In this document: positions 1-64,000 of the stretch, in pieces | Position numbering within the stretch: the first letter of the stretch is position 1 | Layout of the letters: each line of letters starts with the position of its first letter | NCBI GenBank assembly: GCA_965214205.1 | Contig: OZ243941.1 | Span: 1,132,515-1,196,514, forward strand | Source of the DNA: Candidatus Poriferihabitaceae bacterium | GTDB taxonomy: Bacteria > Pseudomonadota > Gammaproteobacteria > Arenicellales > Poriferihabitantaceae | Length of the DNA stretch: 64,000 bases | Direction of reading: 5' to 3' | The notes under the pieces: generated by a model | Seen by the model: only the letters and a program-made list of their open reading frames with translations | Database searches by the model: none | Told to the model about the DNA's origin: nothing | Position numbers and translations under genes: made by a program

Positions 1-883
1 CCAGCGCGCTCCCATAAAACTCTACAAACTTCCCAACCACGCCATGCTCACGAAGCATCTGCACGATACGCAGAACCAGATCTGTCGCGGTAATCCCTTC
101 CTTCAGTTGCCCGGTCAATTCAAAGCCGACCACGCGCGGAATCAACATCGGGATCGGCTGTCCCAGCATGGCGGCTTCGGCTTCAATACCGCCCACGCCC
201 CAGCCCAGCACGCCGAGGCCATTGATCATGGTGGTATGGCTGTCTGTTCCCACCAGTGTGTCCGGGTAGGCGACCAGGTGACCGCTTTTGTCGTCACTCC
301 ATACGCCCCTGGCCAGGTATTCGAGGTTGACCTGATGGCAGATGCCCGTTCCCGGTGGGACCAGACTGAAGTTGTCAAAAGCTCCCTGCCCCCATTTCAG
401 GAACTGATAGCGTTCCGCGTTGCGCTGCATTTCCAGATTGACATTGGCGGCAAACGCGGTCTGAGTGGCAAATTGGTCAATCACCACGGAGTGGTCAATC
501 ACCAGGTCAACCTGTGATCGAGGGTTGATTTTTTCCGGGTCGATACCGGCTTTGACCAGCGCCTCGCGCATCGCCGCCAGATCCACCACCGCCGGTACTC
601 CGGTAAAGTCCTGCATCAGTACACGGGCGGGATACCAGGCGATTTCCTGGGCCGTATGACCCTCAGCGCTTTTTGCGACGGCTGCGATATCGTCGGAGGT
701 GCAGGAAACTCCGTCTTCGTGGCGCAACAGATTCTCCAGCAGCGCCTTGATCGAATTGGGCAGACGGCTGATGTCGGCAAGGGCGGATACCTTAGCCGAG
801 TTGAGGTCATAGTAGCCGAAGGTGGTTCCATCGACATCCATGGTCGAATAGCTGTCGAATGAATTCTTGCTGGTTTGTGTCAT
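1..883 (-). CDS. acnA: Aconitate hydratase A, N-terminal ~294 codons (gene continues beyond the window start)
   Basis: Absent from the ORF track because it runs off the edge. My minus-strand translation from ATG (rc of 881-883) reads [114 protein letters not shown], the conserved AcnA/IRP N-terminus. The + strand ORFs at 44-862 are antisense shadows. Confidence 0.9.
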
Positions 884-978
884 GGTTCTTTTCAAAAAGT
901 GGGGTTCAATCCCGGATTCGGTCGGGGCGGCGATTATACTGTATTTGACCGGGATTCGGATTGCTTTGGCGGCAGCCG

Positions 979-1392
979 CTAGAATGGTTTGATCACGACC
1001 AGAAGGATGATGCCGACCAGATACAGTACCGGCGCTTCATTCATCCACCGATAGTAGACGTGGCTGCGTTTGTTGGCGTCATGCCTGAACGCGAGCAGCG
1101 CCCGATAACACCAGAGATGATGAATGATGACCAGCCCGACCAATACCAGTTTCGCGGACAACCAGTTCCCGGAAAATCCATAACCGATCCATAGCCAGAA
1201 TCCCGAAGCGAGAGTCAGTACCGCTCCCGGCGTCATGATCCCGAAAAACAGTTTCCTCTCCATGACCTTGAATCGCTCGATACTGATGCGATCGTCGGCC
1301 TGGGCATGATAGACATACAATCTGGGCAGGTAGAACAGTCCGGCGAACCAGACAACCATTGAGATAATATGAATTGATTTGATCCAGAGCAT
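979..1392 (-). CDS. hemJ: Protoporphyrinogen IX oxidase HemJ (UPF0093 membrane protein)
   Basis: 137-aa ORF with four hydrophobic segments. The N-terminal signature [20 protein letters not shown] and the later RWMNEAP motif match the HemJ family. Confidence 0.85.
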
Positions 1393-1436
1393 TTTGTTTC
1401 AGCCGGTCAGTCCGCGCCCGGTCAATTCTAGCAGGC

Positions 1437-1467
1437 AAAAAAAAGGACGTCCAAAAATCGGACGTCC
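1437..1467 (-). terminator. Rho-independent terminator downstream of the DUF1127 gene
   Basis: On the minus strand the sequence is GGACGTCC-gattttt-GGACGTCC followed by T8: an 8-bp GC-rich stem, 7-nt loop and U-tract, ~31 nt after the stop at 1499. Confidence 0.7.
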
Positions 1468-1498
1468 GAATCAATAACACCAATGGAGGATTAAAACA

Positions 1499-1777
1499 CT
1501 ATGCCGCTTTTCGAAGCTCCTCTGACACTTCGGGCTTGCGGGTTCTTTCAAAGTCCATTTTTACCGGAGCGCCGGGTCGATTGACTGCCTGGGAAATTTC
1601 ATGGCGTTCGATGCCAATATCCTGCAGCAACCGGTCGCTCATGTCAGTCAACTGTTGGACGGCTTTTCTACGCTCGGTCCAGAACTTGATCCGGTCTATA
1701 ATTCGTCGTGTGATTCCGCGACGGAATGAATTGTGAATGACATTCCTGCGATCACTCATGATTGCAACGTTGTTCAT
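1499..1777 (-). CDS. DUF1127 domain-containing small protein
   Basis: 92-aa ORF with the DUF1127 core (AVQQLTDMSDRLLQDIGIERHEI). A strong SD (AGGAGG) sits 6 nt upstream of the ATG. Confidence 0.7.
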   Translation of the reverse strand: MNNVAIMSDRRNVIHNSFRRGITRRIIDRIKFWTERRKAVQQLTDMSDRLLQDIGIERHEISQAVNRPGAPVKMDFERTRKPEVSEELRKAA

Positions 1778-1983
1778 CTCTACCTCCTAATTGACCAAGG
1801 TCATGATAATTGTTAAGAATGTTAAAGCGCCCACGTAGGAGAGTCCCACCTTGATTAATATGTTCGTCATTTTCTTGCTCTCAAAAAACGTTACTGTCTG
1901 GTAACAGGTTGGTTGATCCACTCAACCGACAATGGGAATATAGGGATTGGAAGCGCTATGCACAAACGATATATTTTCATACA

Positions 1984-2007
1984 ATACATGAGCATTCACT
2001 CATGTAT
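1984..2007. promoter_or_regulatory. Perfect 9-bp inverted repeat ATACATGAG-N6-CTCATGTAT just upstream of the LysR gene start (candidate operator)
   Basis: Read directly. The repeat ends 5 nt before the ATG at 2013, in the divergent DUF1127/LysR intergenic region. It has A/T-ended dyad symmetry like LysR-type T-N11-A sites. Function is inferred only. Confidence 0.35.
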
Positions 2008-2012
2008 GAATC

Positions 2013-2942
2013 ATGGCCATCCGCTATCCTTCCATGTCTGCGCTACGGGCTTTTGAGGCCGCGGCCCGTCATTTGAGCTACACTCGCGCGGCCGAAGACC
2101 TGTTTGTGACGCAAAGCGCGATCAGCCACCAGATCAAGCATATCGAGGAACTCTGGGAGGTTGAGCTGTTTCAGCGCCGGGGGCGAACCCTGATCCTGAC
2201 CGAAGCGGGTCACGCCATCGTCCCGGTTGTCCGGAAATTCATGAGACAGTTGACTTCGACCCTGGAAGACCTGAAGGAAGTCCAACCCGGACCAACGGCC
2301 TTGAGAGTGACCTTGCTGCAATCATTCGCCTTTAAATGGCTGGTGCCGAGGCTGGGTCATTTCAACCATGAATATCCCGATATCAATGTATGGATTTCCA
2401 CCTCCGATGAACTGGTGGATTTCGATTCGGAAAATGCCGATGTCGGTATTCGCCTGGGCTATGGAAACTGGAGTAATCTGTATGAGGAACTGCTGCTCCA
2501 GGAATATGTTTTTCCGGTTTGCAGCCCGCATTTTCTGGAGGAGTACGGCATACCCGACAAGCCCGAGGATCTGCTCAGTCTGCCTTTGCTGCGGCGCAAC
2601 GCGATAGACATACTGCAACGCTGGAGAGACTGGTTCAGGGATGCGGATGTCACGGTCAGAAAAATGCCCAAAGGCACCCAGTTTCCGCAAACCAGTCTGG
2701 CCATCCAGGCCGCGATTGATGATCAGGGAGTCGCTCTGGCCCGCAGCGCCCATGTTCTGGATGACATCAAGGCCGGTCGGTTGGTCAGGTTGTTTCCCGA
2801 AGTCAAAAGCAAATCCAATCTTTCCTACTTTTTCGTCTGTATACGGGGCCGGGAAAGCGAACCGCAGATTACCGCTTTTCGGGGCTGGTTGAAACGCGAA
2901 GCGGAAATATCGGAAAGCGAGTTTGAGCGGATGCTGGGCTGA
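2013..2942 (+). CDS. LysR-family transcriptional regulator (GcvA/AmpR-like subgroup)
   Basis: 309 aa. N-terminal wHTH LRAFEAAARHLSYTRAAEDLFVTQSAISHQIKHIEE followed by a LysR substrate-binding domain. Confidence 0.85.
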   Translation: MAIRYPSMSALRAFEAAARHLSYTRAAEDLFVTQSAISHQIKHIEELWEVELFQRRGRTLILTEAGHAIVPVVRKFMRQLTSTLEDLKEVQPGPTALRVTLLQSFAFKWLVPRLGHFNHEYPDINVWISTSDELVDFDSENADVGIRLGYGNWSNLYEELLLQEYVFPVCSPHFLEEYGIPDKPEDLLSLPLLRRNAIDILQRWRDWFRDADVTVRKMPKGTQFPQTSLAIQAAIDDQGVALARSAHVLDDIKAGRLVRLFPEVKSKSNLSYFFVCIRGRESEPQITAFRGWLKREAEISESEFERMLG

Positions 2943-2955
2943 AGGCCACCGGACT

Positions 2956-3963
2956 TCAGCGCCCGCCCGCCCGAATTGCCCGAACCACTTCTGTATGGTC
3001 AAGCCGGGTAAGACATCGCCGCGGACACGATGGTTGATCGCAGCGGTCGCATCCAGCCACACGGACCACCTGATCACGCGGTCCCAGCGGCCCTGTTTTT
3101 CTTTCATCGGTCGGCCCGAACAGCGCGACCACCGGGGTTTTTACCGCCCCGGCGACATGCATCGGGAAACTGTCCCCGGTCAGCATCCGTCCGGCCCGCC
3201 GGGTGAGTTCCGCGAATTCCGGCAGGGTCAGCGTACCCAGCAGGTTGGCGTCGCTGGCCTGTTCGCCAGTCAGGCCATGTCGACTCATCGCCTCATTGAC
3301 TTCGCGCTGGCGTTCCGCGGAACCGGTGAACACGATGTGGAATTGGTCGGCAACCGCTTTTCGGGTCAGCAGATAATTGTCAAGCGGCCAGTCTTTTGAG
3401 GGCCAGCGGGTAAATGGACTCATGATCAGGATCGGCTTTGCCTGTGGATTGGTTCGGGCAAGCAGGTCATCGACTGTACGCTTTTCCTTTGTGCTGACAC
3501 AGAATTCCATTGAGGTATCCAGGGTCGGTATCGCCGCCAGTTCCAGCACCTGATCCATCTCCCGGATCGCGTGCAGGTTCTTGTCCCTGAATCCTTCCAG
3601 CCCCCACCAGTTCCCCTTGACCAGTTTGCGGTCCGCTTTTGCGCCATACAGGAAGAGTACCGACTTCGCCAGTCCCTGAAGGTCAATGGCCAGATCAAAA
3701 CGCTGCCGTCTGATTTTCACCATCACCCCGGATATTTCCCGCCAGGTCCATACTGGTTCCCGGTACCAGTCGCGTTTGATCCGGTAGCGGTCTATGGCAA
3801 TGATTTCATTGACCCAGGCATTATAGCGGTAGATGTCCACGGATGTGCTGGCGGTAAGCAGGGTCAGGTGGCTGTCCGGGTAGCGCTTCTTGAGCGCCCG
3901 GATATGCCCGGTCGAGTGCAGCACATCTCCCAGCGAAGTCTGTTTGATGACCAGGATTTTCAT
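2956..3963 (-). CDS. Glycosyltransferase family 9 (heptosyltransferase-like)
   Basis: 335 aa. The N-terminus MKILVIKQTSLGDVLHSTGHIRALKKRYPDSHLTLL is typical of the GT9 WaaC/WaaF family. A C-terminal TGDSFPMHVAGA motif is also present. Confidence 0.8.
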   Translation of the reverse strand: MKILVIKQTSLGDVLHSTGHIRALKKRYPDSHLTLLTASTSVDIYRYNAWVNEIIAIDRYRIKRDWYREPVWTWREISGVMVKIRRQRFDLAIDLQGLAKSVLFLYGAKADRKLVKGNWWGLEGFRDKNLHAIREMDQVLELAAIPTLDTSMEFCVSTKEKRTVDDLLARTNPQAKPILIMSPFTRWPSKDWPLDNYLLTRKAVADQFHIVFTGSAERQREVNEAMSRHGLTGEQASDANLLGTLTLPEFAELTRRAGRMLTGDSFPMHVAGAVKTPVVALFGPTDERKTGPLGPRDQVVRVAGCDRCDQPSCPRRCLTRLDHTEVVRAIRAGGR

Positions 3964-3978
3964 GACCGGACCATCGGG

Positions 3979-4932
3979 TCAGCCGGTCCGGTATGGGTCG
4001 GACCCGTCCGGCTGTGTCCGGAACCATCTGAACGTCCACATGTACTGTTCCGGCGCCTGACGGATCAGGGCCTCCATCGCCTGGTTGATTCGGGTAGCGT
4101 CGGCTGTGTAATCGTCGCTCGGAACCTGTTCCAGAGGCGGGGCGACGATGATTTTGTATCTCCCGCTCTGCACGTCCAGAATGCAGATGGATGGAATCAC
4201 CACGGCGCCGGTGATTGCCGCTAGCCGACTGACCATGTTGAGAGTGGATCGTTGCCGACCGAAAAAAGGCGCATAGACTGTATGCTTTCCTTCTCCATGA
4301 TCCTCATCCGGAATTAGCAGGCAGGCGTGCCCCTGGGTTATTCCCCGGATCAGTCCGCGCAGACTTTGATCCCGCATATAAAGGCGGGTCTGGTTGAAGC
4401 GGGTCCGTCCCTTGTGCAAAAACCAGTTATATACCGGATTTTTATCCCGTTTCATCATGGAAACCAGAGGGGTTCCAATGAAAAGGGCGATGGCCCCGGT
4501 ATCCATGGCGGTCGTGTGGTATGCAACCATGATCACGTTTTGCGGGCGATCCGGGGAGGATCGCGGCCGTCTGAAGTGTTCGGCGCCCTCGATGTCCACA
4601 TATTTTGACAGTCTCCCGCGTGAACTCATCATGCTGAGGCCCATGTCCATGAGGCTGCGGCCATAGCAGCGAAAGTGCGCTTCCAGCAGTTCCCGCCGTT
4701 CGGATTCAGACAGATCGGGAAAGCAAAGTCGAATATTGATTTCAGCGATATTTCTGCGTTTCCTGTTCCGCAGGCGCATCTGGTCTCCTACGAACCCGCC
4801 CAGACTCATCACCGCCTTTCTCGGCAGCCAGGAAACCAGCCAAAGTAAAAGCAGGGTCAGCCATGCGCTCCAGTATCCCGGTTTGAAGCAGGTCCGGTCG
4901 AGTTTGACTTCAGGGGGAGAACCGGGTGGCAT
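3979..4932 (-). CDS. Lipid A biosynthesis (LpxL/HtrB-type) lysophospholipid acyltransferase family protein
   Basis: ORF 3979-5028. It has an N-terminal membrane anchor (WLTLLLLWLVSWLP), an H-x4-D acyltransferase motif (HTTAMD) and LpxL-like overall layout. I moved the start to Met33 (ATG at 4932) because the first 32 codons lie inside the upstream gene. Confidence 0.75.
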   Translation of the reverse strand: MPPGSPPEVKLDRTCFKPGYWSAWLTLLLLWLVSWLPRKAVMSLGGFVGDQMRLRNRKRRNIAEINIRLCFPDLSESERRELLEAHFRCYGRSLMDMGLSMMSSRGRLSKYVDIEGAEHFRRPRSSPDRPQNVIMVAYHTTAMDTGAIALFIGTPLVSMMKRDKNPVYNWFLHKGRTRFNQTRLYMRDQSLRGLIRGITQGHACLLIPDEDHGEGKHTVYAPFFGRQRSTLNMVSRLAAITGAVVIPSICILDVQSGRYKIIVAPPLEQVPSDDYTADATRINQAMEALIRQAPEQYMWTFRWFRTQPDGSDPYRTG

Positions 4933-5572
4933 CGGGATTGACGAATTTCTGATAACAGGGGTCTCTACCGGCAAGCCAGCACAGGTCGTTCCAGGTGTCG
5001 ATGTCGCGCAGCTTCCGGCAAAAATCAATATCCATGCCGAGTGAGTCCAGATTCGTGAGTAATTGAGATAAAACCTGGCTTGAACCCCAGTCCACCAGAT
5101 CGAATATCCCGCTGTTCAATTCATGCAGGCCGAGAATATAAAAGCCGCCGTCGAACGTGGGTCCGACTATATTTTCCCGTTTACTGAGCCGTGCATGCAC
5201 CTGTGAAAGGATTTTGCCGGAGATATGCGGGACATCGCAACCCATTACCACACCGCAACCGGATTCCCTGATCGACTTTTCGAGTACATGGCTGATTCTT
5301 TGCCCCAGGTCGCCTTCTGTCTGGACTTCGACATCCATACGATAGCGGTTTCTCAAATCCCGGAAGCAGTGATGGTCCGGGTCGGGAGACACCGTGAGCG
5401 CCAGCGAACCGGGCCAGTGTGTCATGACCTTGCTGACTGACTGGACCAGCATCATGAGCGCCAGCTCCGCCGCCCCGGAACCGGTCAACTCCGGCTGCAT
5501 CCGGGTTTTGACCTGTCCTGGAACAGGCGCCTTGGCAAAAAGGTATAACGGAATATCGGGGCTAACGCTCAT
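4910..5572 (-). CDS. DUF2064 / TIGR04282-type transferase (rSAM/selenodomain-associated transferase 1 family)
   Basis: The family signature LYLFAKAPVPGQVKTRM lies at the N-terminus. I set the start at MSVSPDIP (ATG 5572) rather than ORF-track 5605, giving an 11-bp overlap with the upstream gene. Confidence 0.7.
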   Translation of the reverse strand: MSVSPDIPLYLFAKAPVPGQVKTRMQPELTGSGAAELALMMLVQSVSKVMTHWPGSLALTVSPDPDHHCFRDLRNRYRMDVEVQTEGDLGQRISHVLEKSIRESGCGVVMGCDVPHISGKILSQVHARLSKRENIVGPTFDGGFYILGLHELNSGIFDLVDWGSSQVLSQLLTNLDSLGMDIDFCRKLRDIDTWNDLCWLAGRDPCYQKFVNPDATRFSP

Positions 5573-6296
5573 TGCCGTACATTTCGCCCAGACGCTGCGG
5601 GTCAATCCCGATCCAGAACAGAAACCTCAATTTCCACATCAGAAATATGGTTCGGATTGCGCCCCGGTTCTGCCATCGCCGGGCGGAAGTGATGACCGGA
5701 GGACTGATCAGCAGAGGGGAAGAGTGCTTTTTGAGCAGTTTGCTCATTGCGACATCTTCCATCAGACAGATTGGAGGGAAACCGTTGACCCGTTTGAACA
5801 GGGACGCGGTTACGAAAATCCCCTGATCCCCGGTGGCGAGGGGCCGGACACGGGAACGAATCCGGATCATGTTTTCGATCAGGCGGTAGATCCATCCTTT
5901 TGATTCGAGCGCCACGTCGAATCGCCCCCATTGACGTTGTCGGGTGACTTCCCGTTCCACCATGGCGATGGCATTGGCCGGCAATCGGGTATCGCAGTGA
6001 AGAAACAACAGAATGTCACCGGTAGCCGCCCTGGCTCCCAGGTTCATTTGCCGGCTTCGTCCGGGCTGATCCGTTGAAATGATCCGGATCAAGGGCTTCC
6101 CCGGTTCGTGTTGGCAGCGCCGGTCAATGGATTCCGGGATGGATTCCAGGATCGACTCCAGGATTTCCCAGGATTCGTCCTGATCGCTGGCATCGACCAG
6201 TATGGCCTCATGCAGCCCGCGCAAGTCCCGCAAATGTTCCACCAGACCTTCGACGTTTTGTCCTTCGTTATAAAGGGGAGCGACAATCGAGATCAT
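5562..6296 (-). CDS. Family-2 glycosyltransferase, TIGR04283-type (rSAM/selenodomain-associated transferase 2 family)
   Basis: 244 aa with ISIVAPLYNEG...LVDASDQD...GRSRQMNLGARAATGDILLFLHCDTRLP...ARRWQ, the usual partner of the DUF2064 protein. Confidence 0.75.
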   Translation of the reverse strand: MISIVAPLYNEGQNVEGLVEHLRDLRGLHEAILVDASDQDESWEILESILESIPESIDRRCQHEPGKPLIRIISTDQPGRSRQMNLGARAATGDILLFLHCDTRLPANAIAMVEREVTRQRQWGRFDVALESKGWIYRLIENMIRIRSRVRPLATGDQGIFVTASLFKRVNGFPPICLMEDVAMSKLLKKHSSPLLISPPVITSARRWQNRGAIRTIFLMWKLRFLFWIGIDPQRLGEMYGNER

Positions 6297-6339
6297 GTCA
6301 ACGTTACTGAATCAGGCACACTGAAGCCGCGGCTGCGGA

Positions 6340-7551
6340 TTACTTTTTCCGGCTGGCGGCGATTCGCATCCGCAAGGCATTCAGTTTGATGAAGCCGGTT
6401 GCGTCAGCCTGGTTATAGGCGCCGGCATCCTCTTCGAAGGTCACAATTTTCTCGTCGAACAACGAATCGGTTTTTGACTGACGTCCCAGCACATCGACAT
6501 TGCCCTTGTACAAGCGCAGCCGGACCTCTCCGTTCACGGTCGCCTGGGAGGCGTCGATCATACCCTGCATCATGACCCGCTCCGGGCTGAACCAGTAACC
6601 GTTGTAGACCAGACTGGCATAGCGCGGCATCAGTTCGTCCTTCAGATGGGCTACCTCCCGGTCCACGGTGAGTGATTCGATCGCGCGATGGGCCTTATGG
6701 ATGATGGCGCCGCCCGGGGTTTCATAGCAGCCCCTGTTCTTCATGCCGACATACCGGTTTTCGACAATGTCCGCCCGGCCAATGCCGTGGAGCGACCCCC
6801 GTCTGTTCAAATCCACCATAACCTGCGCCGGAGTCAGCTCCTGGCCGTTGATCGACACGACATCTCCCTGCTTGAAGCCAAGCAGCAATTCTTCCGGCGC
6901 GTCCGGCGCGTCCATCGGAGAGTTGGTCCAGCCCCAGGCTTCATCACCGGGTGTTGTCCATGGGTCTTCCAGTTCCCCCCCCTCATGAGAGATATGCAAC
7001 AGATTCGCGTCAATCGAATAAGGGGAACCGCCGTCTTTTTTCTTCTCGATATGAATGCCATGCTTCTGCGCGTACTCCATCAGCTTTTCCCGGGAGGTCA
7101 GATTCCACTCTCGCCAGGGCGCGATGATCCGGATATCCGGGTTCAGGGCGTATGCGGACAACTCGAATCGGACCTGGTCGTTGCCTTTGCCGGTGGCGCC
7201 ATGCGAGATGGCGTCGGCATTGGTCTTGCGGGCGGTTTCAACCAGGTGTCTGGCGATCAGCGGACGGGCGATCGAGGTGCCCAGCAAGTATTCGCCTTCG
7301 TAGACCGCATTGGCGCGAAACATCGGGAAAACATAATCACGGGCGAATTCTTCGGTCAGGTCTTCGATGAATATATCCCGGATTCCATACTTTTGCGCTT
7401 TCTTGCGGGCCGGTTCGAGGTCTTCACCCTGACCGATATCCGCTGTGAAGGTGACCACCTCGCAGTGGTATTCATCCTGCAGCCATTTCAGGATGATTGA
7501 CGTATCCAGTCCTCCGGAATAGGCCAGAACAGCCTTGTTGATTTCTGACAT
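6340..7551 (-). CDS. argG: Argininosuccinate synthase
   Basis: 403 aa with [12 protein letters not shown] (ATP PPi-loop) and full-length ArgG similarity. Confidence 0.95.
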
Positions 7552-7628
7552 GGTTGTTTTCGTATTTTGGTAAGCTATCAGGTTTTATTATATCATTAAC
7601 CATGTAACCGTTTGAGAAGGACAGGCAA

Positions 7629-8537
7629 GTGGCAATTCGACATCTGTTAAGCTGTATGGATTTGACCGAACAAGAGCTTCGGCAATTGATTTCGCGGTCC
7701 ATTGAACTCAAGGCCGAGCTCCCCTCAGGCCGCCATACTCAATTCATGCAGGGCAAAACCGCGGTGCTGGTGTTCGAAAAACAGTCTACCCGTACCCGCG
7801 TCTCGTTTGAAACCGGCATCGGTCAATTCGGCGGGAACGCGATTTTCCTGTCGCCTTCCGACTCTCAACTGGGTCGCGGAGAGTCGATAGCGGACACGGC
7901 ACGGGTGCTTTCCAGAATGGCTGATCTGATCGTCATGCGAACCGGAGCGCACGCGCGCGTTGAGACGATGGCGGAAAACGCCTCGGTGCCGGTAATCAAC
8001 GGATTATCCGACTACAATCATCCCTGCCAGATTCTCGCGGATATCCAGACATTTACCGAACATCGCGGAGATATCGGGGGCCGCAAGATCGCCTGGGTCG
8101 GTGATGGCAACAACGTGTGTCATTCGTGGATGAACGCGGCCCGGCAATTCGGTTTCGAACTGCACATTGCCACACCGAAAAATCAGCGGCCTGACGAGGC
8201 GCTGGCGATACAATGCGCGGACCATATCGTCCTGACCGAAGACCCGGTGGAGGCTTGCGCCGACGCGGCGTTGGTGGTTACCGATACCTGGTCCGGAATG
8301 GGCTATGAAAAGGAAAAGAAATTTCGTGAGAAAATATTCAAAGGTTACTGCGTTGATCAGAAATTGATGGAGTGCGCGGCCAACGACGCGCTGTTCATGC
8401 ACTGCCTGCCGGCCTATCGCGGCAGTGAAGTGACCGCGGAAGTGATCGACGGCCCGCAAAGCGTAGTCTGGGACGAAGCGGAAAACCGCCTGCACGCGCA
8501 AAAGGCGCTGATCGAATTTTTATTGTCGGGGGATTAA
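7629..8537 (+). CDS. argF: Ornithine carbamoyltransferase
   Basis: 302 aa with GTG start. Carries the STRTR carbamoyl-phosphate motif, HPCQ and HCLPA motifs. Divergent from argG. Confidence 0.95.
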   Translation: MAIRHLLSCMDLTEQELRQLISRSIELKAELPSGRHTQFMQGKTAVLVFEKQSTRTRVSFETGIGQFGGNAIFLSPSDSQLGRGESIADTARVLSRMADLIVMRTGAHARVETMAENASVPVINGLSDYNHPCQILADIQTFTEHRGDIGGRKIAWVGDGNNVCHSWMNAARQFGFELHIATPKNQRPDEALAIQCADHIVLTEDPVEACADAALVVTDTWSGMGYEKEKKFREKIFKGYCVDQKLMECAANDALFMHCLPAYRGSEVTAEVIDGPQSVVWDEAENRLHAQKALIEFLLSGD

Positions 8538-8657
8538 CCCGGACTATCGCCATGTCATTGAATAAAAACCTTCACAAGGAAAGGCGAGAGAGATGTCTTT
8601 TTAATATATCTTTCTTACGTTATACTCTATTTTGGTGATCAGCAAATTGGAAGGTTT

Positions 8658-8939
8658 ATGGTTATGGTTACATCAGCACACAACGACAGCGCAAAAGTTT
8701 TCATGGCAGGTAAGTCGCAGGCGGTGCGGTTGCCGAAGAAATATCGTTTCGCCGAAGGCTGCGACGAGGTTTCAATTCGGCAAGTTGGTCGCTCGCTCAT
8801 TCTGAGCCCACGCTTCGCGGATTGGGACGAGTTTTGGGCAAATACTCCCCCGTTCGACGACGACATGGTCAAGATTGTTTTGGGCCGAGACGAGGCGGTC
8901 GCGAGAAATGACCCCAAACGTGCGAGCTTTGACGAATGA
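8658..8939 (+). CDS. vapB: Type II antitoxin VapB (AbrB/SpoVT-fold, VagC-like)
   Basis: 93 aa with KVFMAGKSQAVRLPKKYRF, the SpoVT/AbrB swapped-hairpin motif. Its stop overlaps the vapC start by 4 bp. Confidence 0.8.
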   Translation: MVMVTSAHNDSAKVFMAGKSQAVRLPKKYRFAEGCDEVSIRQVGRSLILSPRFADWDEFWANTPPFDDDMVKIVLGRDEAVARNDPKRASFDE

Positions 8940-9328
8940 AAGTCATGCTGGATACGGACAGTTGTATTTACCTGATTAATCGTCGTAAAGGAATGATGCC
9001 ACAGGCGCGGTTACAGGACTGTTGCATTTCAGCCATCGTTTTAGGTGAATTGGAATTCGGCATTTTGAAAAGTCAGCGACCAGACATGAATCGCAAACGG
9101 CTACAGAATTTTCTGAGTTCCGTTGCGGTGAGGCCAGTCGGAGAGGCCGAATCAATTGCTTACGGGGAAATCCGATTAGCATTAAAAACCCAACTGATTG
9201 GCCGCAACGACATGTGGATTGCGGCGCACGCAGTGGCGCTTGATCTAACACTTGTGACAAATAACATGCATGAATTTTCGCGCGTCCCCGGATTGGTTAT
9301 TGATAACTGGTTGGATGAAAATCAATGA
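8936..9328 (+). CDS. vapC: Type II toxin VapC (PIN-domain ribonuclease)
   Basis: 130 aa with the MLDTDSCIY N-terminal acidic PIN motif and the C-terminal LVTNNMHEFSRVPGL motif. Confidence 0.85.
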   Translation: MKVMLDTDSCIYLINRRKGMMPQARLQDCCISAIVLGELEFGILKSQRPDMNRKRLQNFLSSVAVRPVGEAESIAYGEIRLALKTQLIGRNDMWIAAHAVALDLTLVTNNMHEFSRVPGLVIDNWLDENQ

Positions 9329-9399
9329 TCACGCTCTGCTCTGGGGATGAAACCCAATGGCCAGTTTGACCCGTTCATTAAATACCAACGGTAAGGCAG

Positions 9400-10002
9400 A
9401 TGAAGAAAATCCTGATTCTGTACTATAGTCGTCATGGCGCTACCGCGGAGTTGGCGAGGTGCGCGGGGCAGGGCGTGGAAAGTCTCGACCAGTGCGAAGC
9501 GGTGATGCGAACCGTGCCAGCGGTATCCACGGTCTGTGAAGCGACCGAAGAGGCCATTCACCCGACCGGGGATGTCTATGCGTCAACCGATGACCTGGAA
9601 AGCTGCGCGGGGCTGATACTCGGCAGCCCCACCCGCTTTGGCGCTATCGCATCGCCATTGAAGTATTTTTTTGACCAGACTGTCCCGCAATGGCTGAACG
9701 GCGCCCTCAGGGATAAACCCGCCGCCGTATTTACCTCTTCCGCCAGCGCGCATGGCGGTCAGGAAAGTACCCTGCTATCCATGATGCTGCCCCTGATTCA
9801 TCATGGCATGATCATCACAGGGCTGCCCTATAGCGGCACCCGACTTGCCCAGACACAGACCGGCGGCAGTCCTTACGGCGCAAGCCATATTGCGGGTCCG
9901 AATGGCGTTCTGCCTGTCTCCGACGATGAAAAAGAGTTTTCGGAAATGCTCGGGCGCCGGGTAGCCGGTCTCGCCGTCGCCCTGGATGGCAGGACGCTGT
10001 AG
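9400..10002 (+). CDS. wrbA: NAD(P)H:quinone oxidoreductase WrbA (flavodoxin-like)
   Basis: 200 aa with ILILYYSRHGAT...GSPTRFG...GGQESTLLSM...GGSPYGASHIAG, collinear with E. coli WrbA. Confidence 0.85.
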   Translation: MKKILILYYSRHGATAELARCAGQGVESLDQCEAVMRTVPAVSTVCEATEEAIHPTGDVYASTDDLESCAGLILGSPTRFGAIASPLKYFFDQTVPQWLNGALRDKPAAVFTSSASAHGGQESTLLSMMLPLIHHGMIITGLPYSGTRLAQTQTGGSPYGASHIAGPNGVLPVSDDEKEFSEMLGRRVAGLAVALDGRTL

Positions 10003-10035
10003 CGGCGAACCCTGGTCAGAACTCCGGTCAGGTTG

Positions 10036-10734
10036 TCACAGTAACGTTTTCAGGAAAGGGACGGTAATCTTGCGCTGATCCCGCAGTGAGGCGCTGTCGA
10101 TTTTGTCGAGCAAGGCAAACAGCGACCCGGTATCGCGCCTGCAACGGGACATGATGAACGCGGTCACTTTTTCATCCAGATCAAACCCCCGTGTCAGCGC
10201 CTGATGCCGCAACGCCTGCTGTTTCCCGGTTTCATCCAGAGGGCGGAGATGATAAACCCCGCCGCTGGCCAGACGGGATTCCAGATCTTTCAGTTCCAGA
10301 TTGATTTTGCCGGGCGGCGCCGAACCGCTGACGATCAGTGTCCCGGAATTCTGTATCACGCTCTCGTACAGCGACAGAACCTTCACCTGCATATCGTTCA
10401 GGCCGGTAATCGTTCCAATATCATCAATGCAAAGGATGGTGTTTGCGGCAACCGGGATCAACCTATCCAGTTCGCTCTCGTCCCGCCCGGTCAGGGAGAC
10501 GTAAATCCCGGACTTCGACCGCTTTTTAGCGCTCACGCAGCAGGCGTTGAGCAAGTGGGTTTTGCCACTGCCCGATTCTCCCCACAGATAGATGATCGGC
10601 CGGGTTTGAACCCCCGGAACCCCCGACAGCAGGCTATCCAGTTCCCGGACCAGTACCTCATTGCCTCTCTCGTAAAAACTTTCAAGAGCGGTATCGCCGA
10701 CGGTATCAGCCGGTATCAGTGTCTGTTTGCTCAT
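10036..10734 (-). CDS. hda: DnaA regulatory inactivator Hda
   Basis: 232 aa, a DnaA domain-III-like AAA+ protein (LWGESGSGKTHLL, box VII-like RLASG). Has the typical Hda size and a 4-bp overlap with the upstream gene. Confidence 0.85.
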   Translation of the reverse strand: MSKQTLIPADTVGDTALESFYERGNEVLVRELDSLLSGVPGVQTRPIIYLWGESGSGKTHLLNACCVSAKKRSKSGIYVSLTGRDESELDRLIPVAANTILCIDDIGTITGLNDMQVKVLSLYESVIQNSGTLIVSGSAPPGKINLELKDLESRLASGGVYHLRPLDETGKQQALRHQALTRGFDLDEKVTAFIMSRCRRDTGSLFALLDKIDSASLRDQRKITVPFLKTLL

Positions 10735-11261
10735 TTTTCAGTCCGGTCGGCAAATTCCTGTCGAATTCCCCACAGCCATACATACTGGGCCCCGCTGACC
10801 ACCGTCGAAATCAGCACTCCGAATATAAGCGCGTCAATCACCATCGGCACAGCAAGAATGGCCGACTTCGCCAGCAATACGGCGACCATCAGTGAAATTT
10901 GCAGAAACGTGTTGACCTTGCTTGACCAGGTGGGCCGGACCGATACGGTTTGCACCATCACCGCAATAATCAGATAGCCAACCACGATAACCAGGTCCCG
11001 GAACATCACCAGCACCACCAGCCAGAAAGGAATGTCACCCAGTATCGCCAGCATGACATAGGTACTGCCGATCAACAGTTTGTCCGCCATCGGGTCAAGC
11101 ACCTTGCCCAGGCTTGAGACGCAATTGAACTGTTTGGCGATATATCCATCGAGGCCATCCGTGACGCCGGCGGCGATGAACAGGTACAGCGCCAGATCAT
11201 AGTTATGTTCATACAGCAACAGCACCAGTATCGGGCAGGACGCGATTCGGGCCAGGGTCAA
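10731..11261 (-). CDS. CDP-alcohol phosphatidyltransferase (PgsA-like)
   Basis: Carries the motif DGLDGYIAKQFNCVSSLGKVLDPMADK (D-G-x2-A-R/K...G-x3-D-x3-D) and multiple TM segments. The coordinates use the first canonical start (TTG), but the true start is probably upstream (see finding). Confidence 0.8.
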   Translation of the reverse strand: MTLARIASCPILVLLLYEHNYDLALYLFIAAGVTDGLDGYIAKQFNCVSSLGKVLDPMADKLLIGSTYVMLAILGDIPFWLVVLVMFRDLVIVVGYLIIAVMVQTVSVRPTWSSKVNTFLQISLMVAVLLAKSAILAVPMVIDALIFGVLISTVVSGAQYVWLWGIRQEFADRTEK

Positions 11262-11487
11262 CAGATTGGGGACGAGCGAGAGCAGATTATGTACCTCAGG
11301 GTTGTGTCAGGAGTCAAAAAACAACTTCGGCTAACCTATCACTGCATCGGTCGATTTTCAAACATTTACAGAATAACTTTCGGTTTGAGCGCATCAGGCT
11401 GAATCAGTCATTGGATATACTTCATACCAGATTCAGGTTTGATCAGGCATAATCGGGACTGGATTCCCATTTACCCGAAATTGCCTG

Positions 11488-12537
11488 ATGCCGCTGGAAA
11501 AAAGTTCGAAAACTGCCCTGAGTTATAGTCAAAGCGGGGTCGATATAGACGCGGGAAACACTCTGGTTGATCGGATCAAGCCTGTGGTCCGGGAAACATT
11601 CCGTCCAGGCGTTCTTCAGGGGCCGGGCGGGTTTGGCGCATTGTTTGAATTGCCCGCAGGCCGATACCAGTCTCCGGTGCTGGTCTCCGGCACAGATGGC
11701 GTCGGCACCAAGCTGAAGCTGGCCGGCATGATGAATCGTCATCACACAATCGGGATCGACCTGGTTGCGATGTGTGTCAACGACATCATCGTCTGTGGCG
11801 CTGAACCCCTGTATTTTCTGGACTATTTCGCCACCGGAAAGCTCAATGTGGATCAGGCGGAAACCATCATCCACGGCATTGCCGAGGGGTGCGTCCGCGC
11901 GGGTTGCGCCCTGGTCGGCGGGGAGACGGCGGAAATGCCGGGGATTTACGCTGCCGGGGATTACGACCTGGCCGGTTTCGTGGTCGGCGTTGTAGAAAAA
12001 AATGACATGATCACGCCTCAGCGGGTCTGTGCGGGAGATACGATCATCGGTCTGGGTTCTTCGGGACCCCATTCCAACGGTTATTCCCTGATCCGGAAAA
12101 TTATCGAAGTCACCGGCAGCGATCTCAGCCAGGAATTTGAAGGGACCACACTGGGTGAGGCCCTGCTCACTCCCACCCGGATTTATGTCAAAACGATTCT
12201 CGCCTTGCTTGAATCAGTCGAGATCACAGCTATCGCCCATATCACCGGCGGAGGATTGCCTGAAAATTTGCCGAGAGTTCTGCCGTCGGGCGTCAGCGCC
12301 CGGATTTCCCGATCATCGTGGACAATGCCTCCTGTTTTCAAATGGTTGCAGGAAGGCGGGCGGGTTGAGCAGGCTGAAATGCTGCGCACGTTCAATTGCG
12401 GGCTCGGCATGGTGGTTTGCGTCCATTCACGGGACGCGGATACCGCGGCCACCCGGCTTGAGGAGTTGGGGGAGACTGTCTTTATCCTGGGTGAGATTGT
12501 CGAATCCGACCGGGCCGGAGTGATCCTGGTCGATTAA
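11488..12537 (+). CDS. purM: Phosphoribosylformylglycinamidine cyclo-ligase (AIR synthetase)
   Basis: 349 aa with [13 protein letters not shown]...[14 protein letters not shown]... and full-length PurM similarity. Confidence 0.95.
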
Positions 12538-12546
12538 CGCTGTGTC

Positions 12547-13158
12547 ATGCCTGCTCAAACTTTCAAACTGGTGGTCCTGATTTCCGGCAACGGCTCCAAC
12601 CTGCAATCCATTATTGATCATATCCAGGCCGGAACTCTGGATGCCGGAATCATGGCGGTGATCAGTAACCGGGCGGACGCGTTCGGTCTTCACCGGGCCA
12701 GGTCCGCGGGTATCGAGGCGCTCACGATGGAGCCCGGAGATTATTCATCCGCGTGTGATTTTGACCAGGCCCTGGCGAAGACTGTGTCGCGCTATCAACC
12801 CGACCTGATCGCGCTGGCCGGGTATATGCGGATACTGGACGCGGCTTTCGTCGACCGGTTCGAGGGGAAAATCGTAAACATTCATCCTTCACTTCTGCCC
12901 AAATACAAGGGGCTGAATACCCATCAACGCGTCATTGACGCGGGCGATGCGGAACATGGGGCCAGTGTTCATTATGTGACTCATGAACTGGACGACGGGC
13001 CGATCATTATCCAGCGGCGAGTGGAAATTTCACCTCAGGATACCGCCGCCACCCTGCAACAGAAAGTGCATCAGGCAGAACACCGGATTTATCCGATTGC
13101 GATTCAGCGAATCGTGACCGGGGAAGTTAATTTCAATCGGATAAAATCGGAATCATGA
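12547..13158 (+). CDS. purN: Phosphoribosylglycinamide formyltransferase
   Basis: 203 aa with LISGNGSNLQSIID...NIHPSLLPKYKGLNTHQR...HYVTHELDDGPII. Confidence 0.95.
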   Translation: MPAQTFKLVVLISGNGSNLQSIIDHIQAGTLDAGIMAVISNRADAFGLHRARSAGIEALTMEPGDYSSACDFDQALAKTVSRYQPDLIALAGYMRILDAAFVDRFEGKIVNIHPSLLPKYKGLNTHQRVIDAGDAEHGASVHYVTHELDDGPIIIQRRVEISPQDTAATLQQKVHQAEHRIYPIAIQRIVTGEVNFNRIKSES

Positions 13159-13874
13159 TCAGACTATTCACGTCGGCCCGGTTCTCAACCGTGATTTCCC
13201 TGGCTGGCATGCTCTTGTTGTGCGGTACAACGCTGTCCTTTGCCGGAACGCTGGACCCCCGGACACTACTGCGATACTCGGTGGCGGAAGGAAGTATGAC
13301 TGTCGGGGAACTGGAGGTGACTCTGGAGCGCGATGACAGGCAGATAAAATCGACCGTCATCGCCCACCTGGACGGGCTGGCAAAATTGCTTCTGGGAGAA
13401 TTTACCGCTGAAACCTGGTTTCATCTGGACGGCGGTCGCGCGATATTGGATCGGGGCCTGCGCAGGAAAGGGAAGGGCGATCCGGGGTCGGGTTTCATGG
13501 TCGATTACGTCACCAAAATAGTGAAACTCGATAATGGAACCAGTTATCCCATTCTGCCCGGCGAGCTGCTGGATTCAACCGAGTTCCCCGTTGCCCTGAT
13601 CACTGCCGATCTCGCATCCGTGACCGGGAAAGTCGTATGGGAGGTCAATGCCCGAAGGGCGAGGCGCTATCTCTATCATGCGCCGAAACCCGAAATGCTC
13701 GAGCTTGATGGCAGAGTGTATAATACCTGGAAAGTGACCCGAAACAAGATTGGAGACACTCACAGAACGGTCACGTTCTGGCTGGATCCGAACAGGCAGA
13801 ATATTCCGTTGAAAATCGTAACCGTCAGAAAGGACAGGAAGACGACCCTGAGCCTGCGTGACCACTTCCTCTAG
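13155..13874 (+). CDS. Secreted DUF3108-like protein
   Basis: 239 aa with an N-terminal signal peptide and beta-rich composition. Translationally coupled to purN (ATGA overlap), a position where DUF3108 proteins are commonly found. The family call is from memory, not a search. Confidence 0.5.
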   Translation: MIRLFTSARFSTVISLAGMLLLCGTTLSFAGTLDPRTLLRYSVAEGSMTVGELEVTLERDDRQIKSTVIAHLDGLAKLLLGEFTAETWFHLDGGRAILDRGLRRKGKGDPGSGFMVDYVTKIVKLDNGTSYPILPGELLDSTEFPVALITADLASVTGKVVWEVNARRARRYLYHAPKPEMLELDGRVYNTWKVTRNKIGDTHRTVTFWLDPNRQNIPLKIVTVRKDRKTTLSLRDHFL

Positions 13875-13892
13875 CGGGGCGTCGGTGTAGCA

Positions 13893-14843
13893 ATGACCCA
13901 GGCGCTCAGTATTTCAAATCTGAGGAAAGTCTACGATAACGGCCATGTTGCCCTGAACGGCATCAATCTGGCTGTCGATCAGGGTGACTTTTTCGGATTG
14001 ATTGGCAAAAACGGCGCTGGCAAGTCAACCACGATCGGCATTATCTCTTCATTGATCAACAAGACCTCTGGTTCGGTCCGGATATTTGACATCGACATTG
14101 ACGAGGATTTCGATCTGGCCAAATCCCGCATCGGCATTGTGCCCCAGGAGATCAACTTCAACATCTTCGAGACTCCTATGCAGATTGTGACGAATCAGGC
14201 GGGATACCATGGCATTCGCCGCAGACTGGCCAGTCAACGAGCGAAACATTATCTGGATATGCTGGGCCTTGGCGACAAAATGGATACGCCTGCCAGGAAG
14301 CTGTCCGGAGGCATGAAACGGAGGCTGATGATTGCGCGCGCTCTGGTGAATAAACCCTGGTTGTTGATTCTGGATGAGCCGACCGCGGGCGTGGACATTG
14401 AGATCAGGCGATTGATGTGGGAATTTCTGGCGGAAATCAATGAGAAAGGGACCACCATCATATTGACGACCCACTATCTGGAAGAAGCGGAAAGCCTCTG
14501 CCGGAATATCGCGATCATAGAACGCGGCGAGCTGATGGAAAACACGGATACCAAAAGCCTGTTGTCCCAGTTGCGGCAGGATACCTACGTGCTGGATCTG
14601 GCGTCACCGCTGACTCGACTGCCCGAATCGCTGGCTGATTCGTCTGATCAGACCTGGAAGTTAAGGAATGCGATGACTCTGGAAATCATGGTGTCGAAGA
14701 CCCAGGGTATGAATGCCGCCTTTGACCTGCTCTCAAAACATCAGATCCAGGTCGCGAGCATGCGTAACAAGACCAACAGGCTGGAGCAATTGTTCATGGA
14801 AATCACGGCCGAGAGCCCATCAGGCGATAGAGGGAAACCATGA
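13893..14843 (+). CDS. ABC transporter ATP-binding protein (ABC-2/YadG-like)
   Basis: 316 aa with Walker A GKNGAGKST, signature LSGGMKRR and Walker B LLILDEPT. Confidence 0.9.
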   Translation: MTQALSISNLRKVYDNGHVALNGINLAVDQGDFFGLIGKNGAGKSTTIGIISSLINKTSGSVRIFDIDIDEDFDLAKSRIGIVPQEINFNIFETPMQIVTNQAGYHGIRRRLASQRAKHYLDMLGLGDKMDTPARKLSGGMKRRLMIARALVNKPWLLILDEPTAGVDIEIRRLMWEFLAEINEKGTTIILTTHYLEEAESLCRNIAIIERGELMENTDTKSLLSQLRQDTYVLDLASPLTRLPESLADSSDQTWKLRNAMTLEIMVSKTQGMNAAFDLLSKHQIQVASMRNKTNRLEQLFMEITAESPSGDRGKP

Positions 14844-15613
14844 ACCGGGAGCGAAACTGGGTCGCATTCATCACCATACTGAGCAAGGAGGTTACCCGCT
14901 TCATGCGGATCTGGCAGCAAACCGTTTTTCCTCCTGTCATTACGACCACATTGTACTTTATTATTTTCGGCAATCTGATTGGCCCCCGGATCGGCGAGAT
15001 GGCCGGGCATTCCTACATGGAGTTCATCGTGCCCGGATTGATCCTGATGTCGGTCATCAACAATTCTTACGCCAATGTTTCCTCTTCATTTTTCGGCGCG
15101 AAGTTTCAGCGTTCCATCGAGGAATTACAGGTCTCTCCCGTTCCCAACAGCATTGTGTTGCTCGGATATGTGGGCGGAGGCGTTTTGCGCGGGCTGCTGG
15201 TCGGTGTCGTGGTCACGCTGGTGTCCCTCTTTTTCAGCGACCTTTCGATTCACAGTTTTCCGGTCGCCGCCAGCATTATCCTGCTTACGGCGCTGTTGTT
15301 CTCGCTGGCCGGGTTTCTGAATGGCATGTTCGCCACCAAATTTGACGATGTGACCATTATCCCCAATTTCATATTGACCCCGCTAACCTATCTGGGAGGC
15401 GTTTTTTATTCGATCAAGCTGTTGCCTGAACTCTGGCAGTGGGTTTCCCATGCTAATCCGATTCTCTATATGATCAGTGGCTTCCGGTTCGGTTTCCTGG
15501 GTACGGCCGATATAGACCTGGCTGTTTCGTTTGTGCTTATATCCCTGTTTTGCGTGATTCTTTTCGTGGTCAATCTCAGGTTGCTTGACCGTGGGTTCAA
15601 TCTCCGGCAATAA
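14840..15613 (+). CDS. ABC-2 type transporter permease (YadH-like)
   Basis: 257 aa with six hydrophobic segments. Has a 4-bp overlap with the ATPase gene. Confidence 0.85.
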   Translation: MNRERNWVAFITILSKEVTRFMRIWQQTVFPPVITTTLYFIIFGNLIGPRIGEMAGHSYMEFIVPGLILMSVINNSYANVSSSFFGAKFQRSIEELQVSPVPNSIVLLGYVGGGVLRGLLVGVVVTLVSLFFSDLSIHSFPVAASIILLTALLFSLAGFLNGMFATKFDDVTIIPNFILTPLTYLGGVFYSIKLLPELWQWVSHANPILYMISGFRFGFLGTADIDLAVSFVLISLFCVILFVVNLRLLDRGFNLRQ

Positions 15614-15674
15614 ACCCGGAACGTCCGGGCGCGGTCAGGCCGGTTTCCGCCGCCGCCCGCATCCAACTCGATGC

Positions 15675-17225
15675 TCAATCCGGTGACGACAATGACTCCG
15701 TCAGTTTCAGTCTTTGAATTTTTCCGGAGGGGCCTCTGGGTAGTTCGTCCCGTATGTAGATGATCTTGGGGCGCTTGATCTCTCCGAGCAATTCTCTGCA
15801 ATGTTCCACCAGCCGGGTCTGGCTGCATTGGGTGTCCGGCTTCAGCGTGACACAGGCCATGACCTCCTGACCGTAGTGCGGGTCGGGAACGCCGAAGGCG
15901 GCCGCTTCGAATACAGCCGGGTGCCGGTACAGAACATCATCAATTTCCCGCGGCGCGATATTTTCCCCACCGCGAATGATCAACTCCTTCAGCCTTCCGG
16001 TTACAAAGATGTAACCCCGCTCATCCCGGTATCCGAGGTCGCCGGTATGGAACCAGCCGTTTTCGTCCAGCGCCTCGCGGGTGGCTTCCGGGTTGTTGAA
16101 GTATCCTTTCATTACGTTGTCGCCGCGCACTACAATTTCTCCGATCACATTGTCGGCGCAGCCGTTCCGGTTTTCGTCGAAAATCGTGACCTCGTTTCCA
16201 ACCGGCAGCCCGGCAGACCCGTAAACCGTTTCCCTCCGGCGTATCGGGGTAGACAGGATTTGCGCGGCGCATTCGCTGATCCCCATGGTTTCGATGAGAG
16301 GAATATTGAACAGGGTTTCGAATTGCCGGTGGGTGGCCGGCGCCAGCGCCGCTGAGGCGGAACGGCCAAACCGCAGATGATCGCTGAACCCTTCAAGCCC
16401 GGTTCCCGCGTCGTCATGGCCGGTTGCCTGACTTTGCTGACGCTCGATCAGCCAGGAGACGATAGTGGGCACCACACTGAACCAGGTGCAGCGGTACTTC
16501 CCGATCCAGGACCAGAAATTGCGGGCGCTGAACTTTTTCGCCATGACCACCGTGCTGTTGCTGACCAGGGTGGACATGACCGATACCATTTCAGCGTTGA
16601 TGTGATAGAGCGGGAGTACGCATAACCCCTTGTCGCGGTCATCCAGTCCATGGGCGGTGACCGTATTACTGCCGCCCGCGATTACATTCCTGTGACTGAG
16701 CAGAACCCCCTTGGGCCGCCCGGTGGTTCCTGAAGTGTAGATCATCAGCGCGGTATCCTGGTCCGTGATCTCCGGTTGCTCGGCAACGCTCCCGTCCGCA
16801 ATGGTCAAATCCTGTTGCGCCCCGTCGTCCTCGCTCCACGCCAGACATTCGAAATCATGTCCCGCGCGGAAGCAATCGGCGTATTGGACCTTGTACGGGT
16901 CGGAACAAAACACCAGTTTCAACCGCGAATGAGCAATTACATAGCCCAACTGATCCTGGCCCGCGACCGCGTTCAGCGGCAACACGACACGTCCACTGTA
17001 CATTACGCCCAGAAACAGACAGGTCGTCCACAATCCGTTGTCCATCAGAAACGCCACCGTTTCGCCGGGCCCGATGCCCTTGTGTTCAAGCAGGCGGGCA
17101 ATCCATTGGCATTTTTCCTGTAATTCCAGATAACTCAGGCTGGCGCCGGTTTCCGCTACTTCAAGAAACGGCTTGTCCGGGTTTTCCAGGGCGCGGGAAT
17201 CAATGAGTTGCCGGACAGTCTGCAC
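15675..17225 (-). CDS. AMP-forming acyl-CoA synthetase/ligase (class I adenylate-forming)
   Basis: 516 aa with YTSGTTGRPKGV, GWFHTGDLGYRDERGYIFVTGRLKELI and a C-terminal PSGKIQR lysine. Confidence 0.85.
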   Translation of the reverse strand: MQTVRQLIDSRALENPDKPFLEVAETGASLSYLELQEKCQWIARLLEHKGIGPGETVAFLMDNGLWTTCLFLGVMYSGRVVLPLNAVAGQDQLGYVIAHSRLKLVFCSDPYKVQYADCFRAGHDFECLAWSEDDGAQQDLTIADGSVAEQPEITDQDTALMIYTSGTTGRPKGVLLSHRNVIAGGSNTVTAHGLDDRDKGLCVLPLYHINAEMVSVMSTLVSNSTVVMAKKFSARNFWSWIGKYRCTWFSVVPTIVSWLIERQQSQATGHDDAGTGLEGFSDHLRFGRSASAALAPATHRQFETLFNIPLIETMGISECAAQILSTPIRRRETVYGSAGLPVGNEVTIFDENRNGCADNVIGEIVVRGDNVMKGYFNNPEATREALDENGWFHTGDLGYRDERGYIFVTGRLKELIIRGGENIAPREIDDVLYRHPAVFEAAAFGVPDPHYGQEVMACVTLKPDTQCSQTRLVEHCRELLGEIKRPKIIYIRDELPRGPSGKIQRLKLTESLSSPD

Positions 17226-17246
17226 TGCGGGAATCCTGAAAACCGA

Positions 17247-18650
17247 TCAGGTCTGGCAAACCGGGCGGCATTGATAACGATCCCAATAGTCTGAAAACAG
17301 TTCCCGCTCCGATGGCTCACAGGGTTCGATCCGGTAGGACACGCGGGTTGTGTTGAGATAATGCCGGTAGTTCATGTTGTCGGAAATACTGTTTCCGCCC
17401 CAGCTTCCGCAACCCATTGACAGGGAAAAAGGCAGGCCATTGTCGAAACTGCCGCCCGTGGCATAGCAATGTATCTGGTTGACGATGACCCGGCATACCG
17501 GCATGTTCAACCCCATTGCAACCGGCCGATCGCTGGTGGTGGTATGAATAGATATCGAATGTCCCTTGCCCTGATAGTCCATGATTCCTTCGGCGATGGA
17601 ACAGGCATGATCGAAGTCCCTTGCGCGGTAAACCGACAACACGGGGGATAGTTTTTCCCCGGAAAATCTGGCGCCTGCGCCAAATTCGGCCTGTTCGACC
17701 ATCAGGATCCGCGCCTGGTCCGCCCCGGCTGCGCCGAGATCGCACAGGGCCGCTATTTCTGCGGCGGAACGGGCGATGATGTCTGGATTCAACTTGCCGT
17801 CCCGCCACATTACCGCTTCCAGATTCGACTTGTCATCCGCATTGAGCAGCGCCGCGCCATGCCGTTCGAGCGCCGCCAGCGCGGACTCATAAACCGGTTC
17901 CACCACGATCAGATTGTTCTCGGACGAGCAACTGGTCGCGTTATCGAAAGACTTCGAAATTACAATCTTCCCGGCCGCCTCGTCCACTTCCGCGGTTTCA
18001 TCAATAATGGACACGACGTTGCCGGCGCCGACCCCGATTGCCGGCGTGCCGCTGGAATAGGCGGCGCGCACATTGTTCTGCGAACCCGTGGCGACGACCA
18101 GGTCAACCGATGACATCAATTGCCGGGTGGCTTCCCGGTTTACCGGCGAGGGCAGTTTCTGTACCAGATCCAGCGGCGCGCCGACCCGCTGGAGTTCAGC
18201 CTGCATCAACTCAACCAGCCTGGCGCAGGTACGGTCGCCTTTGGGAGAGGGCGCCAGTATAATCGCGTTCCTGCCCTTGATCGCATTGATGGTTTTGTTG
18301 GCGGGAGTGGCGGCGGGGTTGGTCGAGGGCACAATAGCCCCGACCACTCCCACCGGTCGCGCAATTTCGACGATTCCCCGGTCCGGATATTCCGCGACAA
18401 TACCCACCGTTCTGGCGTGCCGCAGGTCCCTCAGCAGGCCAATCGTCTTGCGGCGATTCTTGACGATTTTATCCGCGACATTGCCCATCCCGGTATCGGC
18501 CACCGCCATTTCAGCGAGCAGCCGGTTATTGTCCGGATTGACGATGCTCCAGCCCAGCGCCGTGACTACCTCATCAACCCGATGCTGGTCGAAGGCGCTG
18601 TACTCCTTCTGGGCAGCCCGGGCGCGGGCCAGGACAGATTCAGTCGTCAA
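17247..18650 (-). CDS. CoA-acylating aldehyde dehydrogenase (EutE/PduP/SucD/AdhE-N-like subgroup of the ALDH superfamily)
   Basis: 467 aa with IVPSTNPAATP, GAGNV and the catalytic-Cys region FDNATSCSSENNLIV, typical of acylating ALDHs. Lies 21 nt upstream of the ligase gene. Confidence 0.8.
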   Translation of the reverse strand: MTTESVLARARAAQKEYSAFDQHRVDEVVTALGWSIVNPDNNRLLAEMAVADTGMGNVADKIVKNRRKTIGLLRDLRHARTVGIVAEYPDRGIVEIARPVGVVGAIVPSTNPAATPANKTINAIKGRNAIILAPSPKGDRTCARLVELMQAELQRVGAPLDLVQKLPSPVNREATRQLMSSVDLVVATGSQNNVRAAYSSGTPAIGVGAGNVVSIIDETAEVDEAAGKIVISKSFDNATSCSSENNLIVVEPVYESALAALERHGAALLNADDKSNLEAVMWRDGKLNPDIIARSAAEIAALCDLGAAGADQARILMVEQAEFGAGARFSGEKLSPVLSVYRARDFDHACSIAEGIMDYQGKGHSISIHTTTSDRPVAMGLNMPVCRVIVNQIHCYATGGSFDNGLPFSLSMGCGSWGGNSISDNMNYRHYLNTTRVSYRIEPCEPSERELFSDYWDRYQCRPVCQT

Positions 18651-18725
18651 GGCCGGTCAACCAGGAATCAGGCCACAGGCCACGGTTGATAATATCCGCC
18701 GCAACTTCGAGTATCCGTTTGCCGC

Positions 18726-19739
18726 TCAGTTTTCCTTCAGGGTAGCCAGCAATTCCGTCAGCGCCACCTGTCTTTCCTGCCACATGGCAAGCACCTCGTC
18801 ACGGTTCATGATTCGAACAGGTGAGTTGGTTTGCGCCATCTTGCCCAGGGTCTTCTTGTCACTGAACATTACCGGTACTTTCTCGGCCAGGAAGTCGATA
18901 ATCGCCTGGTCGGTGCCTTCAGGAACCATCAGCCCGCGGAAATTGACACTGGAATTATCCACATCTATGCCGAGTTCCATGAAGGTTGGTACATCGGGCA
19001 GGAATGCGTGCCGCTCCAGGTCTGCGACTGCCAGAATCTTGATGTCTCCAGCCGCCCGCGCAGAGTCGGAAAGGTTGTTGAATCCAGACATGACCTGACC
19101 GCCCTTGACCAGTTTCAGCGCATCCACACCGCCCTTGCCGGGTACATACTTCAAATCAGCGCCGGTCGCCTTGGCCAGTTGCAGATGAGCGATATGGTGA
19201 CCTACAAATTTACCGGCGCCACTGACCGTGAGTTTGCCGGGATTGGCTTTCGCGAATTCAACCAGTTGTTCAGCGGTATCGAACTGGCTGTCCTTGCCGA
19301 CGATCAGTACCGCGGGGTCGGCTCCCCAGTTGCCTACCGGTTCCAGGTTGTTGACATTGTATTTGGTGTCAAAGACGATGGATTGGGCGATAAAATGCGG
19401 AACGTTGTAAGCCGCCATCATATAACCATCGGCCGGGGCTTTTTCAGCAAACCAGTTCCAGCCTTTACGCCCGCCCGCTCCCGGTTTGTTGGTGACATAA
19501 ATCGGCTGGCCAATCGACAATGGAGCGCCGTCCTTCTCTTTCGCTGACGCAAGGGTGGCAATCCGGGCCTGAAAGTCAGTGGCGCCGCCGGGGCTGTAAG
19601 CCACCATCACACCAATCGGTCTTTCGGGATAGCCTTCGGCATGTGCGGTTGCCCCGCCAACCAGCAGCAGAGCCGCCGAAATGGCTGTGATAACGGCCTG
19701 AGCCGTCTTGCGGGTAAAGCCTTGCACACATATATTCAT
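18726..19739 (-). CDS. tctC: Tripartite tricarboxylate transporter substrate-binding protein (TctC/Bug family)
   Basis: Has a signal peptide and YPERPIGVMVAYSPGGATDFQAR. I set the start at MNICV (ATG 19739) because AGGAGG lies 6 nt upstream; the ORF-track start at 19754 would place that SD inside codons. Confidence 0.85.
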   Translation of the reverse strand: MNICVQGFTRKTAQAVITAISAALLLVGGATAHAEGYPERPIGVMVAYSPGGATDFQARIATLASAKEKDGAPLSIGQPIYVTNKPGAGGRKGWNWFAEKAPADGYMMAAYNVPHFIAQSIVFDTKYNVNNLEPVGNWGADPAVLIVGKDSQFDTAEQLVEFAKANPGKLTVSGAGKFVGHHIAHLQLAKATGADLKYVPGKGGVDALKLVKGGQVMSGFNNLSDSARAAGDIKILAVADLERHAFLPDVPTFMELGIDVDNSSVNFRGLMVPEGTDQAIIDFLAEKVPVMFSDKKTLGKMAQTNSPVRIMNRDEVLAMWQERQVALTELLATLKEN

Positions 19740-19847
19740 GTTTTCCTCCTTCAAAGGATAGTTAAATAAGAGATAGTAAAAATTTTAAGCGTATCGTACC
19801 AGGGGCGGTATATTACATTATTTGAACAACAAACAGGAACTGGCTGG

Positions 19848-20312
19848 TCAGATCAGCCAGCCTTGCGGGGTGCGTACATACAGAAGTTTCCAGAACAGAC
19901 CGTAAAGCGTCAGCATGAGGAGAAGGCCAATCACGGATTTGTATAACAGAGCCTTGTAATCATTCCATTTGCGGTTGCCGTAAATGAGGACAATACACAG
20001 AAAAGCCAGGAAAGATCCGACGTAAAACCCGATGGTCTCAATCAAGAGAACAAAAACTATCGTGACCGCCAGTCCGGGCAACAGGGCTGGCCAGGCGATT
20101 ACCCCCCCGTCTGGCTTTTGTGATGGTTTCGCTTGTTCTTTTATGGTCTTGATCAACTGGACCAGACACAGCGCAAGCATGATAACCGCCAGTATCCTCG
20201 GGAACAGATAGACCTCCGGGTCCGCATCCCAGAAACAGGCGACTGCAAATATGACTGCGGCGGTTAACGCAAATATCGTCGCCTTCGTTTCAGTGTTGTT
20301 GATATGCAGCAT
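19848..20312 (-). CDS. tctB: Tripartite tricarboxylate transporter small membrane protein TctB
   Basis: 154 aa with four TM segments, located between tctA and tctC. Confidence 0.7.
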   Translation of the reverse strand: MLHINNTETKATIFALTAAVIFAVACFWDADPEVYLFPRILAVIMLALCLVQLIKTIKEQAKPSQKPDGGVIAWPALLPGLAVTIVFVLLIETIGFYVGSFLAFLCIVLIYGNRKWNDYKALLYKSVIGLLLMLTLYGLFWKLLYVRTPQGWLI

Positions 20313-20316
20313 GATT

Positions 20317-21807
20317 TCAACCCTTGTTCACGTTACGGCGGCCGCTGTAGACGCTATAGGCGATGGATATGAAGCACAGCGAGATCAGCGTGATATTGAT
20401 CGGGCCGCTGGTGAAATAACTGAATACTCCGTCTCCACTTTCACCGATCAATTTGCCTTGCAGGAAATTATCTTCCGCGATCGGCCCCAGAATGATACCG
20501 AGCACCAGCGGCGCCGGACCGAAACCGAATTTACTGGCAAAATACATCAGCATTCCCAACGACATCATGATCAACACATCGGAATAGCTGGACTGGATAC
20601 TATAGGTGCCGAAGACCGACAGAATCAATATGACCGCCGCCATATAGTGTCCGGGGACCTTCATGATCCAGCCGCTATGCTGGCTCAGAAACAGGCCGAT
20701 TACCAGCATCAGCGCCTGCGCCACCAGCAACGAATTGATAAAGGTCCAGGTCACTTCCGCATGAATGGTAAACAGGTCCGGTCCCGGGAACAGCCCATGG
20801 ATCAACAGGCCGCCCAAAAGCACAGCGGCGGTCGGACTGCCGGGTATGCTCAGGGTCAGGAGCGGCACCAGGGAAGGGCCAACCATCGCGTTATTCGCCG
20901 ATTCAGCCGCGATAATTCCATCCGGCTCGCCCTGCCCGTAAGTACTGGGATCCTTACTGGTCTTTTTGACTTGATCGTAGGCGACCAGTCCCGCAATCTG
21001 TCCACCGGCGCCGGGAATAATGCCGATAATGGTTCCGATTGCCGAGCCGATACCCAGGGCTCTGAACCGGCGCAGATTATAGGCGACCGACTTGAACAGG
21101 CGTGATTCCCCCAAGGCGTAGATACTGGCTGTCTTGTCCGCCATCGCCTGTTCCATCAGGGTGAAGACCTGGGGGACGGCAAACAGTCCGATCAGCGCCG
21201 CGACGATATGAACACCACTTTCGAGATGTTCGGAAACCACGAACCGCTCCTCTCCGAGCATTGGGTTGTCGCCGATGGTGGATAATGACAGTCCGAATAA
21301 TCCGGCAAGCAGCCCCTTGACCACCGAGGAACTGCCTATTGTCCCGATAATCGTGACTCCAAGAATCGCGATCCAGAACAATTCGGTCGGCCCGAATTTC
21401 AGGGCCAGTTGGGCAAGCGGAGGGGTAAAGAATATCAGGACGAAAATTCCAATCACGCCCCCTATGAACGAACTGGTGAAGCAATAGTGCAGCGCCTCTG
21501 TCGCTCTTCCGGCCCTGGCCAGTTGATGGCCGTCCAGAGCCGTCGCAATATTCGCCGGGGCGCCGGGGACATTGACCAGAATGGCGCTGATTGCGCCGCC
21601 GGCGACGGTCGCCGTATACATCGCGCCCAGCAGAATCAGCCCGGCGGCGGGCTGCATGTGGAAGGTGAACGGAATCATCAAGGCCACCGCCATGGTTGGA
21701 CTGAGGCCGGGCAACGCGCCCAGTATCAGCCCCGCCAGAGTCCCCCCGACCAGCAATGCGATATGATAGAGGGTAAAGACCTTATCGAAGTGAAGCAGGA
21801 ATTCCAT
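20317..21807 (-). CDS. tctA: Tripartite tricarboxylate transporter large permease TctA
   Basis: 496 aa and highly hydrophobic, with GALPGLSPTMAVALMIPFTF and IPGSPTAAVLLGGL motifs of the TctA family. Confidence 0.9.
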   Translation of the reverse strand: MEFLLHFDKVFTLYHIALLVGGTLAGLILGALPGLSPTMAVALMIPFTFHMQPAAGLILLGAMYTATVAGGAISAILVNVPGAPANIATALDGHQLARAGRATEALHYCFTSSFIGGVIGIFVLIFFTPPLAQLALKFGPTELFWIAILGVTIIGTIGSSSVVKGLLAGLFGLSLSTIGDNPMLGEERFVVSEHLESGVHIVAALIGLFAVPQVFTLMEQAMADKTASIYALGESRLFKSVAYNLRRFRALGIGSAIGTIIGIIPGAGGQIAGLVAYDQVKKTSKDPSTYGQGEPDGIIAAESANNAMVGPSLVPLLTLSIPGSPTAAVLLGGLLIHGLFPGPDLFTIHAEVTWTFINSLLVAQALMLVIGLFLSQHSGWIMKVPGHYMAAVILILSVFGTYSIQSSYSDVLIMMSLGMLMYFASKFGFGPAPLVLGIILGPIAEDNFLQGKLIGESGDGVFSYFTSGPINITLISLCFISIAYSVYSGRRNVNKG

Positions 21808-21922
21808 CGTGTTTGGCCGGGCTTACTCCAGGTTCGTTACGGTATGGTTAGTGTACAAACTATTTTCAATATAAACAGCCGGGCGTGTCAACTGATTTCT
21901 TGTATCAACCCGCAAACCCACT

Positions 21923-21936
21923 TGACAGGCGATGAC
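21923..21936. repeat. Left copy of exact 14-bp direct repeat TGACAGGCGATGAC
   Basis: Read directly. An identical 14-mer lies at 27956-27969. Confidence 0.9.
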
Positions 21937-22032
21937 CCCTCAAAGTACATTCATACCCCCTCAATATCCGGCAAAAAGCAGGTTAACGATAGTGAAAAAA
22001 ACCCCGATAAATTCGATTAAGTCCTTGATTTA

Positions 22033-22041
22033 TGGTATAAT
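22033..22041 (+). promoter_or_regulatory. Extended -10 promoter element TGgTATAAT
   Basis: Exact TG-n-TATAAT (TATAAT at 22036-22041). There is no convincing -35, which extended -10 promoters tolerate. Oriented toward the autotransporter gene; function is inferred. Confidence 0.4.
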
Positions 22042-22076
22042 TGCCGGATTGCCGGATTGCCGGATTGCCGGATTGC
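22040..22076. repeat. Octanucleotide tandem repeat (ATTGCCGG) x4 plus ATTGC
   Basis: Read directly: ATTGCCGG ATTGCCGG ATTGCCGG ATTGCCGG ATTGC with no mismatches. Equivalent phasing is TTGCCGGA x4 from 22041. Confidence 0.95.
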
Positions 22077-25000
22077 GCTTCGTGCGTCTTCATGGTGGTG
22101 GCGCCTAAGACGCCCTGTCTCCCGGCCTGAGCCTTCCGCCAGCGCCGCCCGCCATCTGCGCCGCCGCCTGGCCGCGGCGCTTCTCGCCCTGCCGCTCCTT
22201 GGCCTTGCCGCTCCGGTCGCCGCACAGACGATCGACTCCACGGAGATCACCGAAGGCGAGACCAAAACTTTTACCGTCACCATCCCATCATCCTGGACTG
22301 TCGACCATTTTAGTGACATAACTGCACAGACTGATGGGGTTGAGGAATGCTTCTTGACAATTACCCCGGGGCTCGTGCCCAGCGACTGGGATGCTTGTGA
22401 AGACTCTGACGCAGCCAGCTATAACTCAAACACTCGAGTCTATACATTTGAACTGCAGGCCCGTGCAGACTCAGTCAACGACCCGAATGAAACGGTCACA
22501 TACACTTTCTTTGATGCCGACGAGACTACGCGCCGTGCCACCTTCACCATCACGATCCGGGAAGCGCAAGTCACTCCCGTCACCCCCATAACCAAGGCCA
22601 CCCGGTTTCTCTCGCTCTCGTTGGACCGGGGCAAGGACACCTGCTCTGTGGGAGGAGGCAGCAGTAAAACGTACACCTGCGTGAAGGAGACAGATTCAGC
22701 GCCGAAGAATGTGGAGTTCCAGGTCAAGACCGACCAGATCTCTTCATCGGCCCTGCCCTTCCGCCTGTGCTTCTCCGGTAGCGCCACGCAACGCACCGGC
22801 GGCAATGCCGAGCAAGACGACTATCTGATACAGGAACAGGTGGGTAGCGCCTGGCAGACCAGAAACAATAGCTGCGTCGATTCGTCCATCGCCGCCAACC
22901 AGCAACTAAAGAGGTTCCGTGTCCAGGTGCTGGGAGACAACCACTACGAGGAGGTTCCGATGTGGGTCAACGGCCAGCAGCGGATGGTGATATCGGGACA
23001 GGAAACGGTCAATATCACACTGAATCCGAATCCGGGAAATCCGCTCCCTTCACCCTACAAGATCGACAGTGTGTTCAGCATCAAGACCCTGGTGATTGAC
23101 GACGACGATTATCACCAGCAGCCACTTGCCTTCGGAACCTGGGCCGGACAACCGGGCGTGAAAGAAGGCAGACCGTCCGCCGATCAGAATGTCGGCATCC
23201 CGTTCTCGGCGCAGGCTGGCTGGGATGAAAAGGTGACCTACCGGGTGGTGCCCGGCAGTGAGAGCGGCGGCAGCACGGCCATATATGGCGCCGACTACCG
23301 CCTGCGCGGCGGCTATAACCGGAACACCAACCGGGGCACGATGACGCTGCCGAAGGGGAAGACGCTTGCGACTCTGCCGGTCACAGTCATCGAGGACTCA
23401 CTGATCGAGGGCACCGAGACGGTGGTACTGGAGATGGTATCCATGGGAACCTACTCAGTGGGCTCACCGAACCGGATCACGGTACACATCCAGGACGACG
23501 AAGCGAGACCTCTGCTCAAGGTCGACGAACTCGGCAAGGCGCTGAGAGACGGAGTCGATAGCAGTCATCGGATCAAGATGGCGCTGACTCCTGCACATAG
23601 CTCGATACCCGATCGGCCACTGACAGTGGATGCGCATTTCGAGTATTGCGTGACGGGCTCGGCGACGCTCGGCGACGACTACGAGTTGGTACGCCCGGAC
23701 GGCGCTTATGTCACGACGGGCTGTCACCTCGCGACGCTGCCGAAGGGGCAACTCAGCACCTACCTCGATCTCAAGCTGTTCGACGACGGCAGCTCAGATG
23801 AACCGGACGAGTCGGTGAAAATCCGGCTACAGAAAAGTACTGTGTCGGGCAAGGAGACCACCGACCTGCTGGAAATCCCGGACTCGACTCGCATTGCCGA
23901 CGAGACCATCAGCACGGTCATCACCATCAAGGACGACCTGCCCGTTCTGAAGGTGTCGGGGCGTGATGACACGTCGAAGCACGACCGCCGGTTCCGCGCG
24001 ATATACACCATCCGCTCGGTCAATGGCGGCCTGACTGACGGTCTCTATGTCAAGTGGCAGGTCGAGGACACCGGCGGAGTGGTCGACGGCAACCGCAAAC
24101 AGGGATTGGGCAAGTCCGGCTACAAGACACTCAACAGGGGTTTCTCCGAGTTCACGGTGCCCATCAGTCTCCATCATGACGCCGGAGCCGGCAGCGTGAC
24201 CTTTCATCTGATGTCCGCCGGCCGTCCGTTCCGGCTGGCTCCGGGCAGCCACTGCGTGCGGATCAATGGTGGGCTATGCCCTGTGGGCAGCAACGCACCC
24301 GCCATTCAGCATGATGCCCAGAGCGCTCCGGCCCAGCAGGACGAGGCGCAAGCCGCGCCGATTGAGACCCCGGTCTGCGTCTCCGACGCCCTGCTTGCCG
24401 ACGCCCAGTTGGCTACGACCGAGACCTGGCGGACTTCGCCGGGCCATGTTGAGCGCTGGAGCCGGGTGCTTGCGGCCTTCGGGGAGAGCAACGGCTACAG
24501 CCCGATGACCATCGCCGAGGCGCAGGCGCAAGCGGATCGGGGCCTGAAGCGCTGGGCGCCGGTGGCGCCGGCGCTGGAATGCCTGGCGAACCCGCCGCAG
24601 GAGGAACAGCCGAAAGCGCAAGAAGAAAAAACCATTACGCCACCGGCTGTACCGGAACTCAGCCTCTCATCGGGTTCTGCCGTAGAGGAGGGCAGTCCTG
24701 CATCATTCACCGTCACCGCAGATAGCGCTGTGCAATCTGATCTGGCCATTGCCTATACAGTGAGCCAGAATGGAGACTATCTGGACGCCCCCGGCAGTGG
24801 ACAAAGAACCGTCACCCTGGCGGCGGGAGCGACGACTGTTTCGCTCTTGATTGGTACAGTAGACGATGCTCTGGATGAAGCGGATGGTTCAGTGACGGTC
24901 ACAGTAGATACCCGTACCGGCTATACAATCGCAACCAATAAGGACACCGCATCCATCCCGGTGCGCGACAATGACGAGCCGGTCGTGCGGATTACCGCAG

Positions 25001-27201
25001 GCAGTGGCGTAACGGAAGGAGATGCAGCCTCCTTTACCGTATCCGCTGATCCACTACCCGCCGCGCCGCTGGATATTACAGTAACTGTGGCCCAGAGCGG
25101 AGAGTTTGCCGACAGTGGAGAAACCGGCGCACGGACCCTCACCCTCCCGGTCACGGGTAGCGCCACCTTCACGGTCGCCACCCTGGACGACTCGGTAGAC
25201 GAGCCGGACGGTTCCGTCACCGCCACCATAGATACCGGCACGGGTTACCTGGTGGCAGTGCCACCGGATGATAGCGCTCTGGTGGCGGTGTCTGACAATG
25301 ATGCGGCGGCCTCGGGACCGACGCTCTCGATTGCCGATGCCACCATGAAGGAGAACCAGCGCAACGGGTATTTCAAGGTGACGCTGAGCGAGAAGGTGGC
25401 CTGGCCGGTCCATGTCTACTATGCGACACGGGATTCGACCCCGGTCTCGGCCGTGGCGGGCCAGGACTATCTGGCGTGGCGGCGGTCCTGGCAACTGCGG
25501 GCCCGGTTCCAACCGGGCCAGACCGAGACGCAGATCCATGTCCCCCTCTACAACGACAGCCATGACGAGGATCCGGAGACCTTCGAGATGGTGCTGTTCG
25601 ATGCCGGCGTGAACGGCCCGCCCGGTGTGTCGGTGTCGATTGCGGACGGGGTTGCGGTGGGCACCATTACCAACTCGGACCCGATGCCGGCGGCGTGGCT
25701 CAGCCGATTCGGTCGCACGATTGCCCAACAAGCCATTGATGGACTCTCTGACCGCATCGCAGACCGCCGTGCCGCCGGAATGCAAGGCACAGTAGCCGGA
25801 CAAGCCTTTACGCTGGGTAGCCGTCCATCAGAATCTGTCCTGTCCAGTACCCATTCGATGGAATACGACTCCGCTCACTCCACCGAACAGGTACATGACC
25901 GGCATCACTTCGGCGGCACACAGAGTCAGTCTTATGATATGACAGTACGAGAAGCCTTACTGAACAGCTCCTTTACGGCCACGAGTGAGAAAGACGCGCA
26001 AGGCGGCAGTGTCTCCTTCTGGGGACGGGCCACACAAGGCAACTTCGATGGACGAGAAGGCGCCTTCTCATTAGACGGAGAGACCACCACTGCATTACTC
26101 GGCACAGACTATGCCAAAGACAACTGGCTGGTTGGACTGACCCTGATACAAAGTGATGGAGAAGGCAGCTATACCGATACCGATACCAGCAACCGGGTTC
26201 CTGAACAAATGTGTAACCAGGAGAACCTGCCCGCACAAGCCAGACAAGTCCTGTGCAATGGCGCGGTACGCGAAGGCGATGGAGAAGTCAAAGCCTCACT
26301 GACCGCCATTACGCCCTATACTTCGATGCAAGTATCCGATTCTATCCAGCTATGGGGCACACTCGGACAGGGTAGTGGAGAAGTCACATTACAACCGGAA
26401 CTGGGTGATGTACTCACTTCTGACATGAGTTGGGACATGGTTGCCCTGGGAATGCGTGGAGATTTGTTAGAACAAGAACAGGGACTGTCTCTGGCGCTGA
26501 CTGCAGATGCCTTATGGTCTCGTACCCAATCAGACAAGACCCATCAACTGGCCGCCTCCGATGCCAGCAGTACCCGTATCCGGGCTGGACTGGAGAGTAG
26601 CTGGAAGAAGGATCTTGAAAACGGTCAACTTACGCCCCGACTGGAAGTGGGCATTCGACAGGATGGGGGAGATGCAGAGACCGGAACGGGGTTAGAGATA
26701 GGCGGTGGCATTGCATGGAATGACACAAACCTCGGACTCTCTCTTGATCTGTCGGGACGTACCCTGGTCTCGCATGATTCAGATGATCTCAAAGATCGGG
26801 GATATGGGGCATCGTTTGTGTTTGATCCACAACCCGATAGTCAACGGGGACTGTCTCTGACCGTCAATCAGGATTGGGGCGGGCAATCCAGTGGCGGACT
26901 GGATGCCTTGTTTGCAGAACCATCTATCAGTGAACGTACCGGCAGTGCATCAGAGAGTCGCTGGCATGCACAAGCGGCGTATGGTTTCTCTATGTTATCG
27001 GGAAGATTCACGGGCAGTCCATATCTGGACATGGGGATCACGGATAGTACGCATGAATATACGCTTGGCTGGCGACTGCAACCGGTGTATACCACCGGTC
27101 AGGCATTGAACTTCACGCTGGATATTCAGGCTACGCACCGGGAAACCGATGATAATGAACCTACACAGTTTGTGGGGGTGGAAGTGGGGGTTCGGTGGTG
27201 A
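22057..27201 (+). CDS. Type Va autotransporter outer-membrane protein with Calx-beta-rich passenger domain
   Basis: 1714 aa with a TTG start inside the repeat. Signal peptide RRRLAAALLALPLLGLAAPVAAQ. At least five Calx-beta-like acidic motifs (e.g. VIEDSLIEGTETVVLEM, YNDSHDEDPETFEMVLF). The C-terminal ~500 aa (from PAAWLSRFGRTIAQQ at ~25681) has amphipathic beta-strand periodicity and ends in VGVRW. Confidence 0.85.
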   Translation: MPDCRIALRASSWWWRLRRPVSRPEPSASAARHLRRRLAAALLALPLLGLAAPVAAQTIDSTEITEGETKTFTVTIPSSWTVDHFSDITAQTDGVEECFLTITPGLVPSDWDACEDSDAASYNSNTRVYTFELQARADSVNDPNETVTYTFFDADETTRRATFTITIREAQVTPVTPITKATRFLSLSLDRGKDTCSVGGGSSKTYTCVKETDSAPKNVEFQVKTDQISSSALPFRLCFSGSATQRTGGNAEQDDYLIQEQVGSAWQTRNNSCVDSSIAANQQLKRFRVQVLGDNHYEEVPMWVNGQQRMVISGQETVNITLNPNPGNPLPSPYKIDSVFSIKTLVIDDDDYHQQPLAFGTWAGQPGVKEGRPSADQNVGIPFSAQAGWDEKVTYRVVPGSESGGSTAIYGADYRLRGGYNRNTNRGTMTLPKGKTLATLPVTVIEDSLIEGTETVVLEMVSMGTYSVGSPNRITVHIQDDEARPLLKVDELGKALRDGVDSSHRIKMALTPAHSSIPDRPLTVDAHFEYCVTGSATLGDDYELVRPDGAYVTTGCHLATLPKGQLSTYLDLKLFDDGSSDEPDESVKIRLQKSTVSGKETTDLLEIPDSTRIADETISTVITIKDDLPVLKVSGRDDTSKHDRRFRAIYTIRSVNGGLTDGLYVKWQVEDTGGVVDGNRKQGLGKSGYKTLNRGFSEFTVPISLHHDAGAGSVTFHLMSAGRPFRLAPGSHCVRINGGLCPVGSNAPAIQHDAQSAPAQQDEAQAAPIETPVCVSDALLADAQLATTETWRTSPGHVERWSRVLAAFGESNGYSPMTIAEAQAQADRGLKRWAPVAPALECLANPPQEEQPKAQEEKTITPPAVPELSLSSGSAVEEGSPASFTVTADSAVQSDLAIAYTVSQNGDYLDAPGSGQRTVTLAAGATTVSLLIGTVDDALDEADGSVTVTVDTRTGYTIATNKDTASIPVRDNDEPVVRITAGSGVTEGDAASFTVSADPLPAAPLDITVTVAQSGEFADSGETGARTLTLPVTGSATFTVATLDDSVDEPDGSVTATIDTGTGYLVAVPPDDSALVAVSDNDAAASGPTLSIADATMKENQRNGYFKVTLSEKVAWPVHVYYATRDSTPVSAVAGQDYLAWRRSWQLRARFQPGQTETQIHVPLYNDSHDEDPETFEMVLFDAGVNGPPGVSVSIADGVAVGTITNSDPMPAAWLSRFGRTIAQQAIDGLSDRIADRRAAGMQGTVAGQAFTLGSRPSESVLSSTHSMEYDSAHSTEQVHDRHHFGGTQSQSYDMTVREALLNSSFTATSEKDAQGGSVSFWGRATQGNFDGREGAFSLDGETTTALLGTDYAKDNWLVGLTLIQSDGEGSYTDTDTSNRVPEQMCNQENLPAQARQVLCNGAVREGDGEVKASLTAITPYTSMQVSDSIQLWGTLGQGSGEVTLQPELGDVLTSDMSWDMVALGMRGDLLEQEQGLSLALTADALWSRTQSDKTHQLAASDASSTRIRAGLESSWKKDLENGQLTPRLEVGIRQDGGDAETGTGLEIGGGIAWNDTNLGLSLDLSGRTLVSHDSDDLKDRGYGASFVFDPQPDSQRGLSLTVNQDWGGQSSGGLDALFAEPSISERTGSASESRWHAQAAYGFSMLSGRFTGSPYLDMGITDSTHEYTLGWRLQPVYTTGQALNFTLDIQATHRETDDNEPTQFVGVEVGVRW

Positions 27202-27218
27202 TCATCTGAACAACGCTC

Positions 27219-27258
27219 TTGTAATATATTATAGTTGCTATATACTGAGTGTATATAG
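27219..27258 (+). promoter_or_regulatory. Candidate vapBC-2 promoter (TTGTAA-16 nt-TATACT) overlapped by inverted repeat CTATATAC-N5-GTATATAG
   Basis: Read directly: -35 at 27219-27224, -10 at 27241-27246, 8-bp IR arms at 27238-27245 and 27251-27258, ~18 nt before the GGGAGG SD of vapB. Type II TA operons are classically autoregulated at such palindromes. Confidence 0.45.
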
Positions 27259-27275
27259 TTAAGCGGGAGGTTTCA

Positions 27276-27509
27276 ATGGCTACTGGATCTGTATTCGTTA
27301 ACAATCGCACCCAAGCGGTCAGATTGCCCGCTGAGGCCCGTTTCCCCGACGGAGTGAAGAAAGTTACTGTCCGTATTGTTGGAAAGGATCGGGTGCTGTC
27401 TCCTGTAGATAGCTCCTGGGACAGTTTCTTTCTTTCTGATGATCAAGTGACCGATGATTTTATGGAAGAACGCGCTTCCCAGGATCAGTCTGAGCGAGAA
27501 GCTTTTTGA
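27276..27509 (+). CDS. vapB: Type II antitoxin VapB (AbrB/SpoVT-fold)
   Basis: Carries MATGSVFVNNRTQAVRLPAEARFP. I set the start at ATG 27276 (GGGAGG 6 nt upstream) rather than ORF-track 27249. Confidence 0.85.
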   Translation: MATGSVFVNNRTQAVRLPAEARFPDGVKKVTVRIVGKDRVLSPVDSSWDSFFLSDDQVTDDFMEERASQDQSEREAF

Positions 27510-27907
27510 TGTTGAAATACATGCTCGACACCAATATTGTCATTTATGTAATCAAGCGACGCCCACCGAAAGCGCTGGCAACTTTTAATCAGCATACTGG
27601 CCAACTTTGCATAAGCTCAATTACGTTGGCAGAACTGATGCATGGTGTAGAAAAAAGTACTAAACCTGATCATAATCTGCGGAAAGTCGAAAACTTTGTT
27701 TCTCGTATAACGGTGTTGGAATACGGCAATAAAGCCGCAGCCCATTACGGTGATATTCGGGCGTCGCTGGAACGTAAAGGTATGTCTATTGGTGTCAATG
27801 ACTTGCATATTGCTGGGCATGCGAGATGTGGAGGTTTGACGCTGGTGACGAATAACCTGCAAGAGTTCAAGCGCGTAGAAGGTCTGCGCCTTGATAACTG
27901 GGTTTAA
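27506..27907 (+). CDS. vapC: Type II toxin VapC (PIN-domain ribonuclease)
   Basis: 133 aa with MLDTNIVIY...SSITLAELMHG...LVTNNLQEFKRVEGL. Has a 4-bp overlap with vapB. Confidence 0.9.
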   Translation: MMLKYMLDTNIVIYVIKRRPPKALATFNQHTGQLCISSITLAELMHGVEKSTKPDHNLRKVENFVSRITVLEYGNKAAAHYGDIRASLERKGMSIGVNDLHIAGHARCGGLTLVTNNLQEFKRVEGLRLDNWV

Positions 27908-27955
27908 TTTTCTGACCTGGTGAGTTCGTCCAGTGGAGGGGAAACTGTAGGCGCC

Positions 27956-27969
27956 TGACAGGCGATGAC
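27956..27969. repeat. Right copy of exact 14-bp direct repeat TGACAGGCGATGAC
   Basis: Read directly; identical to 21923-21936. Embedded in a GC-rich structured intergenic element. Confidence 0.9.
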
Positions 27970-28012
27970 GCCTTACAGCAAACTTACCGGCGCCATTCAG
28001 GCGGGAGGCGCC

Positions 28013-28516
28013 CTACGAAGGGTTGGCGAAACTTTTTTCATACCAGATTTGATAGATTTCATCCGGCCACAGTGAACTGAGCCATACGATAATGGTCAGG
28101 ACCTGATTGCGTGACAGTGTGTCTTTCCAGGGTGGCATGGAGCCGCCCCTTTGCAGGGTTCCGTTCTCGATCATATCCACCAGTACCGGCAGTGGATGAT
28201 GCCAGGTATGCGCGGAGCCGTTCAATGGTGGCGGGGGATATCTCCCGTTCTCATCCCGTACCCTCCAGTCTTCGGCGAGCCCTTGCGCGTTCTGGCCGTG
28301 GCATTCCGCGCAATGATTCTGGAACAGTTGCTTGCCCTGTTGCAGAATCACCGAATCCTCCATTCGCCGGGTCTGTGCAAGCGCATCCGAGGTATGTCCG
28401 CACAAGGCAGCCAGAAACAACACATTGAACAATACAGCCAGTTTGATTTTCCATCCGGCGCGCCGGGTTGATTGGTCTGGTCGGAAAGACTCTGGAGGTA
28501 GTATATTGATGATCAT
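28013..28516 (-). CDS. Monoheme c-type cytochrome (class I-like), exported
   Basis: 167 aa with an N-terminal hydrophobic signal/anchor, a single CAECH haem-binding motif and a downstream Met (GGSMPPW) as probable sixth ligand. Confidence 0.8.
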   Translation of the reverse strand: MIINILPPESFRPDQSTRRAGWKIKLAVLFNVLFLAALCGHTSDALAQTRRMEDSVILQQGKQLFQNHCAECHGQNAQGLAEDWRVRDENGRYPPPPLNGSAHTWHHPLPVLVDMIENGTLQRGGSMPPWKDTLSRNQVLTIIVWLSSLWPDEIYQIWYEKSFANPS

Positions 28517-28670
28517 CTGGCGTCCGCCTGACTATACTTGAACTGAATATAACACAATGTATTATCAGTTGATGTTTCTCGCGGTTGTCAGTGTTCCAGT
28601 CCGATTCTAATGTGATACCATCCGGCCGAACCACGCATCCGCACAAGCTTGTCAAAGGGAGCCGCCCGCC

Positions 28671-29849
28671 ATGAAATTTTCCAGCCTGACTGAACGTATA
28701 TCGGGTGAAAGCGTTGAGGCGTGGGAGGTGCACTACGAAGGGATGGCGCGCAGCGAAGCCGGAGAGGATATTATTGTGTTGAGCGTCGGTCAGGAAACCG
28801 ACGAGGTGACCGAGGATGTCATCGTGGAGTCCGCTGTGGCGAGTTTGAGGAGCGGACGTCATCATTACACCCAGATCCAGGGTACGATGGAGTTGAGAAG
28901 GGCGATTGCGAAACGTCACCACGAACTCACCGGGCAGGCGGTCGATGAGCGTAATTGCGCGGTATTCTCCGGGGCGCAAAACGCCTTGTTCGCTGTTGCC
29001 CAGTGTGTACTCGAATACGGTGACGAGGTCATTTTGATCGAGCCTTACTACACTACCTATCCAGCCACATTCACCGCGTCGGGCGCCACCCTGATGAGTG
29101 TCCCGGTCAGGAGGGAACACAATTTTGAACTGAATCCCGACGACGTGATTGCCGAGGTCACGGACAAGACCCGGGCGATTGTACTGAATTCCCCGAACAA
29201 TCCGGTCGGGGTGGCCTACACTCTGGAGCAATTCAAACCGCTGGTGGAGGTCTGCCGGGAACGGGGCATCTGGTTGATCACGGATGAGGTGTACCAGGAA
29301 TTGCTGCTTCCAAAAGACCGGGCAAGCCCGGCCAGCGCTGCTGGCGCCGACCCGGTTTGCGTCACCGTTTCCAGTCTGTCCAAGTCGCACCGGATGACTG
29401 GCTGGCGTCTGGGCTGGGTCGTCGGCCCGGTCGCGCTGATCGAGAATCTGTATAACCTCTCGGTCTGTATGGCTTATGGTTTGCCGGAGTTCATTCTGGA
29501 TGCCGCGGTGACCGCTTTTGAGTCCGGCGCTCATACGGCGGATCAGGTCCGGAACAACATGGATACCCGGCGCGAGATACTCTATCGGAAACTCGAAAAC
29601 GTGGAGTCCCTGTCGCTTTACAGCGCGTCCGGCGGTATGTATGTGGTGCTGGATATTTCCCGTCTGCCGGTTTCGAGTCGGCAATTCGCCAGGGACATGC
29701 TGGATCGGCATAATGTCGCGGTATTGCCCTGCGATGGATTTGGCGCTACCGGCAAGGGGTTGATTCGGGTCAGTTTATGCGTTCCGGATGACCGGCTTGC
29801 GGTTGCCTGTGAGCGCATCATCGCCTATATCTCCGGATTGACAGGCTGA
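28671..29849 (+). CDS. PLP-dependent aminotransferase, class I/II (aspartate aminotransferase-like)
   Basis: 392 aa with NSPNNPVG and SSLSKSHRMTGWRLGW (PLP lysine region). Confidence 0.85.
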   Translation: MKFSSLTERISGESVEAWEVHYEGMARSEAGEDIIVLSVGQETDEVTEDVIVESAVASLRSGRHHYTQIQGTMELRRAIAKRHHELTGQAVDERNCAVFSGAQNALFAVAQCVLEYGDEVILIEPYYTTYPATFTASGATLMSVPVRREHNFELNPDDVIAEVTDKTRAIVLNSPNNPVGVAYTLEQFKPLVEVCRERGIWLITDEVYQELLLPKDRASPASAAGADPVCVTVSSLSKSHRMTGWRLGWVVGPVALIENLYNLSVCMAYGLPEFILDAAVTAFESGAHTADQVRNNMDTRREILYRKLENVESLSLYSASGGMYVVLDISRLPVSSRQFARDMLDRHNVAVLPCDGFGATGKGLIRVSLCVPDDRLAVACERIIAYISGLTG

Positions 29850-29868
29850 ATTGATGAGGCAGTAAATA

Positions 29869-32298
29869 ATGAAACCTGAAGCGCAGGTAGTCGTAATTGG
29901 CGGTGGTCTGGTGGGTTGTAGCATCCTCTATCATCTGACCAGGCTGGGTTGGCGGGATGTGGTACTGCTTGAACGCGATGAATTGACTTCCGGTTCCACC
30001 TGGCACGCCGCGGCCGGAATACATGGTCTGCACGACAATAACAACGTGTCCAGAATGCAGTACTACACGATGAATCTGTACCGGCAGCTTGAAAAAGAGA
30101 CCGGTCAGTCCTGCGGCATCCATCAACCCGGTTCGATTTATCTGGCCTGTACCCGGGAACGGGTGCATCAACTCCGTATCCAGGCATCCAAGGCCAGCGC
30201 TTTCAATGCGGAGTTTTACGAGATATCGCCGCGCGAAATCCTCGATCTGAATCCGTTGCTGAATCTGGACAATGTGCTGTGTGCGATGTACGAACCTCTC
30301 GGAGGCCATGTCGATCCTTCCGGAGTGACGTATGCTTATGCCCGGGGCGCCCGGAACAACGGCGCCGGCATCCATCGGTTTACCCCGGTTATCGAAACCA
30401 ACCCGAACCCGGATGGAAGCTGGCAGGTGGTTACTCCCAAGGGCAATATTAAAGCCGATGTTGTGGTCAACGCCGCCGGCCTGTGGGGCCGGGAGGTGGC
30501 CGGACTGGCGGGAATCGATCTGCCTTTGATGCCCATGGAGCATCAGTATTTCGTGACCGAAGACATTCCCGAAATTGCCAGCCTGGACCGGGAGCTTCCG
30601 GCGGTGGCTGACCGGGACAATGAATACTATATGCGTCAGGAGGGCAAGGGGCTGCTGGTCGGGGCGTATGAAAAGGATGGACGATTCTGGTCGGAGAACG
30701 GCACGCCCGCCGATTTTGGTCACGATCTCTTACAGGAGGACCTGGATCGTATCGCGGACAATGTCATGCGCGCCTGTGACCGGGTCTCCGCGCTTGCAGA
30801 AGCCGGGATAAAAAGAGTGATCAATGGCCCCATGATCTGGTCACCGGATTCTTCCGCGTTGCTCGGTCCGGTGCGGGGACTGAAAAACTACTACGTCTGC
30901 AACGGCATTATTCCGGGTTTCAGCCAGAGCGCCGGTCTTGGTAAAACCCTGGCTGAATGGATTGTCGAGGGCGAACCGGAGCTGGATATGTTCGCGTGGG
31001 ATGTCGCCCGTTTTGGCCGGTGGGCGACCAAATCCTGGACTCGGGCGCGGGCGCTCGACAACTACAGCTCACGTTTCCGTATCCATTTCCCGAATGAAGA
31101 GCGCGATGCCGGCCGGCCGCTCAGGAAACGCCCCGTCCATGATCTGCAAAAGTCCATGGGCGCCGTATTCGGTCTTTCTTACGGCTGGGAGCATCCCCAA
31201 TGGTATGCGACAGGCGGTGTGCCGCAACAGGACGAGTTCAGTTTCGAGCGGCCCCGATGGTTCGATATCATGGGTCAGGAGGTTCGGTCCCTGAGAGAGT
31301 CCGTGGGGCTGGTCGATACCTCGAATTTCGCCAAGTACCGGATCACCGGGAAAAACGCTGTCGGCTGGCTGGACCGCATCATCGCGAATCATGTGCCCCG
31401 ACAAAACGGGCGGACCTGCCTGACCCCCCTGTTGAGCCTGAGGGCGGGATTGGCCGGAGATTTCACAGTTGCGCGTCTGTCGGACGAGTCGTTGTTCATG
31501 ATTGGGTCGGGCATCGCCGAGGATTACCATCTGCGGATTTTCGAGCGGTTCCTGCCAGCTCCGGGGGTTCACTTCGAGTGCGTGACCGACGCCATGACCG
31601 GATTCAACATTGCCGGGCCCAATGCCAGACAACTGTTCGAGGAGGTCACCGGCTGCGATTTTTCCAATGATTCCCTGGGTTTCATGCGTAACCGGGTGAT
31701 CGAAATCGACGGCTGTCAGGCGATCATATTGCGGGTTTCATTTACCGGGGACCTGGGTTTCGAGATTTATGTCAGCGAAGAAAACCAATTGTGGCTCTAT
31801 CAGTCCATTCTCGACAAGGGCGCCAAGTACGCGATTAGACCGATTGGCTCGCGCGCCCTGGGTTCGATGAGGATCGAGAAAGGTTACGGCAGTTGGGGGC
31901 GCGAATACTCGCCTGAATGGTCCCCGGTGGAATCCGGACTGGCGGCGCTGGTAAAAACCGATAAACCCGCGTTTCTGGGCCGGGACGCTTACCTGGCGAT
32001 TCGGGACCTGCCGCCAAAGCAGAGGCTTTGCTGCTTCACCATCGAATCGTCTCCCGGCCGCGAGGGGGCGGATGCCTGGGGCGGTGAAGCTATTTTCCAG
32101 TCCGGCAGATATGTCGGTCGAATCACTTCAGGATCGTACAGTTTTACATTCAATACCTCGGTGGCGCTGGGCTACGTTGATGCCGCCTTCGCCGTCCCCG
32201 GTGAAAAATTCGAGGTCGCGATACTGGGTATTCCTCATAAAGCCGAGCTGCTCCCCCGGCCGTTGTTCGACCCGAAGGGCGAGAAGCTCAGGGCCTGA
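29869..32298 (+). CDS. FAD-dependent oxidoreductase fused to GcvT-like folate-binding domain (dimethylglycine/sarcosine dehydrogenase family)
   Basis: 809 aa with an N-terminal VVVIGGGLVGCS dinucleotide fold (DAO domain) and a C-terminal ~400-aa aminomethyltransferase-like domain. Confidence 0.85.
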   Translation: MKPEAQVVVIGGGLVGCSILYHLTRLGWRDVVLLERDELTSGSTWHAAAGIHGLHDNNNVSRMQYYTMNLYRQLEKETGQSCGIHQPGSIYLACTRERVHQLRIQASKASAFNAEFYEISPREILDLNPLLNLDNVLCAMYEPLGGHVDPSGVTYAYARGARNNGAGIHRFTPVIETNPNPDGSWQVVTPKGNIKADVVVNAAGLWGREVAGLAGIDLPLMPMEHQYFVTEDIPEIASLDRELPAVADRDNEYYMRQEGKGLLVGAYEKDGRFWSENGTPADFGHDLLQEDLDRIADNVMRACDRVSALAEAGIKRVINGPMIWSPDSSALLGPVRGLKNYYVCNGIIPGFSQSAGLGKTLAEWIVEGEPELDMFAWDVARFGRWATKSWTRARALDNYSSRFRIHFPNEERDAGRPLRKRPVHDLQKSMGAVFGLSYGWEHPQWYATGGVPQQDEFSFERPRWFDIMGQEVRSLRESVGLVDTSNFAKYRITGKNAVGWLDRIIANHVPRQNGRTCLTPLLSLRAGLAGDFTVARLSDESLFMIGSGIAEDYHLRIFERFLPAPGVHFECVTDAMTGFNIAGPNARQLFEEVTGCDFSNDSLGFMRNRVIEIDGCQAIILRVSFTGDLGFEIYVSEENQLWLYQSILDKGAKYAIRPIGSRALGSMRIEKGYGSWGREYSPEWSPVESGLAALVKTDKPAFLGRDAYLAIRDLPPKQRLCCFTIESSPGREGADAWGGEAIFQSGRYVGRITSGSYSFTFNTSVALGYVDAAFAVPGEKFEVAILGIPHKAELLPRPLFDPKGEKLRA

Positions 32299-32322
32299 TT
32301 CAGGTTCCGGTTTCCAGGCGGA

Positions 32323-32871
32323 TCAGACTTTCGCCGCCATCCTGTCGAGCAGGGTATCCGGGTCGGAATGCACCGTATACAGCGCCTGATGTTTGGGTTT
32401 GATGAAACCCTGGCTGACCGTATGGCAGAGGAAATCGTGTAACCGGTCGTAGTATCCGGCCACATTCAAAAGCCCGACCGGTTTCGATTTGCTGTGAATC
32501 TTCAGTTGGGACCAGGTGACGGCCTCGAAAAATTCCTCCAGGGTGCCGAAGCCGCCCGGCAGGGCAATGAATCCATCCGCCAGACTGGCCATTTTCGCTT
32601 TTCGCTGATGCATGTCGTCCATCGTGATCAGTTCGGTCAGGCCGCGATGGGCCACTTCGTCCCTGAACAGGTCTCTGGGAATGACTCCGATGGCTTCGCC
32701 GTTGTTTGCCAGTACCGAGTCCGCTATTTGCCCCATCAGGCCAATGCCGCCGCCGCCGTAAACCAGGCCGATATTGCGCTCGGTCATGGCTCTGGCCAGA
32801 GATTTCGCCGCGTCGCGGTATTCCGGTTGGTTACCGGCTTTGGAACCGCAATATACGCATATTCGTTTCAT
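32323..32871 (-). CDS. LOG-family nucleotide 5'-monophosphate nucleosidase (TIGR00730)
   Basis: 182 aa with GLVYGGGGIGLMG and ALPGGFGTLEEFFE motifs. Confidence 0.85.
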   Translation of the reverse strand: MKRICVYCGSKAGNQPEYRDAAKSLARAMTERNIGLVYGGGGIGLMGQIADSVLANNGEAIGVIPRDLFRDEVAHRGLTELITMDDMHQRKAKMASLADGFIALPGGFGTLEEFFEAVTWSQLKIHSKSKPVGLLNVAGYYDRLHDFLCHTVSQGFIKPKHQALYTVHSDPDTLLDRMAAKV

Positions 32872-33033
32872 TCGCTGTCTGATGGATCGAGATTATCGGG
32901 GTCGGCAAACGGTCGGAATGCCGGGAGCGATTGCTGAAGCGAGTATAGCTGAAATCATTTCTTTTATTTTACAATCTGTCTGATAATCCTCCGTCTGAAA
33001 TTCAGGCATATTCAACTCCAACCGGAAATCATT

Positions 33034-33999
33034 ATGAAGAAAATCGGTTTTATCGGCCTCGGAAATGTCGGTGGCAAACTGGCGGGAAGTTTATTGAGAA
33101 ACGGCGTTGATCTGACGGTCCGGGACCTGGATCGAAGCGCGGCGCAACCGTTCCTCGATGACGGCGCAAAATGGGGGGAAAGTCCACGACAGATGGCCGA
33201 GAGTGTGGATATCCTGATTACCTGCCTGCCGAATCCCGCGGCCAGCGCCGCGGTGATGGAAGCGGATGACGGCGCCTTGCAGGGTCTCGGCAAGGGCCGG
33301 ATATGGGCGGAAATGAGCACCACGGATCAATCCGAGGTATGCCGACTGGGCGCCCAGGTAAAGGCCGTTGGCGCCGAGGCGGTGGATTGTCCGGTTTCGG
33401 GGGGCTGCCATCGCGCGGCATCCGGCAACATTTCGATATTCGCGGGTTGCGAGCGCGATACATTCGAGCGAATCCTGCCTCTGCTTACCACGATGGGGCG
33501 GCGCATCCTGCATACCGGCCCGCTTGGTTCGGCCTCGGTCCTGAAAGTGGTGACCAATTATCTGGCTACCGCCAATCTGTTGTCTGTTTGCGAGGCCCTG
33601 ATTACGTCGAAGGCGGCGGGAATGGACCTGAACACGACGTATGAGGCGATCCGGATTTCCTCCGGAAATTCTTTCGTCCACGAAACCGAAGGCCAGGTTA
33701 TCCTGAACGGCAGCCGGGACATCAGTTTTACGATGGGGCTGGTCTGCAAGGATATCGGGCTGTTCAACGAGATTGCCAAACGAGAAAACATCCCGTTGCA
33801 ACTGTCTCCATTGATGGTGGACATTTTTGAGGACGGCCAGGCGCGGTACGGCGCCCGCGAACTGTCCCCCAATATCATTCGACGCCTCGAAGACGCCACC
33901 GGAATCAACGTCACCGCGCCGGGATTCCCGTCGGAAATGCTGGATGATGAGCCGGAAGAACCCGGTTATGAAGTGCGGGTGGCGACGCCTGATTCGTAA
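33034..33999 (+). CDS. NAD(P)-dependent oxidoreductase, 3-hydroxyisobutyrate dehydrogenase (beta-hydroxyacid DH) family
   Basis: 321 aa with IGFIGLGNVGGKLA Rossmann start and the VDCPVSGG motif. Ends in an acidic C-terminal tail. Confidence 0.85.
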   Translation: MKKIGFIGLGNVGGKLAGSLLRNGVDLTVRDLDRSAAQPFLDDGAKWGESPRQMAESVDILITCLPNPAASAAVMEADDGALQGLGKGRIWAEMSTTDQSEVCRLGAQVKAVGAEAVDCPVSGGCHRAASGNISIFAGCERDTFERILPLLTTMGRRILHTGPLGSASVLKVVTNYLATANLLSVCEALITSKAAGMDLNTTYEAIRISSGNSFVHETEGQVILNGSRDISFTMGLVCKDIGLFNEIAKRENIPLQLSPLMVDIFEDGQARYGARELSPNIIRRLEDATGINVTAPGFPSEMLDDEPEEPGYEVRVATPDS

Positions 34000-34025
34000 A
34001 TTCTGTTGCGGCCGGATTGCGACAA

Positions 34026-36686
34026 CTAAAAATGCAGGGACACATCACGATGTACGGAGCGACAGGCGGCTATCTGTTTGGCTCGGGCTTTTGTGAAACG
34101 GGGTTGCAAGCGGGCGCCTATGGAGCTTTTTATCGTGTTGTCGTAGTCTCGAAGCGCGGGCAGCAATGAGGATGCCTGATCTCTCCATTCGAGTTCTTGC
34201 GCAAACAGCGACAGGGCTTGCGCGTGATGCTGTTTTGCGGATTCGATATCCGGATTGTCTCCTTTCAACGCGCGCCTCGATTTCGAAAGCTGCGATTTGA
34301 TTTTGGAAACGCCGTCGAAATCGCCAAGCCGCGATTCGACCGATGTGATGGCTGCAATCGCTATGGCCGCCCGCTCGTTTTCGATTGATGAAGCCAGGTT
34401 CCGGATGGCGTTTTCCGTACCGGCCAGTTGCGTTTTCTGATCAAGCAGCCGCAACAGTTTTTGCAACGGTTCATAAGCTTCATCCGAGTTGCGGCGATAA
34501 TGGACTCTCGCGCTCTTTTCCGCTTTCGCGAGGTCCTTGTACTTTTGATTTTCCACCGGCCAGTCTGGCGGCAGACGGTCTTCCAGCATTTTACGTTCGA
34601 GTTCAAGTTCAGCCATTTCCGATTCAATGGATTCCAGCCGCTCGGGCTTGGCGTTGGCATTCCGTGACCATTGTCGGTGGTCGTCCTGCAGGGATTTCAT
34701 GCGGTCGTCAATACTCTGGATTCGAATGTTGAGTTGGCGCACTTCGCTGTGCAATGGCTTGTAATCCACTACAAACATCTCCAGGTCCGCCCCTGTCTCC
34801 CGTACATTCTTCACCAGATCGAAGGTATTTCCCGCCAGCCCGAAACTGTCGGTCAGGGAGTCCTGCCAGTCATCCGGCAGGGCGCGTAAATCCATCCCGC
34901 CAATCAGCGCCAGACCATCGAGTATTTCCGTTTCGCGTTCGTCGTATTCCCGGAAAACCTGTTCTTCGAGACAGTATTGCAACTTCGGGTTGACCGGAGG
35001 CGGCGCTGTTTCAGAGGTGAGGTAGGTGCGGGCCGGCATATAGTTGACCAGGCCGGGAGAGTAGCCGACGATGGCGAGTCCGACCAGTTGCAGTATGATG
35101 AACGCGACCGCGCCTTTATAGATCGCCGTGGTCTTGACAGTCGGTGGCGCCACGCCTCTCAGGTAAAACAGGGCAAAGCCGAACGGGGGGGTCAGGAAAG
35201 AGGTCTGAATGTTCAAGCCGATCATCACGCCCAGCCAGACCGCGGTGACATTGGCGGACGGTTCGGCCAACAGGATGGGCGCCACGATAGGAACAACGAC
35301 TACCGCGATTTCGATGAAGTCCAGGAAGAATCCAAGCAGGAATATGACCAGCATAACCACCAGGAACTGGGTCCAGAATCCGCCCGGCAATCCGGTCAGG
35401 AATTCCCGCACCAGATGCTCTCCTCCAAACCCCCGGAACGCCGCCGTCAGCATGGCCGCGCCGATCAGGATGATAAATACCATGGAGGTGGTCTTGGCGG
35501 TGTCGATCATCACACTGACCAGTGTGTCGTTTATTTTCCAGGTTCTCCAGGCGCTCCAGACCACGGCTCCGAGGCAGAAGATGACCGCGATGACCGCCAG
35601 AATAATGCCGAACTGATCTCTTCGATTAGTTATATTCTTTACATTGAGATCAAACAATTGCAGCAGGACCAGAAGACTCAAGGCGGAACCGATGAAAATA
35701 ATTAACGGCGTGTATCTGTTCGCGGGATCGTCCTTCAGCCGGTATCCGCCCATAACAATCGCGCCCACCGCGCCAATCGCGCCGGCCTGATTGACCGTAG
35801 CCACGCCGGTCACAATGGAACCGAGTACCGCAAAAATCAGAAAAAGGGGCGGCGCCAGGGAAATGGCGACCTTGCCGAAGAATTTCCGATCATATTCCCC
35901 ATCGTAGGGAATCGGCGGCGCCGTACCGGGCTTCAGGATTGCCTTGGCCAGAATGTACAACATGTACAACCCGACCAGAATCAGGCCGGGGATGAGCGCC
36001 CCCATGAACATATCCCCGGCGCTGGCCGAGACAATATCGAGTTCGGCGGGCATCGAAAATTCACCGGTCGCCTTTTTGTATTCTTGGGCTCTCAGGGTTC
36101 TTGCCTGGTCCGCCGCGTTGGCCAACTGGTCGGCCAGGATGATCAGTACAATCGAGGGGGGGATGATTTGTCCGAGGGTGCCTGAAGCGCAAATGGTTCC
36201 GGTGGCTATTGGCTGCGAGTAATTGTTGCGCAGCATGGCCGGCAATGAGATGAGTCCCATCGCAATCACGGTGGCGCCCAGAATGCCGGTTGTCGCAGCC
36301 AGCAACGCTCCAACGAAAACCACGGAAATTCCCAACCCGCCGGGCACCGGCCCGAATAATTGGGCCATCGCCACCAGCAGGTCTTCGGCGATTTTGGAGC
36401 GCTGCAGCATGATTCCCATGAACACGAATAAGGGAATTGCGATCAGCGTATCGCGCTCAACCTCCCAGTACAGGCTGCGAAAATTGGTCACTCCCGCTGT
36501 CAGCCACTGTACCGGGCCATCCTGGGCGAAATAGGCGCCCGGGTCTCCCGCGAACAGGTAACCGAAAATCGCGGCAAGACCAATCGCTCCAATGGCAGAG
36601 CCGGGCAAGGCGAAAGCCACCGGGAATCCCGAGCTCAATGAAATGATCATCAGGAGGATGAGAACTCCCAGGAAAACCAGTTCCAC
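34026..36686 (-). CDS. dctM: TRAP transporter large permease (DctM, COG4664-type) with 330-aa soluble C-terminal extension
   Basis: 886 aa with GTG start. Residues 1-~556 are a polytopic DctM core (FVFMGIMLQRS, GQIIPPSIVLII, TPPFGFALFYLRG). Residues ~557-886 (34029-35018) have no hydrophobic segment and are E/R/K/L/Q-rich. Confidence 0.85.
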   Translation of the reverse strand: MELVFLGVLILLMIISLSSGFPVAFALPGSAIGAIGLAAIFGYLFAGDPGAYFAQDGPVQWLTAGVTNFRSLYWEVERDTLIAIPLFVFMGIMLQRSKIAEDLLVAMAQLFGPVPGGLGISVVFVGALLAATTGILGATVIAMGLISLPAMLRNNYSQPIATGTICASGTLGQIIPPSIVLIILADQLANAADQARTLRAQEYKKATGEFSMPAELDIVSASAGDMFMGALIPGLILVGLYMLYILAKAILKPGTAPPIPYDGEYDRKFFGKVAISLAPPLFLIFAVLGSIVTGVATVNQAGAIGAVGAIVMGGYRLKDDPANRYTPLIIFIGSALSLLVLLQLFDLNVKNITNRRDQFGIILAVIAVIFCLGAVVWSAWRTWKINDTLVSVMIDTAKTTSMVFIILIGAAMLTAAFRGFGGEHLVREFLTGLPGGFWTQFLVVMLVIFLLGFFLDFIEIAVVVVPIVAPILLAEPSANVTAVWLGVMIGLNIQTSFLTPPFGFALFYLRGVAPPTVKTTAIYKGAVAFIILQLVGLAIVGYSPGLVNYMPARTYLTSETAPPPVNPKLQYCLEEQVFREYDERETEILDGLALIGGMDLRALPDDWQDSLTDSFGLAGNTFDLVKNVRETGADLEMFVVDYKPLHSEVRQLNIRIQSIDDRMKSLQDDHRQWSRNANAKPERLESIESEMAELELERKMLEDRLPPDWPVENQKYKDLAKAEKSARVHYRRNSDEAYEPLQKLLRLLDQKTQLAGTENAIRNLASSIENERAAIAIAAITSVESRLGDFDGVSKIKSQLSKSRRALKGDNPDIESAKQHHAQALSLFAQELEWRDQASSLLPALRDYDNTIKSSIGARLQPRFTKARAKQIAACRSVHRDVSLHF

Positions 36687-37720
36687 TATGCGGGCTCCCC
36701 TGTGGTCACGGCTTCCTCCCGGCTACTGTTCTGGTAAACGGAAATATTGGACAGCGTGAAACTGATAAACTGAACGGCCATGCTGACGGCGAATATCAGC
36801 AGGTAAGCGGCCATCAGATACTTGGTATACATACCGAACCCGCTTTGGGAGATTTCAAAGCTGAGCAGCGGGCTATTTATGATGCTGCCTTTCCCCGACA
36901 TGCCCTGGATCAGAATATTCCAGCAAAGCGGCAGTCCCAGCAAGAGGGAGCCCAGCGAGTTGGTCAGCGCCTTGCCACGTTCGCTGAAGTTGGCGTAAAG
37001 CACATCGACCCGGACATGCCCATCCTTGACCAGTGTATAGGCGCTGGCGAACAGGAACAGGCCGGCATACCAGAATCGCACCAGATCCCCCATGAATGCC
37101 TGCTCATAAGAAAAGACAAAGCGGGTAATCACGATCAGGAATTCCGCCGCGACAATCAGCAGGGCCAGCCAGATGAATCCCAGTGTCCGGGTAAAGCTGG
37201 CGATGACAATGGAGAGCAGGATTAATGGAAAGTGGATATAACTGCCTCGAAAAATGGGACGCCCCAACTGGATGGTTAAATATTCTCCTGCGATCGCGGG
37301 TAAAAATCCTTCAACCCTTACAAATGAAATCAGCATATCAGCCAGGCCAACCAGGAACACCGCCCAGAATGCGGCCCGGACGATGAATGCGGAAATGCGG
37401 TTGTACAGTTCGGCGTCCTCGTCCAGTTTCCGCGCGCGGGTTTTGAGGACCAGAGAGAGGATGCCCACAATCGTGACCAGTGAAGCGACAAGCTGTATCC
37501 AGCCCCGGATCACATCGGAGCCGGTCAGTTCCCGGACAGAGCCCTCTGCGCCGAATAATCCGAGGTGAGAGAGGAAGGCCCGTGTTCCCGGCCACTTGAA
37601 CCAGTGGATCAACGTGTTGTCAATCAGAAACAGGAACAACGCAACAATCATGGACGCGGCCAGCGCCCGAAACCCGATGTTCAGACTAAATAGCGGATGT
37701 GAAGAATGAGAGTTCTTCAC
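36686..37720 (-). CDS. dctQ: TRAP transporter small permease (DctQ, COG4665-type), double-length
   Basis: 344 aa. The C-terminal half carries the DctQ signature (DGHVRVDVLYANFSERGKA), preceded by ~170 aa with extra TM segments. Its stop overlaps the dctM GTG by 1 nt. Confidence 0.75.
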   Translation of the reverse strand: MKNSHSSHPLFSLNIGFRALAASMIVALFLFLIDNTLIHWFKWPGTRAFLSHLGLFGAEGSVRELTGSDVIRGWIQLVASLVTIVGILSLVLKTRARKLDEDAELYNRISAFIVRAAFWAVFLVGLADMLISFVRVEGFLPAIAGEYLTIQLGRPIFRGSYIHFPLILLSIVIASFTRTLGFIWLALLIVAAEFLIVITRFVFSYEQAFMGDLVRFWYAGLFLFASAYTLVKDGHVRVDVLYANFSERGKALTNSLGSLLLGLPLCWNILIQGMSGKGSIINSPLLSFEISQSGFGMYTKYLMAAYLLIFAVSMAVQFISFTLSNISVYQNSSREEAVTTGEPA

Positions 37721-37851
37721 AATTAACGAAAAATGGAGTTGTGCACTTCGGAGCCTGTGATCAAATCCGGGCGAAGTGGATCAGGGCGGCCCGTGTTGCA
37801 AACAGGAAACGGAGCATACACTCCGTTTCCTGTGGCCGGAGCCGAAATTTG

Positions 37852-38943
37852 CTATACGCCGAGAACCCTGTTTCTTTGTCTCAGGTATTCCTGGTCGGCG
37901 ATTTTTGCCCAGCCGCCGACATCGGCTCGCGCCTGGACAAAGCTCTCGTGGACCCGTCTTGCGAGGTCACTGTGTTCCACGGTTTCCGCGAAAACCTCTT
38001 CCGCCGCTTCACCGAACGAGTCATAAATGTCATCACTGAATCTTTCCAGCTGGACACCCTGATCATTGATCAGGCGGGCGAGTGAAGAACCGTTGTTTGC
38101 ATTGAATTCGGCCATCATCACATCATTTTCCATCGAAGCGGCCGCCTCGATCATCACTCTGTCCGAATTCGACAATCCTTCCCAGAAATCCTTGTTGATT
38201 CCCGAGGCCAGCATTGGCCCGGGTTCATGCATTCCGGGATAGTAATAGTAGCGGGCGGCTTCATAGAATTTCATGGCCTCATCGTTCCACGGGCCAACCC
38301 ATTCAGTGGCGTCAATCGCGCCTGAAATCAGGTTCTCGTAAATCTGACCGCCGGGCAGGGAAACCGGGGACGCTCCCAGTTTTGCCAGTACATCGCCGCC
38401 CAGGCCCGGAATCCGCATTTTCAGACCCTTGAAGTCATCGGCCGAGTTCATTTCCTTACGGAACCATCCGCCCATTTGTACGCCGGTGTTGCCGCACATC
38501 AGGTTTTTCAATCCAGACTCGCCCGCAAGCTCGTCCCAGAGCTCCTGCCCTCCGCCAAATCGGATCCAGGCATTCATCTCGGTATAGGTCAGGCCGAAAG
38601 GCACGGCGGTAAAGTAGGCCCAGGCCGGGTGTTTGCCTTTCCAGTAATAGTCGGCGGCATGGTAGATCTGCGCGTTGCCGGACGCCACTTCGTCGAACGA
38701 ATCGAATGCCCCGACCCGCTCACCCGCGGCGAAGTATTCGACTGCGAAGCGGCCATCGCTCATGTCGCTCAGTCTTTGGGCGAATCGTTGCGCCCCGGTG
38801 CCCAGACCCGGAAAGTCCCGCGGCCAGGTCGAAACCACTGCGATTTCAATACGCTCCTGCGCGATAGCGGGAGCCGCCAGGGTTGAAGCTCCGGCTGCTG
38901 CCGCAGCAGCGACTCCGCTTTTTAACAGTTCACGACGTTTCAT
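37852..38943 (-). CDS. dctP: TRAP transporter substrate-binding protein (DctP-like, COG4663-type) with Tat signal
   Basis: 363 aa with twin-arginine signal MKRRELLKSG...APAIAQ. Also carries the QMGGWFRKE and ATEWVGPWND motifs of this SBP subgroup. Confidence 0.85.
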   Translation of the reverse strand: MKRRELLKSGVAAAAAAGASTLAAPAIAQERIEIAVVSTWPRDFPGLGTGAQRFAQRLSDMSDGRFAVEYFAAGERVGAFDSFDEVASGNAQIYHAADYYWKGKHPAWAYFTAVPFGLTYTEMNAWIRFGGGQELWDELAGESGLKNLMCGNTGVQMGGWFRKEMNSADDFKGLKMRIPGLGGDVLAKLGASPVSLPGGQIYENLISGAIDATEWVGPWNDEAMKFYEAARYYYYPGMHEPGPMLASGINKDFWEGLSNSDRVMIEAAASMENDVMMAEFNANNGSSLARLINDQGVQLERFSDDIYDSFGEAAEEVFAETVEHSDLARRVHESFVQARADVGGWAKIADQEYLRQRNRVLGV

Positions 38944-39104
38944 AAGAATATCCTCAAGTTATGGTTCATTTGATCTTTCTGATTCTGGTTTTCTACCCGG
39001 AGTATGTGTTTGTCCAAACCGGGGATGTGCCGGTAGTATCGCCGATTTGTTGAGGACGGTAAAGTAGTTATGGTCAATGCCGATATATTTCACGTCGCCC
39101 CCGG

Positions 39105-40199
39105 TCATACTCTGGAAATAGTCATGTAAGCGTGCACATAATCCATGCCGTGGCCTGTCGGATCCGCCATGACCCGTTGATGGTAGAGTTGATAGTAATC
39201 CTCGATCAGTCGCTGGCGTTCTTCAATGGAGCGATTGGCGTCCAGGCCGGCGTAAAAAATGCTTTGATTCCAGCTTCTGATCGTCGGGATCAGACCATCC
39301 GCGAACTTTTTCAGATCCTTGTCCACCTTGAATTGTTCGGCGAAAGGGCAGGGAACCACACCGGTCTCAATGCTGTCCAGTCGCAGCCCCGCCTGATAAC
39401 ATGCATTGTCCGGGTCGGTCAGCGGCCCGGTGAATTCATCCACGGTACGGTAGTACTGGGGAAGGGTCATATTCCGGTATTCCCGCTCCGATACCCGGCC
39501 CTGCTCAACCAGATCTCTCCAGATCGCGTTGAAGGTATCGAACATATTCACGCCGCCGGTATTGCCGAGATAGCGGCCCTGCTGGTCACGGCAAAAGTTG
39601 GCCAGCGCCATCTTGCCGCCGGGTCGCAACTCTCTCGCCCGGCATTGCAGAATGGTTTCCCAGTCCTGTTCGGCCTGCCGGGCAAAGGCTTCCAGTTCCG
39701 GGCCGCGGGCGCCGACCATGTGTACATGGTCGTTGATATTGCATGGCTTGTCGGATAACCAGTGCATGGCGGTCGCGGAGAAACAGAAATCAAGGGAATG
39801 GTCAGGCGCCGATTGTTGATAGAACGATGTGCCGGAAACCAGCGGGAAGACACGTTCGAACTGGCCGAGCCAGGTTTCGAATTGTGTGCGCCCGTGAACG
39901 ATACTGACCAGCGCGTTAAAGTCATTCGCCGGCTGATCCGCATAGATGACCGTAATCTGTACGTCCGGCTTCATTTTCTGTATTTGTTCGATTGCCCGGC
40001 GAATCATGTCCAGCGAAGTGCCCGCGTCCGCGCATCCGGTATCGGCCAGCGTGAACCGGTCAGAGGAAATGTCGATGTTCCTGATCGCGTCCAGAACACG
40101 GGGCGTGGCGATATCAATGACATCCTTTGCGCCTTTCGTAGCCAGCGAGTACAGCCCGCCTTCCGACATGGTAACGTTGTCCGCCTGGAGGTTTTTCAT
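39105..40199 (-). CDS. SAM-dependent methyltransferase, SABATH-like (Methyltransf_7-type)
   Basis: Start set at MKNLQADNVTM (ATG 40199). MSEGGLYSLATKGAKDV...LADTGCADAGTSL...YADQPANDFNAL...VSGTSFYQQSAPDHSLDFCFSATAMHWLS is collinear with the plant SABATH motifs (GG..SYA, ADLGCS.G, NDLP.NDFN, PGSFY..LFP..S, SLHWLS). Confidence 0.65.
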   Translation of the reverse strand: MKNLQADNVTMSEGGLYSLATKGAKDVIDIATPRVLDAIRNIDISSDRFTLADTGCADAGTSLDMIRRAIEQIQKMKPDVQITVIYADQPANDFNALVSIVHGRTQFETWLGQFERVFPLVSGTSFYQQSAPDHSLDFCFSATAMHWLSDKPCNINDHVHMVGARGPELEAFARQAEQDWETILQCRARELRPGGKMALANFCRDQQGRYLGNTGGVNMFDTFNAIWRDLVEQGRVSEREYRNMTLPQYYRTVDEFTGPLTDPDNACYQAGLRLDSIETGVVPCPFAEQFKVDKDLKKFADGLIPTIRSWNQSIFYAGLDANRSIEERQRLIEDYYQLYHQRVMADPTGHGMDYVHAYMTISRV

Positions 40200-40204
40200 T
40201 GTAG

Positions 40205-40765
40205 TCAGACTCCGATAAGGGTAAGAAATTCTGAACGGGTGCGATGGCTGGAGCGGAAGGTGCCCAGCATCATGGAGGTTTTCATCGTCGAGTTCTGTTT
40301 CTCGACACCCCGCATCATCATGCAGAAATGTTTCGCTTCTATGATTACGCCGACTCCCCTGGCGCCGGTCACTTTTCCGATGGCGTGTGCGATTTGCTCG
40401 GTCAGGTTTTCCTGGATTTGCAGTCTGCGGGCGTACATGTCGGTGATTCGGGCCATCTTCGACAATCCGATCACCTTGCCGTTCGGCACATAAGCGATGT
40501 GGCATTTGCCGACAAAAGGCAGCAGGTGATGTTCACACAAGGAATACAATTCAATGTCCTTGACAATCACCATTTGGTCATTGTCTGACTCAAAAATCGC
40601 GTTGTTCACGACCTCATCGAGATTTTGCTGATAGCCCCGGGTCAGATATTGCAGCGCCTTGGCCGCTCGCATCGGGGTATCGGACAGTCCCTGGCGTTCC
40701 GGGTCTTCTCCAATCAGGTCGAGGAGAGAATGATAATGTTCGGCTATTTTTTCGGAATGATTCAT
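40205..40765 (-). CDS. folE: GTP cyclohydrolase I
   Basis: 186 aa with [10 protein letters not shown] and HFCMMMRGV motifs and full-length FolE similarity. Confidence 0.95.
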
Positions 40766-40915
40766 GGTTGTTCAATCGACATTGGCATGGGTTACATGCC
40801 GGAATTGTATCATTGGCTTACCGGTTGTGCGGTAACGCCCGGACCGGTTCGGCGATCCCCGCCCGCGCCCTGATTTGTCATATACTGTAGTGTATGTTGA
40901 TTCGGGGTTACAGAT

Positions 40916-41746
40916 ATGGTTGATGAAGTGACCGGGGGCCTGCGCAAGATGAAGGTTGAAGCAACCCGTCCCGTGAGTTATCAGATGCCGGTGGGGGACG
41001 CGCTACTGGCCGTGAACGAGCAACTCGGGCGCACCCTGGAATTGCGGTATACCGGCAATATCCATTGTATTGGATGCGGCAGAAAAACCAGAAAGAGTTT
41101 TTCGCAGGGGTACTGCTACCCGTGCTTCAAGTCCCTGGCCGAATGCGACCTGTGCATCATGAAGCCGGAGACCTGTCATTTTGCCCAGGGAACCTGCCGC
41201 GACGAGGAATGGGCAAAAAGTCATTGCATGCAGGATCACTATGTCTATCTCGCAAACTCGTCCGGATTGAAGGTCGGAATCACCCGGGGCACGCAAATCC
41301 CGGTACGCTGGATTGATCAGGGGGCGTCCCAGGCTATCGCCATGTTCAAAATCAGGAATCGGCTCCATTCCGGGCTGCTCGAAGTGACACTGAAGAAGCG
41401 GGTGAGCGACCGTACCGACTGGCGCAGGCTTCTGAAGGGGCTGCCGCAAGAGCGGGACATGGTTCTGGCGCGTGACCGGCTGATCGGTTCGGTCCAATCC
41501 GAACTGGAAGCGCTGAAGCAATCGAACCCCGGCCTTGAGTGGGAGCAATTGGATGACGCCCCCATTCAACTGACCTATCCGGTAGACCGGTATCCCGACA
41601 GGATTGTCAGCCTGAATCTGGATAAAACCCCGGAGATTTCAGGAACATTGATGGGAATAAAGGGCCAGTATCTGATTCTCGACTGCGGCGTGATCAACAT
41701 CCGCAAGTTCGCGGGTTACGAGGTTAGCGTCCGTCTCCCGAATTGA
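40916..41746 (+). CDS. DUF2797 domain-containing protein (Cys-rich, putative zinc-binding)
   Basis: 276 aa with IHCIGCGRKTRKSFSQGYCYPCFKSLAECDLCIMKPETCH, the Cys cluster characteristic of DUF2797 as I remember it. Confidence 0.6.
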   Translation: MVDEVTGGLRKMKVEATRPVSYQMPVGDALLAVNEQLGRTLELRYTGNIHCIGCGRKTRKSFSQGYCYPCFKSLAECDLCIMKPETCHFAQGTCRDEEWAKSHCMQDHYVYLANSSGLKVGITRGTQIPVRWIDQGASQAIAMFKIRNRLHSGLLEVTLKKRVSDRTDWRRLLKGLPQERDMVLARDRLIGSVQSELEALKQSNPGLEWEQLDDAPIQLTYPVDRYPDRIVSLNLDKTPEISGTLMGIKGQYLILDCGVINIRKFAGYEVSVRLPN

Positions 41747-41777
41747 CAGGACATGGGGTAACCGGATTCTGGCAACC

Positions 41778-43652
41778 GTGAATCGTCACATAAACTCGTT
41801 GGTCCATTCGTCGCGGAAAACCCGGTTTGCCGTTTTCCTGACCCTGGATGTCGCGCTGATATTGCTGGGTCTGTGGGCGTCGTATTTCCTGAGGATGGAT
41901 ACCTTCGTCATTACCGATTTCCGTTTGGCTCTACTGGGGCTGGCCGCTCCGGTCATCGCCATCCCGGTATTCATCCGCAACGGGGTTTATCGCGCCATCA
42001 TCCGTTATCTGACTGCGGATGTTATCTGGACCATACTGCGCGCGGTCACGATCTATTGTGTCCTGTGGGCGTTGGTGGCGCTGTTTTCCGGTATTTTTGA
42101 GAAACCCCGTTCCATTATATTGATCAACTGGGGAGTCAGTCTGATATTGATTGGCGGAGCCCGGTTCCTGGCCTGGTACCTGACCAATCTGTATTTTATC
42201 GCGGCTCATAAAAGCAGGGGGGATACCCATGTCAAAAAGGTTCTGATCTACGGCGCCGGGGAGGCCGGGATCCAGATTGCCGCGGGATTGTCGTCCTACC
42301 GCGGGACCGAAGTCGTCGGCTTTATCGACGATTCCAGTCTGCTGCAGAACCAGTTGATTCAGGGGAAGCGGGTCTATCCATCGGAAGACCTGTCCCGGCT
42401 GGTGGCCGCTCTGGAAGTCTCTGAAATACTGCTGGCGATGCCGTCGGTTTCCCGTGGCCGGAGAGTCGAGATATTGTCCGCGCTGGAGCCCCTGCCGATT
42501 CCGGTCCGGACATTACCCGATATTGCCTTGATCGCGTCCGGCAGGGTCAAGGTTCAGGATATCCGGGAGATCCGGGTGGACGATCTTCTGGGCCGGGAAT
42601 CCGTCTCGCCTGATGAAACCCTGATGCGCCGGAATATCGATAATCGTGTGGTCATGGTAACCGGCGCCGGCGGTTCCATCGGCGCCGAGTTGTGCCGTCA
42701 GATTTCCCTGTTGAATCCCAGGAAGATCATCCTGTTCGAGCAGAGCGAATTCAATTTATACAAAATCGACCGTGAACTGAGAAAACGCGGGGTCGAGTTT
42801 GTCCCGGAGCTGGGTTCGGTTTCGGATACGGATCATATTGCCGAGCGCTGCAAAACGCTGGAAGTGGATACGATTTTCCACGCCGCGGCTTACAAGCATG
42901 TACCCCTGGTGGAGATGAATCCTGCCATCGGGGTCAAGAACAATGTGTTTGGAACCTACGCTACTGCGATGGCCGCGATTCGCGCCAATGTGAAAAGTTT
43001 TGTGCTGATTTCTACCGACAAGGCCGTTCGCCCCGCCAATGTGATGGGCGCGACCAAGCGTTTCTCCGAGTTGATTCTCCAATCCATCAACGCGCAGGGC
43101 CACGCCGGGCAGACCCGGTTCATTATCGTTCGGTTCGGTAATGTGATTGATTCGTCGGGGTCCGTGATTCCGTTGTTCCGGGACCAGATCAACATGGGCG
43201 GGCCGGTGACCGTGACCCATGAGGAAGTCACCCGCTATTTCATGACGATCCCGGAAGCCGCCCAACTGGTCATCCAGGCCGGGGCCATGGGCAACGGCGG
43301 AGAGGTATTTGTGCTGGACATGGGCGAATCGGTTAGAATCCATGACCTCGCGGTCAAGATGATCAAGTTGAGCGGGCTTGGCCTCAAGGATGCCGGGCAT
43401 CCCGATGGTGATATCGAAATAGAATTCTCCGGATTGAGGCCGGGCGAGAAGCTGCATGAGGAATTATTGATCGGCGACAATGTGGCGTCCACGCAGCATG
43501 ACCGCATCATGAGCGCGAGTGAAAAGTTCCTGCCGTGGCGGGAGATACAGGAAAAACTGGATCAGTTGGAGATTCAGGTTCGATCAGGCAACACCGAACA
43601 GATCCGACAAATACTGGCAACCGTCGTCGAAGGGTATTCCGCCAATCAATAG
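41778..43652 (+). CDS. Membrane-anchored NDP-sugar 4,6-dehydratase/epimerase (CapD/WbpM/PglF-like polysaccharide biosynthesis protein)
   Basis: 624 aa with GTG start, N-terminal TM segments, the Rossmann motif VMVTGAGGSIGAEL and the AAAYKHVPLVE catalytic Y-x3-K. Confidence 0.85.
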   Translation: MNRHINSLVHSSRKTRFAVFLTLDVALILLGLWASYFLRMDTFVITDFRLALLGLAAPVIAIPVFIRNGVYRAIIRYLTADVIWTILRAVTIYCVLWALVALFSGIFEKPRSIILINWGVSLILIGGARFLAWYLTNLYFIAAHKSRGDTHVKKVLIYGAGEAGIQIAAGLSSYRGTEVVGFIDDSSLLQNQLIQGKRVYPSEDLSRLVAALEVSEILLAMPSVSRGRRVEILSALEPLPIPVRTLPDIALIASGRVKVQDIREIRVDDLLGRESVSPDETLMRRNIDNRVVMVTGAGGSIGAELCRQISLLNPRKIILFEQSEFNLYKIDRELRKRGVEFVPELGSVSDTDHIAERCKTLEVDTIFHAAAYKHVPLVEMNPAIGVKNNVFGTYATAMAAIRANVKSFVLISTDKAVRPANVMGATKRFSELILQSINAQGHAGQTRFIIVRFGNVIDSSGSVIPLFRDQINMGGPVTVTHEEVTRYFMTIPEAAQLVIQAGAMGNGGEVFVLDMGESVRIHDLAVKMIKLSGLGLKDAGHPDGDIEIEFSGLRPGEKLHEELLIGDNVASTQHDRIMSASEKFLPWREIQEKLDQLEIQVRSGNTEQIRQILATVVEGYSANQ

Positions 43653-43728
43653 CAGACTTTTCCCGACCTGCCGGTGGCGCTTTCCGAACCGGGCATGTCA
43701 TGAACGATGCCATCAGGCTTTTCGCGGA

Positions 43729-44418
43729 TCACACCTTCTGGTAGACGCAGAACCAGCCTTCGGGTTGGTTGCCTTCATAGTATTGACCCATTTCCAGGCT
43801 CAGGCGGCGCAGTCGGGCCTGGTTTTCCAGTTGTGTGAACCGGTCGGCGAATCCCATGCTTTGCCACAGGTCCTTGTGGACTGTGCAGGCGAGAATGCCG
43901 CCGGGTTTCAGTATCCTGCAAATTTCATCGAGCGGCTCCGGGCCGACATGACCGTGGGTGAAGGTGCCCGACGAAATGACGCCGTCAAAGCTGTCGCTTT
44001 CATAGCCCAGCGGCAGATTGATGTCGCCGACCTTCAGACCCTTGTATAATCCCTTGCGGTTCGCCACCTCGACCATTTCCTGTGACAAATCAATGCCGTG
44101 CAGGTTGGTGAACCCCTGTTCCGCCAGCGTATATACGGTGAGGCCCGTGCCGCATCCGAGATCAAGTATTTTCGCGTTCCTGTCATCGAGTCGCGCCATC
44201 ATTTCCCCGGCGATCAACGCAGGCGAGACATAGCTCAATCCCTCGACCATCTGCTGATCGTATTCCCGCGCCCATTTGGCGTAGAAAAGCTTCATGCTCT
44301 CGCCGTCTTCCAGATTATAGGCTTCGGTGACGAAATTCCCGGGACCCTTTGGGGTTTCTCCGGTTGTTTCCGGAACCGGCGGAGTCTCGTTCTGGTCGGC
44401 AGGGTCTTTTTGGGCCAT
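43729..44418 (-). CDS. Class I SAM-dependent methyltransferase
   Basis: 229 aa with the ILDLGCGTGL motif I and the LKPGGILA post-motif. Confidence 0.8.
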   Translation of the reverse strand: MAQKDPADQNETPPVPETTGETPKGPGNFVTEAYNLEDGESMKLFYAKWAREYDQQMVEGLSYVSPALIAGEMMARLDDRNAKILDLGCGTGLTVYTLAEQGFTNLHGIDLSQEMVEVANRKGLYKGLKVGDINLPLGYESDSFDGVISSGTFTHGHVGPEPLDEICRILKPGGILACTVHKDLWQSMGFADRFTQLENQARLRRLSLEMGQYYEGNQPEGWFCVYQKV

Positions 44419-44429
44419 CGGATATCGGT

Positions 44430-45332
44430 TCAGGATATTTTGGTGAGTGGATTGTTGCCGGATTTCAGGACCATGGCAACCCCGATTACGCAGGCGACAA
44501 TTCCAACAATCGAAACCAGCCCGAATGTCTCGTCGAAAAATATCCAGGCCTGGACCACTACAAAAGGCGGTACCAGATAAAACAGCCCCGCCACTTTCCC
44601 TGCTTCACCGGTGCGAATCAGCCAGAGCAGGAGTATGGAGGTACCTGCTGACAATACCAGGACCAGCCAGGCCAGGGCCAGAACGAACGGCAGCGTCCAG
44701 TCGACTTCGCGGGATTCCAGCGAAAATGAGAGAGCGCCTATGACCACGGTATTGACCAGGAACTGGAAGCAGACACTCGGCAACAGATCATATTCCCCGC
44801 AGAACTTTTTCTGGTAGACCGTGCCGGCGGAGATTGCGAGCAGACTGACCGCTGTGAAAACCAGCCCGGCATAATGGACCGCTCCGGTGTCGATCCCCTG
44901 CTGGGTGATGACAATGATGATACCGATAAATCCAATGACCAACCCTGCAATTTTCAGGAGGGTAATGGATTCATTCAGCCAGCGGGCCGCGATAAACACC
45001 GTTACCAGAGGTTGCAGGCCAATGACGATTGCGGTCATCGAGGAAGGGAACCCGGCCTTGATGGCGCTGAAAACCCCTCCGAGATAAATGCAGTGGATCA
45101 GAATGGCGACGACCGCCATGTGCCCGTAATCCACCATCCGCTTCGGCCAGGTTACCTCGAAAAACGGAACCAGCGAGAACAGTATCAGGGTCGCTATCAG
45201 CATCCGGATACCAAGAAAAGTGAAGGGCTCGGCGCTCGGCAAGCCGAATTTTGCGCTGATAAAACCGGTGCTCCACAAGAATACGAACAACAGCGGAAGC
45301 CCTGTTCTTATCGCGCGGGTTCGAAATGACAT
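44430..45332 (-). CDS. DMT-superfamily (EamA-like) transporter
   Basis: 300 aa with ten hydrophobic segments and a duplicated EamA-like layout. Confidence 0.8.
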   Translation of the reverse strand: MSFRTRAIRTGLPLLFVFLWSTGFISAKFGLPSAEPFTFLGIRMLIATLILFSLVPFFEVTWPKRMVDYGHMAVVAILIHCIYLGGVFSAIKAGFPSSMTAIVIGLQPLVTVFIAARWLNESITLLKIAGLVIGFIGIIIVITQQGIDTGAVHYAGLVFTAVSLLAISAGTVYQKKFCGEYDLLPSVCFQFLVNTVVIGALSFSLESREVDWTLPFVLALAWLVLVLSAGTSILLLWLIRTGEAGKVAGLFYLVPPFVVVQAWIFFDETFGLVSIVGIVACVIGVAMVLKSGNNPLTKIS

Positions 45333-45389
45333 ATTCCAGGGTCGGTTGCGGTCGAACGGGTTATTGTGAATGGAAGACCGGTCATCCGC

Positions 45390-46613
45390 TCACTTGTTTC
45401 GACGGAGCAATTTGCCGATCATAAATGTGGTGCGGGGGATATAGGCATAGCTGGTTCGGGTCTCACTGGTTGGGCGGGCGCGCATTCGCAACAGGCTGAA
45501 TATGACCAGCAAAACATGGGCAAGAGCAATGAAAATGAATAGCGCTGACGGTCCGAATCCTTCGATCAGGCTGGAAGTGATCAGCGGGCTGAAAATGGCT
45601 CCGATACCGTATACGAATATCAGCGAGGCGTTCACCTCAATAGCGCTTTCAGGATCCACGAAATCATTGGTGTGGGCGGCGGATACCGAGAAAATGGGGA
45701 AGGTCGCAACTCCGAACAGGATGGCCCCGACGAAAATGAACCACAGTTCCGTCGAGCTGATTACCGCGATTATTCCACAGACGATGACACTGGCGGCGGA
45801 CAGGCCGATCAGCACCCGCCTGCGATCAAATTTGTCGGCCAGCAAACCAACCGGAAATTGCGCCAGGGCGCCGCCCATCAGCACCGTCGCGAGAAAATAA
45901 CCGATCTGCTGGGCGCTCAACCCCACTTCCTGTCCGTAGATCGGGCCGACCATACGAAAGGACGATGAAGTGACACCGGCGACAATGACTCCAGCCACTC
46001 CAAGCGGGGAAATCAACGCCGTCTTGATCGGTCTTAACCGGGGCGCTGGTGGAATCCGGGGTTGATCCAGTCTGGTCAGTGTCAATGGAAACAGGCAGGC
46101 GCAGCAAAATATCGCCAGCAGGTTGTAAGAAATATAGGAGGCTGGTTCCAATACCGCGATCATCAACTGGGCGCCGGACGACGCGATGATGTCCACGGCC
46201 CGGTATACGCCCATCACCCGCCCGCGCGACTGGTTGGTTACCTTCGACTGCATCCACGCCTCGATGATGGTGTAGCATCCGGCGATGCAGAGTCCGGTCA
46301 TGACACGCATCCCTGCCCATGCCCAGACCTCGGGATACAGCGGATGAGCGATGGCCCCGATCGCGCCGCACGCGGCGAAGGCGGCAAACCCCCTCGAATG
46401 CCCCACCGTACCCAGAACTCTTGGCGCACACCAGCAGCCGACGAAGAATCCGAGAAAGTGGGCGGAACCAAGAAACCCGATTTCGGTTTTGGAAAAGCCG
46501 AGTTCAAATCCCGACAGCACATCCAGGGGGCCGATTGACCCGGAGCTCAACTGCAGGAAGGTAATCGACAGGAAAAGTGCGGCGAATGAAATAAGCAAGC
46601 GCATATTGTGCAA
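45390..46613 (-). CDS. MFS transporter
   Basis: 407 aa with 12 predicted TM segments and an LADKFDRRR loop 2-3-like motif in the second half. Confidence 0.8.
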   Translation of the reverse strand: MHNMRLLISFAALFLSITFLQLSSGSIGPLDVLSGFELGFSKTEIGFLGSAHFLGFFVGCWCAPRVLGTVGHSRGFAAFAACGAIGAIAHPLYPEVWAWAGMRVMTGLCIAGCYTIIEAWMQSKVTNQSRGRVMGVYRAVDIIASSGAQLMIAVLEPASYISYNLLAIFCCACLFPLTLTRLDQPRIPPAPRLRPIKTALISPLGVAGVIVAGVTSSSFRMVGPIYGQEVGLSAQQIGYFLATVLMGGALAQFPVGLLADKFDRRRVLIGLSAASVIVCGIIAVISSTELWFIFVGAILFGVATFPIFSVSAAHTNDFVDPESAIEVNASLIFVYGIGAIFSPLITSSLIEGFGPSALFIFIALAHVLLVIFSLLRMRARPTSETRTSYAYIPRTTFMIGKLLRRNK

Positions 46614-46682
46614 CCGGTATAATCAGTATCGGACTATACATATATACCGACAAGGGTAAAGAAAAAATTATAGAATCTTGAT

Positions 46683-48344
46683 ATGAGAAAACAGACTGCC
46701 AGCAGCGCTTACAAGTATCCTTTGCTGATCCGGCATCTGCTGGATGCCGCTCTGGTGGTTTCGCCGGACCAGGAAATTGTCAGCGGCGACCTGCGCAGAT
46801 ACAGCTACCGTACCTTTTGTCGGCGCATTGCGCGGCTGGCTGATGGGCTCGCCTCTCTGGGCATCGGGCATGGCGATACGGTCGCAGTCATGGACTGGGA
46901 CTGCCATCGGTATCTGGAATGCTTTTTCGGGATTCCGATGATGGGCGCTACGCTCCATACCATCAACATCCGGCTTTCGCCTGAGCAGATCCTGTATACC
47001 ATCAACGATGCCGGGGATGACGCCATTCTGGTTCATCCGGATTTTGTCCCGATCATCGACCAGATTCATGATCGAATCGAACGTCCTGTCCGATTGATTC
47101 TTTTAACGGATGAATCCATGCCTTGCGGGCCGCTGCCCGCCCGTTTTGACGGCGAATACGAAACGCTGCTGGCCAGCGCCGATCCGGATTTCGGGTTCGG
47201 GGATTTTGACGAGGATACGGTCGCCACCACTTTCTATACAACCGGAACCACCGGCGAGCCCAAAGGGGTGTTCTACAGCCACCGTCAACTGGTTCTGCAT
47301 ACCATGGGCATCGTGCTTGGACTCTCGCCGCTCGATGACCCGGTCCGGCTGGGCAAGGGTGACGTCTATATGCCGATGACTCCGATGTTTCATGTGCACG
47401 GTTGGGGTTTGCCGTATGCGGCTACGATGCTCGGACTCAAACAGGTTTATCCCGGTCGATATGAACCGGCCAGGCTGATTCGTTATCTGATCCGGGAACG
47501 CGTCACCTTTTCCCATTGTGTCCCGACCATCATGCACATGCTGCTGGGCGCCCCGGAAGCTCAGGACGCGGATTTTTCAGGTCTGAAAGTCATTATCGGC
47601 GGCTCGGCGCTGCCCCAGGGGTTGTCACAACTGGCTATCGAAAAGGGGATACAGGTTTTCGCCGCTTACGGCATGTCGGAAACCTGTCCCTTCGTGACGG
47701 TGGCCGATACCCGGAATATGGATTACGCCAGTCTCGAACCTGGGGACCTGGCGATTCGCGGCAAGACCGGGAAGCCCGTGCCTCTGGTGGATTTGCGGGT
47801 GGTCGATGAAGATATGAATGACCTGCCGACAGACGGCAAGTCGGTCGGAGAGGTGATCATTCGCTCGCCCTGGCTGACTCAGGGTTACACCGGAGACCCG
47901 GAAGGGTCCAACCGGCTCTGGCGGAGTGGCTATCTTCATACCGGAGACGTCGGCTATATCGACGATACCGGCTCCCTGCTGATTACCGACCGGATGAAGG
48001 ACATGATCAAATCCGGCGGAGAATGGATTTCCTCGCTTCAGCTTGAAGACATCGCGTCCCGATGCGACGGGGTGGCTGAGGCGGCGGCAATCGGCATACC
48101 CGATCCACAGTGGGGGGAACGCCCTCTGCTGATCGTTACGCGGTCCCCGGAAGTTGCCCGTCCGGTCAGCGCCGAGGATATCAGGAACGCGATTCGCGCC
48201 TGCGTCGCAAGCGGCAAACTGCCCCGCTGGGCCGTGCCCGAGCGAATCGAATTTGTGGATGCCATTTGCAAAACCAGTGTTGGCAAGCTGGACAAAAAGA
48301 CCCTGCGGGCACATTATTCCAGTCCGTCCGGGAACAACCCGTAA
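46683..48344 (+). CDS. Medium/long-chain acyl-CoA ligase (AlkK/DmdB-like AMP-forming)
   Basis: 553 aa with YTTGTTGEPKGV, YGMSET, GYLHTGDVGYIDDTGSLLITDRMKDMI and a C-terminal SVGKLDK. Confidence 0.85.
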   Translation: MRKQTASSAYKYPLLIRHLLDAALVVSPDQEIVSGDLRRYSYRTFCRRIARLADGLASLGIGHGDTVAVMDWDCHRYLECFFGIPMMGATLHTINIRLSPEQILYTINDAGDDAILVHPDFVPIIDQIHDRIERPVRLILLTDESMPCGPLPARFDGEYETLLASADPDFGFGDFDEDTVATTFYTTGTTGEPKGVFYSHRQLVLHTMGIVLGLSPLDDPVRLGKGDVYMPMTPMFHVHGWGLPYAATMLGLKQVYPGRYEPARLIRYLIRERVTFSHCVPTIMHMLLGAPEAQDADFSGLKVIIGGSALPQGLSQLAIEKGIQVFAAYGMSETCPFVTVADTRNMDYASLEPGDLAIRGKTGKPVPLVDLRVVDEDMNDLPTDGKSVGEVIIRSPWLTQGYTGDPEGSNRLWRSGYLHTGDVGYIDDTGSLLITDRMKDMIKSGGEWISSLQLEDIASRCDGVAEAAAIGIPDPQWGERPLLIVTRSPEVARPVSAEDIRNAIRACVASGKLPRWAVPERIEFVDAICKTSVGKLDKKTLRAHYSSPSGNNP

Positions 48345-48372
48345 CCGGAGCTATAATCGCATCCATACTGAC

Positions 48373-49299
48373 ATGCCCAATCATAAATTGACCGGGGTGA
48401 TTACCCCGATACTGACCCCTTTCAACGATGATCTCAGCTTCAATCCCGAATTGTATGTGCGGCACGCCCACTGGCTGTTGCGGCAGGGTATCCATTTCAT
48501 CTCCCCGTTCGGCACGACAGGCGAAGCGCTCAGCCTGTCGGCGGACGAGAGAATCCGGGCGCTGGATGCCTTGATTGATGGCGGTATCGACCCGGCCAGA
48601 CTGATGCCGGGGGCGGGGCTGTGCAATCTCCACGATACCAAAAAACTCTGTCTGCACGCGGTCAACCGGGGTTGCGCCGCCGTGATGACCCTGCCGCCGT
48701 TCTTTTTCAAGAACGCCAGCGATGAAGGACTGTATGTCTATTTTTCCCGGTTGATCGAGGCGGTCAATCATCCCGGTCTCAGGATCTGTCTGTATCATAT
48801 TCCACCGATGGCGGGCATTGGTTTCACCCCTTCCCTGGCCGCCCGGCTGGCAACCGGATTCCCGGAAACCGTGGTGGCCTACAAGGACAGTTCGGGTGAT
48901 TTCGAAAATACCCGGGCCGTGATTGCGGCGGCGCCCGGCATCGCCGTGTTCCCCGGTTCGGAAACTTTTCTGCGGCCCGGCCTGGAAAATGGCGCAGCCG
49001 GTTGTATCTCCGCCACCTGCAATGTCAACCCCGCTGGAATCCGCAGGGTATTCGACCTGGTTACCGGCGCGGTGGACGATGATCCGGACCCGGCAGAGGT
49101 TGAAATGAAGGATATCAGGAAGTTGATTGAAGGCTATGCGCCTATTCCGGCCATGAAGGGATTGCTGGCGGCGCGGCGAGCCGATGAACGATGGAGAAAT
49201 GTGAGGCCGCCGCTGCTGCCGTCCTCATCCGGTAAAACCACGGACCTGATAGCCGATCTGGCAGACAGGTTGCCTGACCTTGAGGAGAATACACAATGA
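48373..49299 (+). CDS. Dihydrodipicolinate synthase/N-acetylneuraminate lyase family class I aldolase
   Basis: Start set at MPNHKLTG (ATG 48373); the ORF-track 5' extension overlaps the ligase gene. Carries GVITPILTPF, GTTGE and the Schiff-base lysine context VAYKDSSGD. Confidence 0.8.
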   Translation: MPNHKLTGVITPILTPFNDDLSFNPELYVRHAHWLLRQGIHFISPFGTTGEALSLSADERIRALDALIDGGIDPARLMPGAGLCNLHDTKKLCLHAVNRGCAAVMTLPPFFFKNASDEGLYVYFSRLIEAVNHPGLRICLYHIPPMAGIGFTPSLAARLATGFPETVVAYKDSSGDFENTRAVIAAAPGIAVFPGSETFLRPGLENGAAGCISATCNVNPAGIRRVFDLVTGAVDDDPDPAEVEMKDIRKLIEGYAPIPAMKGLLAARRADERWRNVRPPLLPSSSGKTTDLIADLADRLPDLEENTQ

Positions 49300-50177
49300 A
49301 CCATCCAGTCATACTGACTTGTGCCGTAACCGGAGGGCATAACAATCAGGACAAGCATCCGGATTATCCGATTACGCCGGAACAGATCGCCAATAATTGC
49401 ATTGCGGCTGGCCGGGCCGGCGCCGCTATTGCCCACATTCATGTGCGCGACCCCGAAACCGGCGCGCGGTCTGGTGACCCGGCGTTGTTCCGGGAGGTTT
49501 TCGACCGGATAAAGGACGCGGAGAGCGATATCCTGATCAATCTAACCACTAGTGAAGGCGCCCGGTTTACCCCTGGCTGCGAGGACGCGAAAGTCGGCGG
49601 ACCAGGGACCACACTGGTTCAGCCTCTCGACCGGCTGTGCCATATTGAAGAATTGCGGCCGGACATCTGTACCCTGGATGTCGGTACGTTCAATTTTGGT
49701 GAGGTGGTATTCATGAATACGCCGGAGCATCTGCGAATCATGGCCGCGCGCATCCGGGAACTGGGGGTCAAGCCGGAACTGGAAGTATTCGAGCCCGGTC
49801 ATATCATGTTTGCCCGGCAACTGATTCGTGACGGGCTGATTGAGAGTCCCGCGATGTTCCAGATCTGCCTGGGCATCCCCCACGCGGCGCCGGCGACACC
49901 GGAAATCCTGACGGTGATGAAAAACCTGCTGCCTGAAAACGCGAACTGGAGCGCTTTTGGAATTTCCCGGTCGGAATTCGACATCGTAGCCCAGGCGGCG
50001 TCCCGCAACGGCAATTGCAGGGTGGGGCTGGAGGACAACCTTTACTTGAGCAAGGGCCGGTTCGCGACCAACGTCGAACTGGTTGAGCGGGCAGTCCGGA
50101 TTATCCGTGAAACCGGCCGGGAACCGGCAACCCCGGCCCAGGCCGCCGACCGGTTGGGGATTGTCCGCCAGACCTGA
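49296..50177 (+). CDS. Beta-keto acid cleavage enzyme (BKACE/DUF849, 3-keto-5-aminohexanoate cleavage enzyme family)
   Basis: 293 aa with ILTCAVTGG...PITPEQIA...AGAAIAHIHVRDPETG. Has an ATGA overlap with the preceding gene. Confidence 0.85.
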   Translation: MNHPVILTCAVTGGHNNQDKHPDYPITPEQIANNCIAAGRAGAAIAHIHVRDPETGARSGDPALFREVFDRIKDAESDILINLTTSEGARFTPGCEDAKVGGPGTTLVQPLDRLCHIEELRPDICTLDVGTFNFGEVVFMNTPEHLRIMAARIRELGVKPELEVFEPGHIMFARQLIRDGLIESPAMFQICLGIPHAAPATPEILTVMKNLLPENANWSAFGISRSEFDIVAQAASRNGNCRVGLEDNLYLSKGRFATNVELVERAVRIIRETGREPATPAQAADRLGIVRQT

Positions 50178-50227
50178 GGGCTGACGGCTGATCGCCAAAA
50201 CAATCCCATGGCGTGGCAAGGGGTGAG

Positions 50228-51814
50228 TTATTCCCCATAAGGGCTGATCGTTCGCCAGTTGAACATCGGTTGAGCCGTTTTTATCAATCGGTTCTGTCTG
50301 TAAAACTTTGTTTTCAGCTCTTCAGGCGAGTTTTCGACACCGCCGAATGCCGGAAATATCTTGCATTCGGAGGCCGCGCTTTTTTCGCCACCGATGAAAC
50401 GGCCATTATACCGTTCGCAGATGGCCTGGACATTGCGGAAGTACAGGTTGCGCTGGTCAGTCAGGAATTCAACGGCCTGGTCGAATTCCGGTTTCTGGTC
50501 GCAGGACAGGGTGATTCGATTGTGCGGGTCGATTCCGACCGGATTCAGATGTCCGTAGATGATGATTTCGCCGCGCAGGCTTTCAGTCGAGCGGAAATAA
50601 TCCTCGATTGCCTGGACGTATTCCAGATTCCATTGCCAGAAATGGGTCATGGATACCCGCACCTGATTCGGATCAAGCGCGAAATTGGCGTCGGTATGGT
50701 TTTTATAAATATATGGACTGTCGGGTAATTGGGTGCGCGCGGCAAACGGGATGGCTTCCCTTAATATACGCATCTGTTCCGGATCCCTGAACATCTCGGC
50801 GTGATGCAATTGAATGCCGGCGATGGTGGGGGTTTCCGCCTCCGGGTTGTCAACCAGGTCGAACAGGAAATCCTCGCCGCTGCGGTGACTGTAGCCGTTC
50901 ACGAAAATCAGGCCGTCAGCGCCCGCCTGCCGGCATTTGTCAGCCAGTCTCTGCCCGCGTCTGGTGATGTCGTTGTTTATTCCCTGACTCAGGAGCGGCT
51001 GCATGGATGAAACGGTGACATGCTCCAGGCCAAGGATGATATTCTTGTCCCCGGACGCGGCCGATACGGTTTCGTGACTGAGGTCCAGGTAGCAAAAAGG
51101 CGACAGATGGGACAACAACCCCGCAATGCTCTCCGGGTCGTTGCTGACCGGCAGGGCAAAGGCGATTTCATTTTCCGGCAGACGGTGAAACCGGCAGCGG
51201 ACGGCGGATACCAGCCCGGTCCATCCCAGCGTGCCGGCATAGCCCTTGAGTTCGGAACCGCCAACAGGCTTGCTGGTCCACCCGTCCAGGAGCGCAATTT
51301 CGAGGACGCTGTCACTGAAGTAGCGGCGCTGGGGGCCCATGCCTCCGGTCATAAAGGTTGCGCCAACCTGGGCATAGCTGTAACTGGTCAAATCCGCGCC
51401 AAGCGCCCGATACGAGCTTCCCGCCTTCTGCATCAGAGTCTGGTTCAGTTGATCCAGCGTAATCGCGGCTCCGGCCATGACCTCCATGGATTCCATGTCG
51501 ATAAAGACCTGGTCAAGGCCGACCTCGGTGATTTCAGGCCGCCCGAATAGCGCTTCCGGGTTTACCGCAGGTTCAATCCGCAAGCCGATTACCGGCTTTT
51601 CAGGATCGGGTCTTACCCTGAACAGGCCCTCTCCAGAAGAGCCGCCTGAAATGGGCAGCAGGCAGATTTCCCCGCCATGAATGCGCCTGAGCTCGGACAG
51701 CGCTTCCAGCAGGTCCCTGGCGCAGGCGCAGCCGCGAACCGTGTATGCGGTATCAAAGAGTATGGATGCGTTTTCTCCATCCACCATCCCGGTCCTGATC
51801 GGCTGCAGTTTCAT
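50228..51814 (-). CDS. Divergent FAD-linked oxidase (PCMH-type FAD_binding_4 + FAD-oxidase C-terminal domain, GlcD/D-lactate DH-like)
   Basis: 528 aa. Motif-level matches only: SYAQVGATFMTGGMGPQRRYFSDSVLEIALLDG, GHLNPVGIDPHNRI (compare GH.GDGN.H) and GGEKSAASE near the C-terminus. Confidence 0.55.
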   Translation of the reverse strand: MKLQPIRTGMVDGENASILFDTAYTVRGCACARDLLEALSELRRIHGGEICLLPISGGSSGEGLFRVRPDPEKPVIGLRIEPAVNPEALFGRPEITEVGLDQVFIDMESMEVMAGAAITLDQLNQTLMQKAGSSYRALGADLTSYSYAQVGATFMTGGMGPQRRYFSDSVLEIALLDGWTSKPVGGSELKGYAGTLGWTGLVSAVRCRFHRLPENEIAFALPVSNDPESIAGLLSHLSPFCYLDLSHETVSAASGDKNIILGLEHVTVSSMQPLLSQGINNDITRRGQRLADKCRQAGADGLIFVNGYSHRSGEDFLFDLVDNPEAETPTIAGIQLHHAEMFRDPEQMRILREAIPFAARTQLPDSPYIYKNHTDANFALDPNQVRVSMTHFWQWNLEYVQAIEDYFRSTESLRGEIIIYGHLNPVGIDPHNRITLSCDQKPEFDQAVEFLTDQRNLYFRNVQAICERYNGRFIGGEKSAASECKIFPAFGGVENSPEELKTKFYRQNRLIKTAQPMFNWRTISPYGE

Positions 51815-51880
51815 GAATCTCCAGGGTAAATGCTGTATTATCAGCCGTTGACTGATTCATCGCAACATTCAGCTATCGTC

Positions 51881-52393
51881 ATGCCCCGGATTATCGTCAA
51901 GTATGTCAAATGGGTCGATTTCGTCTCGACCCGCTTCGGGCGGTTGGCGATGTATGGCATTTTCCTGATGATCGCGACCTTGCTGCTTGGCGCGATAACC
52001 CGAAACATTCTGAATATACCGCTTTCATGGACTGTGGAAATGGCCCAATTCACCATGACGGCCTACTATATTCTCGGCGGCGCCTATTCCATGCAGTTAA
52101 ACAGTCATGTCCGGATGGACCTGCTCTATGATCGGTGTTCGGACAGAACCAAGGCAAAAATAGATACCTGGACGAACTTTTTCCTGGTCTTCTATCTGGT
52201 TTGCCTGCTGGTCGGGTCTATCTCCAGCACGATGTACGCGATTGAATACGATCAGCGAAAATTTTCCCAATGGAATCCTTCCATGATTCCGATCAAGATC
52301 ATCATGGTGTTCGGCATTATCCTGATGCTGCTGCAAACGGCTTCCACCCTGTTCAAGGATATCGCCAAATCCCGCGGAATCGAGATTTCATGA
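51881..52393 (+). CDS. dctQ: TRAP transporter small permease DctQ
   Basis: Start set at MPRIIVKY (ATG 51881). Has four TM segments and the signature NSHVRMDLLYDRCSDRTKA. Confidence 0.75.
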   Translation: MPRIIVKYVKWVDFVSTRFGRLAMYGIFLMIATLLLGAITRNILNIPLSWTVEMAQFTMTAYYILGGAYSMQLNSHVRMDLLYDRCSDRTKAKIDTWTNFFLVFYLVCLLVGSISSTMYAIEYDQRKFSQWNPSMIPIKIIMVFGIILMLLQTASTLFKDIAKSRGIEIS

Positions 52394-53715
52394 GTCACGA
52401 AACAATCGCTATTTTCATGTTCGCATCCATGTTGCTGATGCTGTTGACTGGCCAGCGTGTTTTTGCGGCGATCGGATTCGTCTCGGCGGCGGTCGCCCTG
52501 ATGCTGTATGGCAACGGCGCTATCGAGATGCCGTTCAATGCCGCCTTCAAGTTGTTCAACTGGTATCCGTTGCTGACCCTGCCGTTGTTCGTCTATATGG
52601 GCTATATCCTGTCAGAATCCGGCATAGCGGATGATCTGTACAAGATGTTCCACGTCTGGTGCGGAGGCCTGAAAGGGGGGCTTGCGGTTGGCACCATCGC
52701 TCTGATGATCGTGATTTCAGCGATGAATGGCCTGAGTGTCGCCGGAATGGCGATTGGCGCCACCATCGCCTTGCCGGAAATGCTGCGCCGCGGGTATGAC
52801 AAGATCATGATCACCGGGGTTGTGCAGGCCGGCAGTTCACTCGGAATCCTGGTTCCCCCCAGCGTGGTGCTGGTGCTGTACGGCATGATCGCGCGTCAGC
52901 CGGTCGGCAAGCTGTGGCTTGCCGGGGTTTTCCCTGGACTGATGATGGCTGCGATGTTTGTGATCTATATTGTCGTCCGCTGTCGGCTGCAGCCGCATCT
53001 CGGCCCCGCTCTTGACAAGCAGGGACGGGATTTGCCCCTGCCGGAAAAGCTGAGGTTACTGAAGGCCGGCATCATTCCGTTCCTGATCTTCTTTTTCATG
53101 ACCGGATTATTCGTCATGGGAATTACCAGTCTGGTGGAAAGCTCGGCGGTCGGCGCCACTGCGGCCACCCTCGCAGCGTTGCTTAAGCGGCGGTTGAACC
53201 GATCCGTGCTGGAAGAAACCGTCCGGAAAACCCTGGGCGTCTCCTGCATGTTCATGTGGATTATTCTGGCGGCGCTGTGTTTCGGCGCTGTATTTGACGG
53301 CATTGGCGCGGTTCGGGCGATTGAGTCGTTGTTCATCACCAAATGGAATCTTTCTCCCTGGGAAGTGCTGATCATGATGCAGTTGTCCTACCTCCTGATG
53401 GGGATGTTTCTGGACGACACGGCGATGCTGGTGATTGTCGCCCCGCTTTATGTGCCTCTGATCATCACCCTCGGTTTCGACCCCATCTGGTATGGCGTGC
53501 TCTATACCATTACCTGCCAGATCGCCTATATGACGCCGCCATTCGGTTATAATCTTTTCCTGATGCGGGCCATGGCGCCCAAGGAGATAACGCTTTCCGA
53601 CATCTACCGGTCGATCACTCCGTTTGTACTGGTAATGACTCTTGCGTTAATATTGGTCATCCTGTTTCCACAAATAGCCCTGTGGTTACCGGAGCAGGTC
53701 TATTTGAGAGGCTAG
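52390..53715 (+). CDS. dctM: TRAP transporter large permease DctM
   Basis: Start set at MSHETIAIF (ATG 52390, ATGA overlap with dctQ). 441 aa with LPLFVYMGYIL and TPPFGYNLFLMR motifs. Confidence 0.9.
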   Translation: MSHETIAIFMFASMLLMLLTGQRVFAAIGFVSAAVALMLYGNGAIEMPFNAAFKLFNWYPLLTLPLFVYMGYILSESGIADDLYKMFHVWCGGLKGGLAVGTIALMIVISAMNGLSVAGMAIGATIALPEMLRRGYDKIMITGVVQAGSSLGILVPPSVVLVLYGMIARQPVGKLWLAGVFPGLMMAAMFVIYIVVRCRLQPHLGPALDKQGRDLPLPEKLRLLKAGIIPFLIFFFMTGLFVMGITSLVESSAVGATAATLAALLKRRLNRSVLEETVRKTLGVSCMFMWIILAALCFGAVFDGIGAVRAIESLFITKWNLSPWEVLIMMQLSYLLMGMFLDDTAMLVIVAPLYVPLIITLGFDPIWYGVLYTITCQIAYMTPPFGYNLFLMRAMAPKEITLSDIYRSITPFVLVMTLALILVILFPQIALWLPEQVYLRG

Positions 53716-53729
53716 TTGAGGCAAACAAA

Positions 53730-54923
53730 ATGAAAGATACTGAAATCGAAGAGTCGCCGACAGAACCGACCCGGCGCTCGTTCATGAAAACCGCGGGAGT
53801 GGCGACCGCGACCGCGGGCGCATTGGCGGTGGGTGTGACGGCCTGCACACAGGAGGATTCAGGATCGCCGGAAACAGAGAAGGCTCTGGGCGAAGCGCAA
53901 GAGAAAATATCCGAGCTGGAGAAAATGCTGGCGGAGAAGGAAGCGCCGGAGGCCTATAGCCCGACTGACCCGATCAAATGGCGGTTGCAGACTTATTCCG
54001 GCGCTCCTCTCGGCGCCCATGTCATCAAACCCCAGATAGAGGCGTTCAACATCGCCGCCCACGGGCAGATGGAAATCGAGTTGTATTACGCCGACCAACT
54101 GGTCGCCACCGACGAGTTATTCCGGGCCATGCAAAACGGCACAATAGACGCGGTGCAAAGCGATGACGCGACCATGGCCTCGCCGGTGGATATCAGCGTG
54201 TTTGGCGGGTACTTCCCGTTTTCGACACGGTACAGCCTGGATATGCCGGTACTGTTCAAATATTACGGCCTGAATGAAATCTGGGCTGAAGCTTATGGTG
54301 AAATCGAAGGCGTCGAGTGGATCAGCGCAGGGGCCTGGGACCCTTGTCACATCTTTACCAAAGAACCGATCCGAAGCGTCGCTGACATGAAAGGCAAGCG
54401 TGTATTCGGGGTGCCTACCGCTGGCAAATTCCTGTCGCGCTACGGGCTGGTGCCGGTCACCCTCCCGTGGGATGATATTGAGGTCGCGATCCAGACAGGC
54501 GAACTGGACGGCGTAGCCTGGTGCGGATTTACTGAAGCGTACGAAGTCGGTTGGGCGGACGTGTGCAACTATGCGCTGCTGAACAATATTACCGGGGCGT
54601 GGTGCGGTTCTTATTTCGCCAATACCGATAGCTGGAACAAGGTGCCCGCCCACCTCCAGGAACTGTTCAAATTGTCCATCGACAGCTCCCACTATTACCG
54701 ACAGGTCTGGTACTGGGGCGGTGAAGCCGATCTCCGGGTCAACGGCGACAAGATGGAGTTGACCACGATTCCGGCGGAAGAATGGGATCAGGTGGTCAAG
54801 GACTCCGAAGAGTTCTGGGATGAACTGGCATCCATCAGCCCGCGGACGGCCAAGGTGGTTCAGGCGTACAAGGATTATTCTGCCGTAATGCAAAAAGCGG
54901 GTGTCCCTTATCGCTACAGTTGA
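53730..54923 (+). CDS. dctP: TRAP transporter substrate-binding protein with Tat signal and possible lipobox
   Basis: Start set at MKDTEIEE (ATG 53730). Tat motif TRRSFMK. The h-region ends in VTAC. A ~45-aa charged linker precedes a DctP-like body. Confidence 0.75.
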   Translation: MKDTEIEESPTEPTRRSFMKTAGVATATAGALAVGVTACTQEDSGSPETEKALGEAQEKISELEKMLAEKEAPEAYSPTDPIKWRLQTYSGAPLGAHVIKPQIEAFNIAAHGQMEIELYYADQLVATDELFRAMQNGTIDAVQSDDATMASPVDISVFGGYFPFSTRYSLDMPVLFKYYGLNEIWAEAYGEIEGVEWISAGAWDPCHIFTKEPIRSVADMKGKRVFGVPTAGKFLSRYGLVPVTLPWDDIEVAIQTGELDGVAWCGFTEAYEVGWADVCNYALLNNITGAWCGSYFANTDSWNKVPAHLQELFKLSIDSSHYYRQVWYWGGEADLRVNGDKMELTTIPAEEWDQVVKDSEEFWDELASISPRTAKVVQAYKDYSAVMQKAGVPYRYS

Positions 54924-54957
54924 TTTTTAACCATCCGTTTCAACAGGCCGGAACCGG

Positions 54958-54993
54958 AAAATACCCTGGCATTTGGCGCCAGGGTATTTTTTT
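54958..54993 (+). terminator. Rho-independent terminator after the TRAP-2 operon
   Basis: Perfect 10-bp stem ATACCCTGGC/GCCAGGGTAT (54961-54970 / 54978-54987), extendable by AAA/TTT, with a 7-nt loop followed by a T-run. Lies 35 nt after the stop at 54923. Confidence 0.8.
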
Positions 54994-55008
54994 GACGCCT
55001 CACCGGAC

Positions 55009-55755
55009 ATGACGAAATTATGGGATCAGTTTTGCTCGGATATCGCTCCTTTCACTGCCCATGTCCCTGCCGAGGAGTTTGATTACACGGTCAATATTTC
55101 TCTCAGGCACCGCTATGTCTATGCGGAAAACGCGAAGGTCGCCTGTTCCACCATCAAGCTGATTCTGCAACGGATGGAACTGGACGATCCGCATTACCGC
55201 CCCGAAGACCTGGTTGATCTGCATACCCGGATATTCTCACCGTTGATCCGGCCCGCCCAGGTCAAATCCTTCAGCCGCTATATCCAACGGCCGGATGTGA
55301 TCAAATTCTGTTTTGTCCGGAATCCGTATACCCGGTTATTGTCCGCTTATCTCGATAAAATCGAAAACAATATGCCGGCAAAAAAGGGGATACTCAGGCA
55401 ACTTGGTTTCGACCCGGAGGACCTGGGCCGTCCGGTGTCCTTCGGGGAATTTGTCCGTGCGGTGGCCGGACAATCCATTTCTGAAATGGATCAGCATTGG
55501 CGAGTGCAGTATTACCAGACCTTTCAGGATCAGATCCATTATGATTTTATCGGGCGTTTCGAGTCGCTGGAAGAAGACCTTGAATCCGCGCTGGGCATGA
55601 TCAACCCGGAATTCCAGAGATTCTGGGGCCGGGAAGACCGCCATGCGACAAATTCGGAACAGCAACTGAATGCCTGCTATACTGACCAGCTTGAGGATCT
55701 GGTTTACCGGATATACCGGAAGGATTTCCAGCAATTCAGGTATCAACGGCTGTGA
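55009..55755 (+). CDS. Sulfotransferase family 2 (carbohydrate sulfotransferase-like) protein
   Basis: Start set at MTKLWDQ (ATG 55009) because the ORF-track start lies inside the terminator. Motifs ENAKVACSTIK (PAPS 5'-phosphosulfate-binding-like), FVRNPYTRLLSAY and DFIGRFESLEEDL. Confidence 0.75.
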   Translation: MTKLWDQFCSDIAPFTAHVPAEEFDYTVNISLRHRYVYAENAKVACSTIKLILQRMELDDPHYRPEDLVDLHTRIFSPLIRPAQVKSFSRYIQRPDVIKFCFVRNPYTRLLSAYLDKIENNMPAKKGILRQLGFDPEDLGRPVSFGEFVRAVAGQSISEMDQHWRVQYYQTFQDQIHYDFIGRFESLEEDLESALGMINPEFQRFWGREDRHATNSEQQLNACYTDQLEDLVYRIYRKDFQQFRYQRL

Positions 55756-55824
55756 TTCAATGGAACTTTTTCGAGGTTTGATTGACTGATACCTGCACGT
55801 CTGAATAATGAGTACGAGGAAATT

Positions 55825-57099
55825 GTGAGCGAAACATTCGAAAAACCGGCCGCCATTTCAGTCGTCATTCCCGCGCGTGACGAGCGGGACACGGTCGCTA
55901 CTGTGGTCAGGGCCGCTCTTTCGTGCTCCCTGGTCGATGAAGTGGTTGTGGTCGATAACGGTTCCACCGATAACACGGCTGAGGAGGCCAGGGCCGCTGG
56001 CGCGAAAGTCCTGAGTGAACCGGTTGCCGGGCAGGGCAACGCGCTGCGAATGGGTTATGCCGCGGCGCGCAATGACTGGGTTGTAAAACTCGACGCCGAC
56101 CTTACCGGGTTCAGCCCGACCCTGGTGGAGGCGCTGCAGGGCGCGGTCAGTCCGGGAGTGGGGCTGGTCAAGGGGTTGTGGTTTGACGCCAACGACAATA
56201 TGCCAATGACCCGTTTGATGGTCACCCCCGCGATTGCAATTATGTTTCCCGGTTTGTCGCATATCCGCGCCGTCAATTCCGGCCTGTTCCTGTTTGACCG
56301 GTCACGTATCGCAATCTGTGAACTGACCGACGGTTATGGCGCGGACCTGGATGTGATGCTGCGTATGCACACGGCGGGATGGAAAACGGTTGAAGTGGAA
56401 ATCGGTCAGATCAGCCACAACACACGCAATCTCGAGCACTACAACAAGATGTCGGAAACCCTGCTTCGATTCCTGATCGACCGCCATGAACAGGCTGCCC
56501 GCAATCATCTATTTATCGTGACCCACGCCGCCGAAGACATCATCACCTGTTCTCTCGGTCTGGTTGCGAAAAAACTGAAAAGCGGCAGCCGCGTCACCGC
56601 GTTTCTTGGTCAGGACCGGGGGTGCGGGGTGGACATACTGCGCGAGGTTCTGGCCGATTACCCCACATTTTCAATTGAACCGATAGCCGCGGTCGATGAT
56701 CTTAATGTACTGCCGTCCCGGCGCAAGACCACCATCATTACCAGTTGCTTTTCCCGGGTGGCCGACGCGGATGATCCGATTGTCAGCGCGGCCCTCAGGC
56801 TGCAGGGCAAATTCAACAAAACCGGTCGGCACGGGATTCTGCTGATGATGCCGGTTCACGAAAACAGCCGGTTCGCGACCGATTTCCGTCCGGATGTCCG
56901 GGTCGATGTCAGCCAGGTCGTCCAGTTGAAAAAATGCGCGCAGGAGGCGTTGGGCGAAGGCGGCGAAGTAGCCCGCGAGTGGATCAACGAAAGCGGCATG
57001 GTCCGGCTGCAGTGGAACGGGCAGTTCAATCCGGAGGCCACCGAATCCTTCCAGGCTTTCGACCACAAGGACATTTCTCCGCCGTTCGTTATCCTGTAG
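55825..57099 (+). CDS. GpgS-like (GT81-type) GT-A glycosyltransferase fused to a C-terminal LmbE/PIG-L-like domain
   Basis: 424 aa with GTG start after GAGGA. The N-terminal half has SVVIPARDE...VVVVDNGSTDNTAEEA...GQGNALRMG...KLDADL...GYGADLDVML, collinear with glucosyl-3-phosphoglycerate synthase-type enzymes. The C-terminal half begins LFIVTHAAEDIITCSLGLVAKKLKSGSRVTAF, resembling the AHPDDE start of LmbE-like deacetylases but degenerate. Confidence 0.7.
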   Translation: MSETFEKPAAISVVIPARDERDTVATVVRAALSCSLVDEVVVVDNGSTDNTAEEARAAGAKVLSEPVAGQGNALRMGYAAARNDWVVKLDADLTGFSPTLVEALQGAVSPGVGLVKGLWFDANDNMPMTRLMVTPAIAIMFPGLSHIRAVNSGLFLFDRSRIAICELTDGYGADLDVMLRMHTAGWKTVEVEIGQISHNTRNLEHYNKMSETLLRFLIDRHEQAARNHLFIVTHAAEDIITCSLGLVAKKLKSGSRVTAFLGQDRGCGVDILREVLADYPTFSIEPIAAVDDLNVLPSRRKTTIITSCFSRVADADDPIVSAALRLQGKFNKTGRHGILLMMPVHENSRFATDFRPDVRVDVSQVVQLKKCAQEALGEGGEVAREWINESGMVRLQWNGQFNPEATESFQAFDHKDISPPFVIL

Positions 57100-58363
57100 C
57101 TGATCCGCGTTGCGTTGACCTGTTCCAGGCCAGATAATTGCGTTGAATGGCAATTTGATCCGCCAGATATCTGGCGTCATGCCAGACCCCCCATATAAAG
57201 GATGACCCCCGGCGTGACAACCAGGGCAGACCCAGAAAATAGATTCCCGGTTCGCTGGACACTCCCCGCTCGTGCTTCGGGTTGCCGTTTTTGTCAAACG
57301 CGTCCACATTCAGCCAGCCAAAATCCGTGGTAAAGCCGGTTGCCCAGACGATGGAGGTGATGCCAGCGCCCGCCAGATCCAGTTCAAGAACAGGGTTTGT
57401 CACACAGGCCGGGTCCGGTTCGACTGCGCGGGCCTCGGGCTCTTCCGGGAAATCCACGCCATTGCGGGCAATCCAGGCATCGGCCTGGTCCAGCACGGAC
57501 AATGTGTTCCTGTTTCCCGATTCAATATTTTCCGCCAGGTCGTTGGCAAAACGCATTACGCCATCCTGGTATGATTCCGTTCGTCCAACCAGTGTCATGC
57601 CCCGCGCGGCCATCCGTTTGAAGCTCACGGTCTCGCCGCCGTGGGCGCCGCTCACGGCGATCGTGACGTGTTCCGTACCGGGGTCGGGAGTCGTGGTTTC
57701 CCACTTGCCGAGCACGCCCAGCCACCAGACGAAATCCTGTCCCCGGTAACTGCGGGGAGGCAGGTCGTGGGGGCCGACTGAGAGATAAACCCGTTTCCCC
57801 GCGCGCAAAAGCTCGTCCGCAATTTGCGCCCCGGAAGACCCGGCGCCCACCACCAGCACGCTGCCTTGCGGCAGTTGCGCGGGGTTGCGGTAGGCGCTGG
57901 AATGAATCTGAAAGATTCCCGCGTCATCCGGAATCATGCCCGGTATGGCGGGATTCTGGAACGGTCCGGTGGCGGCCACCACACTGTCCGCTTCGATCAT
58001 CCCTTCCGAAGTTTCAACGCGGAAACCGCGCTGTCCGGGATTGCGCTCAACCCGCCTGACCTCCACGCCGCATCGAATGGGGGCGTTGATCATTTTTGCG
58101 TAGGCCACGAAATATTCCGCTACTTTCTCCTTTGGCGCGAACGCGTCCGGATCAAAATCGGTAAACTCCAGGTTTGGGAACCGGTCATGCCAGACCGGGC
58201 CGTTCGCGACCAGGGAATCCCACCTTTCGGAGCGCCACCGTTCGGCGATACGATGTCGTTCCAGAACGAGGTGGGGTATGCCGTGGTTTCCCAGATGCTC
58301 GCTCATGGCGATGCCAGCCTGCCCGCCGCCCACTACCAGAACTTCGATGCTTTCAACGGTCAT
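57089..58363 (-). CDS. Flavin-containing monooxygenase-like NAD(P)/FAD-dependent oxidoreductase (COG2072/CzcO type)
   Basis: 424 aa with two dinucleotide folds, VLVVGGGQAGIA and VLVVGAGSSGAQIA. Confidence 0.8.
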   Translation of the reverse strand: MTVESIEVLVVGGGQAGIAMSEHLGNHGIPHLVLERHRIAERWRSERWDSLVANGPVWHDRFPNLEFTDFDPDAFAPKEKVAEYFVAYAKMINAPIRCGVEVRRVERNPGQRGFRVETSEGMIEADSVVAATGPFQNPAIPGMIPDDAGIFQIHSSAYRNPAQLPQGSVLVVGAGSSGAQIADELLRAGKRVYLSVGPHDLPPRSYRGQDFVWWLGVLGKWETTTPDPGTEHVTIAVSGAHGGETVSFKRMAARGMTLVGRTESYQDGVMRFANDLAENIESGNRNTLSVLDQADAWIARNGVDFPEEPEARAVEPDPACVTNPVLELDLAGAGITSIVWATGFTTDFGWLNVDAFDKNGNPKHERGVSSEPGIYFLGLPWLSRRGSSFIWGVWHDARYLADQIAIQRNYLAWNRSTQRGSATG

Positions 58364-58395
58364 TGTGATCGGTATGAGCGCCGGGCGCCGTCGAT

Positions 58396-59424
58396 TCAGG
58401 CGCCTTCAAAACCGGTCAGTACGTTGACGGTGTTGATACCGATTTCCTCGACCGCATAACCGCCTTCCATCACGAACAGGGTCGGTAATTTCAGGTCGGC
58501 GAGGATGCTACCGTAATGGAGGAAATCCGCGCTTTTGAGTTTGAAAAAGGAGATCGGGTCGCGCTCGAACGTGTCCACCCCAAGGGATACGATCAAGGCA
58601 TCCGGCGAGTATGCCGCGATCTGTTTGCAGGCATCGCGCAGAGCCTCTGCCCAACTCCGGTAAGGTGTGCCCGGAGCCATCGGATAGTTATGATTGTAGC
58701 CCTGTCCCTCACCGGCGCCGGTTTCGTCGGCATAACCCAGAAAATGGGGAAAGGCATGGCGCGGGTCGCCGTGCAGCGAGGCGTACAGGACATCGGGGCG
58801 ATCATAAAATATCGCCTGGGTGCCGTTGCCGTGGTGGAAATCCACATCGAGAATCGCCGCCCGCCCGGCTCCCTGATCGAGAAACGCCTGCGCGCATACC
58901 GCGGCGTTATTGATGAAACAGTAGCCGCCGTACAGGTCTCCCGCCGCGTGATGTCCGGGTGGGCGGCACAATGCGAACGCCGAATTTCCCCCCTGGCTAA
59001 TCATCTGTTGCGCCGTCAGGGCGACATCGGCGCTGGCGCGCGCCGCCTCCCATGTGCCATCGCTGATCGAGGTTTCCATCGCCATGGCATAGTATCCCAG
59101 CTTGCCTTCGATGAAGTCCGGGACCCTCTGCCGCATGCCTCGTACTGGAACGACAGACGGAATCGCCTCGCCGTTGAAACCTTCTGCCTGCCATTCGGAC
59201 CAGCAGTTCTCCAGAAAGTCGATGAAGTCCGGGTCATGGATTCTCAGGATTTGATCCAGCCCGAACCGGGTCGGCCCGATGATTTCGCCGAGTTCCACCT
59301 GACGCAGGCGGGCGAGTACATATTCCATTCGCTCCGGGCATTCGAACGGGCGTACCAGTTCGCCGCCATACAGTTCAGTGCGGGCATTTCTCAAAGTATG
59401 ATCGGGGCTGTATACTGTACGCAT
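58396..59424 (-). CDS. aphA: Acetylpolyamine amidohydrolase (histone deacetylase-family)
   Basis: Start set at MRTVYSPDH (ATG 59424). RNARTELYGGELVRPFE, CRPPGHHA, DVDFHHGNGTQ, FPHFLGYADETG and VMEGGY are collinear with Mycoplana ramosa AphA as I recall it. Confidence 0.85.
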   Translation of the reverse strand: MRTVYSPDHTLRNARTELYGGELVRPFECPERMEYVLARLRQVELGEIIGPTRFGLDQILRIHDPDFIDFLENCWSEWQAEGFNGEAIPSVVPVRGMRQRVPDFIEGKLGYYAMAMETSISDGTWEAARASADVALTAQQMISQGGNSAFALCRPPGHHAAGDLYGGYCFINNAAVCAQAFLDQGAGRAAILDVDFHHGNGTQAIFYDRPDVLYASLHGDPRHAFPHFLGYADETGAGEGQGYNHNYPMAPGTPYRSWAEALRDACKQIAAYSPDALIVSLGVDTFERDPISFFKLKSADFLHYGSILADLKLPTLFVMEGGYAVEEIGINTVNVLTGFEGA

Positions 59425-59550
59425 TGCAATTACCGTCATCCGGGAAGCGGGATTCCATATCAACGATAAGATAACCGGTATCGAAAATCAATCAAAATAC
59501 CAATTTACCTGATACAGACTTGCGAGTTAAATTCAACAAGAGGTTTCTCC

Positions 59551-60981
59551 ATGATCGACACAAATGAACAGCAGCCAGGCCAGCAATGCGACACGCAGTA
59601 TGATTCGCAGGAAATCTGGGAGAAAGACAGGAGCCATCATCTGCATCCGTGGACTGATTTTTCCACTTTCAAGGACCGGGGGTCGCTGATTCTGGCCGAG
59701 GCTAACGGCGCTTATGTGTCCGATGCCCAGGGCAATACCTATCTCGATGGCATCGGCGGGTTATGGTGTGTCAATGTGGGTTACGGACGTCGGGAGATTG
59801 CACAGGCGATGGCCGAACAGGCCGAGAAAATGGTGTACTACTCCTCGTTCGGCCACCATACTTCGGTGCCCGCGGCGGAACTGGCCCACAAACTGGCGTC
59901 ATTGGCGCCGGACGGGCTTGAGCATATCCAGTTCGGCACCGGCGGTTCCATGGCTAATGATACCGCGATCCGCATGGTTCATTATTACTTTAACCGCCTC
60001 GGCAAAAAAACCAAGAAAAAAATCATCACCCGCCACGACGGCTATCACGGCAGCACCTATCTGGCGATGTCACTGACCGGCGTCGCATTCGACCATCAGG
60101 GTTTTGACATTATCGAGGATGGATTGATCCAGCGTGTCTCCGCGCCCAATACCTACCGCCGTCCCGACAATATGTCGCCGGACCAGTTTTGCGATTTTCT
60201 GGTTGAGGAGTTCGAGGACAAGATCAACGCGCTTGGCCCTGAAAATGTCGCCGCATTTATCGCGGAACCGATCATGGGGGCTGGCGGAGTGATCGTCGCG
60301 CCGCCGGGTTATCACGCCAGGATGCTGCAGGTTTGCCGCAAATACGAGGTTCTGTACATTGCCGACGAAGTGGTCACCGCATTCGGGCGCCTCGGTCATT
60401 TCTTTTCTTCGCAAGACGTGTTCAACATGGTTCCGGATATCATCACCAGCGCCAAGGGCTTGTCTTCGGCATACGCTCCACTGTCTGCGACGATTCTGTC
60501 CGACCAGTTTTATGATGTGATCAGCGTACCCCAGGCCGACGGCGCTTTGCTGACCCATGGATTCACCTATTCCGGCCATCCGGTATGCTGCGCCGCGGCC
60601 CTGAAAAACATCGAAATCATCGAACGGGAGGATTTGTGCGGTCATGTCCGCGAGGTTGGCCCTTATTTTCAGAGGCAACTGGAAACTCTCGGTGATCTGG
60701 ACATTGTCGGCGATGTGCGCGGCAGTCATTTCATGATGTGCGTGGAAAATGTGGCCAACAAGCAAACCGGGGAGCTGCTGGCGGCGGAGATCCAGGTCGG
60801 CAACCGGATCGCGGACGCCGCCCAGAAGCGCGGGGCGCTGGTGCGGCCGATTGCCCACCTGAATGTACTTTCCCCGCCACTGATATTGAGTCGGGAACAG
60901 ATCGACACTCTGGTTTCCGCGCTCAGAGAATCCATTGTCGAGGTGATGGATGATTTGACGCGTGAAGGAGCCTGGAAGTAA
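59551..60981 (+). CDS. Class III (omega) aminotransferase, putrescine/polyamine-pyruvate aminotransferase-like (SpuC-like)
   Basis: 476 aa with HLHPWTDF, GGLWCVNVGYGRREI, ADEVVTAFGRLG and the PLP lysine in TSAKGLSS. Confidence 0.85.
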   Translation: MIDTNEQQPGQQCDTQYDSQEIWEKDRSHHLHPWTDFSTFKDRGSLILAEANGAYVSDAQGNTYLDGIGGLWCVNVGYGRREIAQAMAEQAEKMVYYSSFGHHTSVPAAELAHKLASLAPDGLEHIQFGTGGSMANDTAIRMVHYYFNRLGKKTKKKIITRHDGYHGSTYLAMSLTGVAFDHQGFDIIEDGLIQRVSAPNTYRRPDNMSPDQFCDFLVEEFEDKINALGPENVAAFIAEPIMGAGGVIVAPPGYHARMLQVCRKYEVLYIADEVVTAFGRLGHFFSSQDVFNMVPDIITSAKGLSSAYAPLSATILSDQFYDVISVPQADGALLTHGFTYSGHPVCCAAALKNIEIIEREDLCGHVREVGPYFQRQLETLGDLDIVGDVRGSHFMMCVENVANKQTGELLAAEIQVGNRIADAAQKRGALVRPIAHLNVLSPPLILSREQIDTLVSALRESIVEVMDDLTREGAWK

Positions 60982-60996
60982 TTTTTACAGGAAACA

Positions 60997-62136
60997 TTGT
61001 TAAAGGATCAGGTGACAAGCGATACTTCCATGACCAGCAGCGTCTTCGCCGTAAACGGAATCTCGGTTACCAAAACCTATGGCGCCGGTTCGTCCGCGGT
61101 GACCGCGTTGAATGACGTGTCGATCGCCATTGAGGACAATGAATTTTTCACCCTGCTCGGCCCCTCCGGCTGCGGCAAGACCACATTGCTGCGCTGCATT
61201 GCCGGATTCGAGCAATTGACCGATGGCCGGATTCTGTTGTTTGACGAGGAAATAGACCATCTGCCGCCGAACAAGAGGCCGGTCAATACCGTGTTCCAGC
61301 ACTATGCGCTGTTTCCCCACATGTCGGTGGCCGATAACATCAGCTTCAGCCTGAGGATGTTGAAACGTGGTGACCAGGAGATCAGGCAGGCTGTTCAGAA
61401 GATGCTGGAACTCGTCCACATGTCCGAATACGCCGACCGCCGGCCGACCCAGTTGTCAGGCGGCCAGCAACAGCGGGTGGCGCTGGCCCGGGCATTGGCG
61501 AGTCATCCAAAGGTGCTGCTTCTGGATGAACCACTGTCCGCGCTGGACCTGAAGTTACGCCAGCGAATGCGGGTGGAATTGAAACAGCTTCAGGAGGAAA
61601 CCGGGATTACCTTCATCTTTGTCACCCACGATCAGGAGGAGGCGTTGACCATGAGTGACCGCATCGCGGTCATGTCGGACGGCAGAATTCAACAGACCGG
61701 GACGCCGATGGAGATTTACGAGCGCCCGGTCAGTCATTTCGTCGCCGACTTTATCGGCGAAACCAATTTTCTGGAAGCTGTCATTCAATCCGTGGATGCC
61801 GACAGCGCCTGTTGCCGCCTTGTCGGCGGGGCGCGGTTGACGGCCCGCCTCACCACCTCGAAACAACCCGGTGACCGGGTCACGATTTCGGTTCGCCCGG
61901 AAAAGATCCTGCTGACCGCCAGAAGCGATGTTTCCAACAGCCCTGACGGCCGCATTGACGGCATCGTCGAGAGACTGGTCTACCTGGGCACCGATACGCA
62001 TTATCAGGTCAGGCTGGATCAACAGACCACACTGCTCGCCCGAATCCAGAACAGCGCCGAATCAGAGAAATTCGGGGGAAACGACGCAGTTTCCGTGGTG
62101 GTCGATCAGTCGGCTTGCAGCGTGTTGGCGGATTGA
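60997..62136 (+). CDS. potA: Polyamine (spermidine/putrescine-type) ABC transporter ATP-binding protein
   Basis: Walker [10 protein letters not shown], signature [15 protein letters not shown], Walker [12 protein letters not shown] and a C-terminal TOBE-like domain. The start is either TTG 60997 or ATG 61030. Confidence 0.9.
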
Positions 62137-62146
62137 GCGGATTGAC

Positions 62147-63052
62147 ATGACTTCCACGGCAGCGGAGCAACGCAACCGGAGAGCCCGCCTCCTGCTGCTT
62201 TCCCCAGCGTTGCTGCTGGTCATCTGTTTTCTGGTTCTGCCGCTTTGCATCATTGTCGTCTATTCGTTTCTGACTCCGGGCACTTACGGCGGCGTGATCT
62301 GGGATTTTTCCTTCGAGTCCTACATCCAGTTTCTGTTCGAGCGGGATCTTTTCGATGACACTCTGGTATTTTCTTCGGCGTATCTGCAGATCTATTTCCG
62401 GTCATTCGTACAGGCGCTGGTCACAACCATCGCCTGTTTCCTGATCGGATTCCCCACCGCCTGGTATATCGCGACCCTGCCTGAGCGAAAAAAATACATG
62501 TGGGTGCTGTTGATTACCGTGCCATACTGGATCAATCTGCTGATCAGAACCATCGCGATGCTGTTTCTGGTACGCAATGAAGGGCCGCTCAATTATGCGC
62601 TGATATCCAGCGGCCTGATTGATGAGCCGATCAAGATCGCCTATACCAATTACGGGGTGGGGATCGGCCTGATCTACACGTATCTGCCGTTCATGGTATT
62701 GCCGTTGTACGCCGCGATCGAACGGTTCGATTTCCGTCTGGTGGAGGCGTCATACGATCTGTACGCTAATCGCTGGATTATTTTGCAAAAGATCATTTTC
62801 CCGCTGATCGTGCCTGGCATTGTCGCCGGGTCCTTGCTGGTGTTCATTCCAAGCCTGGGTTCCTTTATCGCGCCGGACCTGCTCGGAGGCGGGAAGAACC
62901 TGATGATCGGAAACCTGATCGCGCTGCAGTTTCAGGGCTCTCGCAACTGGCCGTTCGGCTCGGCCGCCGCCGTGATATTGATGACGGTGGTTTTGTGCGC
63001 GCTGATGCTGTATATCCGCCAGCAGAGCAGAAACCGTTTGCAGTTGCACTGA
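62147..63052 (+). CDS. potB: Polyamine ABC transporter permease (PotB-like)
   Basis: Start set at MTSTAAEQ (ATG 62147); the ORF-track extension overlaps potA. Has six TM segments and an EAA-loop region (EASYDLYANRW). Confidence 0.85.
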   Translation: MTSTAAEQRNRRARLLLLSPALLLVICFLVLPLCIIVVYSFLTPGTYGGVIWDFSFESYIQFLFERDLFDDTLVFSSAYLQIYFRSFVQALVTTIACFLIGFPTAWYIATLPERKKYMWVLLITVPYWINLLIRTIAMLFLVRNEGPLNYALISSGLIDEPIKIAYTNYGVGIGLIYTYLPFMVLPLYAAIERFDFRLVEASYDLYANRWIILQKIIFPLIVPGIVAGSLLVFIPSLGSFIAPDLLGGGKNLMIGNLIALQFQGSRNWPFGSAAAVILMTVVLCALMLYIRQQSRNRLQLH

Positions 63053-63864
63053 TGAAACCGGACAAAAAGACACGCGACCTCAAGCAATATCCCGGTTTCG
63101 GGGGCATTACCTGGGCCTGTATGATATTCCTGTACGGCCCGCTGGTTATCATTGCCTTGTACTCGTTCAACGAGATTCGATCCATTACCGTATGGGGCGG
63201 ATTCAGTTTTTCCTGGTATGTGAAAGCGTTCAATAACGACCTGATCCAGCGCGCCACCTGGAACTCCATCGTCATTGCCGTGTCAGCGGCGACCCTGGCG
63301 ACGATATTTGCCACGACAGCGGCGCTGGCCATCATTCGCAATCGACGCTTTCGGGGCCGGGAGGTGAGTATCGGCCTTATCAGTCTGCCGCTCATGGTGC
63401 CTGAAATCGTGACTGCGATCGCGTCACTGGTATTTTTCGTTCTGGTCGGTATCCCGCTCGGAATCGGCAGCATCCTGTTGGCCCATACCGTGTTCTGCAT
63501 TCCCTTTGCCTACCTGCCGATCACGGCGCGGCTCGAAGGCATTGAAGGCCACTACGAGGAGGCGGCCAAGGACCTGTACGCCAGTGATTGGCAGGCGTTC
63601 CGGTATGTCATGCTGCCGATGCTGTTTCCCGGTATCGTAGCCGGATTCATCCTGGCGTTCATTATTTCGCTGGATGATTTCATCATTACCAATTTCGTGG
63701 CCGGACCGGGCGCCACCACCCTGCCGCTGGCGATATATGGCCTGGTCCGCACCGGGCTGACACCGGAAATAAACGCTGTATCAACCCTGCTTTTACTTGT
63801 TTCGATTATTTTTGTTACACTCTCGTATCTTTTGGGCAGAAAGCGTGACCAGAGCGTCCACTAG
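63052..63864 (+). CDS. potC: Polyamine ABC transporter permease (PotC-like)
   Basis: Start set at MKPDKKTR (ATG 63052, TGATG overlap with potB). EAA loop EEAAKDLYASDWQAF. Confidence 0.85.
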   Translation: MKPDKKTRDLKQYPGFGGITWACMIFLYGPLVIIALYSFNEIRSITVWGGFSFSWYVKAFNNDLIQRATWNSIVIAVSAATLATIFATTAALAIIRNRRFRGREVSIGLISLPLMVPEIVTAIASLVFFVLVGIPLGIGSILLAHTVFCIPFAYLPITARLEGIEGHYEEAAKDLYASDWQAFRYVMLPMLFPGIVAGFILAFIISLDDFIITNFVAGPGATTLPLAIYGLVRTGLTPEINAVSTLLLLVSIIFVTLSYLLGRKRDQSVH

Positions 63865-63912
63865 CGCCTGAACCCATTACTGATTACCAATAACCATCCG
63901 AAGGAGGAGAAC

Positions 63913-64000
63913 ATGAAAAAAATCCTGCGCGTATTTACCGCGTTGCTATGTCTTGTATTCGTATCCGGCCCGGTAATGGCTGAAGGCAAGCTCAATATCT
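63913..64000 (+). CDS. Polyamine ABC transporter periplasmic binding protein (PotD/PotF-like), first 29 codons only
   Basis: AAGGAGGAG SD followed 4 nt later by the ATG. MKKILRVFTALLCLVFVSGPVMAEGKLNI is a signal peptide followed by the LNIY(NW)-type start of the PotD/F family. The gene runs off the window. Confidence 0.7.
   Translation, partial: MKKILRVFTALLCLVFVSGPVMAEGKLNI

Follow-up and report, generated by a model that had tools for sequence, protein, structure and literature searches.

How is a giant surface-protein gene expressed when its only canonical start codon lies within a tandem repeat that itself runs out of a promoter-like hexamer? The question is raised by one locus of the window, the whole 64-kb stretch of DNA analysed here. 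A preliminary description had read this locus as a contingency locus in which gain or loss of a repeat unit slides a −10 box relative to the start codon. Much of that reading stands, since the repeat is variable, homologues carry other non-triplet repeats at the same site, and the frame logic is as described; the sliding register fares less well, as loci with the same unit occur in different registers. All features described below lie on the + strand unless stated otherwise.

The repeat tract, its gene and the start codon

Positions 22040–22076 hold a perfect octanucleotide repeat of consensus ATTGCCGG, with a period of 8, 4.6 copies, 100% matches and no indels according to TRF, exactly as had been claimed. 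A two-unit ATTGCCGG pattern gives three overlapping matches at the tract and none elsewhere in the 64 kb, with 0.13 matches expected from shuffles and none of 100 shuffles reaching three. The tract starts at the 3′ end of a −10 hexamer and runs downstream; it is thus a perfect non-triplet repeat in the promoter or 5′ end of a gene, as in simple-sequence-repeat (SSR) contingency loci, though not of the promoter-spacer type (porA, fim, hif), in which the repeat lies between −35 and −10. Folding of 22040–22160 was no better than that of shuffles (z = −0.34), the only predicted structures being local CCGG:CCGG mini-hairpins inside the tract, and an Rfam search matched no family. Control of the Dam/OxyR type was rejected: arrays of ATCGCCGG, found in related loci, have one GATC per unit, whereas the unit of the window has none.

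The open reading frame begins at a TTG and spans 22057–27201 (1714 amino acids); it is documented by the ORF call, by domain matches and by a dN/dS of 0.27 against a homologous locus, L001. A Calx-beta domain (PF03160, E 7.9e-13) occupies residues 1093–1184 (25333–25608), and a C-terminal autotransporter beta-barrel (PF03797) extends from approximately 26017 to 27198, the last residue of the protein being W. PF03797 was not detected in a whole-protein scan at E 1e-3, and reached 29.8 bits against a cut-off of 26 (E 6.6e-07) on the C-terminal 500 amino acids; this match and the Calx-beta domain confirm the giant autotransporter that had been announced. A core Sec signal peptide, LRRR-LAAALLALPLLGLAAPVAA (22156–22224), was read by eye from the translation, with predicted cleavage before Q at 22225. 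Counted from the TTG at 22057, the signal peptide is extended, with 56 residues (RRR-LAAALLALPLLGLAAPVAA followed by QT), and extended signal peptides are common among autotransporters. The protein therefore has both the C-terminal barrel and the N-terminal Sec signal peptide of a classical type Va autotransporter, and signal peptide, Calx-beta domain and barrel together make it a surface-exposed or host-interaction product, as contingency loci encode.

Between tract and signal peptide lies a pre-signal extension, LRASSWWWRLRRPVSRPEPSASAARH (22077–22155), in which the ORF frame alone is open and each off-frame has at least one stop. The same stop pattern recurs in nearly all homologous loci, and no stop interrupts the ORF frame between tract and signal peptide in any locus. 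The extension looks translated, judging from this pattern. The few substitutions that separate the extensions of L093 and L095 are all non-synonymous by eye, and thus give no sign of constraint at the protein level.

The TTG at 22057–22059, in the third unit, is the sole in-frame ATG, GTG or TTG upstream of the signal peptide; the next, TTG 22354, lies past it, and the public gene call P0001 agrees with this start. The frame is closed upstream by a TAA at 22018–22020, and between this TAA and the tract no ATG, GTG or TTG is present, in line with what had been described. The five TTGs of the tract (22041, 22049, 22057, 22065 and 22073) fall in frames 2, 1, 0, 2 and 1, and reading from the off-frame ones ends at a TAA at 22106–22108, which serves TTG 22049 and TTG 22073, or at a TGA at 22128–22130. 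In a simulation of 1.6 to 10.6 units, counting from the 3′ end of the tract, the in-frame TTG invariably came third, and it was present at every copy number of at least 2.6. Because each ATTGCCGG unit brings its own TTG, slippage never frameshifts the ORF and leads instead through three registers; both points had been anticipated from the sequence. The Shine-Dalgarno-like element of TTG 22057 is only a GGA, while some other genes of the window have GGAG or GGAGG.

Relatives of the gene start at ATGs that flank the tract, and each has a counterpart in the window. The place of the upstream one, ATG-0 (TATAATG), is taken by ATA at 22037–22039, within the promoter-like element. ATG-1, the start of MSALAW... 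seen in the DNA of L090, L093 and L059, corresponds to an in-frame ATT at 22072–22074, and the close homologues P0123, P0018 and P0033 have their N-terminal ATG exactly at this position. ATG-2, the start of P0008 and P0011, survives as an out-of-frame relic (22092–22130) whose 12 codons lead to the TGA at 22128–22130, which is also the conserved stop of one off-frame; the distance to TCCCGG from ATG-2, 27 nt in L090, is one nucleotide longer (28 nt) in both the window and L093. Since all three flanking ATGs are unusable in the window, the most likely translation start is the repeat-supplied TTG 22057. The preliminary description was unaware of these flanking starts, which in the window are mutated or out of frame.

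Promoter candidates and a shared 5′ cassette

Two promoter candidates are present at the locus, and the start codon lies inside the tract rather than downstream of it. The element nearer the gene, P2, is an extended −10 box, TGgTATAAT (22033–22041); its sequence, TGGTATAAT, shares its final two bases with the first two of repeat unit 1, so the −10 box does run straight into the repeat as first reported. The window has two occurrences of the pattern TGNTATAAT, a number that by itself does not differ significantly from the 0.71 expected. The other candidate, P1, is a sigma-70-like TTGACA-N18-TACATT (21922–21951) that scores 10 of 12 in a promoter scan, with a predicted transcription start near 21958. 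It is the sole full two-hexamer match at the locus, and the pattern TTGACA-N16-18-TAYAWT is unique to it in the 64-kb window (0.03 expected). With transcription from P1, the tract would belong to a leader of ~100 nt, and the register relative to TATAAT would be irrelevant if P1 were the true promoter.

P2 has counterparts in the homologous loci. Hexamers homologous to it adjoin the repeat in L001, L018, L059 and L089–L095, and in 11 of 11 loci the repeat starts at most 5 nt from an xAxxAT hexamer or overlaps its last bases; given this recurrent junction, the fusion of −10 box and tract is no coincidence. In six of the 11, TTGACA or TTGACT stands 17–23 nt upstream of the repeat-adjoining hexamer. 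Two other readings of this region were discarded: a sigma-54 promoter (TGG...TTGC), judged by eye, has a GG-to-GC spacing of 7 nt in the window and 13 nt in L089, where 10 is required, and for a leaderless mRNA beginning at the relatives' ATG-0 the TTGACA is ~8 nt too near.

The comparison with L001 delimits what is conserved. With blastn, only 21913–22300 and 22417–27203 of the window align, and the flanks are without homology. The conserved module (21913–27203) thus comprises 144 nt upstream plus the autotransporter ORF, set in unrelated genomic contexts; its alignment begins at CAAACCCACTTGACA, ends just past the stop codon, and includes P1, which is identical in L001 and lies 9 nt from the module boundary. 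L001 has 7.6 ATTGCCGG units to the 4.6 of the window, while the 5′ regions differ by two substitutions in ~320 nt and a 12-nt indel, so that unit number varies on near-identical flanks between close copies, as contingency loci would have it. L001 also lacks the HLRR codons, including the equivalent of CTG 22156. Over the gene body dS is 0.18, and the dN/dS of 0.27 between two intact 5.1-kb ORFs indicates purifying selection on the pair. The 5′ module is far closer than the gene body and may therefore have been exchanged recently, in which case dN/dS would be little informative on this start architecture.

The comparison of unit counts across relatives, which had been suggested earlier, extends beyond this pair. 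Two other MAG records carry ATTGCCGG in the same cassette, with 4.0 units in L059 and 11.25 in L018; these counts, like all those given here, are from assembled sequences, in which any repeat-length heterogeneity is collapsed. Seven further homologous loci have ATCGCCGG (x2, x5.6, x6.9 and x12.9), CCGCCGAG (x11) or CCGAG (x20.8 and x23), and all arrays are perfect. The 11 homologous loci, with four unit types in 2–23 copies, have a common layout: a −10-like hexamer, a non-triplet repeat, one or more start codons, a pre-signal extension of ~25–55 codons and a signal peptide. The same 5′ module is joined to different passenger domains in different genomic contexts. On the evidence of these sequences, the tract is a real, fast-changing SSR of contingency type and is part of a 5′ expression cassette common to giant Calx-beta autotransporters of uncultured proteobacteria.

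Starts and units are distributed in a telling manner. Three of the four loci with TTG-containing units are without an in-frame flanking ATG, and wherever the unit itself lacks a start, an in-frame ATG or TTG is present at the tract or just after it, a complementary pattern in which the TTG-bearing unit appears to stand in for the lost ATGs. No register is obviously selected, since the ATTGCCGG loci are in two different ones (offset 16 in the window, L001 and L059; 0/24 in L018), and the register shared by the window and L001 was dropped as a sign of selection because of L018. The in-frame position of ATG-0 was likewise dropped as statistical evidence, owing to ascertainment bias and to an ATG-0 out of frame in L089 and L094. 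If the hexamer is read as the promoter, L089, L091 and L094 have no canonical start left in the transcript, a point against that reading.

Wider searches added little to this set. A genome-wide octamer scan yielded 87 stretches, of which 80 were listed as loci and most are unrelated chance or other repeats; L005, for example, has 2.6 units within a coding gene on the opposite strand, and among the matches listed only L018 and L059 belong to the autotransporter family. Scans of JGI metagenomes with the 5′ junction GATTTATGGTATAATTGCCGG and with the passenger domain found no further copies, and a protein search with the N-terminal 188 amino acids gave three matches and no new ATTGCCGG allele. 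An upstream in-frame ORF in L090 and L093 (MTIFKEG...) was rejected as coding, with ~9 non-synonymous against 2 synonymous differences by eye.

A proposed variable start and its alternatives

What the sequences show is the anatomy of the tract, its variation in copy number, a cassette common to the family, the loss of ATGs and the logic of the frames; from these we infer that the TTG is used, where transcription starts and that expression is affected. Slippage, associated with replication or transcription, would add or remove 8-nt units. Translation from TTG 22057 would give the 56-residue extended signal peptide, and with each unit step the in-frame position would pass to a TTG of different rank from the promoter side, giving three registers relative to the −10 box. 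If transcription started ~7 nt past TATAAT, the leader would measure roughly 1, 9 or 17 nt, depending on the register. A unit step would also alter the number of out-of-frame TTGs diverting ribosomes onto dead-end ORFs of 11–29 codons. Since unit changes rotate the TTG register instead of shifting the frame, graded output is expected rather than an on/off response. The repeat probably acts as a mutational dial on surface-protein production, and the full model, in which a variable, self-supplied TTG start tunes autotransporter output, is given a probability of roughly 45%.

The alternative that deserves most attention is a passive 5′ UTR: transcription would come from P1, the tract would lie ~80–120 nt into the leader, and its length would drift by slippage with little or no effect on expression. 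The TATAAT would then be no promoter, and may be an AU-rich patch or a remnant of the relatives' TATAATG start context. Several facts suit this idea, namely the quality and uniqueness of P1 as the best two-hexamer match (0.03 expected in 64 kb), its conservation in L001 9 nt inside the module boundary, the ordinary statistics of TGNTATAAT taken alone, and the occurrence of two registers among ATTGCCGG loci, as a neutral register predicts; in a long leader, moreover, about one-third of the TTGs would be in frame at any copy number. It is hard to square an inert hexamer, however, with a hexamer–repeat junction kept in 11 loci and across four units, six of them with TTGACA or TTGACT 17–23 nt upstream. 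The perfection of all arrays speaks for a continuing turnover that the site is maintained to allow, and the conserved early stops in both off-frames also count against a purely passive leader. We regard a passive leader as unlikely, if still a serious contender. A classical on/off frameshift switch, like that of Neisseria opa, is much less probable. Here only the fixed 5′-edge codon, TTG 22041, would initiate, as the homologue of the edge TTG of L089 and L094 and of the relatives' ATG-0, so that the gene would be OFF with 4.6 and with 7.6 units alike and would be turned ON by gaining one unit or losing two. Relatives lend it some credit: L091, L092, L093 and L095 have a 5′-edge ATG in frame with the ORF through the repeat, the edge TTG is in frame in L089 and L094 at two different lengths, as is the first TTG of L018, and off-frame stops soon after the tract are typical of such switches. 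Yet the loci with ATG-0 in frame were in part picked up from protein calls extending across the repeat. In the window all internal TTGs have an identical context that does not single out the first, which moreover overlaps the −10 hexamer and lies upstream of any transcription start set by it, and the switch would silence two intact 5.1-kb ORFs with a dN/dS of 0.27.

The remaining two explanations move the start away from the tract or dispense with it. Initiation at the signal-peptide codon CTG 22156 (MRRRLAAALL...) would make repeat and extension an untranslated leader. The same codon is TTG in L090, L093 and L092 and GTG in L095, alignment by eye places it opposite the ATG start of P0004, each case gives a textbook short signal peptide, and the extension is without clear protein-level constraint. 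On the other hand, it is CTG in the window, L089, L094, L091 and L018, and CTG is a very poor bacterial initiator. This start is weakened further by L001, which lacks this CTG and the following RR, its remaining CTG giving a signal peptide without a charged n-region, and by P0010, which has F at that position; the ORF frame is also the sole open one across the extension in essentially all loci, and in homologues in-frame ATGs stand where the extension begins. Initiation at the CTG is accordingly held to be as improbable as the frameshift switch. Slightly less probable again is a gene that is silent or decaying in this lineage, its ancestral ATGs lost, its TTG fortuitous and its repeat-length differences neutral. 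ATG-0, ATG-1 and ATG-2 are indeed all unusable, the Shine-Dalgarno element is unconvincing, and the near-identical 5′ module is perhaps recent, so that purifying selection may predate the present state. Against decay, two independent 5.1-kb ORFs as well as L018 retain the ATG-less architecture with no frameshift or stop, the TTG-bearing unit replaces ATGs in a complementary pattern, and the association of one 5′ module with different passenger domains and genomic contexts suggests selection.

Within the preferred reading of a variable TTG start, a broader proposal may be made, although we hold it with more doubt than belief. The ATTGCCGG arrays could be ‘self-starting’ repeats, with a start codon in every unit and a slippage unable to silence by frameshift, whose unit evolved from the ATCGCCGG arrays of sister genes and whose cassette is exchanged among passenger domains and genomes. 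Slippage would then alter only the promoter–start register, the load of decoy starts and the length of the signal-peptide extension. Arrays of ATCGCCGG would need a flanking in-frame ATG, and a single C-to-T change leading to ATTGCCGG would replace on/off switching by a rheostat or by a gene that is always on.

Known repeat-controlled genes and significance

Repeat-controlled surface proteins offer several points of comparison. In the opa genes of Neisseria, (CTCTT)n lies inside the signal-peptide coding region. The window resembles opa in having a non-triplet repeat at the 5′ extreme of an outer-membrane protein gene, upstream of the signal-peptide hydrophobic core and with off-frame stops, and the relatives L091, L092 and L095, with a fixed ATG followed by the in-frame repeat, appear to be organised just like it. 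The window itself differs, with no fixed upstream start, a TTG in each unit and hence no frameshift, and a unit of 8 nt instead of 5. In the lic1A gene of H. influenzae, Weiser et al. reportedly described in 1989 a (CAAT)n repeat with alternative ATGs in different frames; there too several potential starts in different frames face a non-triplet repeat, and lic1A has more than two expression states, but its starts are ATGs upstream of the repeat and those of the window are TTGs within every unit. The trimeric autotransporter gene uspA2 of Moraxella catarrhalis has (AGAT)n in its 5′ UTR, between transcription start and start codon, which modulates the level of expression. It shares with the window a repeat in the 5′ region of a surface adhesin gene, although the uspA2 repeat is well upstream of the start and holds no initiation codon. 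The uspA2 system is mentioned in PMC7302503.

The adhesin genes of H. influenzae are close in unit length. Repeats of (ATCTTTC)n lie upstream of hmw1A and hmw2A, and the octanucleotide (GCATCATC)12–15 lies upstream of an adhesin gene in biogroup aegyptius (PMC2651432, PMC12721329). Transcription of hmw1A runs through the repeat and is required for its length to change, and expression of the gene varies by degrees instead of being on or off; the hmw repeats lie ~200 nt upstream of the start and act via a long 5′ UTR hairpin cut by RNase III (PMC2651432, PMC12721329). The preliminary description had considered an octanucleotide unit with this promoter/start-codon geometry unfamiliar; octanucleotide repeats beside adhesin genes are on record in H. 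influenzae (PMC2651432). Like hmw, the window has a repeat of 7–8 nt in the promoter/5′ UTR region of a large adhesin gene. Unlike hmw, its tract contains the start codon and adjoins the −10 box, with no significant long-range RNA structure predicted (z = −0.34), and a long hairpin of the hmw1A type, pairing the repeat with the downstream region, is absent from the fold of 22040–22160. HMW proteins, moreover, belong to two-partner secretion systems and are not autotransporters, whereas the protein of the window is one. In the trimeric autotransporter gene badE of Bartonella, A9/G9 tracts lie just past the start codon and a frameshift mechanism has been shown experimentally (PMC11466379). Like the locus of the window, badE belongs to a host-associated bacterium and encodes an adhesin of the autotransporter class, with a contingency repeat lying within the first few per cent of the gene; badE differs by its mononucleotide tracts and its classical, experimentally demonstrated frameshift.

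To our knowledge, contingency loci driven by repeats are textbook matter in a few human pathogens, with hardly any record from uncultured bacteria of the environment or of hosts. In the present family, giant adhesin-like autotransporter genes have a hypervariable repeat at the same 5′ position in at least two further MAGs as well as in several genomes that co-occur in one metagenome assembly, and this presence across genomes points to stochastic control of surface proteins as a common feature of these communities. If functional, the placement of the start codon within a non-triplet repeat would amount to a distinct means of tuning expression rather than switching it. The architecture also bears on annotation: P0005, P0007 and P0029 are examples of genes in this family whose 5′ ends were wrongly placed or cut short by gene callers.

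Repeat tract and copy-number variation

The segment 22033-22076 reads directly as TGGTATAAT followed by TGCCGG(ATTGCCGG)x3 ATTGC. It contains 4.6 copies of the octamer ATTGCCGG with zero mismatches (22040-22076; TRF score 74), and a two-unit probe has its sole match site in the 64 kb at this tract, with 0.13 expected from shuffles. The tract occupies the 5′ end of the 1714-aa autotransporter ORF (22057..27201, forward strand, TTG start), whose frame is shut upstream by TAA 22018-20. TTG 22057 is the only in-frame ATG, GTG or TTG 5′ of the signal peptide; the next in-frame codon of this kind, TTG 22354, lies past it. The tract has five TTGs, in frames 2, 1, 0, 2 and 1, of which the off-frame ones end at TAA 22106-08 or TGA 22128-30. 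The product carries a Calx-beta domain, its C-terminal 500 aa exceed the Pfam threshold for an autotransporter beta-domain (29.8 bits versus 26), and the public gene call for an identical protein (record P0001) begins at the same TTG. TRF, shuffles and the reading of ORF and frames confirm the anatomy proposed in the preliminary description, namely a perfect repeat, a sole in-frame TTG and an upstream TAA.

The closest homologue of the window protein (P0002, 90% identity) is encoded on ENA contig ERZ25070917:ctg123570 (locus L001). Homology between the two loci runs exactly from 21913 to 27203, comprising the gene and 144 nt upstream, in otherwise unrelated surroundings. The differences over 21913-22260 amount to two substitutions, an in-frame indel of 12 nt and the length of the repeat, which counts 4.6 units in the window and 7.6 in L001. 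The repeat has thus shifted by three units against a nearly identical background. The 5.1-kb ORF is intact in both, with dS 0.18 and dN/dS 0.27 over the gene body. The discrete module formed by the gene and its upstream 144 nt (window 21913-27203, L001 2857-8189) has TctA and a PIN toxin system as neighbours in the window, and EamA and a short-chain dehydrogenase in L001.

An octamer scan covering one genome per species returned mostly unrelated matches and two more members of the family. In L018, from a MAG record titled Alphaproteobacteria bacterium (OZ244041.1), TATAAT is fused to ATTGCCGG x11.25, and in L059, from a MAG titled Defluviicoccus sp., TACAAT is fused to ATTGCCGG x4.0. The proteins downstream have in common with the family either Calx-beta repeats or the segment between tract and signal peptide, hereafter the extension.

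A cassette common to the family

The 5′ regions of seven further homologues, all from the single metagenome assembly ERZ25070917, were fetched. Each has, at the equivalent 5′ site, a perfect array of a non-triplet unit, ATCGCCGG, CCGCCGAG or CCGAG, in 2 to 23 copies. The unit ATCGCCGG occurs in L090 (2970-2985, x2), L093 (2132-2176, x5.6), L092 (2028-2082, x6.9) and L091 (2147-2249, x12.9), CCGCCGAG in L095 (1218-1305, x11), and CCGAG in L089 (844-947, x20.8) and L094 (1227-1341, x23). An xAxxAT hexamer lies at most 5 nt from the repeat start, or has its last bases overlapped by the repeat, in 11/11 loci, the junction hexamers being TATAAT, TACAAT, TATATC, GACCAT and GAGCAT. The fusion of -10 box and repeat, previously noticed in the window, is thus conserved rather than accidental to this stretch. 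Together with the copy-number polymorphism, this family-wide cassette of hexamer, repeat, start codon(s), extension and Sec signal peptide, with unit counts that are not invariant among relatives, gives good support to the designation of candidate contingency locus.

TTGACA or TTGACT is found 17 nt upstream of the hexamer in L089, L091, L092 and L094, and 20 nt upstream in L095. TTGACA lies 23 nt upstream in L018, L059, L090 and L093, which is not standard sigma-70 geometry; the spacer of L090, L093 and L018 holds a GGGGA.TCCCC-like palindrome that could represent an operator or a non-standard promoter. Unit junctions of ATCGCCGG each form GATC in L091, L092 and L093, creating potential Dam sites in series just past the promoter, reminiscent of how Dam and OxyR control Ag43, an E. 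coli autotransporter. GATC is absent from the window's ATTGCCGG unit.

The passenger domains that bear the cassette otherwise differ. L089 and L094 show 96% identity for about 600 nt before homology is lost, and L091 and L092 have in common only the repeat with the extension, and the C-terminus. Comparison of the window with L001 gives only 65% identity (dN/dS 0.72) for the first 150 codons and 87-99% for the remainder, which suggests that the N-terminal passenger domain is mosaic and exchangeable.

Start codons and possible translation of the extension

Relatives start translation at one or another of three ATGs. ATG-0 overlaps the hexamer (TATAATG) and is in frame through the repeat in L091, L092, L093 and L095. 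ATG-1 (MSALAW...), which follows shortly 3′ of the repeat, at one base in L090 and L093 and at 30 nt in L059, is the start in L093, L059, P0018, P0033 and P0123. ATG-2 (MAGRPGHP...), 14 nt beyond ATG-1 and in a different frame, is the start in L090/P0008 and P0011. The window ORF uses the ATG-1 frame, IALRASSWWWRLRRPVSRPEPS aligning with MSALAWLCRLRRSASRPES of P0123. The positions of ATG-0 and ATG-1 are occupied in the window by ATA (22037-39) and ATT (22072-74, first bases of the last partial unit), both unusable, and ATG-2 (22092) is out of frame, with a stop after 12 codons; from ATG-2 to TCCCGG there are 28 nt in the window versus 27 nt in L090. Judged from the sequence, the start that is left is the TTG present in each ATTGCCGG unit. 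TTG-bearing and start-less units show complementary distributions of start codons: an in-frame flanking ATG is missing from three of the four ATTGCCGG loci (window, L001, L018), and every locus with start-less units has one at or just past the tract, except L089 and L094, which have a TTG at its 5′ edge. A 1-nt indel between the closely related alleles L090 (3001-3020, GCTGGCCGCC) and L093 (2192-2212, GCTGCGCCGCC) sets whether ATG-1 or ATG-2 is in frame, so that start sites also vary by a second route that does not involve the repeat. The public gene calls of P0005, P0007 and P0029 begin past the signal peptide and are therefore mis-annotated.

Several features argue for translation of the extension. 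The ORF frame is without stops from tract to signal peptide in every locus, and the off-frames nearly always meet a stop within about 10-20 codons (open in 1/18 instances). The HLRR codons, with the CTG of 22156 among them, are missing from L001, so that the sole alternative start near the signal peptide and the charged n-region are gone there. Counted from TTG 22057, the signal peptide would span 56 residues, a length compatible with the extended signal peptides that autotransporters commonly have. Evidence against comes from codon 22156, which is CTG in the window, TTG in L090, L093 and L092, and GTG in L095, and which by eye aligns with the ATG start of P0004, making a short signal peptide starting there conceivable in some relatives. 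In the same direction, the few substitutions counted by eye between the extensions of L093 and L095 are all non-synonymous. On balance, translation probably starts at a tract TTG.

Promoter choice, known systems and genomic surroundings

In simulation, an in-frame TTG is present at every length of at least 2.6 units, and, measured from the last base of TATAAT, it lies at one of three offsets that recur in turn: 8 nt for 3.6, 6.6 and 9.6 units, 16 nt for 4.6, 7.6 and 10.6, and 24 nt for 5.6 and 8.6, with one more at 0 upstream of the predicted transcription start. The established spacing places that start about 7 nt past the -10 hexamer, which would give leaders of about 1, 9 and 17 nt, with zero, one or two decoy TTGs ahead of the in-frame TTG according to register. 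The earlier idea that unit changes slide the -10 box relative to the start codon would thereby become a three-state register, provided that TGGTATAAT is the promoter.

Such promoter-to-start sliding is a plausible candidate mechanism that has a serious rival in an upstream promoter. The candidate TTGACA-N18-TACATT (21922-21951), 9 nt inside the conserved module, is the region's sole full two-hexamer match, and its pattern is unique in the window (0.03 expected). Should it drive the gene, about 80-120 nt of leader would precede the tract, and copy number would be of little consequence. Registers differ among the ATTGCCGG loci (window, L001 and L059 at 16, L018 at 0/24), which thus give no comparative sign of a preferred one. 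With TTGACA-N17-hexamer as the promoter of L089, L091 and L094, ATG-0 and the edge TTG would fall upstream of the start site and the predicted transcript would be without a canonical in-frame start before the mature protein; transcription from further upstream, unconventional initiation or copies that are off are possible there. The window holds just one other TGNTATAAT (7587-7595, minus strand, TGATATAAT), 36 nt before the ATG of ORF 7551..6340, which fits a genome that employs extended -10 promoters.

As a kind, surface-protein genes with non-triplet repeats at their 5′ ends are well known, and those relatives in which ATG precedes an in-frame repeat resemble Neisseria opa in layout. In H. 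influenzae hmw1A, a transcribed repeat grades adhesin expression, and length changes need transcription through the repeat (PMC12721329); RNA folding predicts no hmw-type hairpin at the window tract, and Rfam has no family match for its region. Repeats immediately 3′ of the start codon are documented in a Bartonella autotransporter adhesin (PMC11466379). A unit of eight nucleotides is not new, as octanucleotide repeats are already on record near hmw genes (PMC2651432). A limited literature search found no description of a non-triplet repeat with an initiation codon in every unit placed directly against a -10 box. The locus comes from uncultured bacteria, where loci of contingency type are little studied, and we know of no other repeat of this construction.

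Unrelated MAGs also contain long perfect ATTGCCGG arrays of 10-16 units (L009 3514-3594, reverse strand, and L013, L035 and L080; the MAGs are Bdellovibrionales OZ253553.1 and one each of Pseudomonadota, Deltaproteobacteria and Spirochaetaceae), in contexts unlike the cassette. At least six contigs of the Vicinamibacterales MAG SMAG_U1405 (L008, L017, L024, L055, L070, L071) bear ATTGCCGG-like, partly degenerate clusters, which may constitute a dispersed repeat family. Immediately 3′ of the autotransporter module, a small ORF (27249-27509) and a PIN-domain ORF (27506-27907) overlap by 4 nt and look like a VapBC-type toxin-antitoxin pair. Uptake and one-carbon/osmolyte genes, including TctA, TctB, two TRAP large permeases and a sarcosine oxidase/GcvT/DMSP demethylase-like protein, are abundant at 19848-21807, 29869-32298, 34026-36650 and 52270-53715, a richness typical of marine or host-associated heterotrophs.

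Follow-up and report, generated by a model that had tools for sequence, protein, structure and literature searches.

The gene that follows folE by 5 nt in the 64,000-nt stretch of Candidatus Poriferihabitaceae DNA analysed here (the window) encodes a SAM-dependent methyltransferase belonging to an uncharacterised bacterial clade of the SABATH family. We consider it probable that its pairing with folE is a lineage-specific juxtaposition and no dedicated pathway unit, that the recurring unit consists of the methyltransferase and a TakP-type TRAP transporter, and that a 2-oxo-, 2-hydroxy- or amino-acid-derived monocarboxylate is methylated. Genes once lying between folE and the methyltransferase would have been lost or moved in one shallow clade, bringing the methyltransferase gene to within 5 nt of the folE end, where transcription from the folE promoter probably reads through into it. 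A small monocarboxylate of one of these three kinds, imported by the TRAP transporter or made in the cell, would then be methylated with SAM by the SABATH-fold enzyme. What remains after the folE link is set aside is a well-conserved clade repeatedly linked to a TRAP transporter among the most abundant in the marine setting. With its substrate identified, the family, which is familiar almost exclusively from hormone and alkaloid metabolism in plants, would gain a function in bacteria, and light might be shed on the modification of imported keto acids by marine bacteria or on their production of a methylated osmolyte.

The methyltransferase and its family

The methyltransferase gene is located on the minus strand at 39105-40199, with its ATG at 40199 and its stop codon ending at 39105, and encodes a protein of 364 aa. 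A mechanical list of open reading frames also offers a longer version (39105-40505, 466 aa) that overlaps folE, but homologues begin no more than ~10 residues away from the 40199 ATG, which makes 364 aa the correct length. Assignment of the product to the SABATH (Methyltransf_7) family, as proposed in the original prediction, was confirmed by profile, fold and motifs. PF03492 matches aa 44-258 at 131.5 bits, well over its cutoff of 29.8, and no NCBIfam model matches the protein. The AlphaFold2 model (pLDDT 81, pTM 0.82) predicts a class I Rossmann-type core with the SABATH alpha-helical cap, and a Foldseek comparison of this model with the PDB returned SABATH enzymes as all of the best 29 matches (TM 0.67-0.84), followed by generic class I methyltransferases with TMq at most 0.46 and TMt up to 0.63. 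The family motifs DTGCADAGTS (aa 53), YADQPANDFN (aa 86), GTSFY (aa 123) and SATAMHWLS (aa 141), which include the conserved SAM and HWLS motifs, can be aligned with the salicylate, indole-acetate and loganate methyltransferases as well as with a mycobacterial enzyme described below.

Bacterial members of the family, described as rare in the original prediction, proved in the searches to be less rare than that. At E<=1e-3 the methyltransferase matches 1463 proteins, PF03492 is present in all 120 of the homologues listed among the matches, and a profile search gathered 2999 representatives of 50%-identity clusters. Within a species-representative genome collection, confirmed relatives are encoded in 366 stretches, mostly in marine Gammaproteobacteria, including symbionts of sponges and gutless worms, plus SAR324. 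Orthologues from the marine Gammaproteobacteria and SAR324 are 57-91% identical. Base composition around the gene is flat (GC 0.53-0.59 over 30-46 kb) and holds no trace of recent transfer in that interval.

Several known enzymes were considered as identities and rejected. The methyltransferase matches PF03492 only, which sets it outside the marine S-methyltransferases MddH, MddM1/2, DsyB/DSYB, DsyG/DSYE and TpMMT; of these, DsyB/DSYB is presumably of the O-methyltransferase type (PF00891). In the literature, MddH is a UbiE-family protein (COG2226), MddM1 belongs to UbiG and MddM2 to UbiE, and the DsyG domain, PF08241, is 31% identical to TpMMT, which, like DSYE, is presented as a relative of DsyG. 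The OPCMT carboxyl methyltransferases (2023, PNAS) are described as distinct from SABATH and were likewise discarded. Publications on bacterial PF03492/Methyltransf_7 proteins, bacterial SABATH enzymes and homarine biosynthesis genes yielded nothing on the clade of the window methyltransferase.

The TRAP transporter and its linkage to the methyltransferase

Immediately downstream of the methyltransferase, TRAP transporter genes extend over 34026-38943 on the same minus strand. The gene at 37852-38943 encodes a 363-aa solute-binding protein of the DctP family, TakP subfamily (PF03480, 176.9 bits), whose best solved match is TakP (2hzk, 257.7 bits). Alignment places this DctP in the TakP-type (COG4663) fold with 6/6 of the Na+/pyruvate ligand residues of TakP identical (Y100, Q156, R177, E214, W215 and E240; PMC1839085), and these six are invariant in 18 DctP orthologues. 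The transporter is thus predicted, from its sequence, to be a TakP-type Na+-dependent importer of 2-oxo acids. A marine relative close to the window DctP, 7ug8, is an alpha-ketovalerate complex according to the title of its PDB entry. The small membrane subunit (DctQ-like, 36686-37720, minus strand) is unusually long at 344 aa, with a PF04290 match (43.7 bits) that covers aa 194-323 only, and the gene is conserved beside dctP in 118 related loci. The large subunit (DctM-like, 34026-36686, minus strand; PF06808, 214.1 bits) has 886 aa, a length kept at about that value in about 105 loci; its hydrophobic segments stop near aa 548 and a hydrophilic C-terminal tail of ~330 aa lies beyond.

The recurrence of this pairing was assessed in a tblastn survey of the methyltransferase that gave 80 genome loci, 54 of which had enough flanking sequence to be informative. 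In 41 of the 54, a TakP-type dctP lies within 10 kb of the methyltransferase gene, for which we put the chance expectation below 1% (a rough estimate that assumes a genome of ~3 Mb with one copy of the locus). The linkage takes at least five gene arrangements spread over the neighbour-joining tree. Among them are MT>PQM, as in the window; PQM>MT, found in SAR324 and others with gaps of ~40-130 nt; lpxB>MT <ETHE1-rhodanese NERD> PQM; and a divergent orientation of methyltransferase and TRAP genes (L053, L106). No other conserved enzyme neighbour of the methyltransferase emerged in 160 loci. The recurrent neighbours in these loci are housekeeping or clade-specific, namely lpxB, gnnA/B-like genes, dnaE, rnhB, xni, pntAB, flagellin-like genes, the ETHE1-rhodanese fusion, NERD and DUF1318; a number of them were named from the sequences without a Pfam check. 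From the linkage we infer that the methyltransferase acts on a compound transported by the TRAP system.

A less probable alternative is that the methyltransferase is independent of both neighbours in function and acts on an endogenous metabolite, for instance on a carboxylic acid such as a fatty acid; it would then lie near the TRAP genes through inherited synteny, with no function in common. The nearest solved homologue is a fatty-acid O-methyltransferase, and in different clades the gene lies among housekeeping genes (lpxB, folE, xni). The TRAP system is also much commoner than the methyltransferase, which is often missing beside it: among 24 informative dctP loci from metagenomes, just 7 have the methyltransferase, 13 of the 54 methyltransferase loci have no TRAP genes, and the dctP pocket residues are identical in loci with and without the methyltransferase. 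In addition, dctP may have a promoter of its own. The spacer between the methyltransferase and dctP holds a promoter-like element at 39035-39063 on the minus strand (TTTACC, 17 nt, GATACT) within a block conserved in 7/7 aligned close relatives; its core, AAATCGGCGATACTA, is found upstream of dctP in only 8 loci, all of them close. This candidate promoter fits 8 of 12 consensus positions, which is under the threshold of the scan tool. Promoter and terminator scans of 33800-41200 gave counts at or under shuffled expectation and no promoter-like site on the minus strand, and an Rfam scan of 33000-42000 (E<=1) gave no regulatory RNA match. In the lpxB clade a gene on the opposite strand separates the methyltransferase from the TRAP genes and, together with the element before dctP, this means that co-regulation of the two is not assured. 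Against independence, however, stand the survival of the linkage through its several arrangements and across phyla, with dctPQM>MT in the SAR324 loci, and its frequency relative to chance. The mycobacterial homologue is also a distant one, with 23% identity, and the methyltransferase family has many invariant polar residues. Finally, the amino-acid and 2-oxo-acid chemistry of a group of fused relatives agrees with the predicted class of TRAP ligand.

In these fused relatives, methyltransferase domains ~35% identical to the window enzyme are fused to, or encoded beside, an ELFV-type (Phe/Leu dehydrogenase-like) domain and a monomeric sarcosine oxidase/NikD-like domain. Examples include Shewanella surugensis WP_248942631.1, the red alga Porphyridium purpureum KAA8497474.1 and proteins from metagenomes. 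The fused methyltransferase domains score ~300 bits against the family profile, with the 35% identity holding over the full length, and share with the window enzyme the invariant residues Y17, T21, D26, H146, W147, C284, P285, R308, W310 and H356, which are predicted to surround the active site in both subfamilies. Position 24 differs, being Cys in the fused subfamily and Ala in the window methyltransferase. The fused proteins carry amino-acid-oxidising domains of their own, whereas the window enzyme lies beside a TRAP importer, and no ELFV or DAO homologues occur in the window or in the methyltransferase-TRAP loci. A literature search found no published function for multi-domain ELFV/sarcosine-oxidase-like/Methyltransf_7 proteins. 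As judged from their domains, these relatives lend independent support to a keto-acid or amino-acid theme. At ~35% identity, they may use a substrate other than that of the window methyltransferase.

The same relatives suggest a more specific scheme, which we regard as unlikely, in which the TakP-type TRAP transporter works with the methyltransferase as an "import-and-methylate" module whose product, made from a 2-oxo- or 2-aza-carboxylate of external origin, is an onium-type solute with full methylation. This scheme draws on the co-occurrence of domains and on the roles of NikD, which makes picolinate, and of coffee trigonelline synthase, which is a SABATH N-methyltransferase. The fused proteins (Phe/Leu-dehydrogenase-like, sarcosine-oxidase/NikD-like and methyltransferase domains) would be its self-sufficient version, and one of their gene arrangements, seen on two contigs with the same protein, has a BCCT (betaine-type) carrier behind it. 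They would lead from lysine through piperideine-2-carboxylate and picolinate to N-methylpicolinate (homarine); the enzyme of the window would add the N-methyl group to picolinate, or to a related acid, brought in from outside. A variant by S-methylation, with 4-methylthio-2-oxo- or 2-hydroxybutyrate as substrate in a route to DMSP, is just as conceivable.

folE and its junction with the methyltransferase

The folE gene is found at 40205-40765 on the minus strand, its TGA stop at 40207-40205, and encodes a GTP cyclohydrolase I of 186 aa. The product matches PF01227 at 249.5 bits, the equivalog-level model TIGR00063 at 247.9 bits (cutoff 181.6) and NF006825 at 266.3 bits, and contains the zinc-site motifs CEHH (aa 77) and HFCM (aa 146), which together identify it as FolE. 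No second folE occurs in the 64-kb window, and this one is probably a housekeeping enzyme of the ordinary type. As originally described, folE and the methyltransferase are co-directional and separated by 5 nt: the junction, read from the sequence at 40200-40213 on the minus strand, consists of the spacer 40200-40204 and a Shine-Dalgarno-like GGAG at 40213-40210, which falls within the 3' end of folE and 10 nt before the methyltransferase ATG. Co-transcription in the source genome is plausible because the gap is so short and holds no terminator-like site. Such probable co-transcription counts against the main reading in that it leaves room for a lineage-specific link to folE. A 5-nt intergenic gap is nevertheless not, by itself, evidence for a shared pathway.

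Comparison with relatives showed how narrow the adjacency is. A folE gene lies directly next to the methyltransferase in only 6 of the 54 informative loci (L001-L005 and L013; methyltransferase identity 81-91%), which in the neighbour-joining tree make up one shallow clade, whose members are sponge-associated Arenicellales. In the remaining loci, folE is either missing or found 1.1-8.4 kb upstream. The sister clades have the order folE>xni>(0-3 genes)>methyltransferase, and at the level of the order the arrangement is DUF2797< folE> xni> (0-3 other genes)> MT> dctP> dctQ> dctM. In most other clades folE is not found within 10 kb, and there are clades in which the methyltransferase gene stands behind lpxB or dctM instead. 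Counted over the 54 loci, folE occurs within 10 kb in 25, always upstream and on the same strand; this amounts to a loose but non-random synteny, and all 25 come from one order-level group. Whatever its distance to the methyltransferase gene, folE in the relatives keeps the company of DUF2797 and xni. The DUF2797 gene of the window (40916-41746, plus strand; PF10977, 325.8 bits) is divergent from folE, as it is in several relatives, and is context only, outside the methyltransferase-TRAP module.

The wider neighbourhood was also searched for a dedicated pterin or 7-deazapurine cluster. No pterin, folate or queuosine genes (PTPS/queD, queC, queE, folB/K/P) lie within ~10 kb of the pair in the window. 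The genes found there instead encode the TRAP subunits, LOG, 3-hydroxyisobutyrate-dehydrogenase-like and dimethylglycine-dehydrogenase-like proteins, DUF2797, CapD, Methyltransf_11, EamA, MFS and an AMP-binding protein. A dedicated unit, in which FolE would convert GTP to dihydroneopterin triphosphate and the methyltransferase would act on a pterin- or purine-derived product, can point to the tight co-directional junction with its ribosome-binding motif, to the six close relatives that hold the adjacency and to the purine N-methyltransferases of the SABATH family (the structural matches include 2efj, 2eg5, 6lyh and 8uzd), but is very improbable given the single shallow clade, the presence of xni with as many as three unrelated genes between the pair in its sister clades, the clades that have no folE nearby, the missing tailoring genes, the standard nature of the sole folE and a nearest methyltransferase relative that is a bacterial carboxylate enzyme and not a purine N-methyltransferase. 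The methylated pterin or purine product once proposed for a folE-driven pathway is not upheld, and the pathway is hence of no importance. For the TRAP-linked methyltransferase, the most likely substrate would be a small carboxylate derived from a 2-oxo or amino acid, rather than a pterin or purine.

Comparison with known transporters and SABATH enzymes

Among solved binding proteins, 7ug8, 5cm6, 4pet and 4yic are related to the window DctP; we take 4yic to be a Bordetella TakP-like protein solved with picolinic acid, and it is not used here as evidence. Compared with TakPQM of Rhodobacter sphaeroides (2hzk, 2hzl), the window DctP retains the Na+- and pyruvate-binding residues and differs in the lining of the pocket, where the alignment, read against PMC1839085, gives F40W, I47L, V97A and V245L. 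The membrane subunits of the window, at 344 and 886 aa, are oversized relative to those of TakPQM, and the 886-aa subunit has the C-terminal tail described above.

For the methyltransferase, the "plant-type" label of the original prediction is misleading, the closest solved relative being a bacterial one, the mycobacterial fatty-acid O-methyltransferase (FAMT) 5f2k, which we take to be that of Mycobacterium marinum. The plant SABATHs, which include the carboxyl methyltransferases of salicylate, indole-acetate and loganate and the N-methyltransferases of the xanthosine, theobromine and caffeine type, belong to the same Pfam family (PF03492) and share the motifs DxGCxxGxxS, DQPxNDFN, SFY and HWLS with the window enzyme. 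Their structures have the fold predicted by its model (TM 0.67-0.80), and the sequence match is confined to roughly the first 260 residues, with no more than 87 bits. FAMT (5f2k, 5f2n, 5f2o), likewise a bacterial SABATH, can be aligned over its full length, helical cap included: 5f2k scores 124.6 bits against the family profile of the methyltransferase, and the three structures superpose on the predicted model with Foldseek TM values of 0.80-0.84 and an rmsd of ~3 Å.

The substrate site can be compared in the same way. In the salicylate methyltransferase (1m6e), Gln25 and Trp151 presumably hold the carboxylate of the substrate. Trp151 corresponds to the invariant W147 of the window enzyme and Gln25 to Ala24, which sits within the nearly invariant GAKD motif of the clade. 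The salicylate-type anchor, which comprises both residues, is therefore not retained, and with Ala24 in the place of Gln25, carboxyl O-methylation is not to be assumed. By our alignment, the mycobacterial enzyme has Gln at this position. FAMT and the window methyltransferase thus have the SAM motifs and the Trp of xWLS in common and differ in the residue at the Gln25 position, in most of their sequence, and in context, which is lipid metabolism for FAMT and a TRAP transporter for the enzyme described here.

The folE–methyltransferase junction

On the minus strand, folE, encoding GTP cyclohydrolase I (40205-40765, 186 aa; TGA stop at 40207-40205), is followed after a 5-nt spacer (40200-40204) by the gene for a SABATH-like methyltransferase of 364 aa (39105-40199; ATG at 40199, stop codon ending at 39105), with a GGAG motif (40213-40210) 10 nt upstream of the ATG. 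Direct reading of the sequence therefore bears out the 5-nt gap of the original prediction, and this spacing makes co-transcription likely in this genome. A mechanical ORF list also holds an alternative 466-aa ORF reaching up to 40505, and the shorter form is taken as the gene because homologues start within about 10 residues of the 40199 ATG. The folE product is an equivalog-level GTP cyclohydrolase I (PF01227, 249.5 bits; TIGR00063, 247.9 bits with a cutoff of 181.6) containing CEHH and HFCM zinc-site motifs.

Conservation of the pair was assessed in 80 genome loci with 10-kb flanks, in which homologues of the window proteins were placed by tblastn and genes were called as greedy ORFs. Across these 80 loci, folE abuts the methyltransferase gene solely in the closest relatives (L001-L005 and L013, 81-91% identity), which group as one shallow clade when the methyltransferase is placed in a neighbour-joining tree. 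In the clades that come next, folE is found on the same strand at a distance of 1.1-8.4 kb upstream; the interval holds xni (named from its flap endonuclease-like sequence) and as many as three unrelated genes, among them those for an 839-aa protein and DUF1318. Most other clades have no folE within 10 kb. Among the 54 loci with sufficient flank, folE is adjacent in 6 and within 10 kb in 25, and a TRAP binding-protein gene is within 10 kb in 41; locus counts such as these are phylogenetically non-independent and less informative than the number of distinct arrangements. The 64-kb window contains one folE and no xni. No pterin, folate or queuosine genes were found within about 10 kb of the pair, where the neighbours are TRAP subunits, LOG, 3-hydroxyisobutyrate-dehydrogenase-like and dimethylglycine-dehydrogenase-like proteins, DUF2797, CapD, Methyltransf_11, EamA, MFS and an AMP-binding enzyme. 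The original prediction had drawn from the adjacency, as speculation, a methylated pterin- or purine-derived product and had named a pairing not kept in relatives as the outcome that would tell against it. This is the outcome obtained; with the gene content of the neighbourhood, it leaves such a product unsupported, and the adjacency of folE is probably not a pathway link.

DUF2797 (zinc-ribbon-like; 40916-41746, plus strand) is a more persistent partner of folE than the methyltransferase, being its divergent neighbour here and in L001, L004, L005, L008, L021, L026 and L029, and lying within about 4 kb of it in further loci. A Methyltransf_11 protein (229 aa), unrelated to the SABATH-like enzyme, is encoded directly upstream of an EamA-family transporter (43729-45332, minus strand), and this pair is also found near folE in L004, L015 and L017.

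The methyltransferase and its family

The assignment to SABATH is well founded. The enzyme scores 131.5 bits with PF03492 (Methyltransf_7), whose cutoff is 29.8, and none of the NCBIfam models matches it. When a profile built from 17 orthologues was searched against solved structures, the best relative was a mycobacterial fatty-acid O-methyltransferase (5f2k; 124.6 bits, full length), with plant SABATH enzymes ranking behind it (at most 87 bits over roughly the first 260 residues). An AlphaFold2 model (pLDDT 81, pTM 0.82) is closest to SABATH folds, with TM scores of 0.82-0.84 to 5f2k and 0.67-0.80 to the plant enzymes; for generic class I methyltransferases the TMq does not exceed 0.46. The SAM and family motifs read DTGCADAGTS, YADQPANDFN, GTSFY and SATAMHWLS. 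By profile and predicted structure, this is a genuine SABATH-fold enzyme from a bacterial branch of the family.

Bacterial members had been expected to be rare, which proved not to be the case: homologues at E<=1e-3 number 1463 proteins (the best 120 of these at 57-91% identity), 366 stretches coding for a relative were confirmed in a collection of species-representative genomes, and a profile search of sequences clustered at 50% identity returned 2999 cluster representatives. Most of the loci with the best matches belong to Arenicellales, Candidatus Poriferihabitaceae (sponge symbionts), Granulosicoccaceae, Thiolinea, the Olavius Gamma 3 symbiont and SAR324.

The TRAP transporter as a recurrent partner

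Downstream of the methyltransferase, on the same strand, lie dctP (37852-38943), encoding the TRAP binding protein, a dctQ-like gene (36686-37720, 344 aa) and a dctM-like gene (34026-36686, 886 aa). TRAP genes recur with the methyltransferase throughout its tree, in no fewer than five arrangements. These include the methyltransferase gene ahead of dctPQM with spacers of 100-500 nt; the reverse order, seen in SAR324 and several Gammaproteobacteria, in which dctPQM comes first and the gap is about 40-130 nt; lpxB followed by the methyltransferase gene, with an opposite-strand ETHE1-rhodanese gene and a NERD gene between these and dctPQM; and two divergent forms (L053, L106). In the window, the spacer before dctP holds a promoter-like TTTACC-17-GATACT (39063-39035, minus strand) conserved in close relatives alone; only 8 of these close relatives keep the block AAATCGGCGATACTA ahead of dctP.

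The closest solved relative of DctP is TakP of Rhodobacter sphaeroides (2hzk, 257.7 bits), in which Arg177 and Tyr100 are ligands of the pyruvate carboxylate and Gln156, Glu214, the Trp215 carbonyl and Glu240 are Na+ ligands bridging to the 2-oxo group (PMC1839085). All six residues (6/6) are identical in the window protein, and the pocket lining differs by F40W, I47L, V97A and V245L. Another close solved relative, from marine Synechococcus, has bound alpha-ketovalerate and calcium. We infer that the ligand is a small 2-oxo monocarboxylate, or another compound chelating a cation next to its carboxylate.

In the reverse direction, metagenome loci were taken around dctP orthologues (72-83% identity); of 80 such loci only 16 contained the methyltransferase, or 7 of the 24 with adequate flanks. 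Orthologues of dctP are very abundant in marine data, with at least 8000 matches and one cluster on 504 contigs, including Tara samples, and loci with and without the methyltransferase show no variation in the pocket residues. On these observations the methyltransferase is an accessory that only some copies of a common transporter have next to them, and the transporter is not dedicated to it.

Several features of these loci can be recorded here. Marine metagenomic dctP orthologues (P0281-P0400, 75-93% identity) are usually annotated at source as 'mannitol/chloroaromatic compound' transport. Both membrane subunits are oversized: the Pfam DctQ match spans aa 194-323 alone, and the DctM-like protein, whose length of about 886 aa is kept in about 105 related loci, has a hydrophilic C-terminal tail of about 330 aa (about 34029-35021) matching no Pfam family. 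In the lpxB clade (L042 6399-8154 and some 20 loci like it, e.g., L055, L060, L064, L070, L075), the genes that separate the methyltransferase from the TRAP operon are an opposite-strand one for a metallo-beta-lactamase-rhodanese fusion resembling persulfide dioxygenase and one for a NERD-domain protein; many host lineages are sulfur oxidisers. Past the TRAP operon, a set common to the closest relatives alone comprises a dimethylglycine/sarcosine-dehydrogenase-like protein (DAO and GCV_T, 809 aa; 29869-32298, plus strand), a LOG-family protein (32323-32871, minus strand) and a 3-hydroxyisobutyrate-dehydrogenase-like protein (33034-33999, plus strand). A 1714-aa ORF (22057-27201, plus strand), whose sole Pfam match is a Calx-beta domain, may encode a large protein with a surface or adhesion role.

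Candidate substrates and known enzymes

The profile search ranks, next after the orthologues, multi-domain proteins of three Pfam architectures (ELFV-dehydrogenase, DAO and Methyltransf_7; DAO and Methyltransf_7; ELFV and Methyltransf_7), found in Shewanella surugensis (WP_248942631.1), the red alga Porphyridium purpureum (KAA8497474.1) and metagenomes. The enzymes are fused or adjacent (L161 5676-9188; L162 7084-11906; L163; L165), an unfused ELFV part being the gene immediately upstream, and a BCCT betaine-type carrier follows in two contigs with an identical protein (L162, L163). The ELFV part is nearest Phe/Leu/Trp dehydrogenases (96 bits), and the DAO part is nearest monomeric sarcosine oxidase (99 bits), NikD (92 bits) and N-methyltryptophan oxidase (81 bits). 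Their Methyltransf_7 domains are 35% identical to the window enzyme and share invariant Y17, T21, D26, H146, W147, C284-P285, R308, W310 and H356, with Cys rather than Ala at position 24. These enzymes are candidates for a pathway that yields a methylated solute derived from an amino acid. Fusion to enzymes interconverting amino acids and 2-oxo acids is independently in keeping with the 2-oxo-acid importer next to the stand-alone enzyme. Specificity probably differs within the branch, as other relatives belong to different small-molecule clusters.

We propose that folE is a bystander and that the methyltransferase would be SAM-dependent and methylate a small 2-oxo-, 2-hydroxy- or amino-acid-derived carboxylate, most likely one that the neighbouring TakP-type TRAP system provides. 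As a whole this is the reading we favour, with some reserve; that the substrate is the very compound imported by the transporter is a tentative suggestion, short of probable.

Comparison can also be made with salicylate carboxyl methyltransferase, where from the 1m6e structure we take Trp151 to be a substrate contact and Gln25 the carboxylate anchor. The former is kept as W147, whereas the latter aligns with Ala24, within a nearly invariant GAKD motif, and this alignment gives no ground for taking carboxyl O-methylation as given. Without the Gln anchor, and with Arg308 invariant, there would be room for N-, S- or C-methylation. An onium-solute route would lead from picolinate to homarine in one version and through S-methylation toward DMSP in another. 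It is unlikely, the first version being suggested by the NikD-like partner, the BCCT carrier and the SABATH precedent for pyridine-carboxylate N-methylation, coffee trigonelline synthase. Overall, the methyltransferase counts as an uncharacterised addition to a known enzyme family, with a suggestive linkage to a transporter.
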